A stretch of DNA of 64,000 nt from the IMG/VR virus record IMGVR_UViG_3300029092_000103; one strand, given 5' to 3'. The translations under genes were made by a program, and so were the position numbers. This stretch comes from a virus. Position 1 is the stretch's first letter; every line of letters starts with the position of its first letter. The notes beneath the pieces are model-generated. The model saw only the letters and a program-made list of their open reading frames with translations. It was not told where the DNA came from and made no database searches. Below are positions 1-64,000 of the stretch, in pieces.

Positions 1-174
1 CAGGATGAGCAGAACGGTATCTTCAAGTATCTGGTGGAAGGCGGTGACCTTTCCCTTTACGGGCTGACCAATGCGGTCACCCGTGCTTCGCAGGATGTGG
101 AGTCCTATGACCGTGCGACTGCGCTGGAAGGCATCGGCTGGCAGATCATGCAAAGGAGAGAACTGTATGTATAA
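1..174 (+). CDS. C-terminal fragment of a hypothetical phage protein; the 5' end lies outside the window
   Basis: Frame 1 is open from position 1 to the TAA at 172-174 (...DLSLYGLTNAVTRASQDVESYDRATALEGIGWQIMQRRELYV*). No recognisable motif. Confidence 0.4.
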   Translation, partial: QDEQNGIFKYLVEGGDLSLYGLTNAVTRASQDVESYDRATALEGIGWQIMQRRELYV

Positions 175-289
175 AAAGAAGCAGAAGAAGGACCAGAAGA
201 AAAAGAAGCAGATCAAGCAGACACCGAAAAAACAGTATACAGACCAGCGAAAGAGCATCAGCCGGATGATGCACAGACGGACTGGGTAA
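167..289 (+). CDS. Small lysine-rich basic peptide (40 aa), hypothetical
   Basis: ATG at 167 follows AGGAGAG at 154-160. Product is MYKKKQKKDQKKKKQIKQTPKK... Confidence 0.3.
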   Translation: MYKKKQKKDQKKKKQIKQTPKKQYTDQRKSISRMMHRRTG

Positions 290-299
290 GGAGGTAGCC

Positions 300-2240
300 A
301 TGAAGGAATTACACATTGATATAGAAACGTATTCCTCTGCTGACCTTGCCAAGTGCGGCGTCTATAAATACACGGAATCCCCGGATTTTGAGATCCTGCT
401 GTTTGGCTATTCCAGTGACGGCGGTGAGGTCAAGGTCGTGGATCTGGCGTGTGGAGAGAAGCTGCCAAAAGAGATATTGGCCGCACTGGAGGATGAGAGC
501 GTGACGAAGCTGGCACACAATGCCTCATTCGAGCGTGTCTGCCTGTCCCGGTATCTGGGGTATCCGACCGGGGAGTATCTGAACCCGGAGGAGTGGAAGT
601 GTACGATGGTCTGGTCTGCCTATATGGGACTGCCACTGTCTCTGGCCGGAGTCGGTGCAGTGTTGGGGCTGGATAAGCAGAAGATGGGAGAAGGCAAAGA
701 CCTGATCCGTTATTTTTGCGTACCCTGTGCACCGACAAAGACCAATGGTGGGCGGACAAGGAATCTTCCCTCCGATGCACCGGATAAGTGGGATGTCTTC
801 AAAAAATATAATGTGCGGGATGTTGAGGTCGAGATGCAGATCCAGCAGAAGCTGGAGCGTTTCCCGGTGCCAGATTCCGTATGGGAGGAATATGCTATCG
901 ATCAGGAAATCAACGACCGTGGCGTAAGGATTGATGGCGTGCTGGTACAGAACGCCATTGCAATGGACACCGAGATCAAGGAAGAATTGAAAACAAAGAT
1001 GCAGGAGCTGACTGCACTTGAGAACCCGAATTCCGTATCCCAGTTGTCCGGGTGGCTTGCTGATAACGGAGTGGAGACAGACAGTCTGGGTAAGAAGCAG
1101 GTCAAGGCTCTTATGGAAGAAGTACCGGAGGAGATCCGGGAAGTGCTGCGTCTGCGTCAGCAGCTGGCAAAAAGCAGTGTGAAAAAGTATCAGGCCATGA
1201 AGAATGCTGCCTGCTCGGACGGCCGGGCAAGAGGAATGTTCATGTTCTACGGAGCAAACCGCACCGGCAGGTTTTCAGGCCGCCTCATTCAGATGCAGAA
1301 CCTTCCTCAGAACCATCTGCCGGATCTGGCAGAGGCGAGAGCACTGGTACGGCAGGGAAATCTGGAAGCGGTGAAGATGCTGTATGGGGATGTGCCGGAT
1401 ACATTGTCCCAGCTCATCCGTACTGCATTCATCCCCAGAGAGGGCGCAAGGTTCTATGTGGCAGACTTTTCCGCCATCGAAGCCAGAGTCCTTTCCTGGA
1501 TCGCAGGGGAAGAATGGCGCATGGAGGTTTTTGCCTCTGGCGGCGATATCTACTGTGCAACGGCCTCCCGTATGTTCGGAGTGCCGGTCGTAAAGCATGG
1601 TGAGAATGGTGAACTGCGGCAGAAAGGGAAACAGGCGGAACTCAGCTGTGGTTACGGCGGCTCCGTTGGCGCATTGAAAGCGATGGGCGCTTTGGAACTT
1701 GGCATGAAAGAGGAAGAACTGAAACCGCTGGTGGATTCCTGGCGGTCAGCGAATCCGAACATCGTCCGGCTCTGGGGCGAGATCGAACGAGCAGCCATCC
1801 ATGTCATCAAGACCAAAGAGCCACAGCAGGTGAAGTGCCTGCGGTTCACTTACCAGTCTGGTTTTCTCTTTATTTATCTTCCCTCTGGCAGAAAGTTGGC
1901 GTATGTGAAACCGAGACTGGGAGAAAACCAGTTCGGCGGAACTTCCATTACCTACGAGGGTGTTGGCGGTACAAAGAAGTGGGAGAGGCTGGAGAGCTTT
2001 GGCGGCAAGCTGACCGAGAACGTGATCCAGGCAATCAGCCGTGATATCCTCTGCTATGCCATGCGCACACTCCGCTGCTGTTCCATTGTGATGCATGTGC
2101 ATGACGAGCTGATCATCGAAGCAGACCCACGGGTCAGCCTGGAAGCAATCTGTGAGCAGATGGGACGAACCCCGCCGTGGACACCGGGGCTGGTTTTGCG
2201 GGCAGATGGCTTTACTTCGGATTTTTATATGAAGGATTAA
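300..2240 (+). CDS. Family A (PolI-like) DNA polymerase with N-terminal 3'-5' exonuclease
   Basis: Exonuclease motifs DIETYS and HNASFE are present. Pol A motif A (YVADFSAIEARVLSW), motif B (RQKGKQAELSCGYGGS) and motif C (HVHDELII) are present. RBS GGAGGT lies upstream of the ATG. Confidence 0.9.
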   Translation: MKELHIDIETYSSADLAKCGVYKYTESPDFEILLFGYSSDGGEVKVVDLACGEKLPKEILAALEDESVTKLAHNASFERVCLSRYLGYPTGEYLNPEEWKCTMVWSAYMGLPLSLAGVGAVLGLDKQKMGEGKDLIRYFCVPCAPTKTNGGRTRNLPSDAPDKWDVFKKYNVRDVEVEMQIQQKLERFPVPDSVWEEYAIDQEINDRGVRIDGVLVQNAIAMDTEIKEELKTKMQELTALENPNSVSQLSGWLADNGVETDSLGKKQVKALMEEVPEEIREVLRLRQQLAKSSVKKYQAMKNAACSDGRARGMFMFYGANRTGRFSGRLIQMQNLPQNHLPDLAEARALVRQGNLEAVKMLYGDVPDTLSQLIRTAFIPREGARFYVADFSAIEARVLSWIAGEEWRMEVFASGGDIYCATASRMFGVPVVKHGENGELRQKGKQAELSCGYGGSVGALKAMGALELGMKEEELKPLVDSWRSANPNIVRLWGEIERAAIHVIKTKEPQQVKCLRFTYQSGFLFIYLPSGRKLAYVKPRLGENQFGGTSITYEGVGGTKKWERLESFGGKLTENVIQAISRDILCYAMRTLRCCSIVMHVHDELIIEADPRVSLEAICEQMGRTPPWTPGLVLRADGFTSDFYMKD

Positions 2241-2371
2241 GGGACAAGAGAAAAAGGAACAAGAAAAACTGAAAAAAATTAAGAGAAACAGGTTATAAAA
2301 GACCTCCGAAAATCTGGCGTGGTAGAGGGGAGCACTCCCTTACTCTATAGATTTTCGGAGGTCATTTTATT

Positions 2372-3130
2372 ATGTTAGAAGTTTTTGATTATCAGGGTCA
2401 GCAGGTTAGGACGGATTATAAGGACGAAGCCGTATGGTTTGTTGCAGCGGATGTGTGTCGGGTGCTGGATATCATCAACCCCACAATGGCAGTGGGGCGT
2501 TTGGATGATGACGAAAAGGGTCTAAGTAGTATTGAGACCCTTGGTGGAAATCAGCAGATGGTGGTAGTGAACGAAGCCGGGCTTTATTCTCTGATCCTCA
2601 CGAGCCGTAAACCGCAGGCAAAGGAATTCAAGCGTTGGGTCACGCATGACGTACTGCCGTCCATCCGCAAGCATGGTCTGTATGCCATTGATGATGTGTT
2701 GGAAAATCCGGATTTGCTGATTAAGGCGCTGACAGAGCTGAAGAAGGAGCGCGAAGAGAAGAAACGTCTGGAACTGGAGAATGCAGTCAAGGCACAGCAG
2801 ATCGCCGAGATGCAGCCGAAAGTTTCCTATTACGATATTGTCCTTGCCTGCCCGGATCTTGTAACCATTACCCAGATCGCAAAGGACTTCGGGATGTCGG
2901 CGAAAAAGCTCAATAAGATCCTGAAGGAAAAGAAGATCCAGTTTAAGCAGGGCAGGACATGGTTTTTGTATCAGAAGTATGCCGAGCAGGGCTACACCCA
3001 GAGCAAGACTTACCTCTATGACGAGGATAACCATACAGCCATGCATACGCTCTGGACGCAGAAAGGCCGGCTGTTTATTTATGAACTTCTGAAGGCAGAC
3101 GGGATTTTGCCGGTTATGGAGCGTGAGTAA
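2372..3130 (+). CDS. BRO-N domain / KilA-C phage antirepressor-like protein
   Basis: N-terminal BRO-N signature (FDYQGQQVRT...WFVAADVCRVLDI...NEAGLYSLIL...EFKRWVTHDVLPSIRKHG). C-terminal region resembles KilA-C/antA. Confidence 0.8.
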   Translation: MLEVFDYQGQQVRTDYKDEAVWFVAADVCRVLDIINPTMAVGRLDDDEKGLSSIETLGGNQQMVVVNEAGLYSLILTSRKPQAKEFKRWVTHDVLPSIRKHGLYAIDDVLENPDLLIKALTELKKEREEKKRLELENAVKAQQIAEMQPKVSYYDIVLACPDLVTITQIAKDFGMSAKKLNKILKEKKIQFKQGRTWFLYQKYAEQGYTQSKTYLYDEDNHTAMHTLWTQKGRLFIYELLKADGILPVMERE

Positions 3131-3169
3131 GGAAATGGAAAGAGAAGCAAGAAGTGTAGGAGGAAAGCG

Positions 3170-5521
3170 ATGAGAGACTTGAATATTGCCTACGGCAACA
3201 GCTGCATGGCGAAGAAATGGTCGAATAAGACGATCACCTTTGGGGAGCTGTGCGGCCGGCTGGAAAATACGATAAGAACCACGGAGACAGTCGAGGAATA
3301 CCAGAAGATGAAGCGCGCCGAGCGTGAAGCTGCCAAGGATAAGGGCGGCTTTGTCGGTGGTCAGCTGAAGGGCGGCAGAAGAAAGAGAGAAAATGTGGTC
3401 AGTCGTTCTATGCTGACGATGGATGTGGATAAGGGTGAAAAAGGCTTCATCGAAAGCTATGAGATGCTGGCCTCGTATACCTCTGTCCTCTATACCACCC
3501 ACGGACACACCCCGGAAGCACCTCGTTTCCGCATCATCATCCCGCTGACCCGTGATGTGACCCCGGATGAATACCAGGCCATTGCCCGGTACTTCGCAGC
3601 CGAATGGGGCATCGACCAGTTTGATGAATGCTCGTATCGCCCGCATCAGCTGATGTACTGGCCGACTACGCCATCGAATGGAGAGTATGTCTGTGAAAAG
3701 GTGGAGGGCGAATGGCTTGACCCGGATGTTTTTCTTTCTTTGCACCCTAACTGGCAGGACTGTTCTCTGCTTCCGACCAGCAGTAGAGAGAGCGAGGTAA
3801 AGGAAAACAGCGGCAAGAAGATGGAGGACCCGGAGGCAAAAGGCGGCGTGGTTGGACTGTTCTGCCGCGCCTATCCGATCCGTGAAGCCATCGACACCTT
3901 CCTTTCCAATGTCTATGAGCCGTCTGCCAACATTCCTGGCCGCTATTCCTATATCCCGGCGGATTCCTCTGCCGGCGTGCAGATTTTTGAAGAGAAGTTC
4001 GCGCACTCCTTCCATGCATCTGACCCCGCCTGTGGCCGTTCTCTGAATTCCTTTGACCTTGTGCGGGTACACAAGTTTGGGGATGAAGATGAGAAAAAGA
4101 GCTTCCAGGCAATGTGTGATTTTGCGATGAGTCTGGATAAGGTCAGGGTGCTGGCGGCAGAGGAGAAGAAAGCGGAAGCCGATATGGACTTCGATGACGG
4201 TGAGGACTGGAGAGAGAAGTTAAGGTATATGCCCAGAAGCAAGGTACTGGAGAACAGTGTCTTTAACGAGGTGCTGATCCTTAATAATGACCCGGAATTC
4301 CAGAATTTTGCGTTTAACGAGATGGCAAACCGCATCCAGATCACAGGAGAAGTTCCGTGGAACCGCCCGGACGATAACAAGTTCTGGCGCGATGCAGATA
4401 CCGCACAGCTGAAAGCCATCCTTGATACCCGCTATACCTCATTCTCTACCCGCAATCACGATGTGAGCTTTCTGAAAGTGGCGGACGACCGCAGTTTCCA
4501 CCCAGTCAGGGATTATTTGGACGGCCTGCCGTCTTGGGACGGTAAGGAACGGGTGGATACCCTGTTGATTGATTATTTTGATGCGGACGATACTCTGTAT
4601 GTCCGTGCGGTGACCCGGAAGATGCTGGTGGCAGCAGTCACCCGTATCTACCATCCCGGCACGAAGTTTGACTCTGTTCCGGTATTAGATGGTAAGCAGG
4701 GTATAGGAAAAAGTACGTTCTTAAAGGATCTGTGTGGAGAGGAATACTATGCCGACAACCTGAGTCTGACGGACATGAACGATAAGGCTGCCGCAGAGAA
4801 ACTGCAGGGATTCTGGATCGTTGAGATTCCGGAGCTCGCCGGTATGAAGAAGGCGGACATCGAAAAGGTGAAGGCCTTCATTACGACCACCGATGATAAG
4901 TATCGTCCTTCTTACGGACGCACCGTGGAATCCCACCCGCGGCAGTGCGTAGTGATTGCCAGTGTCAACGGTGAGAGGGGATACCTGCGTGATATCACCG
5001 GCAACCGCCGCTTCTGGGTCGTTAAGCTGAAGCAGACAGAGCAGAAGCGTAAGTGGCACTTTACACAGGAGGAGAAAGACCAGATCTGGGCGGAAGCCAA
5101 GAAGTACTATGAAGAAGGGGAGAAATTGTATTTAGAGGGTGAGCTGCTGGAGAGTGCAGAAATGGAACAGAAGAAGGCGATGGAGCTGGATGAGCGTCAG
5201 GGAATTGTCGAAGATTACCTGAATATGCTTCTGCCGGAACGCTGGGAGAAGATGGACCTCTATGCGAGAAGAAGCTATATCAACGAGAAGGATGGGCCGA
5301 CGGTAGAAAAGGGAACGGTGAAGAGGGAGTATGTCAGCAATGTGGAGATCTGGAGCGAGTGCTTCGGACGCTCGCCGTCTGATATGAAACCTGCGGATTC
5401 TTATTCTATCGCCGCGCTCATGACGCAGATTCCGGGCTGGGAGAGATCGAAAGACTGTAGGAAAAAGGGAATCTACGGAAAGCAGAGAGTGTACGTCAGA
5501 ACAGAGGAACAGGAAAAGTAA
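3170..5521 (+). CDS. Primase/helicase, VirE (virulence-associated protein E) family P-loop NTPase
   Basis: Walker A DGKQGIGKST is followed by a VirE-like C-terminal region. RBS AGGAGGA precedes the start. Confidence 0.8.
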   Translation: MRDLNIAYGNSCMAKKWSNKTITFGELCGRLENTIRTTETVEEYQKMKRAEREAAKDKGGFVGGQLKGGRRKRENVVSRSMLTMDVDKGEKGFIESYEMLASYTSVLYTTHGHTPEAPRFRIIIPLTRDVTPDEYQAIARYFAAEWGIDQFDECSYRPHQLMYWPTTPSNGEYVCEKVEGEWLDPDVFLSLHPNWQDCSLLPTSSRESEVKENSGKKMEDPEAKGGVVGLFCRAYPIREAIDTFLSNVYEPSANIPGRYSYIPADSSAGVQIFEEKFAHSFHASDPACGRSLNSFDLVRVHKFGDEDEKKSFQAMCDFAMSLDKVRVLAAEEKKAEADMDFDDGEDWREKLRYMPRSKVLENSVFNEVLILNNDPEFQNFAFNEMANRIQITGEVPWNRPDDNKFWRDADTAQLKAILDTRYTSFSTRNHDVSFLKVADDRSFHPVRDYLDGLPSWDGKERVDTLLIDYFDADDTLYVRAVTRKMLVAAVTRIYHPGTKFDSVPVLDGKQGIGKSTFLKDLCGEEYYADNLSLTDMNDKAAAEKLQGFWIVEIPELAGMKKADIEKVKAFITTTDDKYRPSYGRTVESHPRQCVVIASVNGERGYLRDITGNRRFWVVKLKQTEQKRKWHFTQEEKDQIWAEAKKYYEEGEKLYLEGELLESAEMEQKKAMELDERQGIVEDYLNMLLPERWEKMDLYARRSYINEKDGPTVEKGTVKREYVSNVEIWSECFGRSPSDMKPADSYSIAALMTQIPGWERSKDCRKKGIYGKQRVYVRTEEQEK

Positions 5522-5966
5522 GAAAAATCAAGGGAACAGGGAACAAGTGACAGGAAAGCGGTAAAAGAAAACAGGTAACAAGGGAACAGGAGAACAAGCA
5601 AAACGCAAAAGAAAAACGTATAGCGGAGAGGGCGGGGTGGGCGGTAGCTAAGTTCAAAAGGTGTCAACTATATGGGACAAGACCAACTTTTTCTATATAG
5701 AGTCTTTTGGTAAAAAGAAAAAACAGAAGAGTGTGTAATACGCATATAGGGGAAATAGCTATATAGAGAAAAAAGCGTGCTTGTTGTGAACCTGTTCCTT
5801 TTTACTTTATATCAACCCTAAAAAATAGCGTAAATACAAGGAAAAACGGGAAAATGGCAAAGGGGAACAGAAGCCGAAAAAAGACAACAGATAAGGAAAA
5901 ACGAAACAAGAAGGATGGCGCGGTGCCGCGCAGGGCGGGTTTTGGGGTATAGAGGAGATTAAGAAT
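5522..5966. repeat. 445-bp purine-rich non-coding region with repeats and inverted motifs; candidate replication origin
   Basis: GGGAACAGG repeats occur around 5533-5595 and the complementary CCTGTTCC lies at about 5793. Three CTATAT(A/G)G palindromic copies lie at 5669-5770. No ORF is longer than 30 aa. It sits directly downstream of the primase gene. Confidence 0.35.
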
Positions 5967-6251
5967 ATGAGGGAGAGAGACGTAGAGCAGAAATTAAGGA
6001 GCGAGGTAGAAAAGAGGGGTGGCAGGTGCTTTAAGTTTTTGTCTTCCGTATCTGGTGTGCCAGATCGGCTGCTTTTACTTCCCGGTGGTCTAGTAATTTT
6101 CGTGGAACTGAAGAAAGAGGGCGAGAAGCCAAGGAAGCTGCAGGAGGTACAGATGCGAAAAATAAGGGAATTGGGGTTTCATGTCCGGGTCGTGGACAGC
6201 GAACAGGGAATTCAGGAATTAATGAGGGAGATAGAAGATTGGAAAAGTTAA
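5967..6251 (+). CDS. VRR-NUC domain nuclease (PD-(D/E)xK)
   Basis: GVPDRLLLLPGG...VELKKEG matches the VRR-NUC core. Confidence 0.8.
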   Translation: MRERDVEQKLRSEVEKRGGRCFKFLSSVSGVPDRLLLLPGGLVIFVELKKEGEKPRKLQEVQMRKIRELGFHVRVVDSEQGIQELMREIEDWKS

Positions 6252-7618
6252 AGAGGGAGAATATGCACGAGTACCAGAGGTACTGTGTGGATTTCATAGA
6301 GACCCATGAAGAGGCAGCTGTATTGTTGGATATGGGACTGGGCAAAACAGCGATCGCACTGACTGCAATCTTTGATCTGGTCTATGACTTCTTTCTGGTG
6401 AGAAAGGTGCTGGTGGTGGCACCGCTTAGAGTGGCGAGAGATCAGTGGATCGCGGAAGTCGGAAAATGGGAGCATTTGTCGGATTTGAGGGTAAGCGTGG
6501 TGGTAGGTAGTGAACAGGAGAGAAAGGTCGCACTTATGCGAAGCGCGGATGTGTATGTGATAAATCGTGAGAATGTGGCATGGCTGGTAGAAAAAAGCGG
6601 AGCCGTTCTGGATTTTGACATGCTCGTGGTGGATGAGCTGAGTTCTTTTAAGAATTCAGACAGTAAGAGGTTCAAGGGGTTGATGAAATTAAGACCGAAG
6701 ATAAAAAGAACGGTAGGTCTGACAGGCACACCTGCATCCAACGGCTTAATGGATCTCTTTGCTGAGTATAAGCTGCTGGATAAGGGAAAGCGGCTGGGAA
6801 GGTTCATTACGAGGTACCGGGCTGATTACTTCAAGCCGGACAAGATGAACGGAGCAGTGGTCTACTCCTACAAGCCGCTCCCGTTTGCTGAGGAGGAAAT
6901 CTATAAAAAGATTTCTGACATGACCATTTCCATGAAGTCTACGGATTACTTACAGATGCCGGAAAAGGTCGTGACCGAGTGTATGGTCACGATGGATGAA
7001 AAGGAAAAGAAAAAATATGATGAGCTGAAAAAAGAATTGGTGCTGAACATGGGGGAAGAAAACGAGATCACAGCAGCAAATGCAGCTGCTCTCTGCGGAA
7101 AACTATCCCAGCTGGCGAATGGTGCAATCTACACCGATGACAAAAAGGTGATGCAGTTCCATGATAAAAAGCTGGATGCCCTGGAAGACCTGATTGAGGC
7201 CGCCAATGGAAAACCGGTTCTGGTAGCGTACTGGTACCAGCATGATCTGGAACGGATCAGGAAAAGACTGGATGAGAAGAAGATCGAGTATGACAAGATC
7301 GACAGCGGCGAGAGCATTAAGCGGTGGAATGCCGGTCAGCTTCCGGTCGGTCTGATCCACCCGGCTTCTGCCGGTCATGGGCTGAATCTTCAGAGCGGCG
7401 GCAACTGTATCATCTGGTTTGGAATCACATGGTCGCTGGAACTTTACCAGCAGACCAACGGAAGATTGTGGCGGCAGGGACAAAATTCTCAGACGGTGGT
7501 TATAAATCATATCATCACATCTGGCACTATAGATGAGAGGATTCTCCGGGTGCTCAAAGGTAAGGATGCGACACAGGAGGAGCTGATCGATGCAGTAAAA
7601 GCTAACTTAGGAGGATAA
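6239..7618 (+). CDS. SNF2-family DEAD/DEAH-box helicase
   Basis: Motif I LLDMGLGKT and motif II VVDELSSF are present, followed by a C-terminal helicase-C-like region. Pairing with VRR-NUC is typical in phages. Confidence 0.85.
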   Translation: MEKLKRENMHEYQRYCVDFIETHEEAAVLLDMGLGKTAIALTAIFDLVYDFFLVRKVLVVAPLRVARDQWIAEVGKWEHLSDLRVSVVVGSEQERKVALMRSADVYVINRENVAWLVEKSGAVLDFDMLVVDELSSFKNSDSKRFKGLMKLRPKIKRTVGLTGTPASNGLMDLFAEYKLLDKGKRLGRFITRYRADYFKPDKMNGAVVYSYKPLPFAEEEIYKKISDMTISMKSTDYLQMPEKVVTECMVTMDEKEKKKYDELKKELVLNMGEENEITAANAAALCGKLSQLANGAIYTDDKKVMQFHDKKLDALEDLIEAANGKPVLVAYWYQHDLERIRKRLDEKKIEYDKIDSGESIKRWNAGQLPVGLIHPASAGHGLNLQSGGNCIIWFGITWSLELYQQTNGRLWRQGQNSQTVVINHIITSGTIDERILRVLKGKDATQEELIDAVKANLGG

Positions 7619-7622
7619 AAAG

Positions 7623-7856
7623 ATGGCAAGTGAATTTGAACCGTATGAGAATCTGGCTAATGCGATTATTATTTCGGCAGCAGAGGACTACCGGGTCGCA
7701 CTCCGCAGACAGATGCGGCATCCCGACGGTCAAGAGACAAAACACACAGTGGACCGTTTGGAGAACTTTTTCCGATCGGCATGGTTTGGAGTGTTGACGG
7801 ATGTTGACGGTGAGTATCTGATGGCCCGTATCAGAAAAGAAGTTGAAGCAGCATAA
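7623..7856 (+). CDS. Hypothetical protein (77 aa)
   Basis: ORF with RBS GGAGGAT upstream, positionally coupled to the helicase gene. Confidence 0.5.
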   Translation: MASEFEPYENLANAIIISAAEDYRVALRRQMRHPDGQETKHTVDRLENFFRSAWFGVLTDVDGEYLMARIRKEVEAA

Positions 7857-7927
7857 AACGGGAAACGATGACAAACAAAGACAAAACATGCCAATCCGAG
7901 TGGAATAAAAATTCGGAGGTATGCAAG

Positions 7928-8377
7928 ATGAGCATTATGTGGAAGTACCTGGATAAGAGAGCGGCAGCAATTAAGGCTATCGGTGACTACGATAATATGC
8001 AGTTCATTATCCGCAATACAAAAGATGAGATTACGGTTGAGAGTGACAGAATGGTGGGTGTGGGAAGCCCGAACATGGATGGCATGCCACACGCCCACAA
8101 TCCGCAGGCGGGAGAGGAGAGGATTCTGGATGGCATCGAGAAAATTGATATTCTGAAAGAACGGTATCGGCAGGCGGTCGAGTACATGGACTGGTTTCAG
8201 CCAGCGTGGGATGGTCTGACGGAAGATGACAAGTATGTTCTGGAATGCTTCTATCAGACGGAAAGCAGCGATGTGAATCTGATCTGCGACCACTTCGGTA
8301 TTGAACGTTCCTCAGCTTATAACAAAAAGAACCGTGCGCTGGACAAGTTGGTCACACGGCTCTATGGCAAGGATTGA
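7928..8377 (+). CDS. ArpU/RinA-like phage late transcriptional regulator (sigma-70 region 4-like helix-turn-helix, HTH)
   Basis: C-terminal LTEDDKYVLECFY...ERSSAYNKKNRALDKL resembles a sigma region-4 HTH. ATG 7928 has GGAGG eight nt upstream. The alternative start at 7868 has a weaker RBS. Confidence 0.6.
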   Translation: MSIMWKYLDKRAAAIKAIGDYDNMQFIIRNTKDEITVESDRMVGVGSPNMDGMPHAHNPQAGEERILDGIEKIDILKERYRQAVEYMDWFQPAWDGLTEDDKYVLECFYQTESSDVNLICDHFGIERSSAYNKKNRALDKLVTRLYGKD

Positions 8378-8383
8378 TTCACG

Positions 8384-8412
8384 GGGCTCCGAAAGGGGCC
8401 TCGATTTTTTTG
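8384..8412 (+). terminator. Rho-independent terminator after the ArpU-like gene
   Basis: Hairpin GGGGCUCC-GAAA-GGGGCCUC (with two G-U pairs) followed by a T7 run. Confidence 0.6.
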
Positions 8413-8430
8413 CCGTTTTGTGGATTTTTT

Positions 8431-8592
8431 GTGATGAGTAAAATCGTGGACGACTTTATGGCAGGAGTGTGTTATGATGGGAGCATGAAAAAAGGCCAGA
8501 CGAGAATGGCCGGAGCAAATGAGTAAAATCGTGGACGACATGGCGGACAAAGTGTGCTATGCTAGTACCATGAAAATAGGCCCGGAGGAAAT
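8431..8592. repeat. Two tandem ~75-bp imperfect direct repeats, each starting ATGAGTAAAATCGTGGACGAC
   Basis: The copies are about 80% identical and differ by an in-frame 3-nt indel (TTT). Each opens a small ORF. Confidence 0.7.
8434..8526 (+). CDS. Small ORF in repeat copy A (30 aa, MSKIVDDFMAGVCYDGSMKKGQTRMAGANE); speculative
   Basis: Its stop overlaps the start of the copy-B ORF (AATGAGTAA). No clear RBS. Confidence 0.2.
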   Translation: MSKIVDDFMAGVCYDGSMKKGQTRMAGANE

Positions 8593-8662
8593 CCGGGAGA
8601 GCAGAAGCCTTGGAGGATTGATTCCCCCAGGGCTATTTTTATGCCCGGAAGGGGGAGGATAA
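8519..8662 (+). CDS. Small ORF in repeat copy B (47 aa, MSKIVDDMADKVCYASTMKIGPEEIRESRSLGGLIPPGLFLCPEGGG); candidate antitoxin or leader, translationally coupled to the MazF-like gene
   Basis: GGAG lies 3 nt upstream. Its stop TAA at 8660-8662 is 1 nt before the toxin ATG at 8664. Its last codons GGGGGAGGA supply the toxin's RBS. The differences between copies A and B preserve the reading frame and include synonymous changes (GCA/GCG, TGT/TGC). Confidence 0.3.
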   Translation: MSKIVDDMADKVCYASTMKIGPEEIRESRSLGGLIPPGLFLCPEGGG

Positions 8663-8663
8663 G

Positions 8664-9083
8664 ATGGGCAGAAAGAACCGACCTGTAAAAATACGTAAGA
8701 AGTCGCTTCCTGATGTCACCAGAATTCAGCCGCCAAAGCGGATGGACATCTGGTACGCACATTTGAGAGAGAACACTGGAACCTCAGTGCAGGAGGGCAG
8801 TCGTCCGGTGCTGGTCATCAGCAATGATATGGCAAATAAGAATTCTGATGTGGTCACTGTGATCCCGCTGACTAGTCAGATGAAGAGAATTGAACTGCCG
8901 ACGCACTGCATTATTCATGATCTGCTGGACGAGGATTCTGTTGTTCTGGCAGAGCAGATCACTGCAATTCCGAAGTGGAGATTACACAGGAAACTGTGCA
9001 GCTGCACGGATGAAGTGCAGGTAAGTGAAATAGAAAGAGCTGTAAAGGTACAGCTTGGATTGGAGGACGAAACCAATGAGTAA
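8664..9083 (+). CDS. mazF: MazF/PemK-family endoribonuclease toxin (EndoA/NdoA-like), with a basic N-terminal extension of about 26 aa
   Basis: DIWYAHL...GSRPVLVISND...VVTVIPLTSQMKRIELPTHCIIH...DSVVLAEQITAIPKWRL aligns nearly collinearly with B. subtilis EndoA (DVYFADL...GVRPVLVIQND...AIVAAITAQ..KLPTHVEI...DSVILLEQIRTIDKQRL). The alternative start at 8742 lacks an RBS. Confidence 0.85.
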   Translation: MGRKNRPVKIRKKSLPDVTRIQPPKRMDIWYAHLRENTGTSVQEGSRPVLVISNDMANKNSDVVTVIPLTSQMKRIELPTHCIIHDLLDEDSVVLAEQITAIPKWRLHRKLCSCTDEVQVSEIERAVKVQLGLEDETNE

Positions 9084-10143
9084 GATCATCACCTGTGAAC
9101 AGGTCAGCAATGGCCATCCAGATAAGATCTGTGACCAGATCGCAGATGCCATCGTGACCGACATTCTCCAGCATGACAGGAACGCCCGTGTGGCGATCGA
9201 GTGTCTGCTGAAAAAGAGCCAGCTCTTTATTGCCGGCGAAGTCACCACCGATTATCGGCCAAACTATCAGCAGATCGTTCACGATGTGTTCAACCGCATC
9301 GGTACCGAAAAGTTGGGGTGGAATCTGACCGAGCTTCTTCGCATCGGCATTCTGGTGGACAAGCAGTCGCCGGATATTGCGCTTGGTGTGGACAAGGGCG
9401 GTGCCGGTGATCAGGGAATTATGTATGGCTACGCCACCAACGAGACGGCAGAGCAGATGCCGATCCCGTACATGGTCGCCACCAAGTTCCTGCAGCTGTT
9501 GAAGGACCATCCGTCTAAGATGTTCCGGGCAGATGCCAAGGCGCAGGTCAGCTACGATTACGACACCGGTCGTATCACCACCTTCCTCTGCTCCGTGCAG
9601 CACAGCCCGGATGTGGAGGTCAGCGACTTCCGGCACATCATCGAATCCATGATGGTGCTTGCCGCCTGCGAGTATGGACTGGACGGTGATTTCACGAAGC
9701 TGGTCAATCCGACCGGTCGTTTTGTGCTGGGTGGCAGTTACGCTGACTGTGGTGTGACTGGTCGGAAGCTGGCGTGCGATACCTACGGCGGCATTGGTCG
9801 CATGGGTGGCGGTGCTCTGAGCGGTAAAGACCCCACCAAGGTGGACCGCTCTGCAGCATACATGGCGAGGAAGATTGCCAAGGACATTGTGCAGGCGGGC
9901 TACGCTGACAAGTGCGAAGTCCAGCTGGCTTACGCCATCGGCGTGGTGCAGCCGGTCGGTGTGTCGGTGGAGTGCTTCGGTACGGAGCATCAGTCCCTTG
10001 ACTTCATCGAAGCCTACGTCCATGACAGCTATGACCTGACCCCGCAGGGTATCATCAAGCGGCTGGGACTGCTGGATGTAGATTACAACAAGGTCAGTGC
10101 TTACGGTCACTTTGGTAAGGCTGGTCTTCCGTGGGAGGACTGA
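9076..10143 (+). CDS. metK: S-adenosylmethionine synthetase (methionine adenosyltransferase), phage-encoded
   Basis: Canonical MetK motifs are present: GHPDKICDQIADAI, GAGDQGIMYGYA, DTYGG...GGGALSGKDPTKVDRSAAY. ATG 9076 lies 9 nt after GGAGG. Confidence 0.9.
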   Translation: MSKIITCEQVSNGHPDKICDQIADAIVTDILQHDRNARVAIECLLKKSQLFIAGEVTTDYRPNYQQIVHDVFNRIGTEKLGWNLTELLRIGILVDKQSPDIALGVDKGGAGDQGIMYGYATNETAEQMPIPYMVATKFLQLLKDHPSKMFRADAKAQVSYDYDTGRITTFLCSVQHSPDVEVSDFRHIIESMMVLAACEYGLDGDFTKLVNPTGRFVLGGSYADCGVTGRKLACDTYGGIGRMGGGALSGKDPTKVDRSAAYMARKIAKDIVQAGYADKCEVQLAYAIGVVQPVGVSVECFGTEHQSLDFIEAYVHDSYDLTPQGIIKRLGLLDVDYNKVSAYGHFGKAGLPWED

Positions 10144-10146
10144 CCC

Positions 10147-10506
10147 ATGCCGTACAGACCAAAGACACCGTGCCGTCATCCCGGCTGCCCGGAGCTGGTG
10201 GAACCCGGCCGGCTTTACTGTGAGAAGCACCTGCCTCTCCACCCAGAGGTCATTCGCCCGGCGGCGAAGCGTGGATACAACAGGCGGTGGCAGAAAGCCA
10301 GAAAGTCGTATCTCGAAGCACATCCGCTCTGTGTGCAGTGTGCCAAGCAGGGCAAGTATGTCCGGGCAACGGTGGTGGATCACATCATTCCGCACCGTGG
10401 TGACCAGAAACTTTTCTGGGACCAGAACAACTGGCAGCCACTCTGTAAGAGCTGCCACGATAAGAAGACGCTGACAGAGGACATCAACCCGACCTACACC
10501 TACTGA
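10147..10506 (+). CDS. HNH endonuclease
   Basis: Cys pairs plus a His/Asn core (CVQCAKQG...VDHIIPHRGD...NWQPLCKSCHDKK). Confidence 0.8.
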   Translation: MPYRPKTPCRHPGCPELVEPGRLYCEKHLPLHPEVIRPAAKRGYNRRWQKARKSYLEAHPLCVQCAKQGKYVRATVVDHIIPHRGDQKLFWDQNNWQPLCKSCHDKKTLTEDINPTYTY

Positions 10507-10906
10507 CACCCCCGCCGGGGCCGGGGTCACTTCTCTACAGTGAAGTCACACGGAGACCGGTGCGCCCTTTTCTGTGAAAAACCGCAAAATTCATAGGCCG
10601 GGGGTCAGAGGAATAACGGCGCAAAATGAAACAGGAAAATGTACAGGCATCGGAGCTTCGGTTCCGGTGCCATTCTTTTTCCCCGAAATGAACCAAAGTG
10701 TGTGAAACCTCTCGTAAACAGGGAGCTTTCGCACATTTTAGCTTGTTCCGGGAGGAGCAGGGGCGAGCGGGAATCGGCCGCCGCAACAACGATCCAACCT
10801 GGCGGGGCAGTGCCGATTTCCACTTCGCCGCTTTTCGTATGAATTATGAGATTTTTCTAAGAAACCGCCGAAGAAACGGCGAAAAATGAGAGTGAGGTGA
10901 GGGCAG

Positions 10907-11227
10907 ATGGAAGATTACACGGCTGAGATGATCAGGGACATGGCTTTTTCTTTCTGCCCTCAGTGCGGTACGGCAATCGTACCAAATCATAAAGGCAGAC
11001 CCCGGAAGTTCTGCTCTCCGGAATGCCGGTCACGGTGGAACAACACCCATCCAAAGCCGGAGAACTGGAAGACCGTGCGGTCGAAGATCTGCCCGGTGTG
11101 CGGCGGGGAGTTTTCCTACCGGCACCAGTATGGTCTGGAACGGAAATATTGCAGCCGTGCCTGTGCAAACAAAGGACGCTGGAAGGAGGGCGATGCAAAT
11201 GGAAGAACCGCTGAACATAGAACGTGA
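10907..11227 (+). CDS. Zn-ribbon repeat protein, hypothetical (two copies of CPxCG...RKFCSxxCR)
   Basis: FCPQCGTA...GRPRKFCSPECRSRW and ICPVCGGE...ERKYCSRACANKGRW. Confidence 0.55.
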   Translation: MEDYTAEMIRDMAFSFCPQCGTAIVPNHKGRPRKFCSPECRSRWNNTHPKPENWKTVRSKICPVCGGEFSYRHQYGLERKYCSRACANKGRWKEGDANGRTAEHRT

Positions 11228-11693
11228 TGTGGTAAAGAACGGTGTCCGGCTGGACTGTGTGTTTGAGGGCTATGAGTACCGCCCGGAGAGAGAAGAAGTC
11301 CGAAGCCAGCGGCTTGCCGGGTTTGAGTGTTCAGAGATCGCAGAAGACACAGGGTTTTCTTTGGAACAGGTCACGGATTACTGCCGGGAACTGGGGTTGC
11401 CGGAAACAGGGAGCTGCCAGTTACAGCCGCCGGATGGGTCGGGGGAACGGCGCTGCCCGGTGTGCGGACGGATTCTCGTGCAGAGAGGGAACAGTGGTCG
11501 GAGACGGTTCTGTTCTCCTGATTGCCGGGAGGAATATTACAGGCAGCATAAGTCTTTCCGGATCGCGGTCTGTAAAAACTGTGGAAGGGAGTTCCATGCC
11601 GTAGATGAAGGAAAACGGCAGCGGAAGTTCTGCAGTCTGAATTGTTATTGGGATTATCGATACGGGATGAAGGGAGTGGATGAGGATGAGTAA
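11193..11693 (+). CDS. Zn-ribbon repeat protein, hypothetical (two more copies of the same CxxC...RKFCSxxC module)
   Basis: RCPVCGRI...GRRRFCSPDCREEYY and VCKNCGRE...QRKFCSLNCYWDY. GGAGGG precedes ATG 11193. Confidence 0.55.
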   Translation: MQMEEPLNIERDVVKNGVRLDCVFEGYEYRPEREEVRSQRLAGFECSEIAEDTGFSLEQVTDYCRELGLPETGSCQLQPPDGSGERRCPVCGRILVQRGNSGRRRFCSPDCREEYYRQHKSFRIAVCKNCGREFHAVDEGKRQRKFCSLNCYWDYRYGMKGVDEDE

Positions 11694-11904
11694 GATTATC
11701 GTTGTGTTTCCGATGTTCAACACCGGGGGTATCTGTGTACATGCGATTGACGATGCGGAAGATAAGGTGCTGGCATCTGTGAACGGGGAAAACCCGGAAT
11801 GGTGCGAGATGGCTGAACAGCCGCAGGAAGATGGCGAGGAGATGGAGTCGGGCTTTGTGTTCGGCTCCTTTTTCGTGCCGTTCTCCGGGGTCATGCGCGT
11901 GTGA
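11680..11904 (+). CDS. Hypothetical small protein (74 aa)
   Basis: ORF overlapping the stop of the previous gene. Weak RBS. Confidence 0.3.
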   Translation: MRMSKIIVVFPMFNTGGICVHAIDDAEDKVLASVNGENPEWCEMAEQPQEDGEEMESGFVFGSFFVPFSGVMRV

Positions 11905-11926
11905 ATCTGAACGAGGAGGAGCTTAC

Positions 11927-13195
11927 ATGAAAGCAACCGCTGAACTGAAAATGCTGCCGGTTTCCGTACTCAAGCCGGCCGCATACAATCCCCGGAAAAA
12001 GCTGAAGCCGGGGGACAAGGAGTACGAAAAAATCAAGAACTCCATTACGGAGTTCGGGTTCGCTGATCCGCTGGTGGTCAATGCCGATATGACGATCATC
12101 GGCGGCCACCAGCGTCTGACCGTTGCGATGGAGCTGGGCTACACTGAAGTGCCTTGTGCGGTGGTGGACATCGACAAGACCAGAGAGAAAGCCCTGAACA
12201 TTGCGCTCAATAAGATCACGGGTGCATGGGATGATTCCCTGCTGGCTGACCTGTTGAAAGATATCGAAGATTCCAACTTCGACCTTGGCAAGACGGGCTT
12301 TGACCCGCCTGAGATCGAGACGCTGTTCAACAAGGTACACAGCAAAGAAGTCAAGGAAGATGACTTCGATGTGGAATCCGAGCTAAAGCAGCCATGCTTC
12401 TCCAAAGAGGGCGACCTCTGGCATCTGGGAAAGCACAGCGTTCTGTGCGGCGATTCCACCAAAGCAGAATGCTACGACACCTTGATGGATGGCACCAAAG
12501 CCAACCTTGTGCTTTCGGACCCGCCTTACAATGTAGACGTGGAAGAAACGGCCGGCAAGATCCTGAACGACAACATGGGCGATTCGGAATTCTACCAGTT
12601 CCTGCTGGCAGCGTTTCAGCAGATGCACGAGCATCTGGCCGATGACGGCTCTATCTACATTTTCCATGCAGACACCGAGGGGCTGAACTTCCGAAAGGCA
12701 TTCAAGGATGCAGGGTTCTACCTGTCCGGGTGCTGTATCTGGAAGAAGAATGCTCTGGTGCTGGGCCGCAGTCCTTACCAGTGGCAGCACGAGCCGTGCC
12801 TCTACGGTTGGAAACAGAAGGGCAAGCACCAGTGGTATTCCGACCGGAAGCAGACGACTATTTGGGAGTATGACCGGCCGAAGTCCAACAAGGACCATCC
12901 GACCATGAAGCCCATCGGCCTGATGAGTTATCCCATCCGCAACTCGACCATGACCAACGGCATCGTTCTCGACCCGTTCCTCGGCAGCGGCTCGACGCTG
13001 ATTGCCTGTGAGAAAACCGACCGTGTGTGCCGGGGTATTGAGCTGGACCCGAAGTTCGTGGATGTTATCGTGAAGCGGTACATCGAACACAGCGAGGGTC
13101 ACTACGATGATGTGTATGTTATCCGGGATGGTCAGAAGCTGAAGTTCGAGGAAGTAGCAACCTTTGAGCCGGAAAGCGAGGACGCCGATGCCTGA
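11927..13195 (+). CDS. ParB-like nuclease N-terminal domain fused to a DNA methyltransferase (pfam01555-type N6A/N4C; DPPY motif)
   Basis: N-terminal ParB-like core (GGHQRL, PLVVNADMTIIGGHQR). Motif IV VLSDPPYN. C-terminal FxGSGST-like region (LDPFLGSGSTLIA). GAGGAGGA RBS precedes ATG 11927. Confidence 0.85.
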   Translation: MKATAELKMLPVSVLKPAAYNPRKKLKPGDKEYEKIKNSITEFGFADPLVVNADMTIIGGHQRLTVAMELGYTEVPCAVVDIDKTREKALNIALNKITGAWDDSLLADLLKDIEDSNFDLGKTGFDPPEIETLFNKVHSKEVKEDDFDVESELKQPCFSKEGDLWHLGKHSVLCGDSTKAECYDTLMDGTKANLVLSDPPYNVDVEETAGKILNDNMGDSEFYQFLLAAFQQMHEHLADDGSIYIFHADTEGLNFRKAFKDAGFYLSGCCIWKKNALVLGRSPYQWQHEPCLYGWKQKGKHQWYSDRKQTTIWEYDRPKSNKDHPTMKPIGLMSYPIRNSTMTNGIVLDPFLGSGSTLIACEKTDRVCRGIELDPKFVDVIVKRYIEHSEGHYDDVYVIRDGQKLKFEEVATFEPESEDADA

Positions 13196-13961
13196 TGTGA
13201 AATGCGTTCTCATCCATGACAACTTCCAGAACTTCAAGTCCTACAACATCCCCAAGGCGCAGCTGGTGATTGCAGACATTCCGTACAACATCGGTACGGA
13301 TTTCTACGCCAGCCGGCCGGACTGGTATGTAGATGGCGACAACAAAAATGGGGAGAGCAGTAAGGCGAGGAAGGCAGCGTTCAATACCGACTTCACTTTC
13401 AATATCGCAGAGTATTTCCACTTCTGCAACCGCCTGCTGAAGAAAGAACCCGGCACGGGTGAAAAAGATGCGCCGTGCATGATCGTGTTCTGTGCGTTCC
13501 AGCAGATCCCGAAAGTAATCACCGAAGCCGAGAAATACGGCTTCAAGAATTATATCCCTCTGGTGTTCTGCAAGAACTACAGTCCGCAGGTGCTCAAAGC
13601 CAATATGAAGATCGTGGGCGCAACGGAGTACGCGCTGGTGCTGTACCGGGGCAAGCTCCCGAAGTTCCGCAATCTCGGTGAGGACGGTAAGTCCCACATG
13701 ATCTTCAACTGGTTTGACTGGAAGAGAGATGGGAAGGAGTATCCGAAGATCCATCCCTCCCAGAAACCAATCTCCGTGATGAAGCGCCTGATCGAGACTT
13801 TCACTGACCCCGGCGATGTGGTCATTGACCCGTGCGCTGGTAGCGGCTCGACCCTTCGTGCAGCACGAGAGCTGGGGCGCAACAGCTATGGATTTGAAGT
13901 ATCCAGAGATTTTTACCAGAAAGCCAAGGAGCAGATGCTCGGAGAGGAGGATGGCGGATGA
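13188..13961 (+). CDS. DNA methyltransferase, beta-class N6-adenine/N4-cytosine (D-I-P-Y variant)
   Basis: Motif IV IADIPYN precedes motif I VIDPCAGSGSTLRAA. RBS AGGA lies 7 nt upstream of ATG 13188, which overlaps the stop of the previous gene. The ORF track's TTG at 13164 is an alternative start. Confidence 0.8.
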   Translation: MPDVKCVLIHDNFQNFKSYNIPKAQLVIADIPYNIGTDFYASRPDWYVDGDNKNGESSKARKAAFNTDFTFNIAEYFHFCNRLLKKEPGTGEKDAPCMIVFCAFQQIPKVITEAEKYGFKNYIPLVFCKNYSPQVLKANMKIVGATEYALVLYRGKLPKFRNLGEDGKSHMIFNWFDWKRDGKEYPKIHPSQKPISVMKRLIETFTDPGDVVIDPCAGSGSTLRAARELGRNSYGFEVSRDFYQKAKEQMLGEEDGG

Positions 13962-16354
13962 ACACAGAACAGAATAAGCCTTTGACCCTCGGCAGCCTCT
14001 TCGATGGCTCCGGGGGTTTTCCTTTGGGCGGTCTTTTGACCGGGCAGATCACTTCGCTGTGGAGCAGTGAAATCGAGCCGTTTGCCATCCGGGTCACGAC
14101 CAAGCGTCTGCCGTGGGTGAAGCATTACGGTGATGTGTCTGCTATCAGCGGTGCAGACCTGCCGCCCGTGGACATCATCACTTTTGGTTCACCCTGTCAG
14201 GATATGTCCATCGCCGGTAAGAGGGACGGTCTGGATGGTTCACGGTCCAGCCTGTTTTACGAAGCAATCCGAATCGTGAAGGAAATGAGGTGTAAGACCA
14301 ATGGAGAAAAACCAAGATTTATCGTCTGGGAGAATGTGCCAGGGGCCTTCTCCTCAAACAAAGGACAGGACTTCAAAGCAGTCCTCGAAGCCGTCATCGG
14401 TGTTAAAGAACCGGCCGCCACGGTGCCTGCGCCTGAGAAGAAAGGATGGCCCGACGCCGATTACTATGTGGGAGACGGATGGAGCGTCGCGTATCGAGTT
14501 CTTGATGCACAATGGTGGGGCGTTCCCCAAAGAAGAAAACGCATCTACCTTGTCGCAGATTTTGCAGACCAGAGTGCCCCAAAGGTACTATTTGAGTCCG
14601 AAGGCATGTCTCGGTATTCTGCGGAGGGCTTCCGTGCGTGGCAAAGAGCTGCCGCCGGTGCTGAAGGCAGCATTGGAGAGACAGGCTGCTGTGGATTCGA
14701 CGGATACAACGGATGCCTGACAGGAAATGTATCCTCGACCATCGGTGAAAACTGCGGGATGTCTACAGGCCGAAATAGTGTGGTGGTCCTGAACGACCAG
14801 GGCGGCACACAGATGGATGTTTCCGAAGATGTGACCGGGACCCTCCGGACGCAGGAGCATGGGCATCAGCCTTGTGTTCTGGAAGCAGCCGGCTTCTGTA
14901 CCGAGCATTCGGCAAATGCCAGAAGCATCGGGTATGAGGAAGAACGGTCGCCAACCCTCCGGGCTAGGGTCGTGCCTGCCGCCATCGCATTGGAAAATCA
15001 TCCAGCGGATAGCCGAGTGAAGATTTCCGAGGATGGCAAGGTGCAGACACTGACAAGTCGGTGTGGGACAGGAGGCGGCAATGTCCCAATGGTCATGGAT
15101 ACAGTTGAGAACTCCCCGGCAGTCACATTGAAGATCCGTTCTGGGTGTGAGGGCGGCGGCAAGGGAGCCATCTGGCAGGAAGAAAAGTCTGCTACTCTTG
15201 GCTGTAACAATGACCAGACGCTATTCGTTCCCAAGTGCTATGGTGTCTGCTCGAAAGCCAGCCATTCCATGATGTCCGACAATCCGCACAGTGGATTCTA
15301 TGAAGCCGAAACTTCCCGGACGCTGGACCGCAGCGGCGGTGACCCGACGTGCAATCAAGGTGGGCTGTGTATCTGTGAACCTGTTGTCTGCGTGGATCAG
15401 GGCGGTGGTAAGTCGAACTGCACAGTGGATGAACGGGTGGCACCACCCCTTGCCTGTACCCACGGTGGCGCACCGGCTGTTGCCTTTACCCAGAACCAGC
15501 GGGATGAAGTCCGGAATCTAGGGGATAAGTCAGCGGCACTAGCAGCAGAGCCGGGGATGAAGCAGCAGACCTTTGTGGCACAGCCGGAAGATGTGACGGC
15601 TTTCCATGTAAACCAGCGCAATGAGCTGATCGACCTGCATGGTAAGTCCGGTGCGCTTATGGCAACCCGGAGCGACCAGATGCAGACCTTCGTCCTGCAG
15701 GGCAACATGATCGGCCGCAAGGACGAGAATGGTCCGCAGGGAGATGGCGTCAATGAGGATGTATGCTTTACCTTGGATGCGACAGACCGACACGCAGTCT
15801 GCACACCGGAAGATGTGTATGCCATGACCACCGGCTCCTTTATGAGAATAGAGGAAAATGTATCTCCGACCCTGATGGCAAGGGATTACAAAGACCCGGC
15901 CACCATCGCACCGGTGCCGCATCTGAACGAGGGTGTTATGGGAACGGTGGCAACCGGAGCACATCCAAGCGGTTTTAACGGGCAGGACGCTTTTAATGAC
16001 CGGCTGGTCATTGACAACCCGGAAGTACAGCCTGCACCTGTGACCTACACCGTCCGCCGCCTGACACCGACAGAGTGTGCCAGACTGCAAGGCTTCCCAG
16101 ACTGGTGGTGCAGAAACCTTGGAACGGAAAATCCGACTGAGGAGGAGCTTGCATTCTGGGCAGATGTGTTTGAAACGCACCGTAAGATCGTGACACACGC
16201 GAAAAAGCCGAAGACGGAGAAGCAGATCCGTAAATGGCTCACTGACCCTTATACGGATTCGGCGGAATACCGTATCTGGGGCAACGGCATTTGCTTGGCA
16301 AACGCATTTTTTGTTCTGGCCGGCATCGCATGGTGCGCAGGACTGGAAGAATAA
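13958..16354 (+). CDS. DNA (cytosine-5)-methyltransferase, unusually large (798 aa), with a variable region of about 450 aa suggesting several target-recognition domains
   Basis: Motif I LFDGSGG, motif IV GSPCQDMS, motif VI FIVWENV, and C-terminal motifs RRLTPTECARLQGFPDWW. A long region from about 14600 to 16000 lacks conserved motifs. Confidence 0.85.
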   Translation: MNTEQNKPLTLGSLFDGSGGFPLGGLLTGQITSLWSSEIEPFAIRVTTKRLPWVKHYGDVSAISGADLPPVDIITFGSPCQDMSIAGKRDGLDGSRSSLFYEAIRIVKEMRCKTNGEKPRFIVWENVPGAFSSNKGQDFKAVLEAVIGVKEPAATVPAPEKKGWPDADYYVGDGWSVAYRVLDAQWWGVPQRRKRIYLVADFADQSAPKVLFESEGMSRYSAEGFRAWQRAAAGAEGSIGETGCCGFDGYNGCLTGNVSSTIGENCGMSTGRNSVVVLNDQGGTQMDVSEDVTGTLRTQEHGHQPCVLEAAGFCTEHSANARSIGYEEERSPTLRARVVPAAIALENHPADSRVKISEDGKVQTLTSRCGTGGGNVPMVMDTVENSPAVTLKIRSGCEGGGKGAIWQEEKSATLGCNNDQTLFVPKCYGVCSKASHSMMSDNPHSGFYEAETSRTLDRSGGDPTCNQGGLCICEPVVCVDQGGGKSNCTVDERVAPPLACTHGGAPAVAFTQNQRDEVRNLGDKSAALAAEPGMKQQTFVAQPEDVTAFHVNQRNELIDLHGKSGALMATRSDQMQTFVLQGNMIGRKDENGPQGDGVNEDVCFTLDATDRHAVCTPEDVYAMTTGSFMRIEENVSPTLMARDYKDPATIAPVPHLNEGVMGTVATGAHPSGFNGQDAFNDRLVIDNPEVQPAPVTYTVRRLTPTECARLQGFPDWWCRNLGTENPTEEELAFWADVFETHRKIVTHAKKPKTEKQIRKWLTDPYTDSAEYRIWGNGICLANAFFVLAGIAWCAGLEE

Positions 16355-16418
16355 ACTGGCCCGCTATATTACTAGGTAGGACAACTACCCGATGATATGG
16401 TGGGCTTACATATTGGTT

Positions 16419-16458
16419 CCATTTACACAACAGGTTTTGCAGTCCATTGTGTAAATGG
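16419..16458. repeat. Perfect 12-bp inverted repeat (CCATTTACACAA ... TTGTGTAAATGG) with a 16-nt loop; candidate operator or processing site
   Basis: Read directly from the sequence. It lies in the intergenic region between the C5-MTase gene and the acidic-protein gene, with no T-run after it. Confidence 0.5.
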
Positions 16459-16581
16459 TCGAACATGAAGAATATCGGAAAATGGCCTTGCTATTTGCTC
16501 GGTTTAGAGCGATATATGTGCTACCGAAAAGAACATCGGGATGCACAAAAACAAAAGAACAAGCAAAAGGAGCGATGAATT

Positions 16582-17808
16582 ATGTTGAAATTTGAACTGA
16601 ACGTAGCCGAGCGCAAGACCCTCGCAAAACGCATGGAGGACCTGACGGGCATCCACCCTTACTACACCAAAGCACCGCTGTACTCCTACGACATCGGCAA
16701 CTACACCATCGACCGGGATGGCAACCTGCTGGTCGAACCGGAGAATGCGGATGCCGAACTGCTGACGACCCTGCTGAATGAGGGTTTGATCCGCGGCGGT
16801 GAGAGCATCGAGGATGCGGATGCACAGAACCAGCCGGAGAACACAGAGCTGACTGTGGATGAGGAGCCTGTGACCGAAGCGGAAGCAGAGGAAGTGGAAG
16901 CCGAAGAAGCAGAACAGCAGACCGATGCAGAGCAGGAGATTCTGGATGAGCAGGAAGCCGATGATGTGGATACCACAGAACCGGAGGAGTCTTCGGAAAC
17001 CGAAGCCGGGGAAGCACAGGAATCGGATGATATGGCAGCGGATGGTACAGCAGAGGATGCGCCGGAAGAAGAGCCGGAGAATGAAGAACCGCAGGAAGCA
17101 GAAGATCAGACGGATGAAGTTCCTCTGGATTTGGAGCTTTCCTTCCCGGTCAGCCAGCACAACGGCGTGACTCTCCGCAACCTGGTCAACCTTCTCTACA
17201 GCCGCGGTAAGCTCATCGGAAAAGCGACTGGCGGACACTTCCATGTGGATGAAGGGCTGGTCGAAAAGCTGAAGGATGACAGCTGCACCTTTGCCATTAT
17301 GAACTTCATCAATGCGGTCAGCAATTATGAAGCCGAGCATGGTGTGGCACTGGAAGGTCTGAGAATTACCACCGAAAAGGTCACCTTTACCGGCTTCCCG
17401 ACTGCACCGGACCACGATCACCTGACGGCTTTCGCACAGCTGGCCGTCCTGATGAACCAGCAGGCCATCAGCCAGAAGCGCATCCAGGCAAAGGCTGTCA
17501 ATGATGAGAATGAGAAGTACGCACTCCGCACTTGGCTCCTGCGGCTGGGCATGAACGGTCCGGACTTCAAGGAGACCCGTAAGATTCTCATGGAGAGACT
17601 TTCCGGTCATGCGGCTTTCCGCACGGATGAGGAAGCACAGAAGTTCCTTGCAAGGGAAAAGGCAAAGCGGGATGCCCTGAAAGCCGCGAAACAGGCGGTA
17701 CAGGAGGGCGGTTCCTCCGCTGGGGAAACGGTCGAGCAGGATGCAACCCAGCCGACACAGCCCGACTGTGGGGCAGACACGGCGCAGATGATGGAGGCGG
17801 GAGCGTAA
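16582..17808 (+). CDS. Hypothetical protein with a very acidic Asp/Glu-rich central region of about 120 aa
   Basis: RBS AAGGAG upstream. The segment at 16780-17150 is almost entirely E/D/T/A/Q. Confidence 0.6.
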   Translation: MLKFELNVAERKTLAKRMEDLTGIHPYYTKAPLYSYDIGNYTIDRDGNLLVEPENADAELLTTLLNEGLIRGGESIEDADAQNQPENTELTVDEEPVTEAEAEEVEAEEAEQQTDAEQEILDEQEADDVDTTEPEESSETEAGEAQESDDMAADGTAEDAPEEEPENEEPQEAEDQTDEVPLDLELSFPVSQHNGVTLRNLVNLLYSRGKLIGKATGGHFHVDEGLVEKLKDDSCTFAIMNFINAVSNYEAEHGVALEGLRITTEKVTFTGFPTAPDHDHLTAFAQLAVLMNQQAISQKRIQAKAVNDENEKYALRTWLLRLGMNGPDFKETRKILMERLSGHAAFRTDEEAQKFLAREKAKRDALKAAKQAVQEGGSSAGETVEQDATQPTQPDCGADTAQMMEAGA

Positions 17809-17864
17809 GCTCCCAAGCCCCAATGGGGGCCGGAAAATATGCGAGACCCTCTTCCATTGTACCG

Positions 17865-17893
17865 ATATTAACTCGATAAATGTACATTATCAA
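17865..17893 (-). promoter_or_regulatory. Sigma70-type promoter on the minus strand (TTGATA-N17-TAATAT), pointing antisense into the acidic-protein and MTase genes
   Basis: The reverse complement reads CCGCTTGATAatgtacatttatcgagtTAATAT. It shares the CCGCTTG flank of the forward promoter family. Confidence 0.4.
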
Positions 17894-17963
17894 GCGGATA
17901 AACCGCAGAAATGTACACGATCTTTCACCCTCATATTTGTCGAATATATGTTCTTTTATGGCC

Positions 17964-17994
17964 TTGATAAATGCGAGAAACAGCGGCATATATA
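17964..17994 (+). promoter_or_regulatory. Promoter-family copy P0 (TTGATA, with -10 atatat/TATACA) upstream of the GGCT-like gene
   Basis: TTTTATGGCCTTGATA matches the upstream box of P1. Confidence 0.35.
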
Positions 17995-18039
17995 CAGTGC
18001 CGCCAGACAAGAGCGGAAAAGAAAGGAGTGCGAAATTTT

Positions 18040-18531
18040 ATGAAAAATAAGATGAAAAGAAAGAAATACTACATCGCTTACGGCAATAGCCTGTCTGTAG
18101 GACAGATGATGCAGAGGTGTCCGGGGGCACAGATCGTGGGGCAAGCGGTGCTTGTGGGCTGGGAGCTTTTATTCCGGGGGTGCGCAACCATCGCACCGAA
18201 TCCGAAGAAAAACACACCGGCTCTGGTGTGGAAAATTTCGGAGAGGGATGAGAGGTGTCTCGATGCCTACGAGGGCTTTCCGCACAACTTCCGCAAGGAA
18301 TACTTGAGCATTGAACTGCTTCGTGAGGGTGCAGAACCGGAAATTGTGACTGCGATGACTTACATCATGGAGAAAGACTTCGGGTGCTGTGCGCCGAGTC
18401 CGTATTACTACAAAATCCTGAAAGACGGCTACAAGGCATTCCACTTCCCAATGCATATCCTCGAAGATGCGCTGAAGAAATGTAGGAGCGGAGAGGCCGG
18501 TCGGCAGATGAGCAAGGAGGGACAGAGATGA
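18040..18531 (+). CDS. Gamma-glutamyl cyclotransferase-like (AIG2/GGCT family) protein
   Basis: KKYYIAYGNSLSVGQM matches the YxxYGSNL GGCT signature. Confidence 0.6.
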   Translation: MKNKMKRKKYYIAYGNSLSVGQMMQRCPGAQIVGQAVLVGWELLFRGCATIAPNPKKNTPALVWKISERDERCLDAYEGFPHNFRKEYLSIELLREGAEPEIVTAMTYIMEKDFGCCAPSPYYYKILKDGYKAFHFPMHILEDALKKCRSGEAGRQMSKEGQR

Positions 18532-18986
18532 GTTGCCCTGATAGAAAGACAGTTGAACGCCTCCGGGCAGAATACCCGGTGGGATGCCGCATTGTCCTCG
18601 ATGAGATGGATGACAAACAGGCTCCGAAAATCGGAACGCAGGGAACCTGCATGGGAGTCGATGATGCCGGAAGCATTATGGTGTCGCGGGACAGCGGCGG
18701 CAGCTTGAATGTTGCCTACGGCGCGGACAGTTGCCACCGTGTGGCTTCGGAGGGAGAAATCAAGGAATCCCTCGACCACCTCGGTAAAACGCGACAGACC
18801 GGCCCACGCTGCCCTAGGTGCGGAGCAAAGCCGGACTGTTACGATCATCAGCAGCAGGCACTCAGCAGGAGGGCAGACATCCAAGTTTGTAACCGCTGTG
18901 GAAACATCGAAGCGATGGAAGATTTCGCTGGAAACAAGAGTCTGCTGGCAGACTGGGCAATTGTGAAAGCGGGGTGGGTCGAATGA
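18528..18986 (+). CDS. DUF4314-like N-terminal domain plus C-terminal Zn-ribbon protein
   Basis: VGCRIVLDEMDD...GTQGTCMGVDDAGSIMVSRDSGGSLNV, then CPRCG...CNRCG. Confidence 0.6.
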   Translation: MSCPDRKTVERLRAEYPVGCRIVLDEMDDKQAPKIGTQGTCMGVDDAGSIMVSRDSGGSLNVAYGADSCHRVASEGEIKESLDHLGKTRQTGPRCPRCGAKPDCYDHQQQALSRRADIQVCNRCGNIEAMEDFAGNKSLLADWAIVKAGWVE

Positions 18987-19354
18987 AAGTGCTTTTGATT
19001 AAGCCGATGGAACATCCGCAGGTGGTGGATATTGAGGATTCTCTGGATGAATTTTACCGCATCCTCGAATGTGACTGCATTACGGCAGCCTACCCTTGGG
19101 CAGACCGGGTTGCATTGGTGACGGATGACAATGGAGGATTCACCGAGAAGTCATTCAGCAGATACATCCCAGAACTGGAGCAGCCCATCAAGGGAAACTT
19201 CTTCCTTTGCGGACTGGGGGAGGAGAACTTCACAGAATTGCCGGAAAACCTCATCCGAAAATATACGGAACGCTTCTGGGGGCCGGAAGCATTCGTCAGT
19301 ATGTTCGGTCAGATGAGCATCATCCGGATGGATGACGGAACAAAGCCAGAATAA
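18974..19354 (+). CDS. DUF3846-like protein
   Basis: MKVLLIKPMEHPQVVDIEDSL...ILECDCITAA pattern. Commonly co-occurs with DUF4314 on Firmicutes mobile elements. Confidence 0.6.
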   Translation: MGRMKVLLIKPMEHPQVVDIEDSLDEFYRILECDCITAAYPWADRVALVTDDNGGFTEKSFSRYIPELEQPIKGNFFLCGLGEENFTELPENLIRKYTERFWGPEAFVSMFGQMSIIRMDDGTKPE

Positions 19355-19363
19355 GAAAAATAG

Positions 19364-19393
19364 CCCTCTCGGAAATCCGGGAGGGTTTGGTTT
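19364..19393 (+). terminator. Rho-independent terminator
   Basis: CCCTCTCGG-AAAT-CCGGGAGGG followed by TTTGGTTT. Confidence 0.65.
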
Positions 19394-19595
19394 GAGCTGA
19401 AATGGGGCCTCGAAATAACGAGATCCCTCTTCCAGTTTACTGTATCTTAACTCTGGATAGCAACAATAGCAAGCAGAACCGCTGCCATAATGTACACAAA
19501 CATCTGACAGTGGTTTTGTGTATCCGAACCAACGAAAGCGAAGGATACGAGGAACAGCCCCAGCTCATGCTGGGGAGTCCCTTTGGAAAATTTCT

Positions 19596-19841
19596 TTAGA
19601 AGAAATCCCTCATGCTCATGCCGACTTCGTTGAGCTGTTCCTCCATGCTGCGGTAGTGACATTCTTCCTCGGTTTCTTCTTCCTCAAGCTCCTCTGGGAA
19701 AGGGTCGTGCTTCCAGCCGCCTTTTCTGTATTCTTCTTCTCGGATGTCGTTGCGGTCGTAAATGTCCAGCTCATATTCTTCTTCAAGCTCTGCGATGCGT
19801 TCCTCGATGATGCTTTCAATTTCGGTAATGGTCTTTTTCAT
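19596..19841 (-). CDS. Small acidic hypothetical protein (81 aa) on the opposite strand
   Basis: The reverse complement has GGAGGA 7 nt before ATG (MKKTITEIESIIEERIAELEEEYELDIYD...). It is preferred over the hydrophobic plus-strand ORF 19518-19916. Confidence 0.45.
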   Translation of the reverse strand: MKKTITEIESIIEERIAELEEEYELDIYDRNDIREEEYRKGGWKHDPFPEELEEEETEEECHYRSMEEQLNEVGMSMRDFF

Positions 19842-19989
19842 GGTCTGTATCCTCCGTTTTCGTTTGTTTTTCTTTGCTTTCGTTGTGTGTATAATGCCGC
19901 AGAAACACATATATAGCAAGCAAATTCGGAGGCATATATGTACCAAACATGGCATTGAATCCTTGTCGATAATATGAGGTTTTATGGCC

Positions 19990-20018
19990 TTGCTATTATC
20001 CGGCTCTGACGGTAATAT
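19990..20018 (+). promoter_or_regulatory. Promoter-family copy P1 (TTGCTA-N17-TAATAT)
   Basis: ggccTTGCTAttatccggctctgacggTAATATagg. Confidence 0.5.
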
Positions 20019-20049
20019 AGGCACACCGAACCGGAAAGGAGAAATGAAC

Positions 20050-20256
20050 ATGGAACGGTATACCTACGAAATTGCCTTTACGCGGCTGGATGGCCAGCTC
20101 GATGGGGCGCAGCAGTTCACGGATGAGGCTTATGCAAGAGAACTCCTCCGGATTTTTGATGATCCAGACTGTGCAGAGTTCTACAGCCGCATCCAGCTGA
20201 CCCGCCATGACAGGAAAACCGGTGCAGATGAAATTTTGGAAACCCTGAATTTTTGA
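20050..20256 (+). CDS. Hypothetical small protein (68 aa)
   Basis: AAAGGAG lies 9 nt before ATG 20050. Confidence 0.5.
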   Translation: MERYTYEIAFTRLDGQLDGAQQFTDEAYARELLRIFDDPDCAEFYSRIQLTRHDRKTGADEILETLNF

Positions 20257-20263
20257 GGAGGAT

Positions 20264-20812
20264 ATGAACATGGAAAAGAAATGGAACAAGACCCGCTTAA
20301 ATGCGCTGGCGGCAGATTTTGACAATGTGGCATCCCGCTGCCAGATGGTGCAGGAGTTCGGAAATTACCCGGATGCCCTGTGGGGTGAAAATGAAAACGG
20401 GGAGAAAGTAATGCTCAGCATCTGCAAGGACGGAATCACCGCGCGTGTATTCCAGAAAAATCAATGGGTGCGCGTCAACGAGTATGATGCCAAAGGGTAT
20501 ATGACCGGCGAAACCTATGAGGGCCGTTGGGCAGAACTGCCGAAGGCTGCGGAGGCGGAATCAACAGAGGACTTGAAACTTTCAGATGAGCAGACTGCCC
20601 GGAACGATGAAGTCTACAACGCTGCCTATGATTTTTGCAAGATCATGGCAGAGGATGAGAACCTCGAATGGAATATGGAGATACTTGGACAGCTGGCAGA
20701 TTTCGCCGCAGAGCTTCTGACCGGCCACGGCAGCAAGGTGCGGTACCCGTCTGTGGTGACCGAGCCGGATGGCAGGCAGCATATCGAGGAATTTTATGGG
20801 GTGGGAGATTAA
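20264..20812 (+). CDS. Hypothetical protein (182 aa)
   Basis: GAGGAGGA RBS upstream. Confidence 0.6.
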   Translation: MNMEKKWNKTRLNALAADFDNVASRCQMVQEFGNYPDALWGENENGEKVMLSICKDGITARVFQKNQWVRVNEYDAKGYMTGETYEGRWAELPKAAEAESTEDLKLSDEQTARNDEVYNAAYDFCKIMAEDENLEWNMEILGQLADFAAELLTGHGSKVRYPSVVTEPDGRQHIEEFYGVGD

Positions 20813-20858
20813 CACATCTGCCCGAATATCCGGCTGAATGATCGTGTACATTAGCCGC

Positions 20859-20887
20859 TTGCTATGATCCGCATAAGACGGTAACAT
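20859..20887 (+). promoter_or_regulatory. Promoter-family copy P2 (TTGCTA-N17-TAACAT) with the upstream box ATCGTGTACATTAGCCGC
   Basis: Read from the sequence. Confidence 0.5.
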
Positions 20888-20918
20888 ACAGCTACCAAAA
20901 CGAAAGGGGAACACGAAT

Positions 20919-21179
20919 ATGACTTACACGAAAATCAATCTTTATCTGGACAGCGGAATCCCGGAGGCACTCAGCAACCTTTGGTATGGCACCGACAGTT
21001 CGGTGGTGGAAATTAGGGACGCCGTTGAGGATGCGAAAAACGGCGAGGATTTGCTGAACCGCATCCAGAAGATGAAGCTCCTGCGGAAGTTTACCCTCGA
21101 CCGGGAAAATGAGAAGCGAGTGCGGCTGAAAGCCACCGACTTCTGCGGAAACATCAGCTACCTCGAAATCATCCGATAA
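20919..21179 (+). CDS. Hypothetical protein (86 aa)
   Basis: RBS AAAGGGGAA. Followed by the hairpin GGCTGGAACCGACCAGCC and a T-run at about 21203-21230. Confidence 0.55.
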   Translation: MTYTKINLYLDSGIPEALSNLWYGTDSSVVEIRDAVEDAKNGEDLLNRIQKMKLLRKFTLDRENEKRVRLKATDFCGNISYLEIIR

Positions 21180-21308
21180 GAACAAGACCGACAGGCGCAA
21201 GGGGCTGGAACCGACCAGCCTTTTGCTCGTGTCTGTCTTCCGAAAGATGGCATAAAAAGCACATAAATATGACGATTACGGGGCTGAATAATCGTGTAGT
21301 ATAGCCGC

Positions 21309-21337
21309 TTGATAGTGTGCCAAGGTGACGGTAATAT
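21309..21337 (+). promoter_or_regulatory. Promoter-family copy P3 (TTGATA-N17-TAATAT) with the upstream box ATCGTGTAGTATAGCCGC
   Basis: Read from the sequence. Confidence 0.5.
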
Positions 21338-21389
21338 ACAGTCACCGAAAGGGAAAACCACAGAACAACGTAAAATGGAGGACACGACA

Positions 21390-21803
21390 ATGACGAAGAA
21401 TGAAGAGCGGCTGAGCAAACTTTTTAATGAGCTGGTACCGGACATGGGCAAGGCAGACAGCCTCGCAGGGGAGCTGGTCAGAGCCATTAACCGAATCGGA
21501 TACCGATTCTGCAACGATGGCGACATGGTTAACCAGGGATACGGCAAGGAAACCTGCAACGCTCCGGCTCGATTCCTGATGGCCAAGGGCAACCACGAAA
21601 TTGCAGACCTGACGGTCGCCCTTTGGGAGATTTTCAGCGAGGATGCCTACGAAAAGGTGATGGACACCCTTGAGGGAGCAGTTGCCGACTACATCGAGCA
21701 GAACCCAGACCTCCGCAGCCAGCCGACCGAGGATATGTGGAGCTTCTTCGATGAGGAAGAGGACAAGGATGACAGCTGGATGGAAGAGGAAGAATACTAC
21801 TAA
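21390..21803 (+). CDS. Hypothetical protein (137 aa)
   Basis: GGAGGA lies 7 nt before ATG 21390. Confidence 0.55.
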   Translation: MTKNEERLSKLFNELVPDMGKADSLAGELVRAINRIGYRFCNDGDMVNQGYGKETCNAPARFLMAKGNHEIADLTVALWEIFSEDAYEKVMDTLEGAVADYIEQNPDLRSQPTEDMWSFFDEEEDKDDSWMEEEEYY

Positions 21804-21900
21804 ACTAGAGAAATACACGGGGCTTGCCGGAAACGGTGGCCCTTTTCTTCTGCCATAATTACCACAAATCTGGTGCTGCGTCTTTGTGTAGTATGGCCGC

Positions 21901-21929
21901 TTGATAATGTGCCAAAGTGACGGTAATAT
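21901..21929 (+). promoter_or_regulatory. Promoter-family copy P4 (TTGATA-N17-TAATAT)
   Basis: Read from the sequence. Confidence 0.5.
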
Positions 21930-21973
21930 GCACATACCGAAACGGAAAACGAAGAAAAACGGAGGAAACTACC

Positions 21974-22165
21974 ATGAAGAAGAACATCACCAAGACCGAA
22001 GAAAAAGCCCTGCTGGAGATTGCCAAGCGTCTGATGGCATCGGTGGACAGCCGCGGCGACCTCGAAGAACACGGATGTGACAGCGAGGACTTCATTGAAG
22101 TGTCCGTCTGGAGTCTCAAGAAAACGCTGGAAGAAGCCTACCAGCTTGGCAAGGCAAAACGCTAA
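21974..22165 (+). CDS. Hypothetical small protein (63 aa)
   Basis: GGAGGA lies 7 nt before ATG 21974. Confidence 0.45.
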   Translation: MKKNITKTEEKALLEIAKRLMASVDSRGDLEEHGCDSEDFIEVSVWSLKKTLEEAYQLGKAKR

Positions 22166-22238
22166 GCCCAGACAGCCCGACACAGCCCCACAGAGGGGCA
22201 GGTGTGGCGGCGTGGAATGCGCCGGGAGGGAGAAGCAC

Positions 22239-22484
22239 ATGGACGATATGATGATGGAGCTTATTGCGAAGATCTATGGTTATATGGACGATGCGGAAAA
22301 AGCCAGCTTTACGCTGGAGGCTGCCAAAGAGATGGTCGAAGACCAAATCCAAATTGATAAGGATCACGGTCGGAAACCGCTGGAGTACGACCCTGAACTT
22401 TTCTACGATACCATGCGAGTTTATCCGGCAGGATGCAGAGGACGAGGATTGACGTACATTCTGCCCGGTATTCCGGGCAGATGA
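22239..22484 (+). CDS. Hypothetical small protein (81 aa)
   Basis: GGGAGGGAGAAG precedes ATG 22239. The 3' end contains the hairpin CTGCCCGGTATTCCGGGCAG. Confidence 0.45.
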   Translation: MDDMMMELIAKIYGYMDDAEKASFTLEAAKEMVEDQIQIDKDHGRKPLEYDPELFYDTMRVYPAGCRGRGLTYILPGIPGR

Positions 22485-22501
22485 TCGTGTAGTATAGCCG
22501 C

Positions 22502-22530
22502 TTGCTATCCTCCGCACAGGACGGTAATAT
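22502..22530 (+). promoter_or_regulatory. Promoter-family copy P5 (TTGCTA-N17-TAATAT)
   Basis: Read from the sequence. Confidence 0.5.
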
Positions 22531-22586
22531 ACAGTCACACCGAGAGGGAAAACCCTACGGAAAAACAAAAACACGGAGGATTTACC

Positions 22587-22871
22587 ATGAAAAAGCACCT
22601 GATTAACTTCCCCGACAACGGCATCAGCATCGAGAGCTACTACGATCGGCTTAGCCCCTGCAACGACAGCATCATGCAGTTCGGCGACCGAGTCCTGGTT
22701 GCCAAGACGAACTGGAAAGGCAGCGTGGAGGCTGCGGTGTACGGTTTCGCAGAAGACCCCAAGGAAGGGCTTTCGGAGATTGAGTGCCGACTGGAACTTC
22801 TGAAGATTTCCGATGAAACCTACGCTGATGCCGGACACGCAATAGAGTGGTGCATTAAGAATGCACACTGA
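22587..22871 (+). CDS. Hypothetical protein (94 aa)
   Basis: GGAGGAT RBS upstream. A terminator-like hairpin follows. Confidence 0.5.
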   Translation: MKKHLINFPDNGISIESYYDRLSPCNDSIMQFGDRVLVAKTNWKGSVEAAVYGFAEDPKEGLSEIECRLELLKISDETYADAGHAIEWCIKNAH

Positions 22872-22987
22872 AAAATGGGCAGGGCTCCCGAACGGGGGCT
22901 TTTGCTCGTTGTGGTGAAAATACGCTGTGTCAGAAATACACATAAATCCGACAAATGCCGGCGCAGATAATCGTGCAGCATAGCCGC

Positions 22988-23016
22988 TTGCTATATCCCG
23001 GCAGCGACGGTAATAT
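22988..23016 (+). promoter_or_regulatory. Promoter-family copy P6 (TTGCTA-N17-TAATAT)
   Basis: Read from the sequence. Confidence 0.5.
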
Positions 23017-23074
23017 ACAGTCATACCAAGGGGAACAGCCCCAAAGAAAGTAAAACACACGGAGGAAACAAACC

Positions 23075-23452
23075 ATGATGAAGAAAGCCAAGACCTACCT
23101 TGCCAGCATTCAGACGGCTACCACTGAGCGTGAACTGACCGGCATCGAAATCAAGTTCAAGCAGGATGTGAGCATCGACTGGGATGACATCAGTAAACTT
23201 TGCAGGGCAGCAGATGACCGGAGGTACATCCTGCGAAATAAGGTGGACACCATCCAGCTCAAGGAAATCCTGTTCAAGAGGACAGGAGCCGAGATGGATG
23301 CCTATCACGACATGAGCCGCAAGCCGGAAAGCTGGTCGGCAGAGGAAATCGAGAAGCAGCGGATTCGCTTCTGTGCAGTCTGGCAGGTTATTGAAGAAGC
23401 GGAGCTGGTCGATGAGTACGAGGTTTGGAAAGCAACCAACTTCAATGCCTAA
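23075..23452 (+). CDS. Hypothetical protein (125 aa)
   Basis: GGAGGAAAC RBS upstream. Followed by the GCCCC-GAAA-GGGGC hairpin. Confidence 0.55.
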   Translation: MMKKAKTYLASIQTATTERELTGIEIKFKQDVSIDWDDISKLCRAADDRRYILRNKVDTIQLKEILFKRTGAEMDAYHDMSRKPESWSAEEIEKQRIRFCAVWQVIEEAELVDEYEVWKATNFNA

Positions 23453-23576
23453 CATCTAAAGGACACATGCCCCGAAAGGGGCTGTGCCTCGTATCCGATG
23501 TGTTTTATATAGATTACAAGGACTTCTTCGGAGGTTCTTTTCTTTTACCCATTTTTGAGGAGAGGAGGGGAAGCCA

Positions 23577-24056
23577 ATGGCTACCAGAGGCAGAAAACCA
23601 AAGCCGACCGCTATGAAAGAACTGGAAGGCAATCCGGGCAAGCATCCGCTGAATACCAGCGAACCGAAGCCCAATAAGAAAGCACCGGCCTGTCCGAAGT
23701 GGCTGGAGCCGGAAGCGAAAAAAGAGTGGCGCAGACTTGCCAAGCAGATGGAAGCCATCGGCATCCTGACCGAAGTGGATATGGCAGCCTTCGCCGGTTA
23801 CTGTCAGGCGTATGCCCGGTGGAAAGAGGCTGAGGAATTCATCACTCAGCACGGCACCATCGTCAAGACCCCGTCCGGATACTGGCAGCAAGTGCCGCAG
23901 GTGTCTATCGCACAGACTTATCTGAAAATCATGAATAAGTTCGCAGAGCAGTTCGGCCTGACCCCGTCCTCTCGAAGCAGGATCATTGCTTCGGATGGTG
24001 GCCCGGCGGATGCAAACGATGAGATGGAGAATTTGCTGGGAGGAGACGGCAGTTGA
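23577..24056 (+). CDS. terS: Terminase small subunit (P27 family)
   Basis: RGRKPKPTAMKELEGNPGK...EAKKEWRRLAKQMEAIGILTEVDMAAFAGYCQAYARWKEAEEF is the P27-family signature. Confidence 0.8.
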   Translation: MATRGRKPKPTAMKELEGNPGKHPLNTSEPKPNKKAPACPKWLEPEAKKEWRRLAKQMEAIGILTEVDMAAFAGYCQAYARWKEAEEFITQHGTIVKTPSGYWQQVPQVSIAQTYLKIMNKFAEQFGLTPSSRSRIIASDGGPADANDEMENLLGGDGS

Positions 24057-25681
24057 TGGCAGAAACAAGACCAAAGAATTATCCGAAACTGAAAGATTAC
24101 AAGCCCAGTCGGTTCATGCTCTCGACCTGTCACTACGATGTAGCTAAAGCAGACCGGGCGGTAACTTTCATTGAAAACCTGCGTCATACCAAAGGCAAAT
24201 GGGCCGGGAAGCGGTTCTGGCTGCTTCCTTGGCAGGAGCAGATCATCCGGGATGTGTTTGGCATCGTGGATGAAAGAGGAAACCGTCAGTTCCGCACAGC
24301 GTATGTCGAAATCGGAAAGAAAAACGGCAAGTCCGAACTTGCCGCTGCGGTGGCTCTGTATCTGCTTTTTGCCGACAACGAACCCTCTGCGGAAGTCTAT
24401 GGTGCTGCAGCAGACCGTCAACAGGCATCCATCGTTTTCGATGTTGCCCACCAGATGGTGCAGATGACCCCGGCACTGCTGAAGCGGTGCAAGATTATGG
24501 CAGCCACCAAGCGCATTGTGAACTACGGCAACGCAGGATTCTACCAAGTCCTGTCTGCTGAAGTTGGTACAAAGCATGGCTTGAATGTGTCCGGACTCGT
24601 TCTGGATGAAGTTCACGCCCAGCCCAACCGCAAGCTCTATGATGTTCTTACCAAAGGTTCCGGTGATGCCCGTGAACAGCCATTGTTCTTCCTGATCACC
24701 ACGGCCGGCACGGACAAGGAAAGCATCTGCTACGAACTGCACATGAAAGCCCTTGATCTACTGGCCGGCCGCAAGATAGACCACACCTTTTACCCGGTGG
24801 TCTACGGTCTGACCGATGAGGATGACTGGCATGATGAAGCCAACTGGTATAAGGCAAATCCATCCCTCGGACAGACCATCCAGATCCAGCGTGTCCGGGA
24901 TGCCTATCAGGAGGCTCTGGACAATCCGGCAGAGGAGAATGTATTCAAACAGCTTCGTCTGAATATGTGGGTGTCCTCGCTGACCCGGTTTATCCCGGAA
25001 CACATCTACAACCTTGGCAACCAGCCAATCGATATGGAGGCCCTCAAAGGCCGTGACTGTTATGGAGGTCTGGACTTGTCCAGCACCGGAGACATCACGG
25101 CTTTTGTGTTGATTTTTCCACCGAGAGTTCCAGAAGAAAAGTACATCATGCTTCCGTTCTTCTGGATTCCGGAGGATACGATTCCACAGCGTGTGCGTAG
25201 AGCATCCGTTCCGTATGATATCTGGTATCAGCAGGGCTACCTGATAGCGACCGAGGGCAATGTGATTCACTACGGCTTTATCGAAAAAGTCATCGAAGAA
25301 CTGGGCAAGACCTATCACATTAAAGAAATCGCCTTTGACCGATGGGGAGCGGTGCAGATGACCCAGAACCTTGAAGGGATGGGCTTTACGGTCGTTCCTT
25401 TCGGCCAGGGATTCAAAGATATGAGCCCTCCCACCAAGGAGTTTTACAAGCTCCTGATGGAAGGACGAATCATCCACGGTGGCAACCCGGTTATGGCATG
25501 GATGGCCGGCAATGTGGTCGTGGACACCGACCCGGCGGGCAACATCAAGCCGACCAAGGCAAAGTCGCCGGAGAAGATTGATGGTATCGTCGCTGCGATC
25601 ATGGCACTGGACCGCTGCATCCGGAACGAAGGACAGCAGCAGGAAAGCGTTTATGACGAACGTGACATGATCGTTTTTTGA
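24053..25681 (+). CDS. terL: Terminase large subunit
   Basis: Terminase_1-like N-terminal ATPase (WAGKRFWLLPWQEQIIRDVFG), Walker B LVLDEVHAQ, and a C-terminal nuclease region. Confidence 0.9.
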   Translation: MMAETRPKNYPKLKDYKPSRFMLSTCHYDVAKADRAVTFIENLRHTKGKWAGKRFWLLPWQEQIIRDVFGIVDERGNRQFRTAYVEIGKKNGKSELAAAVALYLLFADNEPSAEVYGAAADRQQASIVFDVAHQMVQMTPALLKRCKIMAATKRIVNYGNAGFYQVLSAEVGTKHGLNVSGLVLDEVHAQPNRKLYDVLTKGSGDAREQPLFFLITTAGTDKESICYELHMKALDLLAGRKIDHTFYPVVYGLTDEDDWHDEANWYKANPSLGQTIQIQRVRDAYQEALDNPAEENVFKQLRLNMWVSSLTRFIPEHIYNLGNQPIDMEALKGRDCYGGLDLSSTGDITAFVLIFPPRVPEEKYIMLPFFWIPEDTIPQRVRRASVPYDIWYQQGYLIATEGNVIHYGFIEKVIEELGKTYHIKEIAFDRWGAVQMTQNLEGMGFTVVPFGQGFKDMSPPTKEFYKLLMEGRIIHGGNPVMAWMAGNVVVDTDPAGNIKPTKAKSPEKIDGIVAAIMALDRCIRNEGQQQESVYDERDMIVF

Positions 25682-25705
25682 TATGAAAATTTGGAGGAAA
25701 AAGCT

Positions 25706-25921
25706 ATGAAGTATCTGATGAGTGCAGAATGGTGGAAGGCAGCCGGCATCCGTGCTGCAAAGACGATGTTCCAGACCGGCGCGGCCCTGGTCGTAACACA
25801 GCTTCCCGGTGGAAGCGTGGACTGGGTGGCAATCGGCAGTGCCGCAATCGTGGCCGGCGTTGCTTCACTTGGCACCAGCCTTGCTGGTCTGCCGGAGCTG
25901 GAGAAGGGAGATAATGCCTGA
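25706..25921 (+). CDS. LL-H family holin-like small membrane protein (71 aa)
   Basis: WWKAAGIRAAKTMFQTGAALVVTQ...VDWVAIGSAAIVAGVASLGTSLAGLPE resembles LL-H holin proteins. GGAGGA RBS upstream. Confidence 0.5.
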   Translation: MKYLMSAEWWKAAGIRAAKTMFQTGAALVVTQLPGGSVDWVAIGSAAIVAGVASLGTSLAGLPELEKGDNA

Positions 25922-27318
25922 TGGGATTCTGGGAATGGATGGGATTTGAAAATCCAAGGGATTCTCCTAAAACAGAACAGCCGAAAGAGGGTCTGCCGCA
26001 GGTCACGGATAATGTCCGCGATTCCGGGCAGACCTTTGTGTTTGGCCGTTCCAATGCCGGGGAGCAGGTGGACGAGAAAGCCGCCATGCAGATCCCGACC
26101 GTGTATGCCTGTGTTCGTCTGCTGGCAGAGTCCATTGCGGCACTGCCACTGCATCTGTACCGGATGACCGATGATAACGGCAACAAGGAAAAGGCACGGG
26201 ATCATCCGCTGTACAAGATTTTGTATCGGCAGCCAAACCCGGAAATGACATCCTTTGTCTTCTGGGAAACCCTGATGACCCACTTGCTCCTCTGGGGCAA
26301 TGCCTATGCACAGATTGTCCGGGATGGTAAAAACACGGTGTTGGGTCTGTATCCGCTTTTGCCGGAGAATGTCGAGGTGGACCGTGATGAGAGCGGCGAA
26401 CTCTACTATATCTACCACGCATACACGGATGAAGTTCCGGGAGAGCAGAACAAGGATATCTATTTTCGCCGGGATGAAATCTTTCATGTGCCGGGGTTGG
26501 GCTTCAATGGCCTAATCGGTTTCTCACCGATTGCCATGATGAAGAACTCTCTCGGCACTTCCATTGCGGTGGACAAGTACGGCTCTTCCTTTTTTAAGAA
26601 TGGCGCACAGCCCAGCGGTGTGTTGGAACACCCCGGCGTCCTGAAAGACCCGAACCGTGTCCGGGATAACTGGGAAGCTGCCTACGGTGGTGCGGCCAAT
26701 GCGCATCGTGTGGCAGTGCTGGAAGAGGGCATGGTCTACAAACCAATCTCCCTGCCGCCAGAGGACAGCCAGTTCCTTGAAACGAAGCAGTTCTCGGTGA
26801 CGGAGATCTGCCGCATTTTCCGTGTGCCTCCGCATCTGGTAGCTGACCTGTCCAGAGCGACCTTTTCCAACATTGAATACCAGTCGCTGAACTTCGTGAT
26901 GCACAGCTTGACTCCGTGGCTTGTCCGTATCGAGCAGGGCATCATCAAGGATTTGCTGCTGGAAGAGGAGCAGGATACCTACTTTCCCAAGTTTAATGTG
27001 GACGGATTACTCCGGGGCGACTACCAGAGTCGGATGAACGGCTATGCCACCGGCATCAGCAATGGCTTCCTCTCCCCGAACGATGTGCATCGGCTCGAAA
27101 ACATGGACCTCATCCCGGCAGAGGAGGGCGGCGATGATTACTACCTGAACGGCGGCTATGTGAAGCTGAAAGATGCAGGTGTGGCGCAGCAGAATAAAGC
27201 GGCAGCAGTCCAGCAGAATCAGCCCAAGGAAACACAGACCGATCCGGAAGAAGAACCTGACAGCGATAACCGGCTGAGTGAGAGTAAGCCACGGAAAAAT
27301 GGAAGGAGAACCCGATGA
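25921..27318 (+). CDS. Portal protein (HK97 family)
   Basis: HK97-portal-like core (FWETLMTHLLLWGNAYAQIV..., FRVPPHLV) and gene position. Confidence 0.85.
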   Translation: MGFWEWMGFENPRDSPKTEQPKEGLPQVTDNVRDSGQTFVFGRSNAGEQVDEKAAMQIPTVYACVRLLAESIAALPLHLYRMTDDNGNKEKARDHPLYKILYRQPNPEMTSFVFWETLMTHLLLWGNAYAQIVRDGKNTVLGLYPLLPENVEVDRDESGELYYIYHAYTDEVPGEQNKDIYFRRDEIFHVPGLGFNGLIGFSPIAMMKNSLGTSIAVDKYGSSFFKNGAQPSGVLEHPGVLKDPNRVRDNWEAAYGGAANAHRVAVLEEGMVYKPISLPPEDSQFLETKQFSVTEICRIFRVPPHLVADLSRATFSNIEYQSLNFVMHSLTPWLVRIEQGIIKDLLLEEEQDTYFPKFNVDGLLRGDYQSRMNGYATGISNGFLSPNDVHRLENMDLIPAEEGGDDYYLNGGYVKLKDAGVAQQNKAAAVQQNQPKETQTDPEEEPDSDNRLSESKPRKNGRRTR

Positions 27319-28223
27319 AGAAATTCTGGAACTGGATCAAAAACAGTGATGACACCAGAATCCTCCGGCTGGAAGGACCCATCGATGAGGAATCTTTCTG
27401 GGGCGATGAGATCACGCCGCAGATGTTCCGGGATGAGCTGGAATCCGGCGAGGGGGATGTGACCGTCTGGATCAACAGTCCGGGCGGAAATGTGTTCGCC
27501 GCCGCCGAGATCTATACCATGCTTAAGGATTACAAGGGCAGCATCACGGTCAAGATCGATGCGATTGCAGCTTCGGCGGCATCTGTTGTCGCAATGGCCG
27601 GTGATACTGTCCAGATGAGTCCTGTCGCCATGCTGATGATCCATGACCCCAGCACCGTTGCGATGGGCAACACCAAGGACATGGAGAAGGCCATCGAGGT
27701 GCTGGAGGAAGTCAAGGAGAGCATCATCAATGCTTACGCTGCAAAGAGCGGCCTGACCCATGCCCGCATTGCCAACCTCATGAGCAATGAGACTTGGATG
27801 AATGCGAAGAAGGCAGTGGAGCTGGGCTTTGCAGACGAGATCCTCTTTGCAAAGAAAGAGGACGAGCCGGACAGTGACCCGGCAGACCCGGAGAATCCTG
27901 ATGATTCGGAGGAAAACCCAGACAGTAAACCGGGCGAGGACGGAGAAAAGCAGTCGCTCCAGATGGATGCGGCAGGGCACCTTTTCTCCAGTCGTCAGAT
28001 GGATTTAATCGTCCTGAACCGTCTGGGTGTGAAGCCGGAAGCTGTGGGACAGAAGCACACCGCGCCTGAGAAGCCGCCTGCTGACCCGAAACCATCCGCA
28101 GAACAGACCCCTCCGGCAGAACTGCCTGCCAACTCCAAACCCGTCCTTGATATGGACGGGAAGACCGAGGATGGCAGTATTCCTTACAATATCCTGATGA
28201 AGCAGCTTGAGTGCATGAAGTGA
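27315..28223 (+). CDS. Prohead maturation protease, ClpP-like (S14) family
   Basis: INSPGGNVFAAAEIY...AASAASVVAMAGD...MIHDP are the ClpP catalytic-region motifs. Confidence 0.85.
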   Translation: MKKFWNWIKNSDDTRILRLEGPIDEESFWGDEITPQMFRDELESGEGDVTVWINSPGGNVFAAAEIYTMLKDYKGSITVKIDAIAASAASVVAMAGDTVQMSPVAMLMIHDPSTVAMGNTKDMEKAIEVLEEVKESIINAYAAKSGLTHARIANLMSNETWMNAKKAVELGFADEILFAKKEDEPDSDPADPENPDDSEENPDSKPGEDGEKQSLQMDAAGHLFSSRQMDLIVLNRLGVKPEAVGQKHTAPEKPPADPKPSAEQTPPAELPANSKPVLDMDGKTEDGSIPYNILMKQLECMK

Positions 28224-28280
28224 TGTGCATTCAGGCTGTTTTTCATATCACCACAAATCAATCTATGGAGGAAAACGACT

Positions 28281-29486
28281 ATGAGTAAGATTTTGAAACT
28301 GCGCACGAAGCGCAACACTCTCTGGGAGCAGACCAAGGACTTTCTGGAGAAGAACCGCGGCGAGAACGGTCTGGTGAAGGCCGAAGCCGTGGAGCAGTAC
28401 AACAAGATGGCGCAGGAGGTCAAGGACCTCGGCGCGGAGATCGAGCGTCTGGAGCAGCAGGCACAGATCGAGGCACAGCTGTCCGCACCGACTTCCACCC
28501 CTGTCCATGCTGACCCGAAGAGCGGTGCCAAGAAGGATGTCAAGCCGACTGCCACTGCCGAGTATGCCGAGAACTTCTGGAACATGATCCGCAACCGTGG
28601 CCATTACGGCGAAGTTCGCAATGCCCTGTCTGTGGGCGAGGATTCTGAGGGCGGTTTTACTGTTCCCGATGAGTTCGAGAAGAAGCTGGTGGAGGCACTG
28701 GAAGAGAACAACATCTTCCGTGGCATGGCAACCGTCATCCGCACCAGCTCCGGCACCCGTAAGATTCCCATTGCAGAAGATACCGGTGAGGCCAGCTGGA
28801 TCGATGAGGGCGAGGAGATCCCGGAGAGCGATACCACCTTCGGTCAGACCATGCTGTCCGCTTACAAGCTGGGCACCATGATTAAGATTTCCAACGAACT
28901 GCTGAACGATTCCGCTTTTGACCTTGCTACCTATATTGCTCGCCGCTTCGGTGTGCGCATGGGCAATGCCGAGGAGCGCGCCTTTATTACCGGTGACGGT
29001 GTGGGCAAGCCTCTGGGTCTGCTGGCCGAAGCTGGCGGCGCAAAGGTCGGTGTGACCGCTGCTCAGAAGGATGCCGTGTCTTTCGATGAAATCTTCAAAC
29101 TCTACTACGCACTGAAAGCTCCGTACCGCAAGAAGGCACAGTTCCTCTGCAACGAAGCCCTGGTGCTGCAGCTGATGACCATCAAGGACAACAATGGCAA
29201 CTATATCTGGAAGCCGGGTCTGGAAATCGGCAAGCCTGATACCCTGCTGAACCGCCCGCTGAAGACGTCCGCATTTATGCCGGAGATCAAGGGCGGCAGC
29301 AAGGTCATGGCTTTTGGCGATTACAGCTACTACTGGGTGGCTGATCGCCAGAACCGCACCTTCCGTCGTCTGAACGAGCTGTATGCCCGTACTGATCAGG
29401 TCGGCTTCCTGACCACCCAGCGTGTCGATGGTAAGCTGATCCTGCCCGAAGCCGTCCAGCTGCTTCAGATGGCACCGCAGGGCTAA
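28281..29486 (+). CDS. Major capsid protein (HK97 fold) with an N-terminal scaffolding/delta domain
   Basis: Coiled-coil N-terminus, then an HK97 MCP-like core. It follows the protease gene. Confidence 0.85.
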   Translation: MSKILKLRTKRNTLWEQTKDFLEKNRGENGLVKAEAVEQYNKMAQEVKDLGAEIERLEQQAQIEAQLSAPTSTPVHADPKSGAKKDVKPTATAEYAENFWNMIRNRGHYGEVRNALSVGEDSEGGFTVPDEFEKKLVEALEENNIFRGMATVIRTSSGTRKIPIAEDTGEASWIDEGEEIPESDTTFGQTMLSAYKLGTMIKISNELLNDSAFDLATYIARRFGVRMGNAEERAFITGDGVGKPLGLLAEAGGAKVGVTAAQKDAVSFDEIFKLYYALKAPYRKKAQFLCNEALVLQLMTIKDNNGNYIWKPGLEIGKPDTLLNRPLKTSAFMPEIKGGSKVMAFGDYSYYWVADRQNRTFRRLNELYARTDQVGFLTTQRVDGKLILPEAVQLLQMAPQG

Positions 29487-29495
29487 GAAAGGGGG

Positions 29496-29843
29496 ATGTT
29501 GGTCATGGCATTGATTCCGCTTTACGAAGCAAAGACCTACCTTCGGGTAGACAGCAGTGATGAAGATGCCCTGATCGGCATCCTCTTATCTTCTGCGGAG
29601 CAGATGTGCAAGGATGTGGGCCGCCTTTCGGAAGACCAGTGGGAGGCAGTCAATGCTGCTGACCGGGATGCCGAGAACGGGGTACAGCCCACAAGGGAAC
29701 TGGAAGCCCTGCGCAGCACCTGCCGTGTGGCAATTTTGTATGCGCTGGGGTATCTCTATGAACACCGGGACGAAGCCGACCATCACCAGCTGATGCTGAC
29801 GCTTCGTTCAATTTTGTTTGCTGTGAGGGAGGGGGTGTTCTGA
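29496..29843 (+). CDS. Head-tail connector (gp6-like)
   Basis: LIPLYEAKTYLRVDSSDEDALIGILLSSAE pattern and gene position. Confidence 0.65.
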   Translation: MLVMALIPLYEAKTYLRVDSSDEDALIGILLSSAEQMCKDVGRLSEDQWEAVNAADRDAENGVQPTRELEALRSTCRVAILYALGYLYEHRDEADHHQLMLTLRSILFAVREGVF

Positions 29844-30199
29844 TGATCGAAAAGCTGAATGAGCGGATCACGATTGAAAAAAGCACAGTCGTGACCGATA
29901 AGGTCGGAAACCATCGGAACACATGGGAGGAATATTTCACCTGCTTCGCCTACGTTTTGACCTATGAATCGCAGGAGGAAGATGGTGAGGTCACAGCCGA
30001 ACAGAAAAGCGTGGTGTTCACGGTCCGTTGGTGCAGTGAAACCAGAGGGCTGACCTCTACTGGTTACCGCATCCGCTTCCGAGAGCAGCTCTACGATATC
30101 GAATCCATTGACCCGATGAATTTCCAAAAGAAAACGCTGAAGATTCACTGCCGTTTGGAAAGGAGGCAGCCGGATGAGCAGAACCGTCAGCATCGATGA
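29843..30199 (+). CDS. Head closure / head-tail adaptor protein
   Basis: Assigned from position and size. Confidence 0.55.
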   Translation: MIEKLNERITIEKSTVVTDKVGNHRNTWEEYFTCFAYVLTYESQEEDGEVTAEQKSVVFTVRWCSETRGLTSTGYRIRFREQLYDIESIDPMNFQKKTLKIHCRLERRQPDEQNRQHR

Positions 30200-30551
30200 G
30201 ATGGCAGATGCCATCAATGAGGGCTTGAAAGAGTATGCAACCCTTGCCTCCACCGAGGTCAAGAAAGCTGTCCGCAAGTCTGCGAAAACGGTCAAAGACC
30301 AGATTTCCTCTAATGCCCCGTCCCGAACGGGTGCATACAAAGAAAGCTGGGTGGCGACCAAGCAATCTGAATCCAGCCAGAGCCTTCAGATGGTGGTGCA
30401 TTCCAAGAACCGCTATCAGTTGGCACATTTGCTGGAAAAAGGCCATGCCAAACGTGGTGGTGGCCGGGTGGCTGCAAGACCCCACATTGCTCCGGCAGAA
30501 CAGGCTGGTATCGAGCTGCTCCAATCCCTCATCGAAAAGGCACTGAAATAG
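30174..30551 (+). CDS. HK97 gp10-family tail-completion protein
   Basis: HLLEKGHAKRGGGRVAARPHI is the gp10 signature. Confidence 0.65.
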   Translation: MSRTVSIDEMADAINEGLKEYATLASTEVKKAVRKSAKTVKDQISSNAPSRTGAYKESWVATKQSESSQSLQMVVHSKNRYQLAHLLEKGHAKRGGGRVAARPHIAPAEQAGIELLQSLIEKALK

Positions 30552-30560
30552 GAGGTACAC

Positions 30561-30878
30561 ATGACCCACGAAGAAGTGAAAGCTCTGGTGGAGGAGATGG
30601 GGCTTCCGTATGCGTATGACCATTTTGCAGAAGGGAAGAGCCCTGACCCACCGTTTATCTGCTTCCTGTATCCGAAAGCCGAGAACTTCGGTGCGGACAA
30701 CCTTGTGTACCACCATTTCAACCGGCTGGACATTGAGGTGTACACCGATTATAAAGACCCGGATATGGAGGCAAGCATTGAAGAAGTCCTGACGGCGCAT
30801 GAACTCTACTATGAGAAAAGCGAGGTCTGGATCGAAACCGAAAAGATGTATGAAGTCCTGTATGAGCTGACTGTGTGA
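30561..30878 (+). CDS. Tail component / tail terminator-like hypothetical protein
   Basis: Assigned from position. RBS GGAGGT upstream. Confidence 0.45.
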   Translation: MTHEEVKALVEEMGLPYAYDHFAEGKSPDPPFICFLYPKAENFGADNLVYHHFNRLDIEVYTDYKDPDMEASIEEVLTAHELYYEKSEVWIETEKMYEVLYELTV

Positions 30879-30913
30879 GCCAGCCGCAGGGCTATTTTAT
30901 TGGGAGGTAACCT

Positions 30914-31531
30914 ATGTCGAAGAAAAGCAATAAGGTCAAATTTGGCCTGAAAAACTGCCATTATGCCAAGGCAACCTTTGACGAAGATGGCAGTGTCACC
31001 TATGCAAAGCCGGTCCGCATCCCCGGTGCAGTCAGCCTGTCGATGGATGCCAATGGCGAGATCGAGCCGTTTTACGCGGATAATGTTGCCTATTATGTTG
31101 TGAATAACAACTCCGGCTACGAAGGTGATCTGGAAATCGCACTGGTTCCGGAGAGCTTCCTCACGGACATCATGCACGAGGAGTTGGATGGCAACGGTGT
31201 TCTGGCAGAGAACGCCAACGTGGAGCTGGAGCATTTCGCATTCCTGTTCGAGTTCGATGGCGACCAGCGTCATACCCGTCATGTCTTTTACAACTGTGTG
31301 GCAAGCCGCCCTGCTGTTGAGGGTGAGACCACCGAGGACAGCAAAGAGGTCAAGACCGAAACGCTGAGCCTGCAGGCGACCCCTCTGGCAAACGGTTATG
31401 TCAAGGCCAAGACTGGTACCAACACCACCGATGAGGTTTACAACAAGTGGTACGATGCCGTCTACGAGCCGCAGGCGGAGGCGATGGACACCGCTGAACC
31501 CGGCCAGACCGAAGAGCAGCCGCAGGGCTGA
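30914..31531 (+). CDS. Major tail protein
   Basis: Assigned from position, size and composition. RBS GGGAGGT upstream. Confidence 0.65.
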   Translation: MSKKSNKVKFGLKNCHYAKATFDEDGSVTYAKPVRIPGAVSLSMDANGEIEPFYADNVAYYVVNNNSGYEGDLEIALVPESFLTDIMHEELDGNGVLAENANVELEHFAFLFEFDGDQRHTRHVFYNCVASRPAVEGETTEDSKEVKTETLSLQATPLANGYVKAKTGTNTTDEVYNKWYDAVYEPQAEAMDTAEPGQTEEQPQG

Positions 31532-31594
31532 GAAACACTTATACACCGCAGAGCTTCGACTCTGCCTACACTATTATAATAGGAGAACAAAACT

Positions 31595-32422
31595 ATGAAG
31601 AAGATCATTCCGCTGTTTGCATTTATTCTTGTTGTCTTTCTGGCCGTCTGCTCGTTTAGCATCATCCCTACCGGATACACTGGCGTGAAGACCAGTTTTG
31701 GTCAGATCCAGGAAACCACCATCCAGAGCGGCAAGCTCAACTTCTGCATTCCCTTTGTACAGAGCATCCACAAGGTCAACAACAAGCAGCAGGATAAGCA
31801 CATCGAGGCGCAGGTCTGGGGTGAAGCCTCCGACAAGACTCCGGTGTATGCCGCTGATGTCATTGTGACCTATCAGGTACTTCCTGAGAAGAGCGCATGG
31901 CTGTATGCGAATGTGTCCGACATCAAGAATCTGGTCGGTGATGAACTGGTGGCATCTGCCATCAAGTCTGCGATGGCAGAACTTGGTCCCAATGAAGTGA
32001 CAAACCGTACCAAGATTGAGCCTCTGGCTCAGCAGAAGCTGGCAGAGTCGCTGGAACAGAAATACGGCGAGGGCGTTGTGTTTGTGAACAAGGTCGTAAT
32101 CAACGATATGGATTTCGAGGATGCTTATAACGACGCAATCCAGCAGAAGTCCATTGCACAGCAGAACGCCGATAAGCAGAAGATTGAGAACGAAGCCGCC
32201 ATTGCCAAGGCAGAAGCTGACAAGCAGGTGGCAATCACCAATGCGGAGGCTGAAGCCCAGAAGACTTCCATTGCTGCAGAAGCGCAGGCCGAGGCAAACC
32301 GCAAGATTGCAGAGAGTCTGTCCTATACGCTGATCGAGTATCAGAAAGTTCAGAAGTGGGATGGCAAGCTGCCCACTGTGAGCGGTGGCAATGCTCTGGT
32401 GAGCATCGACCCGGCTGAGTAA
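31595..32422 (+). CDS. SPFH/band-7 (HflC/prohibitin-like) membrane protein; a moron inside the tail module
   Basis: N-terminal transmembrane segment (IIPLFAFILVVFLAV), an SPFH core, and an Ala/Glu/Gln-rich coiled-coil C-terminus. Flanked by duplicated terminator-like repeats at 31530-31566 and 32417-32456. Confidence 0.8.
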   Translation: MKKIIPLFAFILVVFLAVCSFSIIPTGYTGVKTSFGQIQETTIQSGKLNFCIPFVQSIHKVNNKQQDKHIEAQVWGEASDKTPVYAADVIVTYQVLPEKSAWLYANVSDIKNLVGDELVASAIKSAMAELGPNEVTNRTKIEPLAQQKLAESLEQKYGEGVVFVNKVVINDMDFEDAYNDAIQQKSIAQQNADKQKIENEAAIAKAEADKQVAITNAEAEAQKTSIAAEAQAEANRKIAESLSYTLIEYQKVQKWDGKLPTVSGGNALVSIDPAE

Positions 32423-32488
32423 GAAACACGATATACGGCAGAGCTTCGGCTCTGCCACTTTTACATGAAATTTTTGGAGGATACGATT

Positions 32489-32869
32489 ATGGCAGTTACG
32501 AAGAAAATCGAGATCGATGGCAAAGAAGTCACTTTCAAGGCCAGTGCCGCTGTGCCTCGCCTGTACCGCATCAAGTTCGGACGCGACATCTACAAAGACC
32601 TGCGCCAGCTGGAAAAGAGTGTGGGGGAGAACGACGAGGACAATTCCAACCTTGATCTGTTCAGTCTGGAGATGTTCGAGGATCTGGCATGGCTGATGGC
32701 CCGTCATGCAGACCCTGCGAATGTGCCGGACAGCCCGGAGGAGTTCCTTGACCAGTTCAACACCTTCTCCATCTACCAGATTCTGCCCCAGCTGATCGAA
32801 CTGTGGGGCCTGAATGTGCAGACCGAGGTGGAATCCCGAAAAAACCTCGCAAAAGTGAGCGGGAAATGA
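32489..32869 (+). CDS. Tail assembly chaperone (gpG-like)
   Basis: GGAGGA lies 7 nt before ATG 32489. Ends just after the slippery site. Confidence 0.6.
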   Translation: MAVTKKIEIDGKEVTFKASAAVPRLYRIKFGRDIYKDLRQLEKSVGENDEDNSNLDLFSLEMFEDLAWLMARHADPANVPDSPEEFLDQFNTFSIYQILPQLIELWGLNVQTEVESRKNLAKVSGK

Positions 32870-33030
32870 CCACCCCGCTCTTTCTGCTGCGCTGTGTGCA
32901 GCTCGGTATCAGCATCGCCGACCTCGACCTGCTGACCATCGGGTTGGTCAATGATATGTTCACGGAGCGACAGAATGACGATTATCCGTACAAAGAGCTG
33001 GCAAGTCAGTCGGACTTCGACCACTTCTAA
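32489..33030 (+). CDS. Tail assembly chaperone frameshift product (gpGT-like), made by a -1 programmed frameshift at A_AAA_AAC (32839-32845)
   Basis: The heptamer A AAA AAC sits in the G frame. The -1 frame continues open to 33030 as ...PKKPRKSEREMTTPLFLL... Confidence 0.55.
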
Positions 33031-33038
33031 AGAAAAAA

Positions 33039-33084
33039 CAGACGACCGTGCTTATATTGCAAACGAAATAAGCACAGTCGTCTG
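33039..33084 (+). terminator. 17-bp-stem hairpin terminator for the plus-strand tail genes
   Basis: CAGACGACCGTGCTTAT...ATAAGCACAGTCGTCTG with one mismatch. Confidence 0.6.
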
Positions 33085-33103
33085 ACAGCAGGGTATAAAA
33101 AAT

Positions 33104-33127
33104 CCCCCAGCCGTGCACAACTGGGGG
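33104..33127 (-). terminator. Terminator for the convergent minus-strand cassette
   Basis: CCCCCAG...CTGGGGG hairpin followed on the minus strand by TTTTTTAT. Confidence 0.6.
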
Positions 33128-33239
33128 AGAAAGAAGGTGGCCCGGAGGTCATCTTCCCGGTCTCAGACCTCGCAAGGTTACTGAAACCTGATCGCTAATG
33201 AATTATAGCTGATTGGGTGTAAATAGTCAACTAAGTATT

Positions 33240-33491
33240 TCATGCAGAAGCGGAATCGGTGGGTTTGCGTGTATCTTCAAAGACATTGCGAAGGTAATCA
33301 GGGCCTTCCATCCATAGGCCAGTAGAATAATCGAACAACTCCTTATAAGCAGGGGAAGTCGAAAACTCAAAGAATGCCTGATCAAAGGGGATGCCCGATT
33401 CGGCGCAGTAATCTTCGAGCATTGCCCGCATGACATTTACAGCACAAGACTCGCGCTGTTCGTCACTGACATTATAGGTGCTTGAAGTCAT
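33240..33491 (-). CDS. DUF3791-like small protein
   Basis: AAGGAG lies 8 nt before ATG on the minus strand. ...YKELFDYSTGLWMEGPDYL pattern. Confidence 0.5.
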   Translation of the reverse strand: MTSSTYNVSDEQRESCAVNVMRAMLEDYCAESGIPFDQAFFEFSTSPAYKELFDYSTGLWMEGPDYLRNVFEDTRKPTDSASA

Positions 33492-34044
33492 AGTTGTCAC
33501 TCCTTATAAATTCGAGAGATTGGATCGCTTTTTCGTTGCAGAAGCAGAACTGGTCTTCTAGGCGATTCGGCAGTAGCATTTTGATAGCAAAGCTATCGGC
33601 ATCTTCAGAGCCGGGTTCACCATAAGCGCGTGTGGTGTAAAGCTGTAAAGTGCGGGCAGTTTGGTCGTCGGCTATTTTTCCTCCGATGATGTCAAACTTG
33701 GCGTACTGTTCCCGGACATCTGGGAACAAGGTTCTTCTACGGTTTGAAGCAACAAAATGGAGCCAATTCCTATCAGCAGCATTGAATAGGTGAATGGCGA
33801 TATCGGGATTTAAATGGAGTTTGAAAACAGAAATGTAACCGGATGCTGTGCCAGAAGGCAGTTTCCCTTCGTTTACCTGTTTGTTTACAGACAGAGGAAC
33901 AAAACCTTGAGCCTGCTTGTAGGAGCTTGTGACGTAGAAACCGCGCCCGAAATCTTTGCCTTGTTTACATTTGCTAAGATCGATTTCGGACACCTGGATG
34001 AAACTGCCGTGATAGAGCAACATTCCGTTTGTTAATGTCAGCAT
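33472..34044 (-). CDS. DUF3990 domain protein
   Basis: LYHGSFIQVSEIDLSKCKQGKDFGRGFYVTSSYKQA is the DUF3990 N-terminal signature. Confidence 0.7.
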   Translation of the reverse strand: MLTLTNGMLLYHGSFIQVSEIDLSKCKQGKDFGRGFYVTSSYKQAQGFVPLSVNKQVNEGKLPSGTASGYISVFKLHLNPDIAIHLFNAADRNWLHFVASNRRRTLFPDVREQYAKFDIIGGKIADDQTARTLQLYTTRAYGEPGSEDADSFAIKMLLPNRLEDQFCFCNEKAIQSLEFIRSDNYDFKHL

Positions 34045-34262
34045 ACGGCAACACCTCGGCTTTTCAGCATTTCCTCGACATCATCCAAAGCGCACTCATA
34101 GCTGCTTAAATGGAGAAAGTCGTAACACCTGGCGATAAATCCAAACACATCATTATCCTGAAATATCTTCGCGCAGGCTTCAGGAGACTTTTTCCACTTG
34201 GATTGAGCCATACGGAAAACCCAGCACTGCATATCGGCAATATCAATTTGATGTTCACTCAT
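34038..34262 (-). CDS. DUF3791 domain protein (the usual partner of DUF3990)
   Basis: AAGGAGG lies 8 nt before ATG 34262 on the minus strand. ...FGFIARCYDFLHLSS... Confidence 0.55.
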   Translation of the reverse strand: MSEHQIDIADMQCWVFRMAQSKWKKSPEACAKIFQDNDVFGFIARCYDFLHLSSYECALDDVEEMLKSRGVAVC

Positions 34263-34479
34263 AGAGCATACCTCCTTTGAGTACAATTTTTCAATTTAAG
34301 TATAGCTCTTTTTTCGGCTTATAGCAACGAAAGATTTGTAAATTTCTAAGTTGCAAGCCCACTTCCCAAAAAAAGTAACTCACGAGTTAGTAACTTACGA
34401 GTATATTATTTTACCGCTTTAGCCTGTCTGCCTCGTGCAGATGGGCTTTTTTCATGCCCACGAGGAGGTGGTTACCCGC

Positions 34480-37400
34480 ATGGCATCCAGAATCCAGGGC
34501 ATCGCCGTTGAAATCGGCGGCGATACCACAAAGCTCTCCAAAGCACTGGAAGGTGTAAACAAATCAATAAAGGGGACGCAGTCCGGACTGAAGGATGTCA
34601 ACAAACTCCTGAAGCTGGACCCCTCGAATACTGAACTGGTCGTCCAGAAGCAGAAGATGCTCAAGGATGCCATTGAAGCCACCAAGGAAAAGCTGGCAAC
34701 CTTAAAGACCGCTGCACAGCAGGCCAATGAACAGCTTGCCAATGGTGAAATCACCCAGCAACAGTACGATGCTCTCCAGCGTGAGATTGCTGAGACAGAA
34801 CAGAATCTGAAATCCCTGCAGGAGCAGGCGGCGACCACTAACGCGACCCTTGCCAAAATCGATGAGGCCGGCGAAAAATTACAGAACCTTGGCTCTTCGG
34901 TCGAAAATGTGGGTAAGAAGTTCCTTCCTGTGACCGCAGCTGTGACCGGCCTCGGCACAGCGGCAGTGAAAACAGCGGCTGACTTCGATGCTGAGATGAG
35001 CAAGGTTTCTGCTATTTCCGGTGCGACCGGGGCTGACTTTGACAAACTCCGTGCGAAAGCCCGTGAGATGGGCGCAAAGACCAAATTCTCCGCAACAGAA
35101 GCCGCCTCCGCGATGGAGTATATGGCGATGGCCGGTTGGCGCACCGAAGATATGCTTTCTGGTATTGAGGGCATTATGAACCTCGCGGCCGCTTCCGGTG
35201 AAGACCTCGCCACGACCTCGGATATCGTCACGGACGCCCTTACCGCTTTCGGCCTGTCGGCTTCAGATTCCGGTCATTTTGCGGATATCCTTGCGGCAGC
35301 TTCTTCCAACGCGAACACCAACGTCAGCATGATGGGCGAGACGTTCAAGTACTGTGCGCCTATCGCCGGCGCGTTGGGATTCTCGGCAGAGGATACCGCA
35401 GAAGCCATCGGCCTCATGGCAAACAGCGGTATCAAGGCTTCGCAGGCTGGTACTTCTCTGCGTTCCATTATGAACAACCTTGCCGGTGATGTGACCTTTG
35501 TCGGCAAGAACATCGGTGAGGTCACGATTGCTACCAGCAATGCAGACGGCAGTATGAGAAGCCTGAATGACATTCTTGCAGACTGCCGTGTGGCTTTTGC
35601 AGGATTGTCTGAATCCGAAAAGGCAGCCAATGCGGAAGCTCTGGTCGGCAAGAATGCAATGTCCGGCTTCCTCGCTCTGATGAATGCCGGCGAGGGGGAT
35701 ATCAATAAACTCCGTGGTGCAATCGAGGGATGCGATGGCGCATCCGAACGCATGGCAGAAACCATGCAGGACAATTTAAGTGGTCAGCTCACCATTCTGA
35801 AATCTCAGTTGGAGGAGCTGGCCATTTCTTTTGCCGATATCCTGATGCCGACCATCCGCAAAATCGTATCGGCGGTGCAGCAGTTTGTTGATAAGCTGAA
35901 CAGCATGGACGACAGCACCAGAGAGGTGATTATCCGAGTCGCGCTGCTGGCAGCTGCGATTGGTCCGCTGCTCATTGTTCTGGGTAAGACCATATCAACG
36001 GTCGGCACAGCGATGCGGGGATTCAGTTCTCTCGCAAAGGGTGTCCGGCTGCTCATTACCCACGTGGGTGGTGCCAGCGGTGCATTCGGCAAACTGGGCG
36101 CAGTGCTGGGCGGCCTATCCGGGCCGGTTGTGGCGGTGGTCGCGGTCATCGGTACACTGGTAGCAGCATTTCTCGATTTGTGGAATACAAACGAGGAATT
36201 CCGTACAGCAATCACTGGCATCTGGAACGATATCGTATCCAAAGTGAAAGCCTTCTGCGACCAGTTGACGCAGCGGATCAATGCACTCGGCTTTGATTTT
36301 AAGGATATCACTCAGGTTCTGCAATCAATCTGGAACGGATTCTGTCAGTTGCTGGCCCCACTGTTCGAAGGCGCATTTCAGAATATCTCTACTATCCTCG
36401 GCGTCGTGCTTGATTCGATGGTCGGTCTGCTCGATGTTTTCTCTAACATTTTCTCCGGAAATTGGCGTGGAGCGTGGGAGTCGGCAAAGAGTATTTTCTC
36501 TGGAATCTGGCAGGGCATCCGCTCGATTCTCTCTGTTACCCTTACGACTCTGCGGAATACGCTGGATGTTTTCCTTGGATTCTTCGGTACAAGCTGGCAG
36601 TCTGTCTGGAGCGGCATCCAGCAGTTCTTTGTGTCGATTTGGAGTGGAATCAGCGGATTTTTCTCGGATACGGCTTCGTCCATTTATTCGGTGGCAATCT
36701 CTGTGTTTACGGGGATTTCCGGATTCTTCACTTCGATTTTGACCTCGATCCAGACGACCTTCCGCACGACATGGACGGCGATTTCGCAGTCGGTTTCGTC
36801 TGCACTGACCGTGATCCACGACACTGTGGTGCGTGTATGGATGGCAATCTCGACTGTAATCTCGTCTGTGATGACTTCCATCTGTGAGACAATCCTGCAG
36901 GTTTGGTCCGGAATCTACACCACGATCCAGCCTCTGCTGGAGGCATTCCAATACCTGTTCAAGACGATTTGGCAGGCCATTCAGATTTTGGTCGGTGCTG
37001 CACTGACGGAAATTCACTCGAAAATCGTTTCGATTTGGAATTCTATCGTTGCATTTGTGACACCCCTACTTTCTGGCCTACAGTCGGTTTTCTCGGCAGC
37101 ATGGACAGACATCCAGCTGGCGATCTCTACGGTGCTGACGGCAATCCGGACTTCGGTGACATCTATCTGGAATGCAATCGTATCGTTCCTCTCGCCGCTG
37201 CTGACCGGAATCCAGACTCGGATGACCTCCGCATGGATGGCAATCCAGAATGTGATTTCGACTACTCTCTCGACAATCCATTCGGTGGTGTCGTCTATTT
37301 GGATGGCTATTAGCAGTAAAATTTCGTCTGTGGTTTCGGGCATCCGGTCCGTGATTTCTTCCGGCTGGAACTTCATGAAATCCACAGTTACGAATCTCAG

Positions 37401-39471
37401 CAACGAAATCCGCTCGGCAGCGACAAGTGCATTCGAGTCTATGAAGTCTGGAATCTCGTCCACAATTTCGGGCATCCAGACTACGATTTCGACCGGATTC
37501 AACAATGCAGTTTCGTTCATCAAGGGGTTGATAGGGCAGGCGTTCTCGTGGGGCTCTGACCTGATCGGAAACATCGTGTCGGGCATCAAGTCACGGATTC
37601 AGGATGTGACAAATGCAGTGACCGGTGTGGCAGATAAGATCCGCTCAGTCCTTCACTTTTCTGTGCCGGATGAAGGCCCACTTTCCGATGCAGATGAGTA
37701 TATGCCCGACTTCATGAAGCTGCTGGCGACCGGAATTAAGAAAAATGTCCGTGTTGTCGTGAAGGCGGTGCGTGGTCTGGCTTCGTCTATGAGTGACAAT
37801 CTGACCACTCCCGTCGATTCTCTGAGCGACTGGATGGATTCTGTAGTCGGTGGTTTTGCAACGACCATTCACAGAAGCGAACGCGGAATCGGCTCGGCGG
37901 CAGGAAGCGTGGGTCGCAGCATTCAATCGCAGCTCATGTCCGGACTTTCCGGCGTGAAGACGCAGTTCCAGCAGCTCTGGACCGACCTGCAGGGTATCAC
38001 CAAGGCAGCAGTCGGCAACATGAGCGATGAAGTGAAGCAGGGCTTCGCGGATATGAAATCTTCCATTAGTGAACTGAGTCAGGAAACCAGTTCACTTGGC
38101 AGTGCAATCCGCAGTCTCGGCGACACTTTCAACTCTGATTTCCTGAAAAATCTGGGAAATGGCATCAGCAAAATCGGCGATACGGTAGACAGCGTCATCC
38201 GCATTGTGGACAAGATCGGCTCCATGAAGACCACGATTGGAAATCTCGGAAGTACGATGCAGAACCTCGGCAACATTCTCGGTACAGAGAATGGCGGTGG
38301 TCTGCTGTCTAACCTTGGCAGTTTCCTGTCGAAAATCGGTACTGCGGATGGCGGCCAGATCGTAGCCAAATTCGGAGAGTTAATCTCCGGTTTGACCTCT
38401 AAAATGGGCGGTCTGGGGCAGGGAATTTCCAGCATCCTCTCTAAACTGGGAAGCCTCGGCTCCAGCAGTAGCGGAATCCTATCGAGCCTCGGCAGTCTGG
38501 CGTCCGGTGTGATCTCCAAACTTGGAGGTCTGGGCGGCAGCCTGACCGGATTGCTCTCCGGAATTGGCTCATCGCTGGGTAGCATCGCCGGGTCGGTCGG
38601 CTCAGCATTGGCAGGTCTGTTCGGGTCAGTCGGCTCTACCGTCTCCAGTCTGGCCGCTGGCGCAGGCACAGCCCTTGCTGGCGTGGCAAGTTCAGCAGGT
38701 GGCCTCCTCGCATCGGCAGGTACAGCACTCGCGGGTCTGGCTGGTCCGGCCGGCATCGCAGTCGCGGCAGTCGGCGGTATCGGCCTTGGTTTGACCGCTC
38801 TCTGGAAGCATTGCGATGGTTTCCGTGAGGGTGTGACGAATATTTGGAACAAAGTGACATCGGTATTCTCGAAGGGCGCGGCGGCGATCAAGAACGGAAT
38901 CTCCAATGCGGCGTCTGCGATAAGCAGCGTGGCATCGTCTATTTGGAGTGGCATTAAGAATGTGACCTCGTCTGCCTGGAACTGGGGTAAGGATATCGTC
39001 GGTGGTATCGCCGGTGGCATCAAAAAAGGGGTGAGCTGGGTCGGTAGTGCGGTGAAGAGCGTAGCAAAGGGAATCCGCTCGTTCCTTCACTTCTCTGTGC
39101 CGGACGAAGGCCCGTTGTCTGATGCTGACACCTATATGCCGGACTTTATGAAGCTCTTGACGAGTGGCATCAAGGGCAGCGAGGGCGGTCTGCTGAAACA
39201 GGTCCGCTCTATGGTATCTAAGGTACAGCAAGGAATGGCGGGCATCAGTTCCTTCAGCCTGCCGGAACTGACCCTGCCGCACTTTGACGGTTTCGCATGG
39301 AACTTCCCACAGGCGGCACTGGCCGGAGGCAACACTACGCGGACGACAAACCTTGGCGGTGTGTATATCACGGTCAACGGTTACAACGCCCGGAACGATG
39401 ATGAACTGGCACAGACCGTTGCCGATAAAATCAACGGCATGATTCATGAAGATGATTCGGTATTCAAGTAA
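34480..39471 (+). CDS. Tail tape measure protein (1,664 aa)
   Basis: N-terminal coiled-coil and a long repetitive Ser/Gly/Ala/Ile-rich middle. An internal motif of about 33 aa, LHFSVPDEGPLSDAD(E/T)YMPDFMKLL, occurs twice. Confidence 0.85.
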   Translation: MASRIQGIAVEIGGDTTKLSKALEGVNKSIKGTQSGLKDVNKLLKLDPSNTELVVQKQKMLKDAIEATKEKLATLKTAAQQANEQLANGEITQQQYDALQREIAETEQNLKSLQEQAATTNATLAKIDEAGEKLQNLGSSVENVGKKFLPVTAAVTGLGTAAVKTAADFDAEMSKVSAISGATGADFDKLRAKAREMGAKTKFSATEAASAMEYMAMAGWRTEDMLSGIEGIMNLAAASGEDLATTSDIVTDALTAFGLSASDSGHFADILAAASSNANTNVSMMGETFKYCAPIAGALGFSAEDTAEAIGLMANSGIKASQAGTSLRSIMNNLAGDVTFVGKNIGEVTIATSNADGSMRSLNDILADCRVAFAGLSESEKAANAEALVGKNAMSGFLALMNAGEGDINKLRGAIEGCDGASERMAETMQDNLSGQLTILKSQLEELAISFADILMPTIRKIVSAVQQFVDKLNSMDDSTREVIIRVALLAAAIGPLLIVLGKTISTVGTAMRGFSSLAKGVRLLITHVGGASGAFGKLGAVLGGLSGPVVAVVAVIGTLVAAFLDLWNTNEEFRTAITGIWNDIVSKVKAFCDQLTQRINALGFDFKDITQVLQSIWNGFCQLLAPLFEGAFQNISTILGVVLDSMVGLLDVFSNIFSGNWRGAWESAKSIFSGIWQGIRSILSVTLTTLRNTLDVFLGFFGTSWQSVWSGIQQFFVSIWSGISGFFSDTASSIYSVAISVFTGISGFFTSILTSIQTTFRTTWTAISQSVSSALTVIHDTVVRVWMAISTVISSVMTSICETILQVWSGIYTTIQPLLEAFQYLFKTIWQAIQILVGAALTEIHSKIVSIWNSIVAFVTPLLSGLQSVFSAAWTDIQLAISTVLTAIRTSVTSIWNAIVSFLSPLLTGIQTRMTSAWMAIQNVISTTLSTIHSVVSSIWMAISSKISSVVSGIRSVISSGWNFMKSTVTNLSNEIRSAATSAFESMKSGISSTISGIQTTISTGFNNAVSFIKGLIGQAFSWGSDLIGNIVSGIKSRIQDVTNAVTGVADKIRSVLHFSVPDEGPLSDADEYMPDFMKLLATGIKKNVRVVVKAVRGLASSMSDNLTTPVDSLSDWMDSVVGGFATTIHRSERGIGSAAGSVGRSIQSQLMSGLSGVKTQFQQLWTDLQGITKAAVGNMSDEVKQGFADMKSSISELSQETSSLGSAIRSLGDTFNSDFLKNLGNGISKIGDTVDSVIRIVDKIGSMKTTIGNLGSTMQNLGNILGTENGGGLLSNLGSFLSKIGTADGGQIVAKFGELISGLTSKMGGLGQGISSILSKLGSLGSSSSGILSSLGSLASGVISKLGGLGGSLTGLLSGIGSSLGSIAGSVGSALAGLFGSVGSTVSSLAAGAGTALAGVASSAGGLLASAGTALAGLAGPAGIAVAAVGGIGLGLTALWKHCDGFREGVTNIWNKVTSVFSKGAAAIKNGISNAASAISSVASSIWSGIKNVTSSAWNWGKDIVGGIAGGIKKGVSWVGSAVKSVAKGIRSFLHFSVPDEGPLSDADTYMPDFMKLLTSGIKGSEGGLLKQVRSMVSKVQQGMAGISSFSLPELTLPHFDGFAWNFPQAALAGGNTTRTTNLGGVYITVNGYNARNDDELAQTVADKINGMIHEDDSVFK

Positions 39472-39479
39472 AGGGGGAG

Positions 39480-40262
39480 ATGCGTATGGGCTACAATGCC
39501 CCAAAGCAGACTGTATCGCAGTTTCAGCTTAAAGGCAGATATGCCAGACAGTATCTGTCGTTTGCAGGGAAGTCCAGCAAGGACTTCCTTTTATATTTAT
39601 CTGGTCCCGGTGTGTATGATTCTCCGGCTGCGGATGTGGATACCACCTCGGTTCCCGGCCGCAATGGAGATATTATCACAGAAAAGGCAAAAGCCGGACG
39701 GCGTCGGTATCAGAATGTGGATATCAAGTACAAGGCCTTCTTCTTCAACGGCCTGCCGGCCAAGACCGCAGCAGTCAAGGCATGGCTGCTCTCGCCGGTG
39801 GGGTATCAAAAATTGCAGGACACCTACGACCCGGATTTCTTCCGAATGGCGGTCTGCAAAGATGCCCTTGCCTTTGATGTGACTGCCCAGAGAGCCGCGG
39901 AAATGGAGCTAACCTTTAACTGCAAGCCCCAGCGGTGGAGTGTAGAGGGGCAGAGAAGCATTCGGCTGGAAAGCAGAGCAACGCTCAAAAATCCCTTTGC
40001 TTTCCCTGCACAGCCCATCTTCAAGGTCTATGGAGACAGCGGCGGTGAGCTGTATGTGGGCGAAGAGAAGATCACCATTCACAGCATCACGGACTATGTG
40101 CTGCTCAACTGTGAAACGCACAATGCCTACAATGCTACCGGATTTTGCAATGAAACCATTCTTTCGAATGACTTTCCAGAACTGCCGGAGGGCAAGACAC
40201 AGATCACATGGACAGGCGGTATTACGGCAGTGGAGGTCATTCCACGTTGGTGGACGCTTTGA
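39480..40262 (+). CDS. Distal tail protein (Dit, siphovirus tail family)
   Basis: Assigned from position after the tape measure, its size, and the beta-rich sequence. Confidence 0.7.
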   Translation: MRMGYNAPKQTVSQFQLKGRYARQYLSFAGKSSKDFLLYLSGPGVYDSPAADVDTTSVPGRNGDIITEKAKAGRRRYQNVDIKYKAFFFNGLPAKTAAVKAWLLSPVGYQKLQDTYDPDFFRMAVCKDALAFDVTAQRAAEMELTFNCKPQRWSVEGQRSIRLESRATLKNPFAFPAQPIFKVYGDSGGELYVGEEKITIHSITDYVLLNCETHNAYNATGFCNETILSNDFPELPEGKTQITWTGGITAVEVIPRWWTL

Positions 40263-40268
40263 TGGGAG

Positions 40269-42110
40269 ATGAGGCCGGTGATCCCATGCTTATATGATTC
40301 CAAAGAAATGAAGTTCACCCATAACGGCATCGGGAAGCTGGCCGACACACAGTCCTGTACTGTGACCGAAAAGCGAAACGGCAGTTATGAGCTGAAGCTG
40401 GTCTGTCCGGCAGATGGTATCCATGCCGAAATGCTGGAGGAGGGGAATATCATCCTCGCCAAGCCCTCCGACACTATGCAGAGCCAGCCGTTCCGTATCT
40501 ACAAGATCACCACTCCCATTGACGGGAAACTGGAAGTGCAGGCACGGCACATTTCCTATCAGCTCAACTTTATTACAGTTTCCCCGTTTTCAGTGACCGG
40601 GTGTATCGGAGCAATGCAGGGACTGAAAAGTCATGCGGCTTCCGACTGCCCATTCGATGTCTGGACGGATGTGGATTCCAGTGCAACCTTTACGCTGGGG
40701 GTTCCATCCTCGTTTCGTAACTGTCTGGGCGGCATGGATGCTTCTGTGCTGGATACCTTCGATGGAGAATTCGAGTGGGATAGATATCTGGTCAAGTTCC
40801 ATAAGGCCAGAGGTGCGGATCATAATGTCCACATCACCTACGGCAAGAATCTGACTGACTTCAAGATGGAAAAATCCATCGAGAACACCATCACAGGTGT
40901 GCATCCGTATTGGGCGGACAGCGAAACACAGGAGGTCATGGAACTGCCGGAAAAGGTAGTGCTGATGAGCAAGAAGTTTGTTCCATATCAGAAAATCACT
41001 GTGCTGGACTGCACCAGTGACTTTCAGGAGAAACCTACGGAGGACGCACTGAGAGAATTTGCCCAGAACTATATCGACACGACCGACCTGATCGAGCCGG
41101 AGATTGACATCAAAATCGACTTTGTTCAGCTCTGGAATACACCAGGATACGAGGATATTGTGGAAGCGGAGCGTGTTTCCCTCTGCGATACCGTCCATGT
41201 GTATATCTCGAAGCTGGGCATCGAGGTCAGCTCTAAGGTCACGGAAACCGAGTATGATTCGCTGCTGGAACGGTATAACAGCATCACGCTGTCGAACTCC
41301 ACGGTCAGCAGTCGGAATTCCTCGTTGACAGGTTCGCTGAACAGTATCCGGAATACAGCGACCATTGCTTACGACACTGCAATCCGTGCAGAAACAGCTG
41401 TGGGAGAACAGGTCGGTGGAATCACAGCATCGATCATCTATGACGGTACACTTTTTGCTGCGCTGTTCGGACTACATTATAAAAATGAGACTGACAGCAA
41501 AGGCAACACTGTCCGCTATGCGTTCAATGCCAGAGCTTTGAGTCAGTCTACGGTAGCGTGGAAAAACAGCTCTGCCGGGTTATTTGTATCTACCGATGGT
41601 GGTAAGACGTGGGGCTATGGCTGGGAGTCAGATGATACTGCAGACAAAACAGCAATCCTGCTGGAACAGACCCTCAAGGAACTGGACGACCGCTATAAGA
41701 AAGCAACAGAGCTTTCCGAAGATTTACTGAAAGAGCTGGATGAACGGTACAAAACGGCGACCGCCATTTCTGCAGAGCTTCAGAAAACACTCGATCAGCG
41801 GTATGAAACAGCAAAGAAGCTGTCCAAAGAGCTGTATGAGGAGTTGGACAAGCGGTATGGAACTGGAAACACGGGAATCCCTGTGTCGGAAACAACACCG
41901 GAAGCCCCGGCAGTCGATACCCTCTGGGTCGATAAGAAGAACCTGCGGTTAAAGCTCTGGGATGGCGAGCAGTGGCAGACGGTTGGCTATGAGCCGGAGA
42001 AACCCGACCCGGAACCAACTGATCCAGAGCCCACGGAACCCACAGAGCCAGAGATTCCAGATACAGAAGACAAAGAAGAAGGTGACACCGAGGAAGGAGG
42101 GGGCGCGTAA
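40269..42110 (+). CDS. Tail-associated lysin / tail endopeptidase-like protein (Tal)
   Basis: Prophage-tail-like N-terminal domain, coiled-coil repeats (LKELDDRYKKATELSEDLLKELDERYKTA...), and a C-terminal PEPT-rich linker. Confidence 0.7.
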   Translation: MRPVIPCLYDSKEMKFTHNGIGKLADTQSCTVTEKRNGSYELKLVCPADGIHAEMLEEGNIILAKPSDTMQSQPFRIYKITTPIDGKLEVQARHISYQLNFITVSPFSVTGCIGAMQGLKSHAASDCPFDVWTDVDSSATFTLGVPSSFRNCLGGMDASVLDTFDGEFEWDRYLVKFHKARGADHNVHITYGKNLTDFKMEKSIENTITGVHPYWADSETQEVMELPEKVVLMSKKFVPYQKITVLDCTSDFQEKPTEDALREFAQNYIDTTDLIEPEIDIKIDFVQLWNTPGYEDIVEAERVSLCDTVHVYISKLGIEVSSKVTETEYDSLLERYNSITLSNSTVSSRNSSLTGSLNSIRNTATIAYDTAIRAETAVGEQVGGITASIIYDGTLFAALFGLHYKNETDSKGNTVRYAFNARALSQSTVAWKNSSAGLFVSTDGGKTWGYGWESDDTADKTAILLEQTLKELDDRYKKATELSEDLLKELDERYKTATAISAELQKTLDQRYETAKKLSKELYEELDKRYGTGNTGIPVSETTPEAPAVDTLWVDKKNLRLKLWDGEQWQTVGYEPEKPDPEPTDPEPTEPTEPEIPDTEDKEEGDTEEGGGA

Positions 42111-42778
42111 TGGTCACAAGCATTTATCAGGAAGTGGAGCTGTCGCTGACGGAAAATCTCATCCCGGTGACAGTTCCGGTCAAGCAGTATGACAACAAAG
42201 CACGGAAAGTTCGCTGTGTCCTATATAACAACTCCGTGCAGTATTCTGTGCCGCAGGACTGCATCGTAGCCTGTTCCGGCACCAGACCGGACGGTACGAT
42301 TTTTCACTACACCAGCGAAACGGCAACTGACCTTGTATTTGTCGAAAATGGAGCGGTCGTCTTTACGATTACGGCTTTCATGACCGCGCAGGCAGGACGG
42401 TTTCCGCTGGATATTGTTATGCTCAGCACAGCAGGTGATGTCCTTGGCTCGTTCTCCCTCACACTGAAAGTGGAGCGGGCGGCCATCAACAACGGTAAGA
42501 TCGCCACTTACACTTATGCCGGTGTGGTGGAAGCCATCCGCAAAGGACTGCTGGAAGTATATATCACGGACGATGGCTATTTTGCCATTGTGTCGGAGGA
42601 TGGGCTTGGCTTCAGCGATAAGTCGGAGTCCAGTACCATCCAGAAGTTCATCGAGAATCTGCTCAATTGCACGGTCACGGATGACGGCTATCTTGCCTTC
42701 ACCACGGAAGATGGCCTGAAGCTCATCTTCTCGATGGACGATGACGGACGACTGGTCGTAGAGTTTGCAAACGGCTGA
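42110..42778 (+). CDS. Baseplate upper protein (BppU-like)
   Basis: Assigned from position and a BppU_N-like N-terminus. Confidence 0.55.
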   Translation: MVTSIYQEVELSLTENLIPVTVPVKQYDNKARKVRCVLYNNSVQYSVPQDCIVACSGTRPDGTIFHYTSETATDLVFVENGAVVFTITAFMTAQAGRFPLDIVMLSTAGDVLGSFSLTLKVERAAINNGKIATYTYAGVVEAIRKGLLEVYITDDGYFAIVSEDGLGFSDKSESSTIQKFIENLLNCTVTDDGYLAFTTEDGLKLIFSMDDDGRLVVEFANG

Positions 42779-42801
42779 TGCAGCCGGGAAAGGAGAAAAA
42801 T

Positions 42802-45800
42802 ATGTCGGAATATATCGGCAATCGTATCGTTCCGCACCATGATGGTGTTTGGGACAAAACGAAAGAATATGAACCGTTGACCATTGTATATGAGGAAGCA
42901 ACGGGTGACAGCTATATCAGCCGCAAACCTGTGCCGGCCGGAACGCTTCTGTCGCAGGAGAAATACTGGGCGATGTGTTCCCGGTTCTCGGAGCAGATGG
43001 CACTTCATCGGAAAAAGACTGCGCAGGATGTGGCTGATATCACGAAGAAAGTGGATGCCACCAACAGTGCCGTTGCTGCGAATAAGGCAGAAATGGACAA
43101 GACCGCAGAAACGCTGAAAGCCCAGATTGATGCCAATGTCAAGGCATCTACGGACAAAAATGCCAACTATGCGCAGGAGTTGGTGGATGCTCGTGTGGAT
43201 GATACCGGAAAAACCTATGGCACGGCAGGCGACAATGTCCGAGCCATCGGCAGAGTGCGTTCCATGCAGGATGTCATGAAGAACTGGTATCTGAATGCCG
43301 GCTATGTGAACAAAAACGGCTACATTACTGCGTCTGAGAGCTGGCGTGTGGCGCATCTAATCCCAGTCAGTGGTGATTCCATTCTGGTGACTGGTCAGTT
43401 CGGCTATATGAGCGGCAGTGATGAGTACAACAATGTGGTCTGCTATGACATGGATCGCAAATTCCTCGGCGGCTGCTTCCGGGCAGAAAATAACAAAGTC
43501 TATGACAATTATGTGATCACGTTGCTCCCGAATACCCGTTTCATTTCCATTACTACTAGTGAAAAGCTGCTGCCGAAGCTCTCTGTATACCTTTACGACA
43601 ATATGCTCCCGTTGAATCTTTTGTCGAATTACGCGACTAGCTGGCAGTGGATGAACGGAAGCGTGGACATCAGGTTTACGGGTAGTAAGGTGACCGTTAC
43701 CTTCCCGGAGGGTAAGAATGTATATGTCTGCCGCCGCCCGAATGGTACTCAGTATGAGCAGACGCTGTTGACTGATGCAAGCAGCATTTCGGTGGATTTC
43801 TCCACAAAAAAGTGGTGGGCTGTCTACTATGATGGCAAGGAAGTATCTGCGGACGAGTCTGGAACGAAGATTGAAGTTCCGGTCATCAGGGTGGCAAATA
43901 CCGATGGGGACTGGGGCAAGTTGTTCACCCGGAACCGTTTTGTGTTTGCTGTGTTTTATGATGGTAATGTCGTATATGCTGCTCCATCCAACAACGGTAC
44001 GGTCATCAACGGCATCGACTACGGTAATCCGGCGAAGATTGCTTATAATGCGGTGACCCAGCACAAGTACCGCTCGGCGAAGATGTTCCTTTCCACGGGT
44101 CAGCTCATGATTGACACCGTCAACCGCACCATTCAGGTCACTAAACGGATTCTTGCTGCGGTGGATAACGGCACCTACTACTGGATTAGTGTCGGTGAGG
44201 AGCCTGTGCCGATACTGGACAGCGAGGAAGCAGAAAAGCACCACATGCTGATTTTGGCCTATGATTCCTCCAAGGGTGAAATCAACCTTTACAACACTGC
44301 GCAATTCCGTGCGTTGGGAGCTTTTGGCTATTATATCGCCGCATGGTATGAGAATCACTTCTGGTATCCGCACATGGGCTCGTCCTTCAGCATCGTACTG
44401 AATGGTACGGAGTATAAGGCAGGTGCACTGTTCGATGAGGAGCGCCGTGATTCTTATGTTGAGAAAAAGTATGCGAACCAGTTCCAGCAGATTCGTTCTG
44501 ACCTTGCCGGCCGCGATTCCCGGCACATGTATCTGGCAAGTGGTGGAATCACCATCGATCAGAATGCTGGCACGATTCAGGTCAGCTCCAAGTGTCTGGG
44601 TGTGCCGGATACGTTCCACTATCAGTGGATCACCGCAAGTGACCCGGTGGAGATGGCGTTCAATACGGCCGGTTCTTATGGAATGCCGATGCGTATCCTC
44701 GCTTACGATGCCAGTACGCAGACCATTAACCTGTATGACACCAGCCTGTTCCGAAAGCTGGGCACGAACGGTTTCTATATCGCAAGCTGGTATCTGAGCA
44801 AGCTGTATAATCCGCATATCAACCCGGATGTGACCTTTATCGTAAACGGAAAGGAATACAAAGCTGGTGACCTGTTTGCGGACAATGAGGCATCCTTTAT
44901 CCCGAAGCGTATTACTGACTATGTTCAGAAAGCAGTATCGGGTAACACAGAGGATGACATCGTGACCCCGTCCCATTGGGACTGCATGGAGGGGCGGCAA
45001 TTGTCTATCTTCTATGACTGCCTTTCCCGGCATGATGGCAAGGAAAATCTGTATGTGTTCGCCAAAGGTACGAATGCGCCGACGTTGACCCGGAACGAAT
45101 ACTGCATGAACTACACCCCGACCACTGAAAGCTCGGATTTCTCCCTGACGGTTCGCCGTCTGGATGAGAATGACTGCCACATCGTTTCTTCCAAAGCGGT
45201 GCAGGTGAAAGTCCACCATAAGCTGAAGAATAAGCTCACGAAGAATGTCTGCATTTGCGGTGATTCTCTCGTGGACAATGGTCATGTGGCAACGGAAGTG
45301 TACCGGCTGCTGGCAGAGGATGGCGACTGTGTGATCCATCAGCTCGGCACGAGAGGCCCGGACGGTGGTAAGCATGAGGGGCGCGGCAGTTGGACCTTCG
45401 CCCGGTATCTGGCAGACAGCGACTACGCCGGCAAGACCAATGCTTTCTGGGATAAGCTCAAGAGTCGGCTGGACTTCCAGAAGTACTGTGAAACCAACGG
45501 CTATGAGGGCATCGATTACTTTCTGATTGCACTTGGCACCAATGATGTGTCTCAGGGCAGTACGCTGTACCGCACCGAGGCAGAAGTGCAGAAGTTCGTG
45601 GACCAGGCAAAGCAGTTCATTGATGCGCTGCTGGATAAGGAAACCGGCTTCCCGAACTGCAAGGTCGGTATTGGCCTTTGTGGTCCCGGCTCGGATTACT
45701 CCTACCAGTGCGGTGCAAGCATGGGCATTTTCCATATGAGCATTAATACGCTGAACCTCGCACTGATCAAGGCATTTGATGCTGGCAAGTACCATAAGAA

Positions 45801-45999
45801 CGTGACCTGCTTTGCACATGGTCTGCGTACTGACCGCCGTCTGGCATTCCCGTATGCAGACAAGCCTGTGACGAACCGCTTTACGGAAACGAGCCGGACG
45901 CTGACCAACAGCATCCATCCTTCCGCACGAGGATATCAGGCATGGGCAGACGGTTACTACTGCCAGATCCGTGCATGGCTGACCGAGGACAGCAAGTAA
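42802..45999 (+). CDS. Receptor-binding protein / tail fibre with a C-terminal SGNH/GDSL hydrolase domain
   Basis: C-terminal VCICGDSLVDNG (the GDS block) and later ...FLIALGTNDV..., ...SIHPSARGY. AAGGAG lies 6 nt before ATG 42802. Confidence 0.7.
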   Translation: MSEYIGNRIVPHHDGVWDKTKEYEPLTIVYEEATGDSYISRKPVPAGTLLSQEKYWAMCSRFSEQMALHRKKTAQDVADITKKVDATNSAVAANKAEMDKTAETLKAQIDANVKASTDKNANYAQELVDARVDDTGKTYGTAGDNVRAIGRVRSMQDVMKNWYLNAGYVNKNGYITASESWRVAHLIPVSGDSILVTGQFGYMSGSDEYNNVVCYDMDRKFLGGCFRAENNKVYDNYVITLLPNTRFISITTSEKLLPKLSVYLYDNMLPLNLLSNYATSWQWMNGSVDIRFTGSKVTVTFPEGKNVYVCRRPNGTQYEQTLLTDASSISVDFSTKKWWAVYYDGKEVSADESGTKIEVPVIRVANTDGDWGKLFTRNRFVFAVFYDGNVVYAAPSNNGTVINGIDYGNPAKIAYNAVTQHKYRSAKMFLSTGQLMIDTVNRTIQVTKRILAAVDNGTYYWISVGEEPVPILDSEEAEKHHMLILAYDSSKGEINLYNTAQFRALGAFGYYIAAWYENHFWYPHMGSSFSIVLNGTEYKAGALFDEERRDSYVEKKYANQFQQIRSDLAGRDSRHMYLASGGITIDQNAGTIQVSSKCLGVPDTFHYQWITASDPVEMAFNTAGSYGMPMRILAYDASTQTINLYDTSLFRKLGTNGFYIASWYLSKLYNPHINPDVTFIVNGKEYKAGDLFADNEASFIPKRITDYVQKAVSGNTEDDIVTPSHWDCMEGRQLSIFYDCLSRHDGKENLYVFAKGTNAPTLTRNEYCMNYTPTTESSDFSLTVRRLDENDCHIVSSKAVQVKVHHKLKNKLTKNVCICGDSLVDNGHVATEVYRLLAEDGDCVIHQLGTRGPDGGKHEGRGSWTFARYLADSDYAGKTNAFWDKLKSRLDFQKYCETNGYEGIDYFLIALGTNDVSQGSTLYRTEAEVQKFVDQAKQFIDALLDKETGFPNCKVGIGLCGPGSDYSYQCGASMGIFHMSINTLNLALIKAFDAGKYHKNVTCFAHGLRTDRRLAFPYADKPVTNRFTETSRTLTNSIHPSARGYQAWADGYYCQIRAWLTEDSK

Positions 46000-46125
46000 A
46001 TCTCCATCGTCAATGGCAGACAGGGGTTATATTTGTCTGTTAAACGGTGTTCATTATAGAAGTTTTTACACAAGGCGGCATCGACCGTCTATTTTTATGC
46101 CCAAAAGGGCGGAAAGGGTAAGATT

Positions 46126-46536
46126 ATGCAGAATGTGATCGACAAGATTGAGTGGATGTTCGCAGGTCTGGGTGGTTTCCTGGGCTGGTTCTTCGGTGGC
46201 TTTGATGGCTTCCTTTATGCATTGGTGGTGTTTGTGGTCTGCGACTACTTCACCGGCGTGCTGGCGGCAGCCATCAAGCACGAACTGTCCTCTGCGGTCG
46301 GCTTCCGTGGTATCGCCAAGAAGGTGTGCATCTTTGTGCTGGTTGGCATCGCCAACATCATCGACACGCAGATCCTCCAGAACGGCGCGGCCATCCGTAC
46401 CGCAGTGGTGTTCTTCTATCTGGCAAATGAGGGCTTGAGCTGTTTGGAGAATGCAGCAGTGATCGGTCTGCCGGTGCCGGACAAGCTCAAGGAGATGCTG
46501 GCGCAGCTGAAGGAAGAAAAGAATAAGGACGAGTAA
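46126..46536 (+). CDS. Holin (phage_holin_4_1 / toxin-secretion holin family)
   Basis: Three hydrophobic segments (GLGGFLGWFFGGFDGFLYALVVFVVCDYFTGVLAAAI..., ...IFVLVGIANII..., ...AVVFFYLANE) and a charged C-terminus. Confidence 0.8.
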   Translation: MQNVIDKIEWMFAGLGGFLGWFFGGFDGFLYALVVFVVCDYFTGVLAAAIKHELSSAVGFRGIAKKVCIFVLVGIANIIDTQILQNGAAIRTAVVFFYLANEGLSCLENAAVIGLPVPDKLKEMLAQLKEEKNKDE

Positions 46537-46590
46537 CCAATGGGGAGAGGTGTAACAGCCTTTCTCTGAATTTTATAGGAGGCAAACATT

Positions 46591-47319
46591 ATGAGTAAGA
46601 AAGAGTATCCCGCAAAGCTGACGACTGGCTATTACCGTGTGCGTGAGGTCTGGGAGGATGAGGCATCTCAGCTGGGCGCGTACCGTTTGCTGGCGAACGC
46701 AAAAGCCAAGTGCGATGAGAATCCCGGCAGTCGTGTGTTCGACAATGACGGCAATGTGATCTACCCGGAGGAAGCTGTGCTTGTTACCGGAGCAGAGGAA
46801 GAAGAGGAGCATCCGGTACAGGATGAGCCAGAGGAAAAAGGGCCGGAAACCGAGGAACAGCCCAAGGAAGATGCCCCAGCAGATAAGGAGAAGTCTGACG
46901 AGGAGAAGAATCAGGAGTCCGCTGTGGACGAGAATGAGTTCCCGACCGCAGAGGAGCTTCCGGCCACCATTGCCTATGGCAAGCTCAAGACTCTCATGAA
47001 TATCCGCAAAAACCCCAGTCTGGATGCGGAGATCGTAGCGGTCTACAAGAAGAACACCCTTGTGGAGATCATCCAGTTCTGCGATGGCTGGCTGAAGATC
47101 AAGTGCTCGGAATCGGAGGATGGTGTGGCGTATGTTCTGAACAGCGCGGACACCTATGCGTTCACTGCCAGCAAGATCTATGAGGTCCGTCCCGGCGACA
47201 ACCTCTGGAAGATTGCGGTGACTGAACTGGGAGATGGCAATCGCTGTGCGGACATCCGTGCCTTGAACGGTCTGACTTCCAATGCCATCCGGGTCGGTAT
47301 GAAACTGCTGATCCCGTGA
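46591..47319 (+). CDS. Cell-wall-binding protein: N-terminal SH3b-like repeat, acidic linker, C-terminal LysM domain
   Basis: C-terminal YEVRPGDNLWKIAV...IRALNGLTSNAIRVGMKLLIP is a LysM domain. The N-terminal YYRVREVW...NPGSRVFDNDGNVIYP domain is also found in the endolysin C-terminus. Confidence 0.65.
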   Translation: MSKKEYPAKLTTGYYRVREVWEDEASQLGAYRLLANAKAKCDENPGSRVFDNDGNVIYPEEAVLVTGAEEEEEHPVQDEPEEKGPETEEQPKEDAPADKEKSDEEKNQESAVDENEFPTAEELPATIAYGKLKTLMNIRKNPSLDAEIVAVYKKNTLVEIIQFCDGWLKIKCSESEDGVAYVLNSADTYAFTASKIYEVRPGDNLWKIAVTELGDGNRCADIRALNGLTSNAIRVGMKLLIP

Positions 47320-47387
47320 CAACAAAATAACCACAGCACAAGGCTCGGAGCAATCCGGGCCTTAACTTTTTTCAGGAGGGAATCACT

Positions 47388-48860
47388 ATGGGATATACCA
47401 ATAGTCCACTCGTTGTTTATACCAAACTCTCCCCGAACCATTCTGGGCAGAGAACACAGAGCATTGACCGCATCACACCGCATTGTGTGGTCGGTCAGCT
47501 TTCTGCAGAAAGCATCTGCGGCTGCTTCACCAGCACGAGTCGTCAGGCAAGCTGTAACTACGGCATCGGCACGGATGGTCGTGTATCGCTTTGTGTCGAG
47601 GAAAAGAATCGCAGCTGGTGTTCATCCAGTAATGTCAATGACCAGAGAGCAGTTACCATCGAATGTGCCAGTGATAAGAGTGAGCCGTATGCTATGAACA
47701 GTGCAGTGTACAATTCGCTCATCAAGCTCTGCATCGATATCTGCCAGCGTAACGGCAAGAAGAAGCTCTTGTGGCTGGGCGATAAGAATAAAACTCTCAA
47801 TTACGCGCCGGCAACAGATGAAATGGTGCTGACGGTTCACCGGTGGTTTGCCAACAAAAGCTGCCCCGGCGACTGGCTCTATAACCGTCTGGATGATCTG
47901 GCCGCAAAAGTAACGGCGGCACTGAGCGGTTCATCTACTTCATCCGGTATGCAGGCAACTTCGCTGAAGAATCTCACCGAGGCAGAAGCAGTTGCAAAGA
48001 TTGGTCCGCTGTTTACTGCGAACCAGAAAACCACGGGCATCCTTGCTTGCGTGTCGATGGCACAGTTCATTCTGGAGTCTGGATACGGCAAATCCGAGTT
48101 GGCGCAAAAGGCCAATAACTGCTTCGGCATGAAAACCTCTCTTTCTGGGAACAGCTGGCCGAATTCCGCATGGGACGGCAAGTCCGTCTACACGAAGAAA
48201 ACGCAGGAGCAGAATGCAGCCGGCTCGATGGTCACGATCACCGCCGACTTTCGCAAGTACGCTTGTGTCGAGGACTCCATTGCCGACCATGCGGCGTATC
48301 TGCTTGGTGCGATGAACGGCAGTAAGAAACGCTACGAGGGTCTGGAGGGCTGTACCGATTGCAAGAAAGCGGCACAGATCATCAAGGATGGCGGTTACGC
48401 CACCAGCCACACCTATGTGCAGAATTTCTGCAATATCATCGAGCGTTGGAATCTGACACAGTACAATGCCACCTCCGGCAGCAGCACCACCATTTCTGGC
48501 TGGTACCGTGTGCGTAAGAGCTGGCAGAATGCTGCGTCCCAGAAGGGCGCATTCCATGACCTCACCTATGCGAAGCAGTGTGCGGATAAGAATCCGGGCT
48601 ATTATGTCTTCGACCCGGATGGTAAGGCAACCTATCCTGTGACCCAAACCTCGTCTGTCCCGTATGCAGTCCGGGTGTCCATCAGCAATCTCAATATCCG
48701 CAAGGGTCCGGGCACGAACTATGCGAAGACCGGGCAGCACACCGGCAAGGGGGTGTTCACCATTATTGCGGAATTTGCCGGCGCGGGTTCCACGAAAGGC
48801 TGGGGCAAGCTGAAATCCGGTGCAGGCTGGATCAGTCTGGATTACGCCGCTCGTATCTAA
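47388..48860 (+). CDS. Endolysin: N-acetylmuramoyl-L-alanine amidase (Amidase_2/PGRP), glucosaminidase (GH73-like), and cell-wall-binding repeats
   Basis: N-terminal PGRP/amidase_2 region (HCVVGQ...ECASD). GH73-like ILACVSMAQFILESGYGKSELAQKANNCFGMK. Two C-terminal SH3b-like repeats. Confidence 0.85.
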   Translation: MGYTNSPLVVYTKLSPNHSGQRTQSIDRITPHCVVGQLSAESICGCFTSTSRQASCNYGIGTDGRVSLCVEEKNRSWCSSSNVNDQRAVTIECASDKSEPYAMNSAVYNSLIKLCIDICQRNGKKKLLWLGDKNKTLNYAPATDEMVLTVHRWFANKSCPGDWLYNRLDDLAAKVTAALSGSSTSSGMQATSLKNLTEAEAVAKIGPLFTANQKTTGILACVSMAQFILESGYGKSELAQKANNCFGMKTSLSGNSWPNSAWDGKSVYTKKTQEQNAAGSMVTITADFRKYACVEDSIADHAAYLLGAMNGSKKRYEGLEGCTDCKKAAQIIKDGGYATSHTYVQNFCNIIERWNLTQYNATSGSSTTISGWYRVRKSWQNAASQKGAFHDLTYAKQCADKNPGYYVFDPDGKATYPVTQTSSVPYAVRVSISNLNIRKGPGTNYAKTGQHTGKGVFTIIAEFAGAGSTKGWGKLKSGAGWISLDYAARI

Positions 48861-49029
48861 AACAGTCCCCGTCCTCCTTGGGCGGGGCGTACATATGGTG
48901 CAAATAGGACAATAATCAACCGCATTATTCTCCGTCTTTCTGCGGCCAAATTTACTTGATAATATCACGAAACAGAGGGAATATGTGACTGCCCAAAGAG
49001 AAGAAGCGGGCAGGAAGGAGCGATGATTT

Positions 49030-51420
49030 ATGAGTGCTGGTACGGATTTCCTTGCAAGTTTGCAGAAAAAGACTGTGAAAAGTACAGTCCAACAGAAACA
49101 GCAGAAGAGAGCGAATGCATCCGCTGTGGATGTCTCGGCTTTACTGGAAGCCGCTCTCAGGCAGAAGAAACCTACGGAAGCTGTGGCAGATGTTCGTCAA
49201 AGTGCGGATGTCGCCACAGCTTCTTTTTTACCACCGACTGACACGCATCAAGGCAAGTCTACTCAACAAAAGCCGAAAAGCGCGTCAGATAAAGCAGTAC
49301 TACAGAAGCAATCAACCTCAAAATCCAAAGACATCGTTGATGCCGGTATCACAGCCCTTATCCAGAAAGCTCTGGATGCCAAAAAGGTTATGGAGCAGCC
49401 GGATATTGCAGAAAGGCTGCAAAGTAGTATGGAGAGCGAGTTCACACAGCTTTTCGCTGCCGAGAATGAACCGCAGGAAAGCAAGTTTGTTTCGACTGCG
49501 ACATTCCGCACCACCAAAAAGAAGATTGGAAGCATCCGTGTGGCGGCTTATATCCGCGTGTCCACGGATATGAGCGACCAGGAGAACTCATACGAAACGC
49601 AGGAAAAGTATTTTAATCAGCTGATTCAAAGCAATCCGGAATGGAATGCAGTCGGTGTGTACTCCGATTACGGTATCTCCGGCACTTCCAAGGAAAAGAG
49701 AACTGGATTCCGCAGGCTGATGCGCCACTGTAAGGATGGCAAAATCGACCGCATTGTGTGCAAGTCCATTTCCCGATTTGCCCGAAATACGGCTGACTTT
49801 ATGACGGCACTGGATACCCTGCACGACTGCGGAGTGACGATTCTGTTCGAGAAAGAAAATCTGGATACGGCAGACCCGACCAGCGACTTCATCCTTACAA
49901 CGCTGGCCGCCATCGCACAGGAAGAAAGCCGCAGCATTTCCGGTAACATCCGACAGGGCAATAAGATGCGCTTTCCGAAAGGGGAAGTTCCCAACAAGAT
50001 TATGTACGGATACCGCTACAACGGGAAGATGGTTACTTCCGAGAGCGGATATGAGTATAAAGACATCGAGGTCGTGGAAGAAGAAGCCAAGGTCGTCCGG
50101 CGCATTTTCAACGAAGTCGTGGAAGGCAAAGCCTATACGGAAATCGCAAGGGGACTGAATCTGGATAAGATTCCGGCTCCGGAGTCAGATATGGCGAGGG
50201 CCAGAAAGCGGAATTCCAAGAAAGGACAGCTGAACAGTGATTTACAGGACGGCTGGACTGGAGGGAATATCACGAGAATCGTCCGTGCCGAGCGATACAT
50301 GGGAGCAGTTCTCATTCAGAAGGTGTTCACACCGGATTATCTGACCCATACGGTTCAGAAAAACAACGGTGAAGTTCCACAGTATTTTGTCCGGAACCAC
50401 CATCCGGCAATCATTGATGAGGATTTGTTTCAAAAAGCGCAGGAAGTCGTAAAGGCAAACAGTGAACTGTATAACAGGACAAGGTTCAAGAAGAAGCCGA
50501 GAGCATTTTCTCAGAGGCTCATCTGTGGGGAGTGTGGACGGTTCTACTCTGTGACAAATGGAAACGGAAGCAATCCCATTTGGAGATGCCCTACGAGCAG
50601 CCAGACGACTGGAAAGTGCATCTGCCATGCAGAGAAAGTATACGAGGAACAGATTGTTCGTGTATTCCGTAAGGCGATTCTGGAACGGTTCCGGCTGACC
50701 ATCAAGCCCATTCACGACAATGTGGCTGTGGCAGATATCATGAGCGGACGTTTCAAAGAGCAGTATGACAACTTCACACCGGAAGCGGATTCCTTTGTGA
50801 GCCAGATGCTTGCAAGACTGGAAAGCATTCAAAAGCTGGACTTCATGGAACGCGACCGTGCTTTTTATAAGAAGCAGATTGCCGCCGCCCACACCAGTGT
50901 GGAAAGCACCAATAAGAAGATTCGGCTTCTGAAAAGTCAGGTAGATGTGATGCATACTCGTCTGGAAGTCCTCGGAGATGAGATGATCAGTCCGGCTTCC
51001 ATTGAGGAAAAGAAAAAACTCATTGAGAAGCTGGAGCAGGATGTTCAAAAAGACACAGACACTGAGCAGAAGCTGACCGAACAGCTCGACTACATGGAAA
51101 ACTACTGGGAAGAGCTGGAGAGCGACTATGAACGCAGGGAAAAGGCAATCGAGTGGATGAAGAACCTCCCGGTGGGTCGGGATGGTACGGTGGCTTTCTT
51201 AAATGAAGTGACCGAAGAACACTGCAAGGCATTTATCCTTTCGATTACCATCTATTCACCGCTGAAGTTCACGGTTCACTGGTTTGATGATACCAAGACC
51301 GAGGTGCAGATGGATTCCAACATTGAAGATTACCGCAATACCGCAAGCTACTATGACGGGCATACGATGCGTGATGGCAGCCAGCGGAAAAAGTATGTAA
51401 GAAGAACCAGAAGAAAATAA
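49030..51420 (+). CDS. Large serine recombinase (integrase), with an N-terminal extension of about 155 aa
   Basis: Resolvase catalytic domain (RVAAYIRVSTDMSDQENSYETQ...ISGTS...SISRFARNT), then recombinase, Zn-ribbon (CGECGRF...WRC) and coiled-coil regions. Confidence 0.85.
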   Translation: MSAGTDFLASLQKKTVKSTVQQKQQKRANASAVDVSALLEAALRQKKPTEAVADVRQSADVATASFLPPTDTHQGKSTQQKPKSASDKAVLQKQSTSKSKDIVDAGITALIQKALDAKKVMEQPDIAERLQSSMESEFTQLFAAENEPQESKFVSTATFRTTKKKIGSIRVAAYIRVSTDMSDQENSYETQEKYFNQLIQSNPEWNAVGVYSDYGISGTSKEKRTGFRRLMRHCKDGKIDRIVCKSISRFARNTADFMTALDTLHDCGVTILFEKENLDTADPTSDFILTTLAAIAQEESRSISGNIRQGNKMRFPKGEVPNKIMYGYRYNGKMVTSESGYEYKDIEVVEEEAKVVRRIFNEVVEGKAYTEIARGLNLDKIPAPESDMARARKRNSKKGQLNSDLQDGWTGGNITRIVRAERYMGAVLIQKVFTPDYLTHTVQKNNGEVPQYFVRNHHPAIIDEDLFQKAQEVVKANSELYNRTRFKKKPRAFSQRLICGECGRFYSVTNGNGSNPIWRCPTSSQTTGKCICHAEKVYEEQIVRVFRKAILERFRLTIKPIHDNVAVADIMSGRFKEQYDNFTPEADSFVSQMLARLESIQKLDFMERDRAFYKKQIAAAHTSVESTNKKIRLLKSQVDVMHTRLEVLGDEMISPASIEEKKKLIEKLEQDVQKDTDTEQKLTEQLDYMENYWEELESDYERREKAIEWMKNLPVGRDGTVAFLNEVTEEHCKAFILSITIYSPLKFTVHWFDDTKTEVQMDSNIEDYRNTASYYDGHTMRDGSQRKKYVRRTRRK

Positions 51421-51455
51421 GAGCCAGTCATAAGGCTGGCAGAAAGGGGCAGATT

Positions 51456-53756
51456 ATGACAAGACAAAAAGTAGATGTGATTCCCGCCAGTGTACGTTCG
51501 GTACAGAACGGCGGTCAGCTCAAAAGCCAGACCAATATCCGAGTGGCAGCCTACTGCCGTGTCTCCACGGGAGATGAGAGCCAGCAGACTTCCTACACGA
51601 CCCAGAAAGCATTCTACAAAGACCTCATCACTCGGAAAACCGGCTGGATTTTTGCTGGCATCTATGCAGATGAAGCAAAGTCTGGTACGAACCGAGAGCA
51701 TCGTGAGGAATTTAACCGCATGATGAAGGACGCGATGGATGGCAAGCTGGACTACATTGTTACGAAGTCCATTTCCCGATTCGCACGAAATACCATCGAC
51801 TCCCTGACCTGTACCCGTGAGCTTCGACAGTTGAAGCCGCCCGTGGGTATCTACTTTGAAAAAGAAAATATCGACACGCTGGATGCCAAAGGCGAACTGA
51901 TTTTGACGATTCTTTCGGCTTTGGCACAGGATGAGAGCCGTTCCATTTCGGACAATATCCGCTGGAGCATCCAGAAGAAGTTTCAGGCTGGTGTTCCGCA
52001 CATCAATCTGAAGCGGATGCTGGGGTATGAGCTGGGGCCTAATAAGCAGTGGGTCATCGTGCCAGAGCAGGCAGAAATCATCCGGTACATTTTCGACCGC
52101 TATGTGAAAGGACAGACGGCGAATAAAATTGCACGGGAACTGAACCAGATGGAGAAGCTCACGGTCAACGGGAAGAAGTGGAGAGCAAGTTCCATTCTGA
52201 TCGTCCTGCGGAATGAAAAGTATGTGGGCGACATCGAGATGCAGAAGACCATCACCAAAGACTTCCTGACCCACCGTTCCAGCATCAACAAGGGCGAGGC
52301 ACCCCGTTACTATGTGAAAAACCATCATGTGGGCATCATCGACCGTGTAACTTGGGACAAGGTGCAGACCATGCTGTTCGAGAAGCCGAGGACGGACATG
52401 ACCAAAGGCCCCGGCAAGAAAAAGGTAAAGAGCATCAAAGGTTCTCCATTTGGAAACCTGCGCTGTGGTGCAATTTTGGAGAACGGACCGGATGCCGGAA
52501 AGCCCTGCGGTGAGGGATTCTTCCGTGTGACCTACACGGGAGTGGCAAACGGTTATACTGATGAGCGGAGCTTACAGGCGACCGGGGAGGATACCGGAGA
52601 GTATCTGGAAAAATACACCTATTCCTATCCAGTCTGGCGGTGTAAGAGAAAAGTTGGAGAGAGGGATGGTGAACCGCCGAAGAATGGTACACCCGACCAG
52701 AAAGCGTATTGCCGGAGCAAACTTGGACGCTTGTCGGATGAGGAACGCAAAGCCGCTGATGAGCGGTGTCCATCGGAAGTCTACCATGAATGTGCGCTGG
52801 AACAGAGCTTCATGGAACTGCTCTACAGCATGAAGCGTGATTATGAACAGCACGGAGACGCTTCCATGATCGTGACCATGTTCGATAACGCCTATGAGCA
52901 GGCTGTCCAACTGGCAAACAACAGCAGTATCTCGGTACAGAGGATGGCGACCGTAGAGAACCAGATTAAAGAGATGGAAGAACGCCTGCAGGATGCTATC
53001 AGCCATCAGGTGGCGGCTCTTCGGGAAGCTGCTCTGGAGCAGAGTGCGGAACTGAACGAAGCCCTTTCCAATGGTGAGATGACCATTGATGATATCGACA
53101 TGGACATCCGAAGCGGACTGACACCGGGTAGTATCGGAGTGAGCTTCTATGGGACGGAAACGGAGGAAGGCTCGGAAGCCCAGATTTATACGGAGCTTGT
53201 GAATGACCTGCAGGAACGCTTGCAAACACTCAGGCAGGAACGGCAGACTATTGAAGAAGAGCAGGGTGTTCTGGCCATCATGAAGAAGAACTTTGAATAC
53301 TTCCTCGCCTGCCTGAAAGAACTGCCGGATGCCAATGCAAGTGGGATGCCCCTGAAAGTCAACGGGCTGGATGTACAGGGAAGCCTGATGCGAGATGCCG
53401 AGGGAAAGCCAATTGATGGAAAGACCGCTGCCGTCCACAATGGAAAAATCAAGTTGACGCCTGAGCGGATTGCGGAAGCCCCCGATATGCTTCATTTTGA
53501 AAAAGGTATCTATTGTGCTTTCATTGAAAGTGGAGTATTGCAGGGAGATGTGGCGACCTACAAGACAAACTTCGGTGTGACACTGACTTCAAAGGGTAAC
53601 CGTAGAACACTCACCAGCTTCATGGGCTATAAGCGGAGTGACCTGAACGGCAATGTGGTCTACATTGATGCCCCTTACAAAGTGTACGGATTCAGCATTC
53701 AGTACCGCCGGTATCTGACAACCGCTGCAAAGCGTGAGAGGAAAGAAGCAGTATAA
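51456..53756 (+). CDS. Large serine recombinase (second copy)
   Basis: RVAAYCRVSTGDESQQTSYTTQ...KSGTN...SISRFARNT, recombinase domain, coiled-coil. Confidence 0.85.
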   Translation: MTRQKVDVIPASVRSVQNGGQLKSQTNIRVAAYCRVSTGDESQQTSYTTQKAFYKDLITRKTGWIFAGIYADEAKSGTNREHREEFNRMMKDAMDGKLDYIVTKSISRFARNTIDSLTCTRELRQLKPPVGIYFEKENIDTLDAKGELILTILSALAQDESRSISDNIRWSIQKKFQAGVPHINLKRMLGYELGPNKQWVIVPEQAEIIRYIFDRYVKGQTANKIARELNQMEKLTVNGKKWRASSILIVLRNEKYVGDIEMQKTITKDFLTHRSSINKGEAPRYYVKNHHVGIIDRVTWDKVQTMLFEKPRTDMTKGPGKKKVKSIKGSPFGNLRCGAILENGPDAGKPCGEGFFRVTYTGVANGYTDERSLQATGEDTGEYLEKYTYSYPVWRCKRKVGERDGEPPKNGTPDQKAYCRSKLGRLSDEERKAADERCPSEVYHECALEQSFMELLYSMKRDYEQHGDASMIVTMFDNAYEQAVQLANNSSISVQRMATVENQIKEMEERLQDAISHQVAALREAALEQSAELNEALSNGEMTIDDIDMDIRSGLTPGSIGVSFYGTETEEGSEAQIYTELVNDLQERLQTLRQERQTIEEEQGVLAIMKKNFEYFLACLKELPDANASGMPLKVNGLDVQGSLMRDAEGKPIDGKTAAVHNGKIKLTPERIAEAPDMLHFEKGIYCAFIESGVLQGDVATYKTNFGVTLTSKGNRRTLTSFMGYKRSDLNGNVVYIDAPYKVYGFSIQYRRYLTTAAKRERKEAV

Positions 53757-53922
53757 GGATGAGATATGACCCTGCTGGGTGTGGCTTTTGTGGCTGCATC
53801 TGGCAGGGCCTTTTTTGTTTGTGGGAGATTTTATTCTTTTTTACATGTGGGGATTGCTATGTGCAGAGATCTGTTATATGTTGTGGATGACGAGGAATAC
53901 ACATAGCAGGAGAGATGACGAT

Positions 53923-54321
53923 ATGAAAAAATTATCGTGGTTATCGGTAGAGGATTATGGAACAACACCATTGGAAGTGATAATCGTGAGTGCAATGAAA
54001 GGGTATCTGGGAGAAATGCCAGAGAGTAAAGCATTGAAAAAGATCGAGGAAGTCTTTGACCCAAAGGTCATCCGGCTGTTCGGTGACGATGGCGCACCAA
54101 TGCCCGTACAAAGCACTGTTGACGGTGCAAAATTCGCTGCATTCATCGACGAGGCAGTAGCTGATGTGGTGAAACGAATGGAATCGGACATGAGCGACAT
54201 CGGGCAGATTGCACTGGAGGCTTTGCGAGATATAGACGGGAAGGTGATCGTTGAAACGATGAGTCCTGAGTTTGTGAGCTTCCTAGGGGATGTGTATAGA
54301 AGTTTGAAATTTGACAAATAA
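53923..54321 (+). CDS. Hypothetical protein (132 aa)
   Basis: ATG 53923 follows GGAGAGA. The ORF track's upstream extension is hydrophobic and of low complexity. Confidence 0.4.
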   Translation: MKKLSWLSVEDYGTTPLEVIIVSAMKGYLGEMPESKALKKIEEVFDPKVIRLFGDDGAPMPVQSTVDGAKFAAFIDEAVADVVKRMESDMSDIGQIALEALRDIDGKVIVETMSPEFVSFLGDVYRSLKFDK

Positions 54322-54418
54322 AAACGGAAAACCCGTTGATATTTTCTGGCGATAGGGGTATAATAAGATTGCAAGAAAATAAAAACGATAAATCCGTTTT
54401 TAGAAGGGAGAATGATAC

Positions 54419-55570
54419 ATGAAAATACTCCGTATCACCGCACAGGGACTTCCACTGTTTAAAGAAAACCTGGATATCTGTTTTTACACACAGCAGCGCG
54501 TAAGTGAGGATGATAAGTGTAGTCTATATAATTTGATTGATAATTATTATCTTCACACTACCAATGCGTTTATTGGAATCAATGCGTCTGGTAAGACCTC
54601 TGTGTTAAAGGTTATCAATTTGGCTCTGAACATTGTAAAGAATGAGCCCATTAATCATGTAGAGGCAAAAACTATTCTTGGTGGAGCAAGAGAAGCTACG
54701 ATTTGCACTTATTTTTATGATAATCGTAAATATGTCTGCTGCCTAGAAACTGTAATTACGGCAAAAAAAGCAAAGGCAGGAGATTATGTGTATTCGATCC
54801 TGTCCGAAAGACTGTGGGAAAAATCAATTGTCAGTATCAAGTCGAAGAAGTATTTGACGGATTTCACCGGAATGGAGCCTGTGGCATCGCGTAATAGCGA
54901 TGAAGCATATCTTTCAGATGATGTCAGCTTTATCATTGCACATAATAAAAAAGCAAATGATACGGTGGAAGTGTTTAGCTTACTTTCTTACACGAATGTG
55001 AATGTGCTTCCCTTTACTGAGGATATTCCATTGGAAGTGATTGCTTTTCTGGACCCAACCATTGAAAAATTGTGCTTCGAGCAAACAGAGGGAAAGACAT
55101 TTATCCATTTGAAATTCCGAAATGAAGATGAAATTGTTTTAAACAATGCAGTGGACCTTGAGCAGTATCTGTCTTCCGGTACAATCAAAGGTATTATTAC
55201 ATTCTCAATGGTGAAGGAGGTACTTCAATCTGGTGGATACTTGCTGGTAGATGAAATTGAAAACCATTTTAATAAGGAAATTGTAACAACACTGATTCGT
55301 TTCTTTATGGATGGCCGACTTAACAAAAAAGGTGGAACACTGATTTTTACAACACATTATCCAGAGTTGTTGGATGAATATGACCGCAATGATGGAATTT
55401 GTATCGTAAGAAACCGTAATGGCATCACAGTAGAAAACCTGAGCTATATATTGAAACGTAATGATATTAAAAAAAGCGATGCATATCAGAGTGGATTTCT
55501 GGAAGGAACGACCCCTGCGTATGAGGCCTATATGCGCTTGAAGAAGAACCTGGCTGCTTCAATTCATTAA
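54419..55570 (+). CDS. AAA_21/ABC-like ATPase (AbiLi-like, OLD-family ATPase-like)
   Basis: Walker A GINASGKTSV. Walker B/D-loop LLVDEIENHFN. H-loop TTHYPELL. The sequence is AT-rich relative to the prophage. Confidence 0.75.
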   Translation: MKILRITAQGLPLFKENLDICFYTQQRVSEDDKCSLYNLIDNYYLHTTNAFIGINASGKTSVLKVINLALNIVKNEPINHVEAKTILGGAREATICTYFYDNRKYVCCLETVITAKKAKAGDYVYSILSERLWEKSIVSIKSKKYLTDFTGMEPVASRNSDEAYLSDDVSFIIAHNKKANDTVEVFSLLSYTNVNVLPFTEDIPLEVIAFLDPTIEKLCFEQTEGKTFIHLKFRNEDEIVLNNAVDLEQYLSSGTIKGIITFSMVKEVLQSGGYLLVDEIENHFNKEIVTTLIRFFMDGRLNKKGGTLIFTTHYPELLDEYDRNDGICIVRNRNGITVENLSYILKRNDIKKSDAYQSGFLEGTTPAYEAYMRLKKNLAASIH

Positions 55571-55582
55571 GGAGGCGGCAGA

Positions 55583-56104
55583 ATGGAATTGGCAAAATAT
55601 AAGGCGTGTATCTGCGAGGGTTCGGCGGAGGCTGCGATTATCGATATACTGGTCGATAATGACCTTTTGATCTTTACCTGAGAAGAAATGCTCAATGAAG
55701 AAGTTATCCGATGCAGGAACGCAAAGAAATTTGAGGAACGTTACTTACGTAAGGAATTTGCAGATCAGGTTTCTGTCATACGGATTCTAGATTCGCGCAG
55801 GGAAGAATTTCGACTCAGCAAGGCATACGAAAATAAGATTGATGTTATTAATGTCATTACAGCTCCCGAAATAGAAATGTTGATTATCCATAATGAGGGA
55901 GAGTATGAACATTTTAAGCGTTCTGGGAAGAAGCCGAGTGAGTTTTGTAAAGTGAATCTCCGTATGCATAATGTAAAGTCGTATGAATTCGTGAAAGACT
56001 ATTTTAGTGATCCACAAACACTGGTGGGGGCGATTAAAGAATATCGTAGAACCGCAAATATCCCAAATGGAGAATACTGCTTGTCTGACTTGCTAAAGCA
56101 ATGA
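55583..56104 (+). pseudogene. RloB/DUF4276-like (Toprim-like, AbiLii-like) gene interrupted by an in-frame TGA at 55679-55681
   Basis: N-terminal ...KACICEGSAEAAIID matches the RloB/DUF4276 CEGxxE signature. The 32-aa ORF (55583-55681) and the 138-aa ORF (55688-56104) are in the same frame, separated only by TGA. GGAGG lies 7 nt before ATG 55583. Confidence 0.55.
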
Positions 56105-56325
56105 GAAACGGCAGTCATGTACAAGGCCACAGGAGATATAAGAAAAGAAGCGCATAATTGAAAATAATTGGCCCACTGGCGCACTGTGTAGAATCCTACA
56201 TGGTACGTTGGTGGGTTTCTTTTTTTGCCTTACCCGCATGAACCACAGACAGCACCTCGGTGTGATCCGAAGTGCAGCTGTGGCTTATGCGGGCTTTTTT
56301 GTTATATGGTCAACGAGTTACAAAG

Positions 56326-56667
56326 TCAGATGCCTAACCCGTATAAAATCGCTTTCATCTCCTTTACCATCCGGGTGAGGATTTCCTGTTCAGTTGCATT
56401 GCAGTCCAAAAGCAGTCGGTGAATCTCCGTATCAGCTGTAGAGGTGGAATGCGTCAGGCTGTCTACGAGAAGGTCGTCTGCCGATACATTCAAGATATTT
56501 GCAATCTGCACGAGAGATTCCAAACTGGGCTTACTCTTTCCGAGTTCAATGTTGCTGATGTGCTTATAGCCAACCTCACACCTGAAAGCGAGTTCTTCCT
56601 GTGATAAATTTCCTTTGTTCCTAAAATTGGCGATGCGCTGTCCAAGCGCAGTATAGTCAATTGCCAT
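56326..56667 (-). CDS. XRE-family helix-turn-helix (HTH) transcriptional regulator (putative repressor)
   Basis: HTH LSQEELAFRCEVGYKHISNIELGKSKPSLESLVQIANILNV. AAGGAGG RBS before ATG 56667 on the minus strand. Confidence 0.75.
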   Translation of the reverse strand: MAIDYTALGQRIANFRNKGNLSQEELAFRCEVGYKHISNIELGKSKPSLESLVQIANILNVSADDLLVDSLTHSTSTADTEIHRLLLDCNATEQEILTRMVKEMKAILYGLGI

Positions 56668-56802
56668 ACAGTCCTCCTTATGGTTTACCCGCATAAGGCT
56701 GATATGATTATCTCGCAGGAGAAAATGTATGGCAACAGAGTGAGGACACTCTAAGACCGCAGAGCCACTTACCCCTATCAGTAGTGTGGTCTTAGCCTGT
56801 TA

Positions 56803-56852
56803 TTCCACCTGATAGGTGGAATTTTCGACTTCATTCCATCTGACAGGTGGAA
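56803..56852. promoter_or_regulatory. Two 19-bp palindromic operator-like sites (TTCCACCTGATAGGTGGAA and TTCCATCTGACAGGTGGAA) in the divergent region between the XRE gene and the AAA_25 gene
   Basis: Read from the sequence at 56803-56821 and 56834-56852. Confidence 0.55.
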
Positions 56853-56918
56853 GTCAAAGCACCGCACATATTCTATAATATAAATGTAGTAAAAGACTGC
56901 AATTGGAAAGGAAAGACA

Positions 56919-57896
56919 ATGGCAAGTAAAGAGCAAGTGGGGATTCTTACATTATATAGTGATGTACAGGCGACTTCTGTTCGCTGGCTGTGGTATCCGT
57001 TCATTGCAGTTGGAAAGATCACATTGCTTCAAGGCGACCCCGGTGACGGAAAGTCCACAATGATGATGAATCTGATTGCCGGTTTGTCCAATGGTGGGAG
57101 CCTCCCGGATGGTAAGCCGGTCGGGATGCCACAGAGGGTTATTTATCAGTGTTCGGAAGATGGCGTTTCGGATACCATCAAGCCTCGGCTGGAAAAGTGC
57201 GGAGCCGATTGCAGGAATGTGGCGTTCATAAATGAAGAAACCTACAGTGGGCTGACGCTGGATGATGAACGTATCCGGCAGGCTATTATAGAATTCCGGC
57301 CGAGGCTGGTAGTCATCGACCCGATACAGGCGTATCTCGGAAGTGACTCTGACCTCCAGATTGCAGGCAGAGCCAGAAAGTTGATGCAGCGTCTTGGAAT
57401 GTGGGCATCCGTATATGATTGTGCCATTGTGCTGATCGGTCACCTCAACAAGAAAGAGGGAACAAAAGGTCTGTATCGGAGTCTCGGCAGTATCGATGTG
57501 GTGGCGGCTGCCCGGAGTGTCCTGCAGGTGGAGAGAGATCCAGAGAACGCCGATATCCGCATCGTCCGGCAGATAAAGAACAGTCTGGCTCCATCCGATG
57601 GTGAAATCCGGTTTTCGATAACAGCAGAGCAGGGCTTCAAATGGCTGGAATGTGAAGTTGCACCAAATCCGGCAGCAGAGCCGGAAGCACCAAACTTTGA
57701 ATCGAAAGCCGAGAAAGCGGCCTATCTGATTAAGAAACTGCTTTCAGAGGGTGATATGAGATCCAGAGAAATCTACATAAGGCTGAGCGATGAAGGTATC
57801 AGCCGCAGGACAGCAGAAAACATAAAAAAGGAACTCGGCATCCGAAGTTACCGGAGGATGCGTCAGTGGTATTGGAGCATCCAGCCGGAAGATTGA
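56919..57896 (+). CDS. AAA_25 / RecA-DnaB-like P-loop ATPase (RepA-like)
   Basis: Walker A LLQGDPGDGKST, Walker B LVVIDPIQAY, and GHLNK. Confidence 0.7.
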   Translation: MASKEQVGILTLYSDVQATSVRWLWYPFIAVGKITLLQGDPGDGKSTMMMNLIAGLSNGGSLPDGKPVGMPQRVIYQCSEDGVSDTIKPRLEKCGADCRNVAFINEETYSGLTLDDERIRQAIIEFRPRLVVIDPIQAYLGSDSDLQIAGRARKLMQRLGMWASVYDCAIVLIGHLNKKEGTKGLYRSLGSIDVVAAARSVLQVERDPENADIRIVRQIKNSLAPSDGEIRFSITAEQGFKWLECEVAPNPAAEPEAPNFESKAEKAAYLIKKLLSEGDMRSREIYIRLSDEGISRRTAENIKKELGIRSYRRMRQWYWSIQPED

Positions 57897-57906
57897 GAGG
57901 AAACAA

Positions 57907-59763
57907 ATGACAAAAAGTGAACGGCAAGAGCGCAAACAAAAAATTAGAGAACGTTATAAAGGCACGGATACATCCAGAATTAAAGTAATTCCTGCGAAAT
58001 CTTCAGAGAACTTGGAAACAAGCAACACCATTCGTCGTGTTGCTGCTTATGTACGTGTTTCAACTGATAATGATGAACAGACTTCATCCTATGAGCTTCA
58101 GAAGAATTATTATACTAAGTATATCAAGGCGCAACCAGGTTGGGAGTTCGCTGGAATTTATGCTGACGAGGGCATCAGTGGTACTTCTCTTGAGCACCGA
58201 AAGGGAATGCAGAAGCTAATTGAAGATTGTAAAGCTGGGAAAATTGACCTTATACTTACAAAATCGATTTCTCGATTCGCTAGAAACATTGTAGATTGCC
58301 TTTCAATAGTTGGTATGTTGAAGGATCTTGAGCCACCCGTAGGTGTAAAGTTTGAAACAGATAATATTTCAACGTTAGACATCAATGGACGGATGCTCTT
58401 GTCCATTGTGGCTTCTTTGGCAGAGGAGGAATCTCATAATAAATCTCTTCTGATGAATTGGTCTCTTGAACAACGTTATAAAGACGGAATGTTTCTTATT
58501 CCAGAACTTTTGGGGTACGATCTGGATGAAAATGGTAACCTTGTGGTTAATCCAGAAGAAGCACAGACTGTAAAGGTGATTTATTATTTGTATTTGAACG
58601 GATTCTCGCTTACGGAAATTGCTGAACTGTTGACCGATTATAGAAGGAAAACAAAATTAGGTAATACAGAATGGAATCCAAGTTCTTTGGCTGCTGTGAT
58701 CGCCAATGAAAGACATTGTGGAGATCTTTTAGCAAGAAAAACTTACACACCCAATTATTTGACTCATAAATCGAAGAAAATCAAAAATAACGAACGTGCA
58801 CAATATTGGAATTTCGACCATCATGAGGCAATTGTATCCAGAGAGGTCTATAATGCAGCAAATCATCTGCGAGCATCCCGGAGCTATGCAAAGCGAAAAC
58901 GTCCTCTGCCAGTTTTGAGTGTGGTCGATGACGGCATTCTTCGTGGATATGTACCTTTCGACAAAGACTGGACAGGATTTTCAGCAGAGGAATATCGAGA
59001 GGCTTCTGAAAGTGTAATGCTGGAGAAAGAAACTGACACGGTAGAAGTCATGAATCGTTTGGATTTGACCGGCTATGAAGTAGTCCGTGCACAGTATTTC
59101 TCGACTTTGCGGAATCCGGCCATGACGATTTCAAATGGAAGGTTGCGGTTTAATACAGCTTGTCTGAAAAAATTTGAAAATGTTGAGTATGTAGAACTGC
59201 TTCTGAACTCGGTTGACCGCTGTGTTGCTATCCGCCCCTGCGAAAAGAGCAATCCGAATGCAATTCATTGGGGGCGATTGAAAGAGGGACGGTGGTGTGC
59301 CAGTACACTTGTTTGCCGTGGTCTAGCAAAAGCACTTTTTGACATCATGGAATGGGAAGATGGCTTAAAATACCGTTTTCGTGGACAGTTTGTGGAGCAG
59401 GGCGATAATAAGTTGATGCTCTTTGAACTGGACGAACCGGAAATGGTCAAAGTCGAAGAAATCGTTCTTCCGCCCAAGGGAGAAGATGCTGAAGGCGAAA
59501 CAGTTAAGCAGACGATTTACATTCTTCCGCCGGAATGGGCAGGAACCTTTGGACAACCAATCACAAGCATTGCGCAGATTAGCCTCTTACAACAGAAACA
59601 TTATGCCGGAAACTGGGATGTACTTAGACCAGCAGCAGAAATAGAAGAAATGAATACATTTACGGTAGAAAATTTAAATGCGTTGCTTCACGAAGCGGAA
59701 GAAATAATGGAAGGATGGACTGATACAGATGGAGGAGAACAAAACGAGTGTTCCGATGAATGA
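57907..59763 (+). CDS. Large serine recombinase (third copy, AT-richer)
   Basis: RRVAAYVRVSTDNDEQTSSYELQ...ISGTS...SISRFARNI, recombinase domain, and a distinctive C-terminal domain (RLRFNTACLKKF...VAIRPC). Confidence 0.85.
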   Translation: MTKSERQERKQKIRERYKGTDTSRIKVIPAKSSENLETSNTIRRVAAYVRVSTDNDEQTSSYELQKNYYTKYIKAQPGWEFAGIYADEGISGTSLEHRKGMQKLIEDCKAGKIDLILTKSISRFARNIVDCLSIVGMLKDLEPPVGVKFETDNISTLDINGRMLLSIVASLAEEESHNKSLLMNWSLEQRYKDGMFLIPELLGYDLDENGNLVVNPEEAQTVKVIYYLYLNGFSLTEIAELLTDYRRKTKLGNTEWNPSSLAAVIANERHCGDLLARKTYTPNYLTHKSKKIKNNERAQYWNFDHHEAIVSREVYNAANHLRASRSYAKRKRPLPVLSVVDDGILRGYVPFDKDWTGFSAEEYREASESVMLEKETDTVEVMNRLDLTGYEVVRAQYFSTLRNPAMTISNGRLRFNTACLKKFENVEYVELLLNSVDRCVAIRPCEKSNPNAIHWGRLKEGRWCASTLVCRGLAKALFDIMEWEDGLKYRFRGQFVEQGDNKLMLFELDEPEMVKVEEIVLPPKGEDAEGETVKQTIYILPPEWAGTFGQPITSIAQISLLQQKHYAGNWDVLRPAAEIEEMNTFTVENLNALLHEAEEIMEGWTDTDGGEQNECSDE

Positions 59764-60421
59764 ACAGTCAGTAGAAAATGATAGAGATGCACGGGCTGAA
59801 GAACTGGAAAGTACATTTTCGTATGACGGATACCAAGTCGTGCGTAAGGAACTTTTTGCACATCTGCGTGACCCGGCCATCGTGATCCGCAAGGACAGCA
59901 TCACGTTCAACACGGCCTGTATCACTGGGCTGGAGGATGTGGTCTATGTACACGTCATGTTCAACAGCGACTTGAAGCGCATTGTCGTGCGCGGCTGCGA
60001 TGAAAATGAAAAAGATGCGCTACGCTGGTGCATCGCCAAGGAGGACAAGCGCAAAAGTCGGAAGATGTCCTGCAAGCCTTTTTCAGAACTGGTCTATAAG
60101 GAAATGGGATGGGATAGGGAATGTCGGTACAAGATGCTGGGCTACAGAATCACCTTTGAGGGTGAAACTTTGTACGTTTTTGATCTGCTCGTGCCAGAGG
60201 TTTTTTATGAACCCCAGAAGCGCAAGAAGGGTGCTGCTCCTCAGACACAGGATGTAAGACCTGCGAATGCGAGAAAGGGATTTTACCCAGATGATATTGC
60301 AGGTACTTTCGGTGTGCCAGTGGAAGAACATCTAAAAGAATCCGAAATCAAGCAGATGGACGGATATGTGTCGATGGGCATCTTGACAGGAAAAAATGAA
60401 CCCGACACCGGAAATAAATAA
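59729..60421 (+). CDS. Hypothetical protein; a stand-alone paralog of the third recombinase's C-terminal domain
   Basis: YQVVRKELFAHLRDPAIVIRKDSITFNTACITGLEDVVYVHVMFNSDLKRIVVRGC aligns with the recombinase's EVVRAQYFSTLRNPAMTISNGRLRFNTACLKKFENVEYVELLLNSVDRCVAIRPC. Confidence 0.5.
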   Translation: MEENKTSVPMNEQSVENDRDARAEELESTFSYDGYQVVRKELFAHLRDPAIVIRKDSITFNTACITGLEDVVYVHVMFNSDLKRIVVRGCDENEKDALRWCIAKEDKRKSRKMSCKPFSELVYKEMGWDRECRYKMLGYRITFEGETLYVFDLLVPEVFYEPQKRKKGAAPQTQDVRPANARKGFYPDDIAGTFGVPVEEHLKESEIKQMDGYVSMGILTGKNEPDTGNK

Positions 60422-60477
60422 AAACACTCAACAGAAACCAAGGGAGAAGTGCGCCCATTTTTAAGGAGGGGAGAGAA

Positions 60478-60954
60478 GTGAATGAAAGAACATGGAATCA
60501 GCGGATGCTGGGCCTGACCTTTAATGCTGTAGATGGAAGAATCACTATCTTCCGCAGTACATTGGAGGAACTCGGCTGGCCGACCAACTATCGGTTTCTG
60601 TATAATCGGAAAGCAAAACAGGTAGCAGTCCAGAACTGCGCGGCCGAAGATGCAGGTTCTCATAAGACACCGAAGCTGAATGCGAGCAACAGCTGCGAAA
60701 TCAAGTGTATGGCGTTTGTGAGGATGATCTATCGGGATATGCGGTGGAACCAGGACAATACATATCGTCTGGAGGGGAAAAGTATCCCCGGACAGCAGCT
60801 TGTGAGCTTCGATTTATCTTCCCCGTTTTTAGTGGAAAACGGAATAGCTCTGGACGAAAATCTAAGCCCAACAAAGCCCCTGTGTGGCGAAGAAATGTCC
60901 TCTGCGGAAAGTTCCTCGGCCTTGCCGATAAAACGCGACAGTGGGGCAGTGTAA
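60478..60954 (+). CDS. Hypothetical protein; second stand-alone paralog of the same domain (GTG start)
   Basis: RITIFRSTLEELGWPTNYRFLYNRKAKQVAVQNC... has the same pattern. AAGGAGGGG lies 6 nt before GTG 60478. Confidence 0.45.
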   Translation: MNERTWNQRMLGLTFNAVDGRITIFRSTLEELGWPTNYRFLYNRKAKQVAVQNCAAEDAGSHKTPKLNASNSCEIKCMAFVRMIYRDMRWNQDNTYRLEGKSIPGQQLVSFDLSSPFLVENGIALDENLSPTKPLCGEEMSSAESSSALPIKRDSGAV

Positions 60955-61113
60955 GGGGCGTGTGGCGAAGCAGGCCAAAAAAAGCCCACCGGGTCACGGT
61001 CCAGGATGCTTGCAAGGCAGCAAGGCGGAAGGTGACCGGGTGGGCAGGAGACATTTTGGATGAGTCTACTCAACAAGTGAATAAAATCACTTTTGTATCT
61101 GCGAACGACAAAA

Positions 61114-61420
61114 ATAAGTGATTAAGCTCACTTATAGCTATTGAAAATAAGTGATTCTGTTCACTTAGAAAAAGTGAGCTTTTTACGCCATCCTAGATTT
61201 TAGATGAAGTCGTCATCCAGCAAAAATAAGTGAATATAATCACTTAAAAACATCAAAAATCCAAATAAGTGAGCTTAATCACTTATCCGAAGAAAAGTGA
61301 ACATTTTACTCCCTGACCGGGTTTGAGGTCGTCGATTAGTCCATAATCGACGGCTTCTTTTTTATGCTCAAAAAAGGGGGTATGTAGCTACATAACGCAA
61401 TAAGTGAGCTTTATACGCCA
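61114..61420. repeat. Iteron cluster: four 22-bp palindromes ATAAGTGA-N6-TCACTTAT/A plus three AAGTGAGCTTT(T/A)TACGCCA-type half-site variants
   Basis: Palindromes at 61114-61135, 61147-61168, 61226-61247 and 61265-61286. Half-site variants at 61169-61190, 61291-61310 and 61398-61420. Also the TGTAGCTACA palindrome at 61383-61392. Confidence 0.7.
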
Positions 61421-61574
61421 CTGTCGAGCAACTTCGCCGCGGTATGTTTAGTCCAGAAATGTCTACTTAACAAAATCAGTTGAGGTCTGATGGTCTATGG
61501 TGGAGCGTAATACACATGCGATAATAGGCGTTTTCGCATAAATATACGTTGCATTTTACTGTGAAAATCATGTT

Positions 61575-61811
61575 TTGTGCAGTAGGTTGTTAATACTGAT
61601 AAGAGAGTTAAAGAAAAAATTGAAAATTCCTCATTTATATCCCAATGGATCTCTATGTCTATACTATCCGGATTATAACGAATGGAATGCAGATGACTTA
61701 TGGGCTGATTCTATAATTCCATGGACCTGCCTTTGGCTGTATTTTTTTGAATTATGGATAGCAACTGGGGAGTGGTTGGGTGGAGGAATTCATCCAGGAA
61801 ATAACAATTGA
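61575..61811 (+). CDS. Hypothetical small protein (78 aa), AT-rich
   Basis: ORF only. Confidence 0.3.
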   Translation: MCSRLLILIRELKKKLKIPHLYPNGSLCLYYPDYNEWNADDLWADSIIPWTCLWLYFFELWIATGEWLGGGIHPGNNN

Positions 61812-61959
61812 ATGTTGCAACGAATCTAGGCAAACAAAAATACCCGAACAAAAGAAAGCAAGCCGTGTGGACAAACTGAACTCCAGGAGTTCACACGGTA
61901 ATTTTTGAAGGTTGCTATATAGTTTGTAACTGAAATAAAAGTAATGGAGCGTAAGAAAA

Positions 61960-62343
61960 ATGAATTTATCAAAAATACATCATATTGCAATTATTGTATC
62001 TGACTACGAAGCCGCAAAGAATTTTTATGTGAACAAGCTGGGATTCTCTGTCATCAGAGAAAACTACCGCCCGGAGCGTAAGGACTGGAAGCTGGATCTT
62101 CGTATTAATGAGCACACAGAGCTGGAGATTTTCGCTGAGGAAAATCCGCCGAAGCGTGTGAACTGCCCGGAAGCCTGTGGGCTGCGTCACCTTGCGTTCT
62201 GCGTTGATAGCGTGGAACAGACAGTGAATGAGCTGGCAGAGGTCGGGATTGAATGTGAGCCGATCCGGGTTGACGATTACACCGGCAAGAAGATGACTTT
62301 CTTCCATGACCCGGACGGACTGCCGCTGGAATTGCACGAATAA
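61960..62343 (+). CDS. VOC-family (glyoxalase/bleomycin-resistance/dioxygenase) protein
   Basis: IHHIAIIVSDYEAAKNFYVNKLGF...HLAFCVDS...FFHDPDGLPLEL is the VOC fold signature. Confidence 0.8.
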   Translation: MNLSKIHHIAIIVSDYEAAKNFYVNKLGFSVIRENYRPERKDWKLDLRINEHTELEIFAEENPPKRVNCPEACGLRHLAFCVDSVEQTVNELAEVGIECEPIRVDDYTGKKMTFFHDPDGLPLELHE

Positions 62344-62345
62344 TT

Positions 62346-63140
62346 ATGGGAGAGAAAAGAGCGTATAAAGCCAGAAAGCCTGGCGGTGGCAGGAAAAAGC
62401 TGAAGCCAGAATATGATGCAGAGAAAAATCTGAAAGAGCAGATGAATGCTGCTGTATCCCTCTATAAAAACAACTCTCTCCAAGCCATTGCAAATGAACT
62501 GACTCTCAACCCTATCAAGGTTCGCAAGCTGCTCATCACAGCTGGTGTGTATGAGTCGGATATAGCGGAGATGGTACGGCGTACTTTTTATAGGTATAGA
62601 AAAATACAGAACTATAAAGAAGCAATCCTCTCCACCGCATCAGAACTCAAGCTGTCCAAAGCCTCGGTCACTTCGTATCTGCCGTATGAAAAGGGCGTGT
62701 ATTTCCCAAGCACAACCTCAACAGAGAAGATCAGTGTGGGTGCAGAGCGGCAGAGGAGATACCGGGCAACGAAGAAGCTGCGAGCAGCGCCGACAGAGGA
62801 ACATCTGTGGGAAGTGGTTCTGGCATATCAAAAAGTGCGTTTTAAAACCTATTCCGGCTTGCCATTCTCTTATGAAATACGAAAAGGCAGAAGCGGCGAA
62901 TACACAAAAGAGCTCTGGATCGACAGGCGAGAGAGCAGCAAGAGTCTGGCGTGGAGCTCGGTGTTGCTGGCGCTGGGCAATGTAAAAGAGGTCGGAGCAG
63001 TGGTTGACCGTCCGAAAGCGTTGGGTGATATTCGTGGAGTGACCTACATCTACGGGATGTTCTACCGGTTTGGGCTGATTGATGTGCCGGACGCGGTAAA
63101 GGAGAAGATGAATAAGCGCGGGTGTATTTCCAAGGGCTGA
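62346..63140 (+). CDS. Hypothetical protein (264 aa) with a basic N-terminus
   Basis: ORF immediately after the VOC gene. Confidence 0.5.
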   Translation: MGEKRAYKARKPGGGRKKLKPEYDAEKNLKEQMNAAVSLYKNNSLQAIANELTLNPIKVRKLLITAGVYESDIAEMVRRTFYRYRKIQNYKEAILSTASELKLSKASVTSYLPYEKGVYFPSTTSTEKISVGAERQRRYRATKKLRAAPTEEHLWEVVLAYQKVRFKTYSGLPFSYEIRKGRSGEYTKELWIDRRESSKSLAWSSVLLALGNVKEVGAVVDRPKALGDIRGVTYIYGMFYRFGLIDVPDAVKEKMNKRGCISKG

Positions 63141-63757
63141 TATACGGACACTTATGTGTGCAACTAACGGTACGTAGAGTAACAAGGTTTCATATCGAAC
63201 AAAAATACACTGTTTCCTACACCATCTCCTAAAATCATGTCCGGTGAAATTTCAGCAAAAGAGGCATCAGAGGAGCGCATCTGGGCAGAGCAAACGCCCC
63301 CGGCGGCAGCTCCGGGCCCCGGACGCTCCGAACTATGTGTTCCATGAAAATAGACTTTCAAATATGAGAAAATGCAGACCGGATGTGAAATTGACGGAAA
63401 CCTTGCAAATGACGCTGAAACGTGATATAATCGTGGTACGAACAAGCCGGTTTTGGTACGACAACGGTATGCTGTAGTACTGTAACTGTTGTTTCGAAAT
63501 TATGAACGACTACAAAAAATGTGTGAAAATTTAGCGTAGCTACGACGACACCTATCAGGTTCAGGTCGTGTCCTGGTACGACAACGAGAACTCCTACACC
63601 TCTCAGATGGTCCGTACCATTAAGTACTTCGCCGAGAACTGCTAGTCACAGCTCTACGCTCAAAAGTGCTTGAGATGCCGTGCTGAGTAACAGCCTGTGT
63701 TGACCTTTCTGGTACGAACATGCTGTGATAGGTGCGACAACAGGAACTTGAGTTCTA

Positions 63758-63802
63758 CACCCTTCCTTTTGCGGGTCTCCGTGAGAGGAAGGGTGTTTTG
63801 TT
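63758..63802 (+). terminator. Hairpin terminator (CACCCTTCC...GGAAGGGTG plus TTTTGTT)
   Basis: Read from the sequence. Confidence 0.5.
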
Positions 63803-63824
63803 ATGTGAGCTCTATCATAAACCA

Positions 63825-63865
63825 CGCGCCCCTTCCGATGTGGTCTGCCACAGGGAAGGGGCGCG
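63825..63865. terminator. 12-bp-stem hairpin (CGCGCCCCTTCC...GGAAGGGGCGCG) between convergent genes; bidirectional terminator
   Basis: Read from the sequence. Followed by TTTGAATG. Confidence 0.5.
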
Positions 63866-63882
63866 TTTGAATGCGGGATATT

Positions 63883-64000
63883 TTATTTTTTGCTATTTCC
63901 CACCCGCATCTTGAAATCCTCATACCCGAACTTTACAAGCTCGCGGCAGGTGCCGGCGGCGTCCATCGCCCAGATGGGCGGGAGGGGCATGCCGTTGAAG
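63883..64000 (-). CDS. 3' end of a minus-strand gene, probably host (...PIWAMDAAGTCRELVKFGYEDFKMRVGNSKK*)
   Basis: Open minus-strand frame runs to the window edge. Stop TAA (reverse complement) at 63883-63885. Confidence 0.4.
   Translation of the reverse strand, partial: FNGMPLPPIWAMDAAGTCRELVKFGYEDFKMRVGNSKK

Follow-up and report, generated by a model that had tools for sequence, protein, structure and literature searches.

Phages that integrate through a large serine recombinase (LSR), such as phiC31, Bxb1, A118, TP901-1 and SPbeta with its SprA, need a single integrase, encoded next to an attP of about 40-50 bp that forms an imperfect palindrome and is crossed over at a central dinucleotide, and they integrate into a host gene. 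In the SCCmec elements, which are not phages, two adjacent large serine recombinases, CcrA and CcrB, are thought to act as a pair on one host-gene attachment site, the 3' end of rlmH; an upstream module carries the Cch helicase, and the ccr complex has neither a third recombinase nor an XRE switch. Triplets of serine integrases are known from streptococcal ICEs, where the paralogues cluster by position (external, middle or internal), share their orientation near one end of the ICE and are presumed to act jointly, where the ICE inserts at a specific site within a protein-coding gene over a very short identity (2-8 bp), and where the recombinases are sometimes separated from the target by further CDSs (Ambroset et al. 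2016, PMC4701971). For Faecalibacterium, the available part of the text of PMC12084326 describes tandem and nested 'matryoshka' elements, made up of ICEs and IMEs of four genomes, with one prophage in a tandem; a text search of that part found no description of a multi-LSR phage module.

The 64,000-nucleotide stretch of DNA analysed here (the window) includes the right part of a single temperate, siphovirus-like Faecalibacterium prophage of roughly 74 kb, in which a compound lysogeny and integration region sits 3' of the lysis genes. Its features are as follows.

49030-51420, + strand: LSR1, large serine recombinase, 796 aa, position-1 paralogue (Pfam Resolvase, Recombinase and Zn_ribbon_recom; LSR1 clade)
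51456-53756, + strand: LSR2, large serine recombinase, 766 aa (Pfam Resolvase and Recombinase; tree)
53923-54321, + strand: small conserved ORF, 132 aa, 3' of LSR2, present in all related contigs
54419-56104, + strand: variable defence-cargo slot, holding an AbiLi-like ATPase and a partner ORF
56326-56694, - strand: XRE/HTH_3 repressor (Pfam HTH_3, E = 2e-14; PHROGs transcriptional repressors)
56803-56852, no strand: two 19-bp palindromes, predicted operators from reading of the sequence, TTCCACCTGATAGGTGGAA (56803-56821) and TTCCATCTGACAGGTGGAA (56834-56852)
56919-57896, + strand: AAA_25 (RecA/DnaB-fold) ATPase, 325 aa (Pfam AAA_25, E = 2e-22)
57907-59763, + strand: LSR3, large serine recombinase, 618 aa, position-3 paralogue (Pfam Resolvase and Recombinase; motifs; tree)
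59729-60954, + strand: ORF230 (59729-60421) and ORF158 (60478-60954), with no match in Pfam, PHROGs or PADLOC family searches
61075-61420, no strand: five AAGTGA-N6-TCACTT palindromes and three 22-nt direct repeats, adjoining attP
61437-61487, no strand: attP of LSR type, intact in the window, CGGTATGTTTAGTCCAGAAA/TGTCTACTTAACAAAATCAG (from att junctions in other contigs)
61460-63140, + strand: P'-side DNA with a fragment of a CBASS E2 gene (61575-61811), a gene for a glyoxalase (61960-62343) and ORF264 (62346-63140), by homology
63141-63896, no strand: genomic island at the gap 3' end, its right end, by homology to the phage-free loci L256 and L272

Pfam matches to PF00239 and PF07508 (E-values 1e-17 to 1e-33) and the catalytic motifs RVAAYxRVS, SGT and SISRFARN, kept in the alignment of all three LSRs, corroborate the first-pass annotation of three large serine recombinases, the first two in tandem and separated by 35 bp. 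LSR1 carries a 170-aa N-terminal extension and is 41% identical to LSR2 across the catalytic and recombinase domains. The PF13408 zinc ribbon was detected in the window in LSR1 only, the long C-terminal parts of LSR2 and LSR3 having no Pfam match, and it is matched by the orthologues of both LSR1 and LSR2 in the relative L238. Identity among the three recombinases of the window is 35-41%, as against 23-27% to other LSRs of the same genomes. As annotated, LSR3 is AT-richer (41.6% GC, against 48.8% for LSR1 and 51.3% for LSR2); since its operon partner, the AAA_25 gene, has 50.8% GC, the low GC is specific to the LSR3 gene and does not extend to the whole module.

The locus shares with single-LSR phages an imperfect-palindrome attP, a host-gene target and the Resolvase plus Recombinase architecture, and differs from them in having three paralogues, all with intact catalytic motifs, and an attP 7.7 kb downstream of the LSR1/LSR2 pair and 1.7 kb from LSR3. 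With the SCCmec ccr complex it shares an LSR pair and a nearby ATPase or helicase gene, the likeness between AAA_25 and Cch being one of gene position. The several paralogous LSRs in the same orientation near one end of the element, falling into positional clades, recall the streptococcal triplets in their arrangement, as do the site-specific insertion into a coding gene over a very short identity and the CDSs found between recombinases and target. Unlike in those ICEs, the carrier here is a phage, LSR3 is not adjacent to LSR2 but lies 4.1 kb away, with the defence cassette, the divergently transcribed repressor and AAA_25 in between, the third LSR can be absent (L223) or occur without LSR1 and LSR2 (L001), and the upstream paralogues vary from two to four. 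As in the Faecalibacterium elements covered by the available text of PMC12084326, elements are piled up at one locus with scars or remnants (L271, L272), here in the order gap-3' tyrosine-integrase island, polysaccharide genes including ugd, prophage, and module in the cargo slot.

The three LSRs are all members of a single prophage family, widespread in the gut (Faecalibacterium), whose recombinases have each stayed in place over long evolution. The order LSR1-LSR2-defence cargo-XRE-AAA_25-LSR3-ORF230-ORF158-palindromes was seen in about 50 related phage contigs, with protein identity down to 30-42%; at least 25 IMG/VR loci with this order were reached through LSR3 and about 27 through LSR2. 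The exact LSR3 protein is indexed in 560 collection blocks, and identical LSR3 and LSR2 proteins co-occur with unchanged spacing in nearly all contigs read. L220 keeps the gene order of the window at 52-75% identity and L238 at 30-42%, its domains being confirmed by Pfam; L246, which is with L238 among the most diverged relatives (30-42%), has the three recombinases in the window order. A recombinase phylogeny had been proposed as a check on the nested-element reading, and our neighbour-joining tree of 32 LSR cores, L220, L238 and L246 included, separates LSR1, LSR2 and LSR3 into clades by position, an outcome unfavourable to that reading. The number of LSRs upstream differs among relatives, being two, three (L238, L218) or four. 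The divergence class of LSR2 co-varies with LSR1, ORF158 and the P arm of attP; ORF230 is conserved along with LSR3, and AAA_25 is 84-93% identical across phage classes A-D.

We rebuilt attP, attB, attL and attR from independent contigs. The attP is an imperfect palindrome with its crossover in the AA at 61458-61459. At attR an identical P arm is joined to four ugd alleles (L007, L011, L068, L034, L014), at attL in L167 the 5' part of ugd is joined to P' and then to the phage left arm, and phage-free ugd genes hold an intact attB, an attL scar being left in L271. The natural target is the host UDP-glucose dehydrogenase gene ugd, where the crossover falls in the AA dinucleotide at codons PTN/YD. 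In the ugd lysogens attL and attR enclose the whole phage, LSR3 block included. P arm and target differ from one LSR1/2 class to another (class C has the P arm GAGGTGGTGGAA, and L033 a different host flank) while LSR3 stays at about 82%. Moreover, L223, which has LSR1 and LSR2 orthologues only, sits in ugd, its P arm, homologous to that of L220, being joined to the gene at codons NLYPSR. Because the P arm and target follow the LSR1/2 class and this LSR1/2-only relative is found in ugd, LSR1 and LSR2 are likely, on comparative grounds, to be the phage integrase, and we hypothesise that they act as a pair on the attP. Proximity to attP alone, by contrast, would point to LSR3. Classes whose LSR1/2 differ by more than 50% share a conserved P' arm, TGTCTACYYWAAC, which fits poorly with LSR1 and LSR2 alone reading both half-sites, and L223 could be a defective relic.

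The repeats next to attP, annotated as an iteron cluster, are real, consisting mainly of five 18-bp AAGTGA-N6-TCACTT palindromes (61075, 61116, 61149, 61228, 61267), together with three 22-nt direct repeats (61169, 61292, 61399). If up to one mismatch is tolerated in each half-site, the 64-kb window has six matches to the palindrome pattern, five of them inside these 210 bp. Class-C relatives carry an array with the same motif, while L220 and L223 have an analogous array of a different motif adjoining the P arm. The array was considered as a replication origin for the AAA_25 protein and rejected: it goes with the P arm even in L223, from which the LSR3 block is absent, and is therefore not the origin of that block. 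It belongs to the attP region, probably as binding sites for accessory proteins.

The LSR3 block spans 56171 to about 61000, nucleotide homology to relatives beginning abruptly at about 56171, past the variable cargo slot. The repressor with its two palindromes and the AAA_25 ATPase beside LSR3 stood as annotated. The repressor is divergent from the AAA_25-LSR3 operon, and both palindromes immediately precede a TATAAT box and the AAA_25 start, which is probably at 56919; the block may be read as a self-regulated recombinase module whose operon is headed by two putative operators. The PHROGs matches of AAA_25 are to the helicase parts of primase-helicases. The block occurs without LSR1 and LSR2 after four unrelated tandem LSRs in L058-L063 and next to ImmR/ImmA and a Y-family polymerase in L001; it is absent from L223 and present in L220, a relative of the same class. 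L212 also lacks it, its site being ambiguous, since it resembles the attL of a neighbouring prophage. Since the block is variably present within one LSR1/2 class and is found elsewhere without LSR1/2, LSR3, the repressor and the ATPase form a separable module in a cargo slot between the paired integrases and the attachment site, and not a demonstrable free-riding satellite. The block would have been acquired long ago and since inherited with the phage, while remaining losable and occurring also in other mobile elements. LSR3 might provide a second integration specificity, cooperate with LSR1 and LSR2, or derive from a domesticated integrative element.

The first-pass annotation had placed the recombinases at the prophage end, which is not the case, as phage-type DNA runs on beyond 61.5 kb. 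This P'-side DNA repeats the phage left-arm module in a second copy that derives in part from the island: its glyoxalase gene is 87-94% identical to the left-arm copies, and the 3' half of ORF264 matches the island remnant of L272 at 85-96% identity. Differing deletions have hit the stretch in L002, L008-L010, L012 and L016. The island end that follows has a promoter facing outward, repeats of GTACGAnAAC and an orphan piece of the 3' part of gap (63538-63642; GAPDH C-terminus, E = 2.7e-12), and the stop codon of the host nspC gene lies at 63895-63897. Contigs break off about 74.3 kb left of ORF264, and direct copies of the glyoxalase-ORF26x module, about 74 kb apart, appear to flank the window prophage. 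As its attP is unrecombined and the prophage lies, apparently bracketed, inside the gap-3' island, this copy would have arrived by a route other than integration at ugd, possibly by recombination through the glyoxalase-ORF26x module, by another site-specific reaction, or by way of a tandem array that later suffered a deletion.

Taken as a whole, the explanation that we favour, at about even chances, is that LSR1 and LSR2 are a paired integrase acting at attP into ugd, that the LSR3 block is a separable module, and that the window copy arrived by another route. A single cooperative tripartite integrase, with the three LSRs acting at one attP as hetero-oligomers, or on separate half-sites or reaction directions, and with the XRE repressor and AAA_25 as embedded regulators, seems to us rather improbable. 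Positional clades and an order kept down to 30-42% identity accommodate it equally well, the three LSRs are mutually closer than to other LSRs of the same genomes, conservation of the P' arm goes with that of LSR3 and variation of the P arm with that of LSR1/2, and positional clustering of triplets has a precedent (PMC4701971). It is opposed by L223, integrated in ugd with LSR1/2 orthologues only, by the block without LSR1/2 in L001 or behind unrelated LSRs in L058-L063, and by the unfixed number of upstream LSRs. It is unlikely, too, that LSR3 supplies an alternative integration specificity for the whole phage, which would explain the intact attP and the gap-3' island location of the window copy. 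Compatible with this are the attP left intact in all window-type contigs when the same phage, its LSR2 and LSR3 proteins unchanged, is in ugd in L007, L011 and L014, and the apparent flanking by glyoxalase-ORF26x copies. However, we found no second attP/attB pair, the break at 63110 marks only where the conserved coding region of ORF26x stops, with three different tails beyond it, the 3' half of ORF264 is island-type throughout, and homologous recombination, or a tandem array then deletion, accounts for the structure without a second site.

The nested element proposed in the first-pass annotation survives as a discrete, separable block, while its reading as a satellite with its own excision found no support. 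That XRE-AAA_25-LSR3-ORF230-ORF158 actively excises, replicates via AAA_25 and moves alone, the phage serving as helper or vehicle, is in our judgement very unlikely. This reading draws on the self-contained layout of repressor, ATPase and recombinase, the abrupt left edge, the variable presence in one LSR1/2 class (L220 versus L223), the non-phage contexts and the window LSR3 allele, an AT-richer outlier about 80% identical to all others. Against it, a search for flanking att-like repeats, or att sites of the unit itself, found none, and no precise excision or empty-site variant was among the variants found, the four deletions (L018, L019, L004, L012) all ending differently with just 2-6 bp of microhomology. 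Pfam, PHROGs and PADLOC gave no helper-packaging genes (small terminase, capsid-size redirection, pac/cos) or mobilisation genes in the block, and the repeats offered as its origin travel with attP, block or no block. The exact LSR3 and LSR2 occur together at the same spacing in nearly all contigs read, and co-occurrence without excision products, which the annotation itself had named as counting against an independent element, was found in dozens of related phages.

With LSR1 and LSR2 taken as the paired integrase, the interval between them and attP would be a cargo slot for a swappable defence cassette and the LSR3 block. The limits of 53.8-61.9 kb annotated for the nested element are wrong, for 54.15-56.17 kb holds an AbiL-like cassette of cargo, in whose place relatives have a 268-aa ORF or other genes, and the AAA_21 ATPase at 54419-55570 is an AbiLi-like defence gene of this variable slot, outside the LSR3 unit (PADLOC AbiLi, E = 5.9e-30). 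The cassette of the window would be AbiL-like with a broken partner gene: the partner ORF (55583-56104) is interrupted by an in-frame TGA at 55679-55681 and intact (173 aa) in L005, L007, L013 and L014. No PADLOC model matched the partner ORF, the intact L005 form included. The 132-aa ORF after LSR2 is 42-58% identical in relatives, and in L008 it borders on a different mobile element at about 53975.

We found that the three large serine recombinases (LSR1, LSR2 and LSR3) called in the first-pass annotation are confirmed at exactly the positions it gave, with catalytic motifs retained in all three, and that the XRE repressor, the two 19-bp operator palindromes and the AAA_25 ATPase it described are all present. 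The genes of the window lie nearly all on the plus strand, and the prophage extends beyond the left edge. The features that matter here are as follows.

300-2240, DNA polymerase A, an early/replication gene
Other early/replication genes: antirepressor, VapE-type primase, SNF2 helicase, SAM synthetase, three DNA methylases
Structural genes, a tail protein with a GDSL lipase domain, two lysins
46126-46536, holin
49030-51420, LSR1
51456-53756, LSR2
53923-54321, small conserved ORF in the LSR2-LSR3 interval
LSR2-LSR3 interval, AbiLi-like ATPase (PADLOC E = 5.9e-30)
55583-56104, AbiLi partner ORF, with an in-frame TGA at 55679-55681
LSR2-LSR3 interval, two terminator hairpins
LSR2-LSR3 interval, minus strand, XRE repressor
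56803-56821 and 56834-56852, two 19-bp palindromic operators
LSR2-LSR3 interval, AAA_25 ATPase
57907-59763, LSR3, followed by ORF230 and ORF158
After ORF158, a strong terminator, then five AAGTGA-N6-TCACTT palindromes and three direct repeats
61437-61487, attP (P arm, left half; P' arm, right half)
61575-61811, fragment of a CBASS E2 gene, 3' of the P'-side sequence
Right of the CBASS fragment, a glyoxalase gene, then ORF264

The AbiLi partner ORF is unbroken in four related loci (L005, L007, L013 and L014), and its intact 173-aa product matched no model in PADLOC, Pfam or PHROGs. ORF230 and ORF158 likewise matched no family in these three collections, a single-sequence AlphaFold prediction of ORF230 gave no usable model (pLDDT 35), and an Rfam scan of 53-64 kb returned no match. 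Farther left, the complete S-adenosylmethionine synthetase gene (9055-10143) adjoins a PemK-like ORF in a region (8664-16354) where three DNA methyltransferases follow it, namely a ParB-N6/N4 enzyme, an N6/N4 enzyme and a 798-aa C5 enzyme.

The three-recombinase layout is conserved, with identical spacing, in nearly every contig that carries the exact LSR2 or LSR3 protein. The order LSR1-LSR2-cargo-XRE(-)-AAA_25-LSR3-ORF230-ORF158 was recovered in at least 25 and about 27 loci in two IMG/VR scans, respectively, and it persists in much more diverged relatives: L220, with components 37-75% identical to those of the window, and L238, where every component is 30-42% identical, the phage context consists of tail and amidase genes, and three tandem LSRs lie upstream with the cargo absent. 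In a neighbour-joining tree of 32 recombinase cores the proteins formed three position-specific clades; LSR1, LSR2 and LSR3 are mutually 35-41% identical, against only 23-27% to the unrelated tandem LSRs of locus L061. The same position-specific pattern has been reported for the serine-integrase triplets of streptococcal ICEs (PMC4701971). Spans of about 2.4 kb in tblastn searches had raised the possibility of introns in LSR3 homologues, but these are artefacts, the ORFs being intact at 610 aa. The LSR3 allele of the window is about equally distant from all other orthologues (72-92% per 100-aa segment), which, unlike it, are close to one another, and it is AT-richer than its operon neighbours; its equal distance and AT-richness suggest that the allele was replaced by recombination.

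The first-pass annotation had tentatively read LSR3 and its neighbours as a nested, satellite-like element at about 53.8-61.9 kb with an iteron origin. Co-occurrence of the three recombinases in one order across relatives argues against such a separate element, and it is the outcome that the first-pass annotation had itself named as refuting the idea. Part of the idea holds, since the LSR3 block (XRE to ORF158) is discrete and can be acquired, lost and used again. All relatives share nucleotide homology from a sharp edge at about 56171, 3' of a slot (54153-56170) whose content varies by lineage. In loci L058-L063 an LSR3-like block stands behind four unrelated tandem LSRs (AAA_25 88%, LSR3 79%, ORF230 80%), a context that is IME-like, since a relaxase fragment and a further LSR lie nearby; in L001 the block adjoins ImmR/ImmA and a Y-family polymerase. 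L220 and L223 belong to the same LSR1/2 class (52-55% identity to the window), with the block in the former but not in the latter. A further candidate for a clean block-free example, L212, was set aside as ambiguous, its site resembling the attL of a neighbouring prophage. An IME-like element carrying MobC, relaxase and DUF6017 genes contributes four unrelated LSRs in tandem (about 509-563 aa each) at L061:1851-8205 and L173:14923-21361; behind the array comes an LSR3-like block in L061, and in L173 the array abuts the phage left arm. The picture of a piggy-backing element found no support, and its proposed limits and origin of replication are wrong. The repeats taken for iterons are real but mostly palindromes, and these go with the attP region. 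The locus is a single prophage whose integration region is compound and holds several recombinases; it is not demonstrably a satellite.

The attachment site could be read from its recombined junctions. In many loci conservation of the block stops at 61459-61474, and the attP sequence there, unrecombined in the window, is the imperfect palindrome CGGTATGTTTAGTCCAGAAA/TGTCTACTTAACAAAATCAG. At attR the same P arm is joined, in L007, L011, L068, L034 and L014, to the 3' part of the host UDP-glucose dehydrogenase gene (ugd), the partners being four different alleles in which the frame runs on as ...YDSHTQHFDTS. At attL, read in L167, the P' arm follows directly on the 5' part of ugd (...ADFVVIAAPTN), and the phage left arm comes next. 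Phage-free strains carry attB intact (...CCCACCAA/CTACGACAGCC; ugd attB sequence, GCGGCCCCCACCAACTACGACAGCCGG), and in phage-free L271 an attL scar and about 110 bp of P'-side DNA remain. The crossover of attP with attB falls within an AA dinucleotide, and in ugd lysogens all three recombinases and the whole phage lie between attL and attR. The P' half-site TGTCTACYYWAAC has two further copies, one at 61064 and one at 49257 within the LSR1 gene; as the 13-mer GTCTACT(C/T)AACAA it reads in the same orientation at 49257, 61064 and 61461, with about 0.08 matches expected by chance in the window by our own estimate, and the copy at 49257, which falls in the N-terminal extension of LSR1, is conserved in relatives. 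Position 61474 was rejected as the prophage end, as L005, L013, L037 and L040 have a 290-bp cassette in common at their flank, with phage DNA beyond. A second attP at 63110 was also rejected: this point is just the end of the conserved ORF26x coding region, with three different tails, and the 3' half of ORF264 is island-type on both sides of it. At L037:13835 a 290-bp cassette, with inverted copies of the att half-site at its ends, runs into a host NTP_transferase gene midway along its length (CATCATAAG/TCCTG), a second kind of junction; the gene is intact in L165 and L074.

Which recombinase acts on this site was approached by sorting relatives into four classes by gene-by-gene identity to the window. 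LSR1, LSR2 and ORF158 co-vary, from 89, 93 and 84% in class A through 75, 87 and 82% in class B and 63, 69 and 63% in class C to 44, 44 and 52% in class D; AAA_25 (84-93%), LSR3 (about 82%) and ORF230 (81-87%) stay flat. Class C has a distinct P arm (GAGGTGGTGGAA/TGTCTACC...), joined in L033 to a different host sequence, and L220 and L223 share yet another P arm and another palindrome motif, ATGATAATATCAT. P arm, palindrome array and target therefore track LSR1/2, and L223, which lacks the LSR3 block, is joined to ugd at codons NLYPSR. Because these elements follow LSR1/2 and an LSR1/2-only phage sits in ugd, LSR1/2 is likely the phage integrase; since the array follows the LSR1/2 class as the P arm does, these comparisons lead us to place the palindromes in the attP region and not in a replication origin. 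On comparative grounds we hold the model of LSR1/2 as integrase and LSR3 as module with moderate confidence. Two observations speak against it, namely the conservation of the P' arm across all classes and the extra P'-like half-sites at 61064 and 49257, and the recombinases may instead act on attP cooperatively or by dividing the labour. A specific version, in which LSR3 would read the conserved P' half-site and the fast-diverging LSR1 and LSR2 the P arm and host half-sites, seems to us improbable. If true, a swap of LSR1/2 would direct one conserved recombination core to other positions or genes, and this would be a natural modular reprogramming of large serine integrase specificity.

Large serine integrases are valued as genome-engineering tools and, to our knowledge, almost all that is known of them comes from phages with one enzyme and one site; ICEs are known to carry arrays of several paralogous LSRs, but, as far as we know, these have never been dissected. 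The closest known analogue of the present system is the streptococcal ICE triplet, with which it has positional clustering in common and from which it differs in being phage-borne and split and in the repressor-ATPase unit embedded in it; its att pair is mapped. The phage family offers the attP/attB pair in ugd and natural variants that differ in P arm and target and that occur with and without the third recombinase block, so the question of why a phage should carry several integrases is directly testable.

The copy in the window, its attP intact, appears to sit elsewhere than in ugd. Right of attP runs P'-side phage sequence common to class C and the L271 scar, and the glyoxalase gene farther right is 87-94% identical to the copy in the phage left arm. 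That arm (L075, L165-L172), preceded by polysaccharide-locus genes, runs through glyoxalase, ORF261, DUF6809 and DUF6219 and continues with an opposite-strand AAA_13 tRNase and HTH_17 gene, further genes, sigma70_r4 and the DNA polymerase; the 786-aa AAA_13 protein (L075:9957-12317, and L165), which the HTH_17 gene adjoins, is annotated in the sources as a wobble-nucleotide-excising, RloC-like tRNase. At 85-96% identity, the 3' half of ORF264 and 63141-63456 match L272, which derives by deletion from an island inserted at the 3' end of gap and carries no phage. An orphan GAPDH C-terminus at 63538-63642, left by this tyrosine-integrase island, occurs in phage-free strains too and was for that reason rejected as the phage attB. 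Such orphan fragments (39-74 aa) abound in gut assemblies, forming 765 clusters, and the island ends carry GTACGA(C/A)AAC repeats and an outward-facing TTGCAA-17-TATAAT promoter, marks that were read at window 63405-63740 and at L256:3850-3960 and 9900-10000. The gap-pgk interval of F. prausnitzii is a slot for such islands, including large ones with polysaccharide genes and, among these, ugd. The LSR3 module always lies to the left of exact ORF264 in contigs carrying it, and several of these contigs break about 74.3 kb upstream, the predicted site of a left glyoxalase-ORF261 copy. From the island and glyoxalase comparisons and these breaks, the prophage probably lies inside the island between two direct copies of glyoxalase-ORF26x. 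Such an arrangement could have arisen by homologous recombination through the glyoxalase-ORF26x module, by a second site-specific reaction, or by a tandem array and subsequent deletion. The prophage lies within nested mobile elements of a keystone gut commensal. The stretch from 61.5 to 63.1 kb is decaying, with different deletions in L002, L008-L010, L012 and L016.

The right flank of the window is a polyamine operon, with the nspC stop codon at 63895-63897, and a decarboxylase encoded further along it is 94-98% identical to Faecalibacterium counterparts. A metagenome DNA-pattern scan with this flank gave no match, and a search of reference genomes for an empty site adjoining nspC was uninformative, synteny being different. 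The phage turns up very often in human gut assemblies: identical DNA polymerase is indexed in 2,257 collection blocks, identical LSR3 in 560 and identical LSR2 in 456. Genera of F. prausnitzii phages have been described (listed in PMC5883640), and deposited Faecalibacterium phages showed no DNA similarity to this one beyond two or three short fragments.

Four natural deletion variants were found, removing window 56290-61569 (L018), 54614-60417 (L019), the LSR2 C-terminus to 56880 (L004) and 61630-63879 (L012). Their ends differ in every case and show 2-6 bp of microhomology, and by these marks they look like illegitimate deletions rather than site-specific excision. The int-attP interval is also shown to be a slot for defence systems, AbiL-like in the window and other cassettes in relatives. 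A further cargo hotspot lies just past attP, where the window has the truncated CBASS E2 gene, L037 a complete Thoeris ThsA/ThsB pair (14994-16518) and other loci other cassettes. In L008 (2100-2300, about window 53975) the left sequence is replaced, from a point inside the small ORF 3' of LSR2, by an element that is GC-rich and encodes ParB_N and DUF7768; it is probably another mobile element inserted in the prophage, and its junction has an att-like similarity (ACACCgTTGcA against ACACCaTTGgA).

Follow-up and report, generated by a model that had tools for sequence, protein, structure and literature searches.

Pairs made up of an ABC ATPase together with a TOPRIM protein form a recognised group of systems, in which AbiL and PARIS have been placed together (PMC13064643, PMC11464382). 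In PARIS the effector is sequestered, and upon its release cleaves tRNA (PMC11464382), and toxins of the TOPRIM_OLD type were found to be neutralised by AAA ATPases in validated toxin-antitoxin assays (PMC10440598). The window analysed here, a 64,000-nt stretch from IMG/VR virus record IMGVR_UViG_3300029092_000103, carries on its (+) strand, at 54419-56104, an ATPase gene followed by an interrupted partner ORF, an arrangement described in an earlier note on this sequence and confirmed here. We consider it likely that this mobile module is a member of the ABC-ATPase plus Toprim-nuclease class that comprises AbiL, RloAB, PARIS and OLD, systems of anti-phage or toxin-antitoxin-like character, and that this particular copy is a recent null allele. 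Its overall architecture and likely mechanism are already known and not new, and the system is of an ordinary type, seen here in what is probably a null state.

The likeness to AbiL from Lactococcus lactis, in which the AbiLi ATPase is paired with AbiLii, a Toprim of RloB type, and to RloAB from Campylobacter lies in the two co-oriented, nearly abutting genes with the AAA_21/ABC ATPase in first position, in the partner, which fills the RloB slot and whose CEGxxE, D and P-x-x-E motifs follow one another as in RloB, and in the association with mobile elements. The window partner is, however, shorter (172 aa, as opposed to about 180-235 aa), fails the Pfam RloB and PADLOC AbiLii models, and has D-S-x-x-E instead of FDxD and PEIE instead of PCFELWLLLHF; its ATPase is compact (383 aa), and, in contrast to AbiL, the hosts of the module are gut Clostridia rather than lactococci. 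PARIS likewise combines an ABC ATPase with a separate Toprim effector and is often encoded by phages or satellites. The window ATPase matches AriA models (PADLOC AriA, E=8.7e-16), although only over the C-terminal part of the profile, and in structure the partner comes closest to PH0156, reportedly the first-ranking HHpred match of a lactococcal DUF4435 AriB. Nevertheless, the partner yields no DUF4435 HMM match and, at about 20 kDa, is considerably smaller than AriB, which includes a dimerisation region and amounts to about 35 kDa. Members of the OLD family (P2 Old, Class 2 OLD and Gabija GajA) also possess an ABC ATPase along with a Toprim module followed by a helical region, but there both modules are fused in one polypeptide, while in the window they occupy separate genes, and HMM similarity of the partner family to OLD is undetectable save for E of about 0.1 in two of 61 members.

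We regard PARIS as the likely mechanistic template. By analogy with it, and with the validated AAA/TOPRIM_OLD toxin-antitoxin pairs, an oligomer of the ATPase would keep the small Toprim effector inactive and would sense an infection cue, and ATP-dependent release would then free the effector to cut nucleic acid (tRNA or DNA), aborting infection by a competing phage. Nuclease activity of the partner, a role of the ATPase in sensing and sequestration, a defence phenotype and the loss of function in this copy are inferred, whereas the anatomy of the genes, the relations of their families, the strict synteny, the mobility of the cassette and the existence and frequency of the stop are shown.

A mobile ATPase-partner module

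The first gene (54419..55570, +) is intact and codes for an ATPase of 383 aa. It matches the PADLOC AbiLi model (PDLC02335) with E=5.9e-30 over residues 3-364, covering positions 50-284 of the 326-position profile, and Pfam AAA_21 with E=4e-14 and 53.8 bits, the cut-off being 27. The Walker A, Walker B and H-loop motifs claimed for this protein could all be located on the (+) strand by motif reading, as GINASGKTS (aa 53-61; 54575-54601), YLLVDE (aa 274-279; 55238-55255) and FTTHYPE (aa 310-316; 55346-55366), respectively, and were accompanied by an ABC signature, LSSGT (aa 251-255; 55169-55183). Profiles and motifs therefore agree with the AbiL-like nature proposed for it and identify an AbiLi-type AAA_21/ABC ATPase. 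An identical protein is on record in 328 contigs. The gap between the ATPase and effector genes is 12 nt, and a GGAGG ribosome-binding site, read directly from the sequence (55571..55575, +), lies 7 nt 5′ of the effector ATG, as would befit an AbiL-type pair of adjacent, co-oriented genes in one operon.

This gene order is widespread: in all but one of 80 species genomes (79 of 80), a member of the partner family comes directly after the ATPase gene, about 12-20 nt separating the two, and the same order is seen on Ligilactobacillus and Bifidobacterium megaplasmids. In more distant ATPase homologues located on plasmids, the next gene is annotated as RloB in seven of seven cases. When the 80 species-representative loci were compared with the window by blastn, homology to about 75 unrelated genomes was found to start near 54316 and to stop near 56097; in most loci the start falls at 54308-54318 and the end at 56091-56097, the sequences outside these limits being unrelated. 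The cassette so delimited (54316..56097, +), consisting of a putative promoter, the ATPase gene and the gene for the Toprim-like effector, has a GC content of about 0.38 and coincides with a dip in the GC profile, from 0.45-0.54 in the flanks to 0.37-0.42 over positions 54200-56200, approximately. Both the AT-richness of the segment and its status as a separately acquired cargo, as suggested in the earlier note, are upheld by these data, the latter by the sharp edges of homology. The two-gene unit is a horizontally mobile module of 1.8 kb, which in the window is cargo of a Faecalibacterium prausnitzii prophage and lies in its recombinase region. In another locus, L016, the neighbours of the cassette, as read by eye, are ImmA-like, HTH, MazF-like and tyrosine-integrase ORFs. 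A megablast search of the region against a phage collection returned a single irrelevant match of 59 nt.

A compact Toprim-like partner

The effector gene (55583..56104, +) comprises 173 codons, including the interruption discussed below, and was delineated from the ORF, the family alignment, an AF2 model and hhalign comparisons. Clustering of the partner family gives 2125 clusters at an identity of 90% and 901 at 50%. Most of its members come from gut Clostridia, and others from Lactobacillaceae, Bifidobacterium plasmids and spirochaete MAGs; some members bear the NCBI label “N-6 DNA methylase”. We found no experimental test of any family member in the literature searched. The window protein had no match in Pfam, PADLOC, NCBIfam or PHROG models, and Pfam RloB, DUF4276, DUF4435 and OLD-like_TOPRIM, as well as PADLOC AbiLii and AriB, did not recognise the partner at threshold. 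In searches with 61 family members, AbiLii was not among the PADLOC families matched, RloB was not among the matches listed (25 of 40 Pfam families), and DUF4276 (PF14103) was hit by one of the 61 at E=0.029, under the gathering cut-off. The Ligilactobacillus homologue showed a weak similarity to the RloB model (E=0.011), and precomputed Pfam domains were present in none of its 37 relatives. The module thus departs from AbiL in that its partner is not one recognised by the AbiLii or RloB (PF13707) models, and, since all four model collections miss it, defence-system finders would show at most an orphan AbiLi-like ATPase at this locus.

The family alignment reveals three motifs on the (+) strand, CEGSAE (55613-55630), RILDSRREE (55781-55807) and TAPEIEM (55859-55879), and, among 61 sequences which are 36-58% identical to the query, the residues E12, G13, E16, D70, T93, E98 and K132 are invariant. 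The first motif provides the E-G of a Toprim domain, with an invariant Glu ending strand 1, and its E12, G13 and E16 align with CEGExTE of RloB. Of the metal-binding DxD, in contrast, the family keeps only the first Asp: the D motif reads (R/I)LDSxxE, with Ser next to D70, so that the D-x-D-type motif of RloB is replaced by D-S-x-x-E, in which the acidic residue at +4 from D70 is largely conserved, as judged by eye.

The AF2 model of the partner (pLDDT 97) predicts a Toprim alpha/beta fold with a trailing helical region, and is nearest to PH0156 and to the Toprim regions of OLD nucleases. In Foldseek searches, the best PDB match was 6nk8, and in BFVD an RloB-like phage protein ranked second, with the highest probability among the matches listed; OLD and RloB-like proteins headed the results, but no match in either database was significant. 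The longest structural alignments, spanning 127-136 residues, were with the C-terminal region of a Burkholderia OLD protein, GajA and PH0156. When the two protein sequences and the profile of the partner family were searched against PDB chains, nothing meaningful emerged (matches to MEF2 were dismissed as weak, with E>0.1), and a search of PDB with the RloB profile found nothing. With hhalign in local mode and larger alignments, the partner family could be aligned with 127 RloB sequences over 158 columns, bringing the CEG, D and PEIE/PCFELW motifs into collinear register with a score of 24.8 (P=0.005) and a reported probability of only 5-7%. This score exceeds those of all 30 column-shuffled controls (maximum 19.6), of the reversed alignment (12.2) and of an unrelated profile (12.9); when the RloB side was represented by one or by seven sequences, the CEG motif alone was aligned.

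On the basis of the modelled fold and the hhalign alignment, the partner is a Toprim effector of RloB/OLD-like type, compact and highly diverged, and is not a member of Pfam RloB or DUF4276. The earlier note had read CEGxxE as a signature of RloB/DUF4276 proteins: the motif does correspond to CEGExTE of RloB, but membership in either model does not hold, and profile comparison supports a remote link to RloB. It could be argued that the partner is no nuclease at all, but a small protein of flavodoxin-like or receiver-like type that would serve the ATPase as adaptor or regulator, its Toprim likeness being that of a generic alpha/beta protein; this would accommodate the non-significance of every Foldseek match, the failure of all HMMs and the loss of the canonical DxD. 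We find it highly improbable, as the longest structural alignments are with OLD-family nucleases and PH0156 (although the tie of the latter to DUF4435/AriB comes solely from a reported HHpred match), the invariant acidic residues occupy Toprim motif positions collinear with those of RloB, and the gene sits in the RloB slot behind homologous ATPases. As a minimal Toprim effector of RloB/OLD type, the family enlarges the catalogue of ABC-ATPase/Toprim systems of the human gut, and its size of about 20 kDa makes it a compact effector for mechanistic work.

The in-frame TGA allele

An in-frame TGA (55679..55681, +) divides the partner ORF, exactly as claimed previously, into same-frame pieces of 32 aa (55583..55681) and 138 aa (55688..56104). 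Comparison with intact sister loci shows that it results from an A>T change in an AGA codon (Arg33), which reads AGA in L002, L003, L004, L007 and L098-L102. TGA is found at codon 33 in L001, L005, L006 and L008, which represent independent metagenome assemblies from different studies. The intact partner is on record in 543 contigs, as compared with 232 for the 32-aa product and 264 for the 138-aa product, and the TGA allele is shared by about a third of the sampled copies of this prophage, persisting at roughly 30% within one near-identical sublineage.

The TGA is a genuine nonsense (Arg33>stop) allele, which was one of three options left by the earlier note, alongside sequencing error and readthrough. 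A sequencing or assembly error, or decoding of the TGA under genetic code 4 or 25 or as selenocysteine, would have in its favour the in-frame position and nothing more, and can be considered refuted, an error being excluded and recoding very unlikely: the same base recurs in assemblies made independently in different studies, as well as in over 230 contigs, TGA terminates 13 of the 29 long ORFs in the window, the effector gene included, a scan of the whole window found no tRNA genes, an Rfam scan of 53600-57000 found no element, and the codon in the intact allele specifies Arg rather than Cys, Trp or Gly, so that TGA acts here as an ordinary stop. Phase variation was rejected as well, as the site has no repeat tract.

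The stop leaves strand 1 and helix 1, with the invariant Glu12, Gly13 and Glu16, on the 32-aa side, and the rest of the catalytic domain, with Asp70, Glu98 and Lys132, on the far side. Because it parts these two groups of residues, the window copy is most likely a recent null allele, that is, one in which the AbiL/PARIS-like system would have lost its function. The possibility that homologues of this ORF are routinely degraded, which would have meant a dead system, is refuted by the comparison with intact homologues, in which the partner was intact in 76 of 79 loci; the partner family is alive, and it is probably only the window copy that is null.

That the stop allele is maintained at roughly 30% in a prophage sampled across the globe could reflect selection instead of neutral decay, and read-through of the TGA, or re-initiation at an in-frame ATG (Met36; 55688..55690, +) located 6 nt past it, could provide residual activity. 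The allele would then be attenuated or split, either by read-through or by reassembly of the 32-aa product with a re-initiated 138-aa fragment, and would be selected for a lower, less toxic dose. In agreement with this, the stop allele is common, ORF2 has acquired no further mutations, the ATPase is still identical and intact, and a locus in a Faecalibacterium MAG (L058) harbours a separate 138-aa remnant that begins at the same ATG and differs by five non-synonymous and four synonymous changes. We nevertheless assign it a low probability. Over a 13-kb region no locus falls below 99.8% identity, with the TGA loci nearest to the window, so that the absence of further decay shows only that the mutation is recent; the internal ATG is preceded by GAGAAGAA only, at a spacing of 2 nt, and has no good Shine-Dalgarno sequence; the central strand with Glu12 and Glu16 resides in the 32-aa piece, leaving the 138-aa piece alone without the catalytic Glu; there is no suppressor tRNA in the window, where TGA is a regular stop; and all five loci from two further collections have AGA. 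A still less probable version is that Arg33>TGA is a selected state with a split or low-dose effector that avoids autoimmunity, or that the free 138-aa piece is functional in itself, for example as an ATPase-binding decoy, which would fit the stand-alone remnant in L058, where the homology breakpoint lies no more than 1-2 nt from the position of the stop.

One may also ask whether the pair serves mainly as a toxin-antitoxin addiction module stabilising its mobile elements, rather than as an anti-phage system, in which case the nonsense mutation would disarm the toxin. AAA ATPases do neutralise TOPRIM_OLD toxins (PMC10440598), the cassette is always carried by mobile elements, be they prophage, integrase-bearing elements or megaplasmids, and, across the 79 other species genomes, nonsense mutations affect the partner three times, as against once for the ATPase, a protein of double its length. 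This excess in the partner does not reach significance (P=0.11), and was left unused as evidence. The characterised relatives AbiL, PARIS, OLD and Gabija are all defence systems, toxin-antitoxin and defence functions are mutually compatible, and an ABC ATPase of 383 aa would be elaborate for a mere antitoxin; addiction as the main role therefore appears unlikely. The AGA and TGA alleles, found in a prophage of at least 99.8% identity, constitute a ready-made isogenic comparison in Faecalibacterium, which could be used to assess the cost of the system to lysogens and the protection that it gives.

Putative promoter, likely terminator and flanking hairpins

A consensus scan placed a putative sigma-70-like promoter, TTGATA-17-TATAAT, with 11 of 12 matching positions, at 54336..54364 (+), within the conserved cassette as bounded by blastn; a small hairpin (54323-54337) comes before it. 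At the other end, folding and sequence point to a GC-rich hairpin (56172-56215) followed by TTTCTTTTTTT, with the T-run at 56216-56226, as the likely intrinsic terminator for the operon that the two genes form (56172..56226, +), which sits beyond the end of the conserved cassette. Further downstream, a long hairpin with arms at 56233-56248 and 56278-56293 is followed by CTTTTTT (56233..56300, +), and the hairpin region folds far better than its shuffled versions (z=-5.3). This hairpin had been described as bidirectional, at about 56225-56290; its presence is confirmed, but its bidirectional character only in part, since on the minus strand it is followed by an A-rich rather than a T-rich stretch. 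The terminator hairpin at 56172-56215, which did not figure in the earlier note, is the more canonical of the two and lies just 5′ of the long one.

A two-gene cassette with a polymorphic stop codon

The ORF list and reading of the sequence place the 383-aa ATPase at 54419-55570 (+ strand), with the full ABC-type set of motifs (Walker A GINASGKTS, signature LSSGT, Walker B YLLVDE and H-loop FTTHYPE). The partner ORF (55583-56104, +) starts 12 nt past the ATPase stop, with a GGAGG site in between; it opens with MELAKYKACICEGSAEAAIIDILVDNDLLIFT, meets TGA at 55679-55681 and resumes in frame, ending at 56104, and mechanical ORF calling splits it into 32-aa and 138-aa pieces. The ORF list and the sequence thus bear out the layout proposed in the earlier note, i.e. 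two ORFs, the second split by an in-frame TGA. A sigma-70-like promoter matching the consensus at 11 of 12 positions lies at 54336-54364, and downstream of the pair are two hairpins, one at 56172-56215, followed by TTTCTTTTTTT, and a longer one, already pointed out in the earlier note, with arms at 56233-56248 and 56278-56293, followed by CTTTTTT; this region folds with z=-5.3 relative to shuffles. GC content is 0.37-0.42 at ~54200-56200 versus 0.45-0.54 in both flanks.

At the TGA, an A>T change turns Arg33 into a stop; this nonsense polymorphism is real, has a frequency of ~30% in the largest collection and represents a fairly common allele. Eight near-identical loci were fetched, each sharing at least 99.8% identity with the window across as much as 13 kb: four (L001, L005, L006 and L008) have TGA as in the window, and four (L002, L003, L004 and L007) have AGA at the same codon, which is the sole difference within the gene. 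The identical ATPase protein is recorded from hundreds of contigs, and exact look-up found the intact 173-aa partner in 543 contigs, the 138-aa piece in 264 and the 32-aa piece in 232. Sequencing error can therefore be rejected, as the same TGA recurs in several near-identical loci and hundreds of contigs. Both the 32-aa piece and the ATPase also have database entries from the virome contig Siphoviridae sp. ctLmu1, and the annotation of Faecalibacterium prausnitzii includes a close relative of 173 aa. Scanning two further collections for the pattern yielded five more loci, all with AGA. Loci with TGA are 0-5 bases away from the window sequence, against 7-19 for those with AGA, so that the stop identifies a single sublineage within a highly uniform prophage. 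Recoding was rejected as well: TGA is the normal stop here, closing 13 of the 29 long ORFs of the window (partner gene included), no tRNA genes were found across the window, and no Rfam elements were found in the cassette region.

Identity of the ATPase and its partner

The ATPase matches Pfam AAA_21 above threshold, and its best PADLOC match is AbiLi (E=5.9e-30), ahead of AriA (E=8.7e-16) and numerous further ABC ATPases of defence systems. The partner has no match in Pfam, PADLOC, NCBIfam or PHROGs, and no precomputed Pfam domain is present in any of the relatives examined. Its relatives number 2125 at 90% and 901 at 50% clustering and are nearly all 168-190 aa long. Across 61 aligned members that share 36-58% identity with the query, E12, G13, E16, D70, T93, E98 and K132 are invariant, and P95, E96, I97, P118 and S119 nearly so. 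The AlphaFold2 model built from this alignment (pLDDT 97, pTM 0.91) predicts an alpha/beta N-terminal part and a helical C-terminal part. A Foldseek search with it placed 6nk8 at the top of the PDB hits and, in BFVD, gave an RloB-like phage protein second rank and the highest probability listed, neither hit being significant. PH0156, the best structural neighbour of the model, was reported as the top HHpred match of a lactococcal AriB/DUF4435 protein (PMC11381338). Similar scores were reached by receiver-type and designed Rossmann folds, but over only ~80-93 residues.

The earlier note had assigned the partner to RloB/DUF4276. In all seven distant plasmid ATPase homologues inspected the next gene is annotated as RloB, two of these genes being confirmed against Pfam RloB (E=5e-31 and 1e-35), so that the partner sits in the RloB slot. 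The RloB alignment has the motifs CEGExTE, a D-x-D type whose first Asp never varies, and S-x-PCFE-x-WLLLHF, to which CEGxAE, (R/I)LDSxxE and T-x-PEIE-x-L-x-II correspond in the partner family; the second Asp of the Toprim DxD is replaced in the partner. Profile-profile comparison by hhalign of 140 partner-family members with 127 RloB sequences aligned the three motifs collinearly over 158 columns (score 24.8, P=0.005), while 30 column-shuffled RloB alignments scored 10.1-19.6, the reversed RloB alignment 12.2 and an unrelated profile 12.9. HMM signals were weak: RloB at E=0.011 in a Ligilactobacillus homologue, DUF4276 at E=0.029 in one of 61 family members, and OLD-like_TOPRIM at E=0.11 in two of the 61. 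We read the partner as truly related to RloB/OLD Toprim domains, though at a great distance: kinship with RloB stands, on the profile comparison and gene position, and formal membership of RloB or DUF4276 does not, on the HMMs. Two homologues of the 172-aa effector, on Ligilactobacillus salivarius plasmid pBNS11-360kb (L091 5169-5711, WP_095759350.1) and in Limosilactobacillus mucosae (P0437), are named “N-6 DNA methylase” by NCBI; they are far too small and none of the searches run revealed a methylase signature, and the name therefore looks like a propagated annotation error.

AbiL has been grouped with PARIS, OLD and Gabija as systems that pair an ABC ATPase with a Toprim protein (PMC13064643; PMC11464382). 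In PARIS, the AriA hexamer sequesters AriB and frees it upon sensing a phage protein, whereupon AriB cuts tRNA-Lys (PMC11464382), and in toxin-antitoxin assays TOPRIM_OLD toxins are neutralised by AAA ATPases (PMC10440598). By analogy, the intact cassette most likely works as these pairs do: the ATPase would be both sensor and antitoxin, and the 20-kDa Toprim protein the nuclease set free, with abortive infection of a superinfecting phage as the outcome. The earlier description of an AbiL-like pair was largely right as to its probable mode of action, with a partner outside Pfam RloB and DUF4276. The ATPase-partner system is an unannotated new form of a kind that is well known.

Consequences of the stop allele

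The stop after codon 32 parts strand 1 and helix 1 (Glu12, Gly13 and Glu16) from Asp70, Glu98 and Lys132, leaving the active site incomplete in both fragments, and the window copy of the partner is therefore most likely a null allele. An in-frame ATG is located 6 nt past the TGA, and re-initiation there could yield the 138-aa fragment; we consider it improbable that the TGA allele keeps residual function. It has gained no secondary damage which, given at least 99.8% identity among all loci, shows only that the stop is recent. Routine degradation of homologues, which the earlier note had taken as the mark of a dead system, was not seen: independent partner stops occur in only 3 of 79 other species genomes (codons 43, 62 and 156), and partner homologues are not generally decaying. 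The ATPase has a stop in one case among the same 79, and the asymmetry is not significant (P=0.11).

Cassette mobility and prophage setting

In 79 of the 80 species-representative genomes carrying the partner, the ATPase is directly upstream, and the same order is found on Ligilactobacillus and Bifidobacterium megaplasmids. Nucleotide comparison shows that homology to the window begins at 54308-54318 and stops at 56091-56097 in most of these loci, with unrelated flanks, indicating that the mobile unit includes the promoter along with the genes and excludes the terminator hairpins. A cassette ~80% identical to this one is found across genomes of many assigned genera, among them Gemmiger, Dorea, Intestinimonas, Bariatricus and Alitiscatomonas (L014-L034). 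Around the Alitiscatomonas aceti copy, within L016 1-10516, lie ORFs read by eye as a Y-family polymerase, two tyrosine integrases, an HTH protein and proteins resembling ImmA and MazF, suggesting that the ~80%-identical cassette is cargo of a broad-host-range integrative element.

In the window the cassette lies within a prophage, which has a 1678-aa ORF of tape-measure length (34435-39471, assigned by length only), a likely endolysin gene (47388-48860), so called from Amidase_2 and Glucosaminidase domains in near-identical loci, and three large serine recombinase genes (49030-51420, 51456-53756 and 57907-59763). Upstream of the cassette is a 132-aa ORF (53923-54321) with no Pfam or PHROG match, and an AAA_25 (RepA/DnaB-like) ATPase gene (56847-57896) precedes the third recombinase gene; it lies downstream of an HTH repressor-like gene (56326-56694), on the opposite strand. 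The sharp homology limits, unrelated flanks and prophage setting support the proposal of separately acquired defence cargo.

In the otherwise identical L006 prophage copy (ERZ28617941), a deletion fuses the first two serine recombinase genes (window 50804 to 53094), another lies within the third (58251 to 58816), and a 251-bp segment is inverted (61733-61983), which suggests recombinase-associated rearrangements at that prophage end. In L005 (ERZ27242118), identity stops at locus position 10313 (window 58731), inside the third recombinase gene, and genes past the breakpoint have Phage_integrase/Integrase_DNA, Tn916-Xis, HTH_16 and weak Sigma70_r4 domains; it looks as though a Tn916-like element had inserted into the recombinase gene.

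A Faecalibacterium MAG (L058, CAKSXE010000003.1) has only a stand-alone 138-aa C-terminal effector remnant; the 5 kb fetched upstream of it contains no ATPase. Its positions 5008-5793 match window 55680-56465 at 95% nucleotide identity, starting 1-2 nt from the TGA position, and the remnant has five non-synonymous and four synonymous differences from the window. Positions 2041-3291 match window 61862-63115, in a differing order, and a 123-aa ORF downstream of the remnant is related to the one of 132 aa that precedes the cassette.

Follow-up and report, generated by a model that had tools for sequence, protein, structure and literature searches.

Near one edge of a 64,000-nucleotide viral sequence (IMG/VR record IMGVR_UViG_3300029092_000103; "the window" below means this whole 64-kb stretch) lies a short non-coding island crowded with palindromic repeats, next to the genes for a serine recombinase and two of its relatives. 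What might such an array do there? An initial annotation, made from the letters alone, had offered three answers: an origin of replication for a satellite or plasmid-like element, an attP or accessory-factor array for the serine recombinase, or an operator array. Here we describe the repeats, the prophage end on which they lie and the proteins encoded beside them, and weigh these answers together with two others.

Results

The repeats form a non-random array of predicted protein-binding sites

The array is a real, conserved and non-random cluster of predicted protein-binding sites at the terminus of a prophage. Five exact copies of AAGTGA-N6-TCACTT occur in the 64-kb window, all of them inside 61075-61284 (starts 61075, 61116, 61149, 61228 and 61267), with zero copies elsewhere; in 100 dinucleotide-preserving shuffles both the mean and the maximum were 0. 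The repeats of the initial annotation are therefore real, but its description of four 22-bp palindromes needs amending: there are five exact 18-bp copies, of which the one at 61075-61092 had fallen outside the annotated interval, 22 bp to its left, and only two match the full 22-bp form (ATAAGTGA-N6-TCACTTAT) at every position. These two, at 61114-61135 and 61265-61286, are exact reverse complements of one another, and the copies at 61147-61168 and 61226-61247 match the full form at 21 of 22 positions. The single hexamers are similarly concentrated, 13 of the 47 AAGTGA/TCACTT occurrences in the window falling within 61075-61407 (~330 bp). Spacing between palindromes is irregular, at 41, 33, 79 and 39 bp from start to start.

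A second type of site, designated h, consists of the left half of the palindrome followed by GCTTTWTACGCC. There are three h sites, all on the plus strand (h1 at 61172, h2 at 61295 and h3 at 61402). When the 18-mer AAGTGAGCTTTWTACGCC was searched for with up to 3 mismatches, it matched solely at these three positions, against an expectation of 0.06, and no shuffle gave three; the three half-site variants listed in the initial annotation are thus genuine. The same applies to its description of the region as non-coding and AT-rich, since no open reading frame of at least 40 amino acids is present in 61122-61575 and the GC content is 31-36%, as against 47-54% in the flanking genes. Its distances, 150 bp from the recombinase-domain paralogs and 3.2 kb from the AAA_25 gene, are also correct (p158 stop, 60954; AAA_25 end, 57896). 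A blastn search with 60950-61560 gave no match in phage and plasmid collections.

Table 1. Features of the recombinase module and the adjoining prophage end (window coordinates)
Feature	Position	Strand	Description
XRE repressor	56326..56694	-	own operators at 56802-56821 and 56833-56852
AAA_25	56847..57896	+	RecA/DnaB-like ATPase; conserved winged-helix-like C-terminus
SerRec3	57907..59763	+	large serine recombinase; Resolvase and Recombinase domains, novel C-terminal domain (CTD)
p230	59729..60421	+	conserved stand-alone paralog of the SerRec3 CTD
p158	60478..60954	+	stand-alone paralog of the SerRec3 CTD; hypervariable member; gene directly upstream of the array
H1	60984..61045		long hairpin 3' of the p158 gene; -38 kcal/mol, z about -5
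Direct repeat D5	61064..61076	+	GTCTACTCAACAA; partner GTCTACTTAACAA at 61461-61473; the pair brackets the array
Palindrome 1	61075..61092		AAGTGAATAAAATCACTT; in most clade A loci; absent in L014/L021
Palindrome 2	61114..61135		ATAAGTGATTAAGCTCACTTAT; perfect over 22 bp; exact reverse complement of palindrome 5
Palindrome 3	61147..61168		ATAAGTGATTCTGTTCACTTAG
h1	61172..61189	+	AAGTGAGCTTTTTACGCC; small hairpin next at 61189-61206
Palindrome 4	61226..61247		ATAAGTGAATATAATCACTTAA; TATAAT inside at 61235-61240, poor -35
Palindrome 5	61265..61286		ATAAGTGAGCTTAATCACTTAT; perfect over 22 bp
h2	61295..61312	+	AAGTGAACATTTTACTCC; directly 5' of terminator T2
T2	61325..61364	+	14-bp stem-loop and T-run; intrinsic terminator, rightward; -22.3 kcal/mol, z = -5.4
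h3	61402..61419	+	AAGTGAGCTTTATACGCC; start 58-59 bp from the end of the conserved phage arm
Terminal phage arm	61420..61466	+	ends ...GTCCAGAAAT; junction zone GTCTAC

Beyond H1, palindrome 1 comes first. Palindromes 2 and 3 follow, accompanied by h1, and a small hairpin separates them from palindromes 4 and 5, which are accompanied by h2 and lead up to T2; the stretch 3' of T2 contains a short palindrome (TATGTAGCTACATA), then h3, then the terminal arm (Table 1). In clade B loci, a unit of two palindromes plus one h site occurs twice and is followed by T2 and h3, and for this reason the array looks like a duplicated unit. The stem of the small hairpin varies by locus yet stays paired (CATCCTA/TAGATG in the window, CACCC/GGGTG in L002), and the D5 repeat has an additional tandem copy in four loci (L009, L017, L019 and L024).

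The array lies at the right terminus of a tailed prophage

The window contains most of a tailed prophage, which is itself longer than 64 kb. Structural and lysis genes (TerS, TerL, portal, tape measure, holin and lysin) are accompanied by genes for PolA, an antirepressor, a VapE primase-helicase, SNF2, MazF, MetK and methyltransferases, and the phage also encodes SSB and an exonuclease. Towards the end the order is lysin, LSR1, LSR2, p180, cargo, XRE, AAA_25, SerRec3, p230, p158, array and end, with a variable cargo slot that holds AAA_21 and p138 in this window. The recombinase genes form the last section of a complete tailed prophage, and this gene order, from lysin through to the p158 homolog, recurs in 8 long Lachnospiraceae/Coprococcus contigs; the satellite or plasmid-like element first proposed can be set aside.

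Homology among more than 25 related prophage ends stops at 61456-61466 (...GTCCAGAAAT GTCTAC). The right flanks beyond this junction are diverse: there are 15 different ones in clade A, the clade of the window, five of which start at codon ~84 of ugd (UDP-glucose dehydrogenase), at TACGAT, and some other right flanks start within other host genes. Because the homology of relatives ends just beyond the array and is followed by different flanks, we place it in the non-coding DNA that forms the right end of the prophage, about 35-390 bp inside the prophage/host junction (attR). The many target sites fit known multi-targeting large serine recombinases (PMC10083194). The distance from h3 to the arm end is common to clades A, A' and B despite differing intervening sequence. 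An attP reconstituted from the right arm and the presumed left arm had no match in viral or metagenome collections.

The adjoining recombinase module contains two free paralogs of the recombinase C-terminal domain

The genes XRE, AAA_25, SerRec3, p230 and p158 form a five-gene module that is found across many Firmicutes prophages, with synteny that remains strict down to about 46% p230 identity. SerRec3 shares the window with two other large serine recombinases, LSR1, which has Zn_ribbon_recom (a zinc ribbon), and LSR2. In a domain search, SerRec3 gave no zinc-ribbon or DUF4368 match, DUF4368 being typical of the multi-targeting group of large serine recombinases. The SerRec3 segment 368-563 is a paralog of p230 (E = 2e-25), with a weaker relationship to p158. 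The p158 core has a pI of 9.4; an AF2 model of the protein reached a pLDDT of 35 and was not usable. For AAA_25, whose start in homologs is probably the ATG at 56919, the best PHROG match was "DNA transposition protein", with others to primase/helicase and DnaB-like families, all family matches other than Pfam AAA_25 lying below curated cut-offs.

The p230 family comprises 1306 cluster representatives at 50% identity, and one variant is present on about 900 contigs. A scan of a genome collection for p158 gave two loci, one in Blautia schinkii and one on a 4-kb contig binned as Prevotella, which is probably mis-binned. In the literature we found no publication on the five-gene XRE/AAA_25/SerRec3/p230/p158 module. 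It is abundant, uncharacterised and atypical among serine integrases.

Half-sites are conserved in two sub-lineages and replaced or absent in others

Searching IMG/VR with a two-palindrome pattern gave 23 loci, in 18 of which the module adjoins the array. Five IMG/VR loci with two palindromes each (L006, L007, L015, L016 and L020) belong to one unrelated high-GC phage and were set aside. Protein-anchored searches supplied more examples of the array, with about 30 related prophage ends overall; the contigs obtained in a census anchored on GGGGYGTGTGGCGAAGC were too few to be of use.

In the array-bearing relatives, the half-sites are either invariant or carry single, one-sided substitutions (AAGTAA, TTGCTT, TCACCT, TCACTG), the spacers differ, and the number of palindromes ranges from 3 to 6. 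Palindrome 1, for example, has one-sided substitutions in some clade A loci (AAGTAA, TTGCTT, TTACTT), and the right half of palindrome 4 reads TCACTG in most of them. Since the substitutions are one-sided and the spacers free, the repeats are best read as sequence-specific, dimer-binding DNA sites and not as RNA stems. Conservation with invariant half-sites thus supports the repeated protein-binding architecture, here still a prediction, that the initial annotation had recognised. With the exception of the five unrelated-phage loci, the palindrome was not found in the other fetched loci (211 altogether, including host flanks). Dispersed palindromes of the REP/BIME kind are a poor match, there being no copies outside arrays in the window or the fetched loci (the same five excepted). 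An invertible segment with palindromes 2 and 5 as its 22-bp inverted repeat was also rejected, as all loci have the same orientation and L014/L021 lack matching spacers.

The AAGTGA array is restricted to two sub-lineages of module carriers. In clade C (AAA_25 91%, SerRec3 81% and p230 86% identity) palindromes are absent and one h-like site precedes T2; clade D has neither palindromes nor h sites, its single AAGTGA having been rejected as an h site on account of its position in the ribosome-binding region of a downstream gene. Other lineages carry different repeats in the same slot: three to four copies of AATGAT-N3-ATCATT in L075, one to three direct repeats of TGTTTATGCCTGAnnGCACC in the L074 group, six direct repeats of TTTAGCCCATCT, 31-43 bp apart, in L095, and three repeats of CTCATCTCCAAAACCA in L077. 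Because sister lineages carry other arrays or none, the slot between p158 and the phage end appears to house a lineage-specific cis-acting array that is dispensable. The repeats, whose conservation in related elements the initial annotation had named as a check, are thus kept within two lineages and replaced or absent in others.

Terminators bracket the array

The minus strand of H1 is followed by U7 and constitutes a leftward terminator, whereas its plus strand has no U tract in the lineage of the window. A plus-strand T-run follows H1 in clades C, E and L096, and is missing from the array-bearing clades A and B. On the other side, T2 is conserved in clades A, B and C and in L075, and an h site is paired with it in clades A, B and C. 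Bracketed in this way by H1 (leftward) and T2 (rightward), the array lies in a region from which outgoing transcription would be stopped both ways. The stem-loops that the palindromes themselves could form are weak (-7.5 to -9 kcal/mol). Rfam contained nothing better than E = 0.55 for the array region, and the left-end leader likewise had no match.

We also considered the array as a promoter or operator, in the circular phage, of a Sigma70_r4 gene (L113:4892-5662), and rejected this because the L143 junction is an IS insertion. This gene is preceded by a 345-bp leader in 9 of 10 metagenome loci, and in some of them homology extends further left.

Candidates for the binding protein

The proteins of the module were compared as possible binders. 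The region between XRE and AAA_25 contains two palindromes of 19-21 bp (TTCCACCTGAyAGGTGGAA), 31 bp apart, before a TATAAT (56802-56852), and these presumed XRE operators vary with XRE type over the lineages (TTCCACC.., TGCCACC.., TGCTACC.., TGTGACC..). Their changes are independent of the presence of the AAGTGA array, and no AAGTGA occurs in 55956-57340, around the intergenic region. Since XRE has operators of its own that co-vary with its type, independently of the array, it is judged from these comparisons to be an unlikely binder, and the operator-array reading is not supported for XRE. AAA_25 also appears unlikely, because its C-terminal 60 residues (winged-helix-like) are almost invariant in clades with the array, without it and with other motifs.

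The remaining proteins differ in their variability: over the same loci, core identity is 81-96% for p230, 70-93% for the SerRec3 CTD and 39-87% for p158. The co-variation of p158 with the motif is coarse only, as p158 of clade B is closer to that of the array-less clade C than to that of clade A. The reading that we favour, tentatively, is that the array may consist of lineage-specific binding sites for p158, possibly together with its paralogs, that modulate recombination at the adjacent phage end. The accessory-array proposal of the initial annotation stays the leading idea, because the half-sites are conserved and the crossover region of a serine recombinase is adjacent. What we infer, beyond that position and conservation, is the identity of the binder and the effect of binding on recombination.

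Discussion

The evidence presented above places a conserved array of predicted binding sites directly inside one end of a prophage, beside an atypical recombinase module. Several other functions could be imagined for DNA of this kind. As a transcriptional operator or roadblock, the array would allow a regulator (p158 or another phage protein) to repress a weak internal promoter or to stop RNA polymerase. Indeed, 18-bp dyads resemble classical operators, the TATAAT in palindrome 4 persists in clade A loci, including those with a decayed right half-site, leftward and rightward terminators (H1 minus strand with U7, and T2) stand on either side, and the succession of h site and hairpin is a conserved pairing. 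However, scanning the array in both directions gave no convincing sigma-70 promoter (candidates matched at best 2-4 of 6 positions in the -35, and fewer sites turned up than in shuffles), there is no gene or Rfam RNA between the terminators, 13 half-sites far exceed what one promoter would need, and array-less sister lineages retain the same terminators. We therefore regard this explanation as unlikely, though by no means negligible, whether the polymerases halted were those reading out from phage to host or those reading in from the host, antisense to the recombinase operon. A replication origin, in which the repeats would be iterons for an initiator (p158 or the AAA_25 tail), AAA_25 would serve as the helicase and the excised element or the phage would replicate from this stretch, is a poorer prospect. 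An AT-rich, repeat-dense non-coding island is what one might look for, the RecA/DnaB-like ATPase in the same operon has PHROG matches to primase/helicase and DnaB-like families, and lineage-specific arrays adjoin a variable DNA-binding gene, including the direct repeats of L095 with their 31-33 bp periodicity. The lambda origin has four dyad-symmetric iterons, and the SaPI origin lies just 3' of rep. Nevertheless, clade C does without the array although its AAA_25 is 91% identical with a near-identical C-terminal domain, and clade D is array-less too; the phage encodes a PolA, a VapE primase-helicase, an SSB and an exonuclease itself; the spacing of the palindromes is irregular; and the best PHROG match of AAA_25 is to a DNA transposition protein, with Pfam AAA_25 alone passing curated cut-offs. 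Because the array is absent beside a near-identical ATPase and the phage has replication genes of its own, the origin that the initial annotation had linked to AAA_25 is disfavoured, and we think it improbable.

Two further explanations appear weaker still. If the five palindromes acted as RNA stem-loops in the 3' UTR of the operon, on a transcript that would pass H1 and terminate at T2, they might affect mRNA stability or form an antiterminator/terminator switch, in which AAGUGA:UCACUU pairing would alternate with UCACUU:AAGUGA pairing followed by a U tract. In keeping with this, H1 lacks a plus-strand U tract in clades A and B and has one in C, E and L096, and the right half of palindrome 3 can also pair with the left half of h1 (TCACTT-N5-AAGTGA, then T5). 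Half-site substitutions are, however, one-sided and never compensated (AAGTAA, TTGCTT, TCACCT, TCACTG), and the conserved stems and free loops are the reverse of what is typical of protein-bound hairpins. Moreover, the stems are weak and without an Rfam match, and the direct repeats found in the same slot in other lineages cannot form hairpins. A role in RNA is very unlikely by these comparisons, in its switch form as in the other. The repeats could also be sites for a host global regulator of the Crp/Fnr/Rex kind, through which the phage end could sense host physiology: the GTGA-N6-TCAC core has the geometry of the CRP, B. subtilis Fnr and Rex consensus sites and is common to Crp/Fnr- and Rex-type boxes. 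Yet close relatives in similar hosts have unrelated motifs, direct repeats or nothing there, the palindrome is missing from the host flanks of the other fetched loci, and the flanking AA..TT is unlike the TGTGA/TCACA consensus. Of all the explanations considered, we give this one the least credence.

If, as we tentatively favour, the array serves p158 at a recombining phage end, events might be as follows. Relief of XRE repression would lead to expression of the operon AAA_25, SerRec3, p230 and p158. p158 would then load on 8 sites located in the phage arm between about 45 and 390 bp from the crossover point. A p158 dimer would occupy each palindrome, and an h site would accept either a monomer or a hetero-pair; p230 and the SerRec3 CTD could possibly bind alongside. 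The resulting nucleoprotein complex would form on one side of attR (attP after excision) and might bias or gate the serine-recombinase reaction, with an effect on its direction or efficiency, in a role like that of an excision/directionality factor or a Mu-type enhancer/operator. As a side effect, transcription out of or into the phage end could be blocked.

Among known systems, the array would seem to work most like the accessory or enhancer arrays of recombination systems, an analogy by which we claim no membership in any of them. The nearest parallel in concept is the operator/IAS of phage Mu, read by repressor c and domain I-alpha of MuA, which similarly has about ten short sites near one prophage end. 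In Mu, as here, the DNA-binding domain of the recombinase also exists as a separate paralogous protein, and an ATPase partner (MuB; here AAA_25, with its PHROG match to a DNA transposition protein) is encoded in a repressor-controlled early operon. The differences are that Mu uses a DDE transposase with winged-helix domains, whereas the present module has a serine recombinase with a beta-rich domain, and that the likeness to MuA, Mu c and MuB is conceptual, whatever their kinship in sequence or fold, the sharing of sites here being presumed. The res II/III sites of Tn3/gamma-delta and site II of Sin and beta likewise place inverted-repeat dimer sites on one side of a serine-recombinase crossover, where they confer directionality through a regulatory synaptic complex. 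They extend over about 120 bp, with 2-3 sites of 25-34 bp bound by the C-terminal HTH of the resolvase; the array, in contrast, has 8 sites over about 350 bp, with dyads of 18-22 bp, a large serine recombinase, a terminator hairpin between it and the crossover, and sister lineages that lack it. Since it is absent in clades C and D though their SerRec3 is 79-81% identical, the array is no universal requirement.

The setting also recalls the attP of serine integrases (phiC31, Bxb1, A118, SPbeta), where the recombinase gene adjoins the phage end and integration occurs in protein-coding genes (here ugd, at TACGAT). Canonical attachment sites of serine integrases are about 40-50 bp long, with an imperfect inverted repeat and a central dinucleotide, and involve no accessory DNA or complex proteins (PMC5737554). 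The array was rejected as such a site, because it covers about 350 bp and stops some 45 bp short of the junction. In canonical large serine recombinases a zinc ribbon and a coiled coil read the distal half-site, whereas SerRec3 has a different CTD and two free paralogs. The arms of lambda attP (Int arm-type, Xis, IHF and Fis sites) offer another parallel, in that an array of short sites over a few hundred bp controls direction, and the fixed distance of h3 from the end of the phage arm may be likened to the lambda arm sites. Lambda differs in having a tyrosine recombinase, other proteins and sites in both arms, the sites described here being known from the right arm alone.

Outside recombination, iteron origins (lambda O, SaPI/PICI Rep, P4 ori/crr) have AT-rich, lineage-specific repeats near a helicase-like gene, as does this locus; the iterons of lambda are dyad-symmetric and 18-19 bp long. 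The array, however, lies 3.2 kb from the ATPase gene, neither inside it nor directly 3'. Centromere arrays (F sopC, R1 parC, P1 parS) have repeats just 3' of a small, fast-evolving DNA-binding gene, with an NTPase in the operon and lineage-specific motifs in direct or inverted arrangement. They differ in that no NTPase of the ParA, ParM or TubZ type is present here, and in that this element is an integrating one, with no plasmid maintenance.

A bolder proposal, which we consider doubtful, is that the module could be an undescribed large-serine-recombinase machine, in which the zinc ribbon and coiled coil would be replaced by a MraZ/AbrB-like domain, p230, p158 and the RecA-like ATPase would be obligatory, and an array on one arm would set site choice or direction. 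The SpoVT/AbrB-MraZ fold is a swapped-hairpin beta-barrel of beta-beta-alpha-beta-beta units. By analogy, and with the same doubt, such a machine might be regarded as the serine-recombinase counterpart of the "transposase, ATPase, end-site array" logic of Mu or Tn7, employed by a highly abundant prophage family of gut Firmicutes.

The array alone is ordinary regulatory-looking DNA; it is the recombinase module that stands out. Should the array prove to be only an operator or roadblock, it would be ordinary phage regulatory DNA. Large serine recombinases are valued for genome engineering on account of their short, simple sites and the single small directionality factor that they employ. The arrangement described here is a different one: the domain is non-canonical and has two free paralogs, a RecA-like ATPase is present, and the array is lineage-specific. 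Should p158 and the array indeed set the direction or efficiency of recombination, they would represent a new control layer for serine integrases, one that would be naturally programmable because arrays and p158 variants appear to swap together, and that would help to account for the many host genes, capsule genes such as ugd among them, into which these phages integrate.

Right flank of the prophage and the direct repeat at its end

The sequence immediately beyond the prophage/host junction is not an intact host gene but a patchwork, common to L003, L004, L012, L022, L214 and L215. This patchwork holds additional GTCTAC motifs, the motif that marks the junction zone. In loci of clade B, one of the lineages of related prophage ends, the terminal arm (TTTTTCCGnnGAATTAGAGGTGG), the last conserved phage sequence before the junction, is also present in the right flank, in as many as three decayed copies. 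Together these features suggest that elements inserted and decayed more than once at a single locus. A 78-aa ORF follows, which resembles what is left of the C-terminal part of a longer protein and had no match in Pfam, NCBIfam or PHROG; this flanking ORF is probably a fragment of a gene. Further to the right, beyond the end of the prophage, the window shares a glyoxalase gene with L009, L010, L028, L029 and L033, at a distance from that end varying from ~0.4 to 7 kb and with different intervening gene fragments. Its identity is 95-98% in the comparison with L009, L010, L028 and L029, and it is usually accompanied by a 264-aa gene of unknown kind, but no homolog of the latter was detected in L033.

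On the prophage side, the whole array of AAGTGA-N6-TCACTT palindromes is enclosed between two copies of a 13-bp direct repeat. An extra 41-bp tandem unit in L009, L017, L019 and L024 carries the same 13-mer together with a CAGTGATTATAATCACTC palindrome. This 13-bp repeat may be the mark of a former end, or it may indicate a secondary site of recombination.

Positions in the window of features in and around the prophage
Feature	Window	Remark
MazF-like toxin, MetK and methyltransferase genes	8664-10143; 11831-16354	prophage genes
Cargo slot	54419-56104	p180-XRE interval
20-bp palindrome ATTCCACCTGATAGGTGGAA	56802-56821	between XRE and AAA_25
20-bp palindrome ATTCCATCTGACAGGTGGAA	56833-56852	between XRE and AAA_25
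13-bp direct repeat, GTCTACTCAACAA	61064-61076	
13-bp direct repeat, GTCTACTTAACAA	61461-61473	exactly at junction
Patchwork flank	61467-61570	
78-aa ORF	61575-61811	...PHLYPNGSLCLYYP...W..G.W
Glyoxalase gene region	61960-63140	right flank; gene usually paired with the 264-aa gene

Decayed and chimeric copies of the recombinase module

Many copies of the module are decayed or chimeric (L001, L008 and L030:19601-20200; proteins P0312, P0321, P0329, P0363 and P0379). Among them, for example, deletions join codon 70 of p230, a stand-alone paralog of the SerRec3 C-terminal domain, to the array, and LSR2, a further large serine recombinase, is joined to p230 residue 95. The second paralog, p158, is found fused with Ugd, LSR1 (another large serine recombinase), NusA or AbiEii at short microhomologies; TACGAT is the site of both ugd junctions (codons ~84 and ~150).

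Regulatory elements and cargo elsewhere in the phage

In the window, TATAAT lies directly downstream of both palindromes between XRE and AAA_25. The spacing of the pair is constant in other lineages, and its sequence varies there with XRE type (TGCCACC.., TGCTACC.., TGTGACC..), so that the pairs look like a set of immunity specificities.

L113:4835-4895 belongs to the left part of the same phage, outside the window. Here the early genes upstream of PolA begin with one whose product has a Sigma70 region-4 HTH. This gene is preceded by a 345-bp conserved leader and by a hairpin (GGAATCTCCTT...AAGGAGATTCC) holding its own ribosome-binding site; the arrangement may be a translational control element. 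The PolA gene region is ~0.9 kb longer in L143:5176-8040 than in the window (300-2240), the phages being 91-98% identical, and the extra sequence may be an intron, intein or homing element. The L143 contig begins within an IS element.

The part of the prophage in the window also encodes a SAM synthetase (MetK) and a MazF-like toxin. With the three DNA methyltransferases of the prophage, of which one is a fusion with a ParB-N domain, they make up a gene set typical of anti-restriction or epigenetic functions. Finally, comparison with L026-L033 revealed that the p180-XRE interval is a cargo slot of variable content, which contains AAA_21 and a 138-aa protein in the window and L029, contains Abi_2 in L026, L027 and L031, with an IS in L026 and L027, and is empty in L028, L030, L032 and L033. 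This interval looks like a defence-gene hotspot within the prophage.
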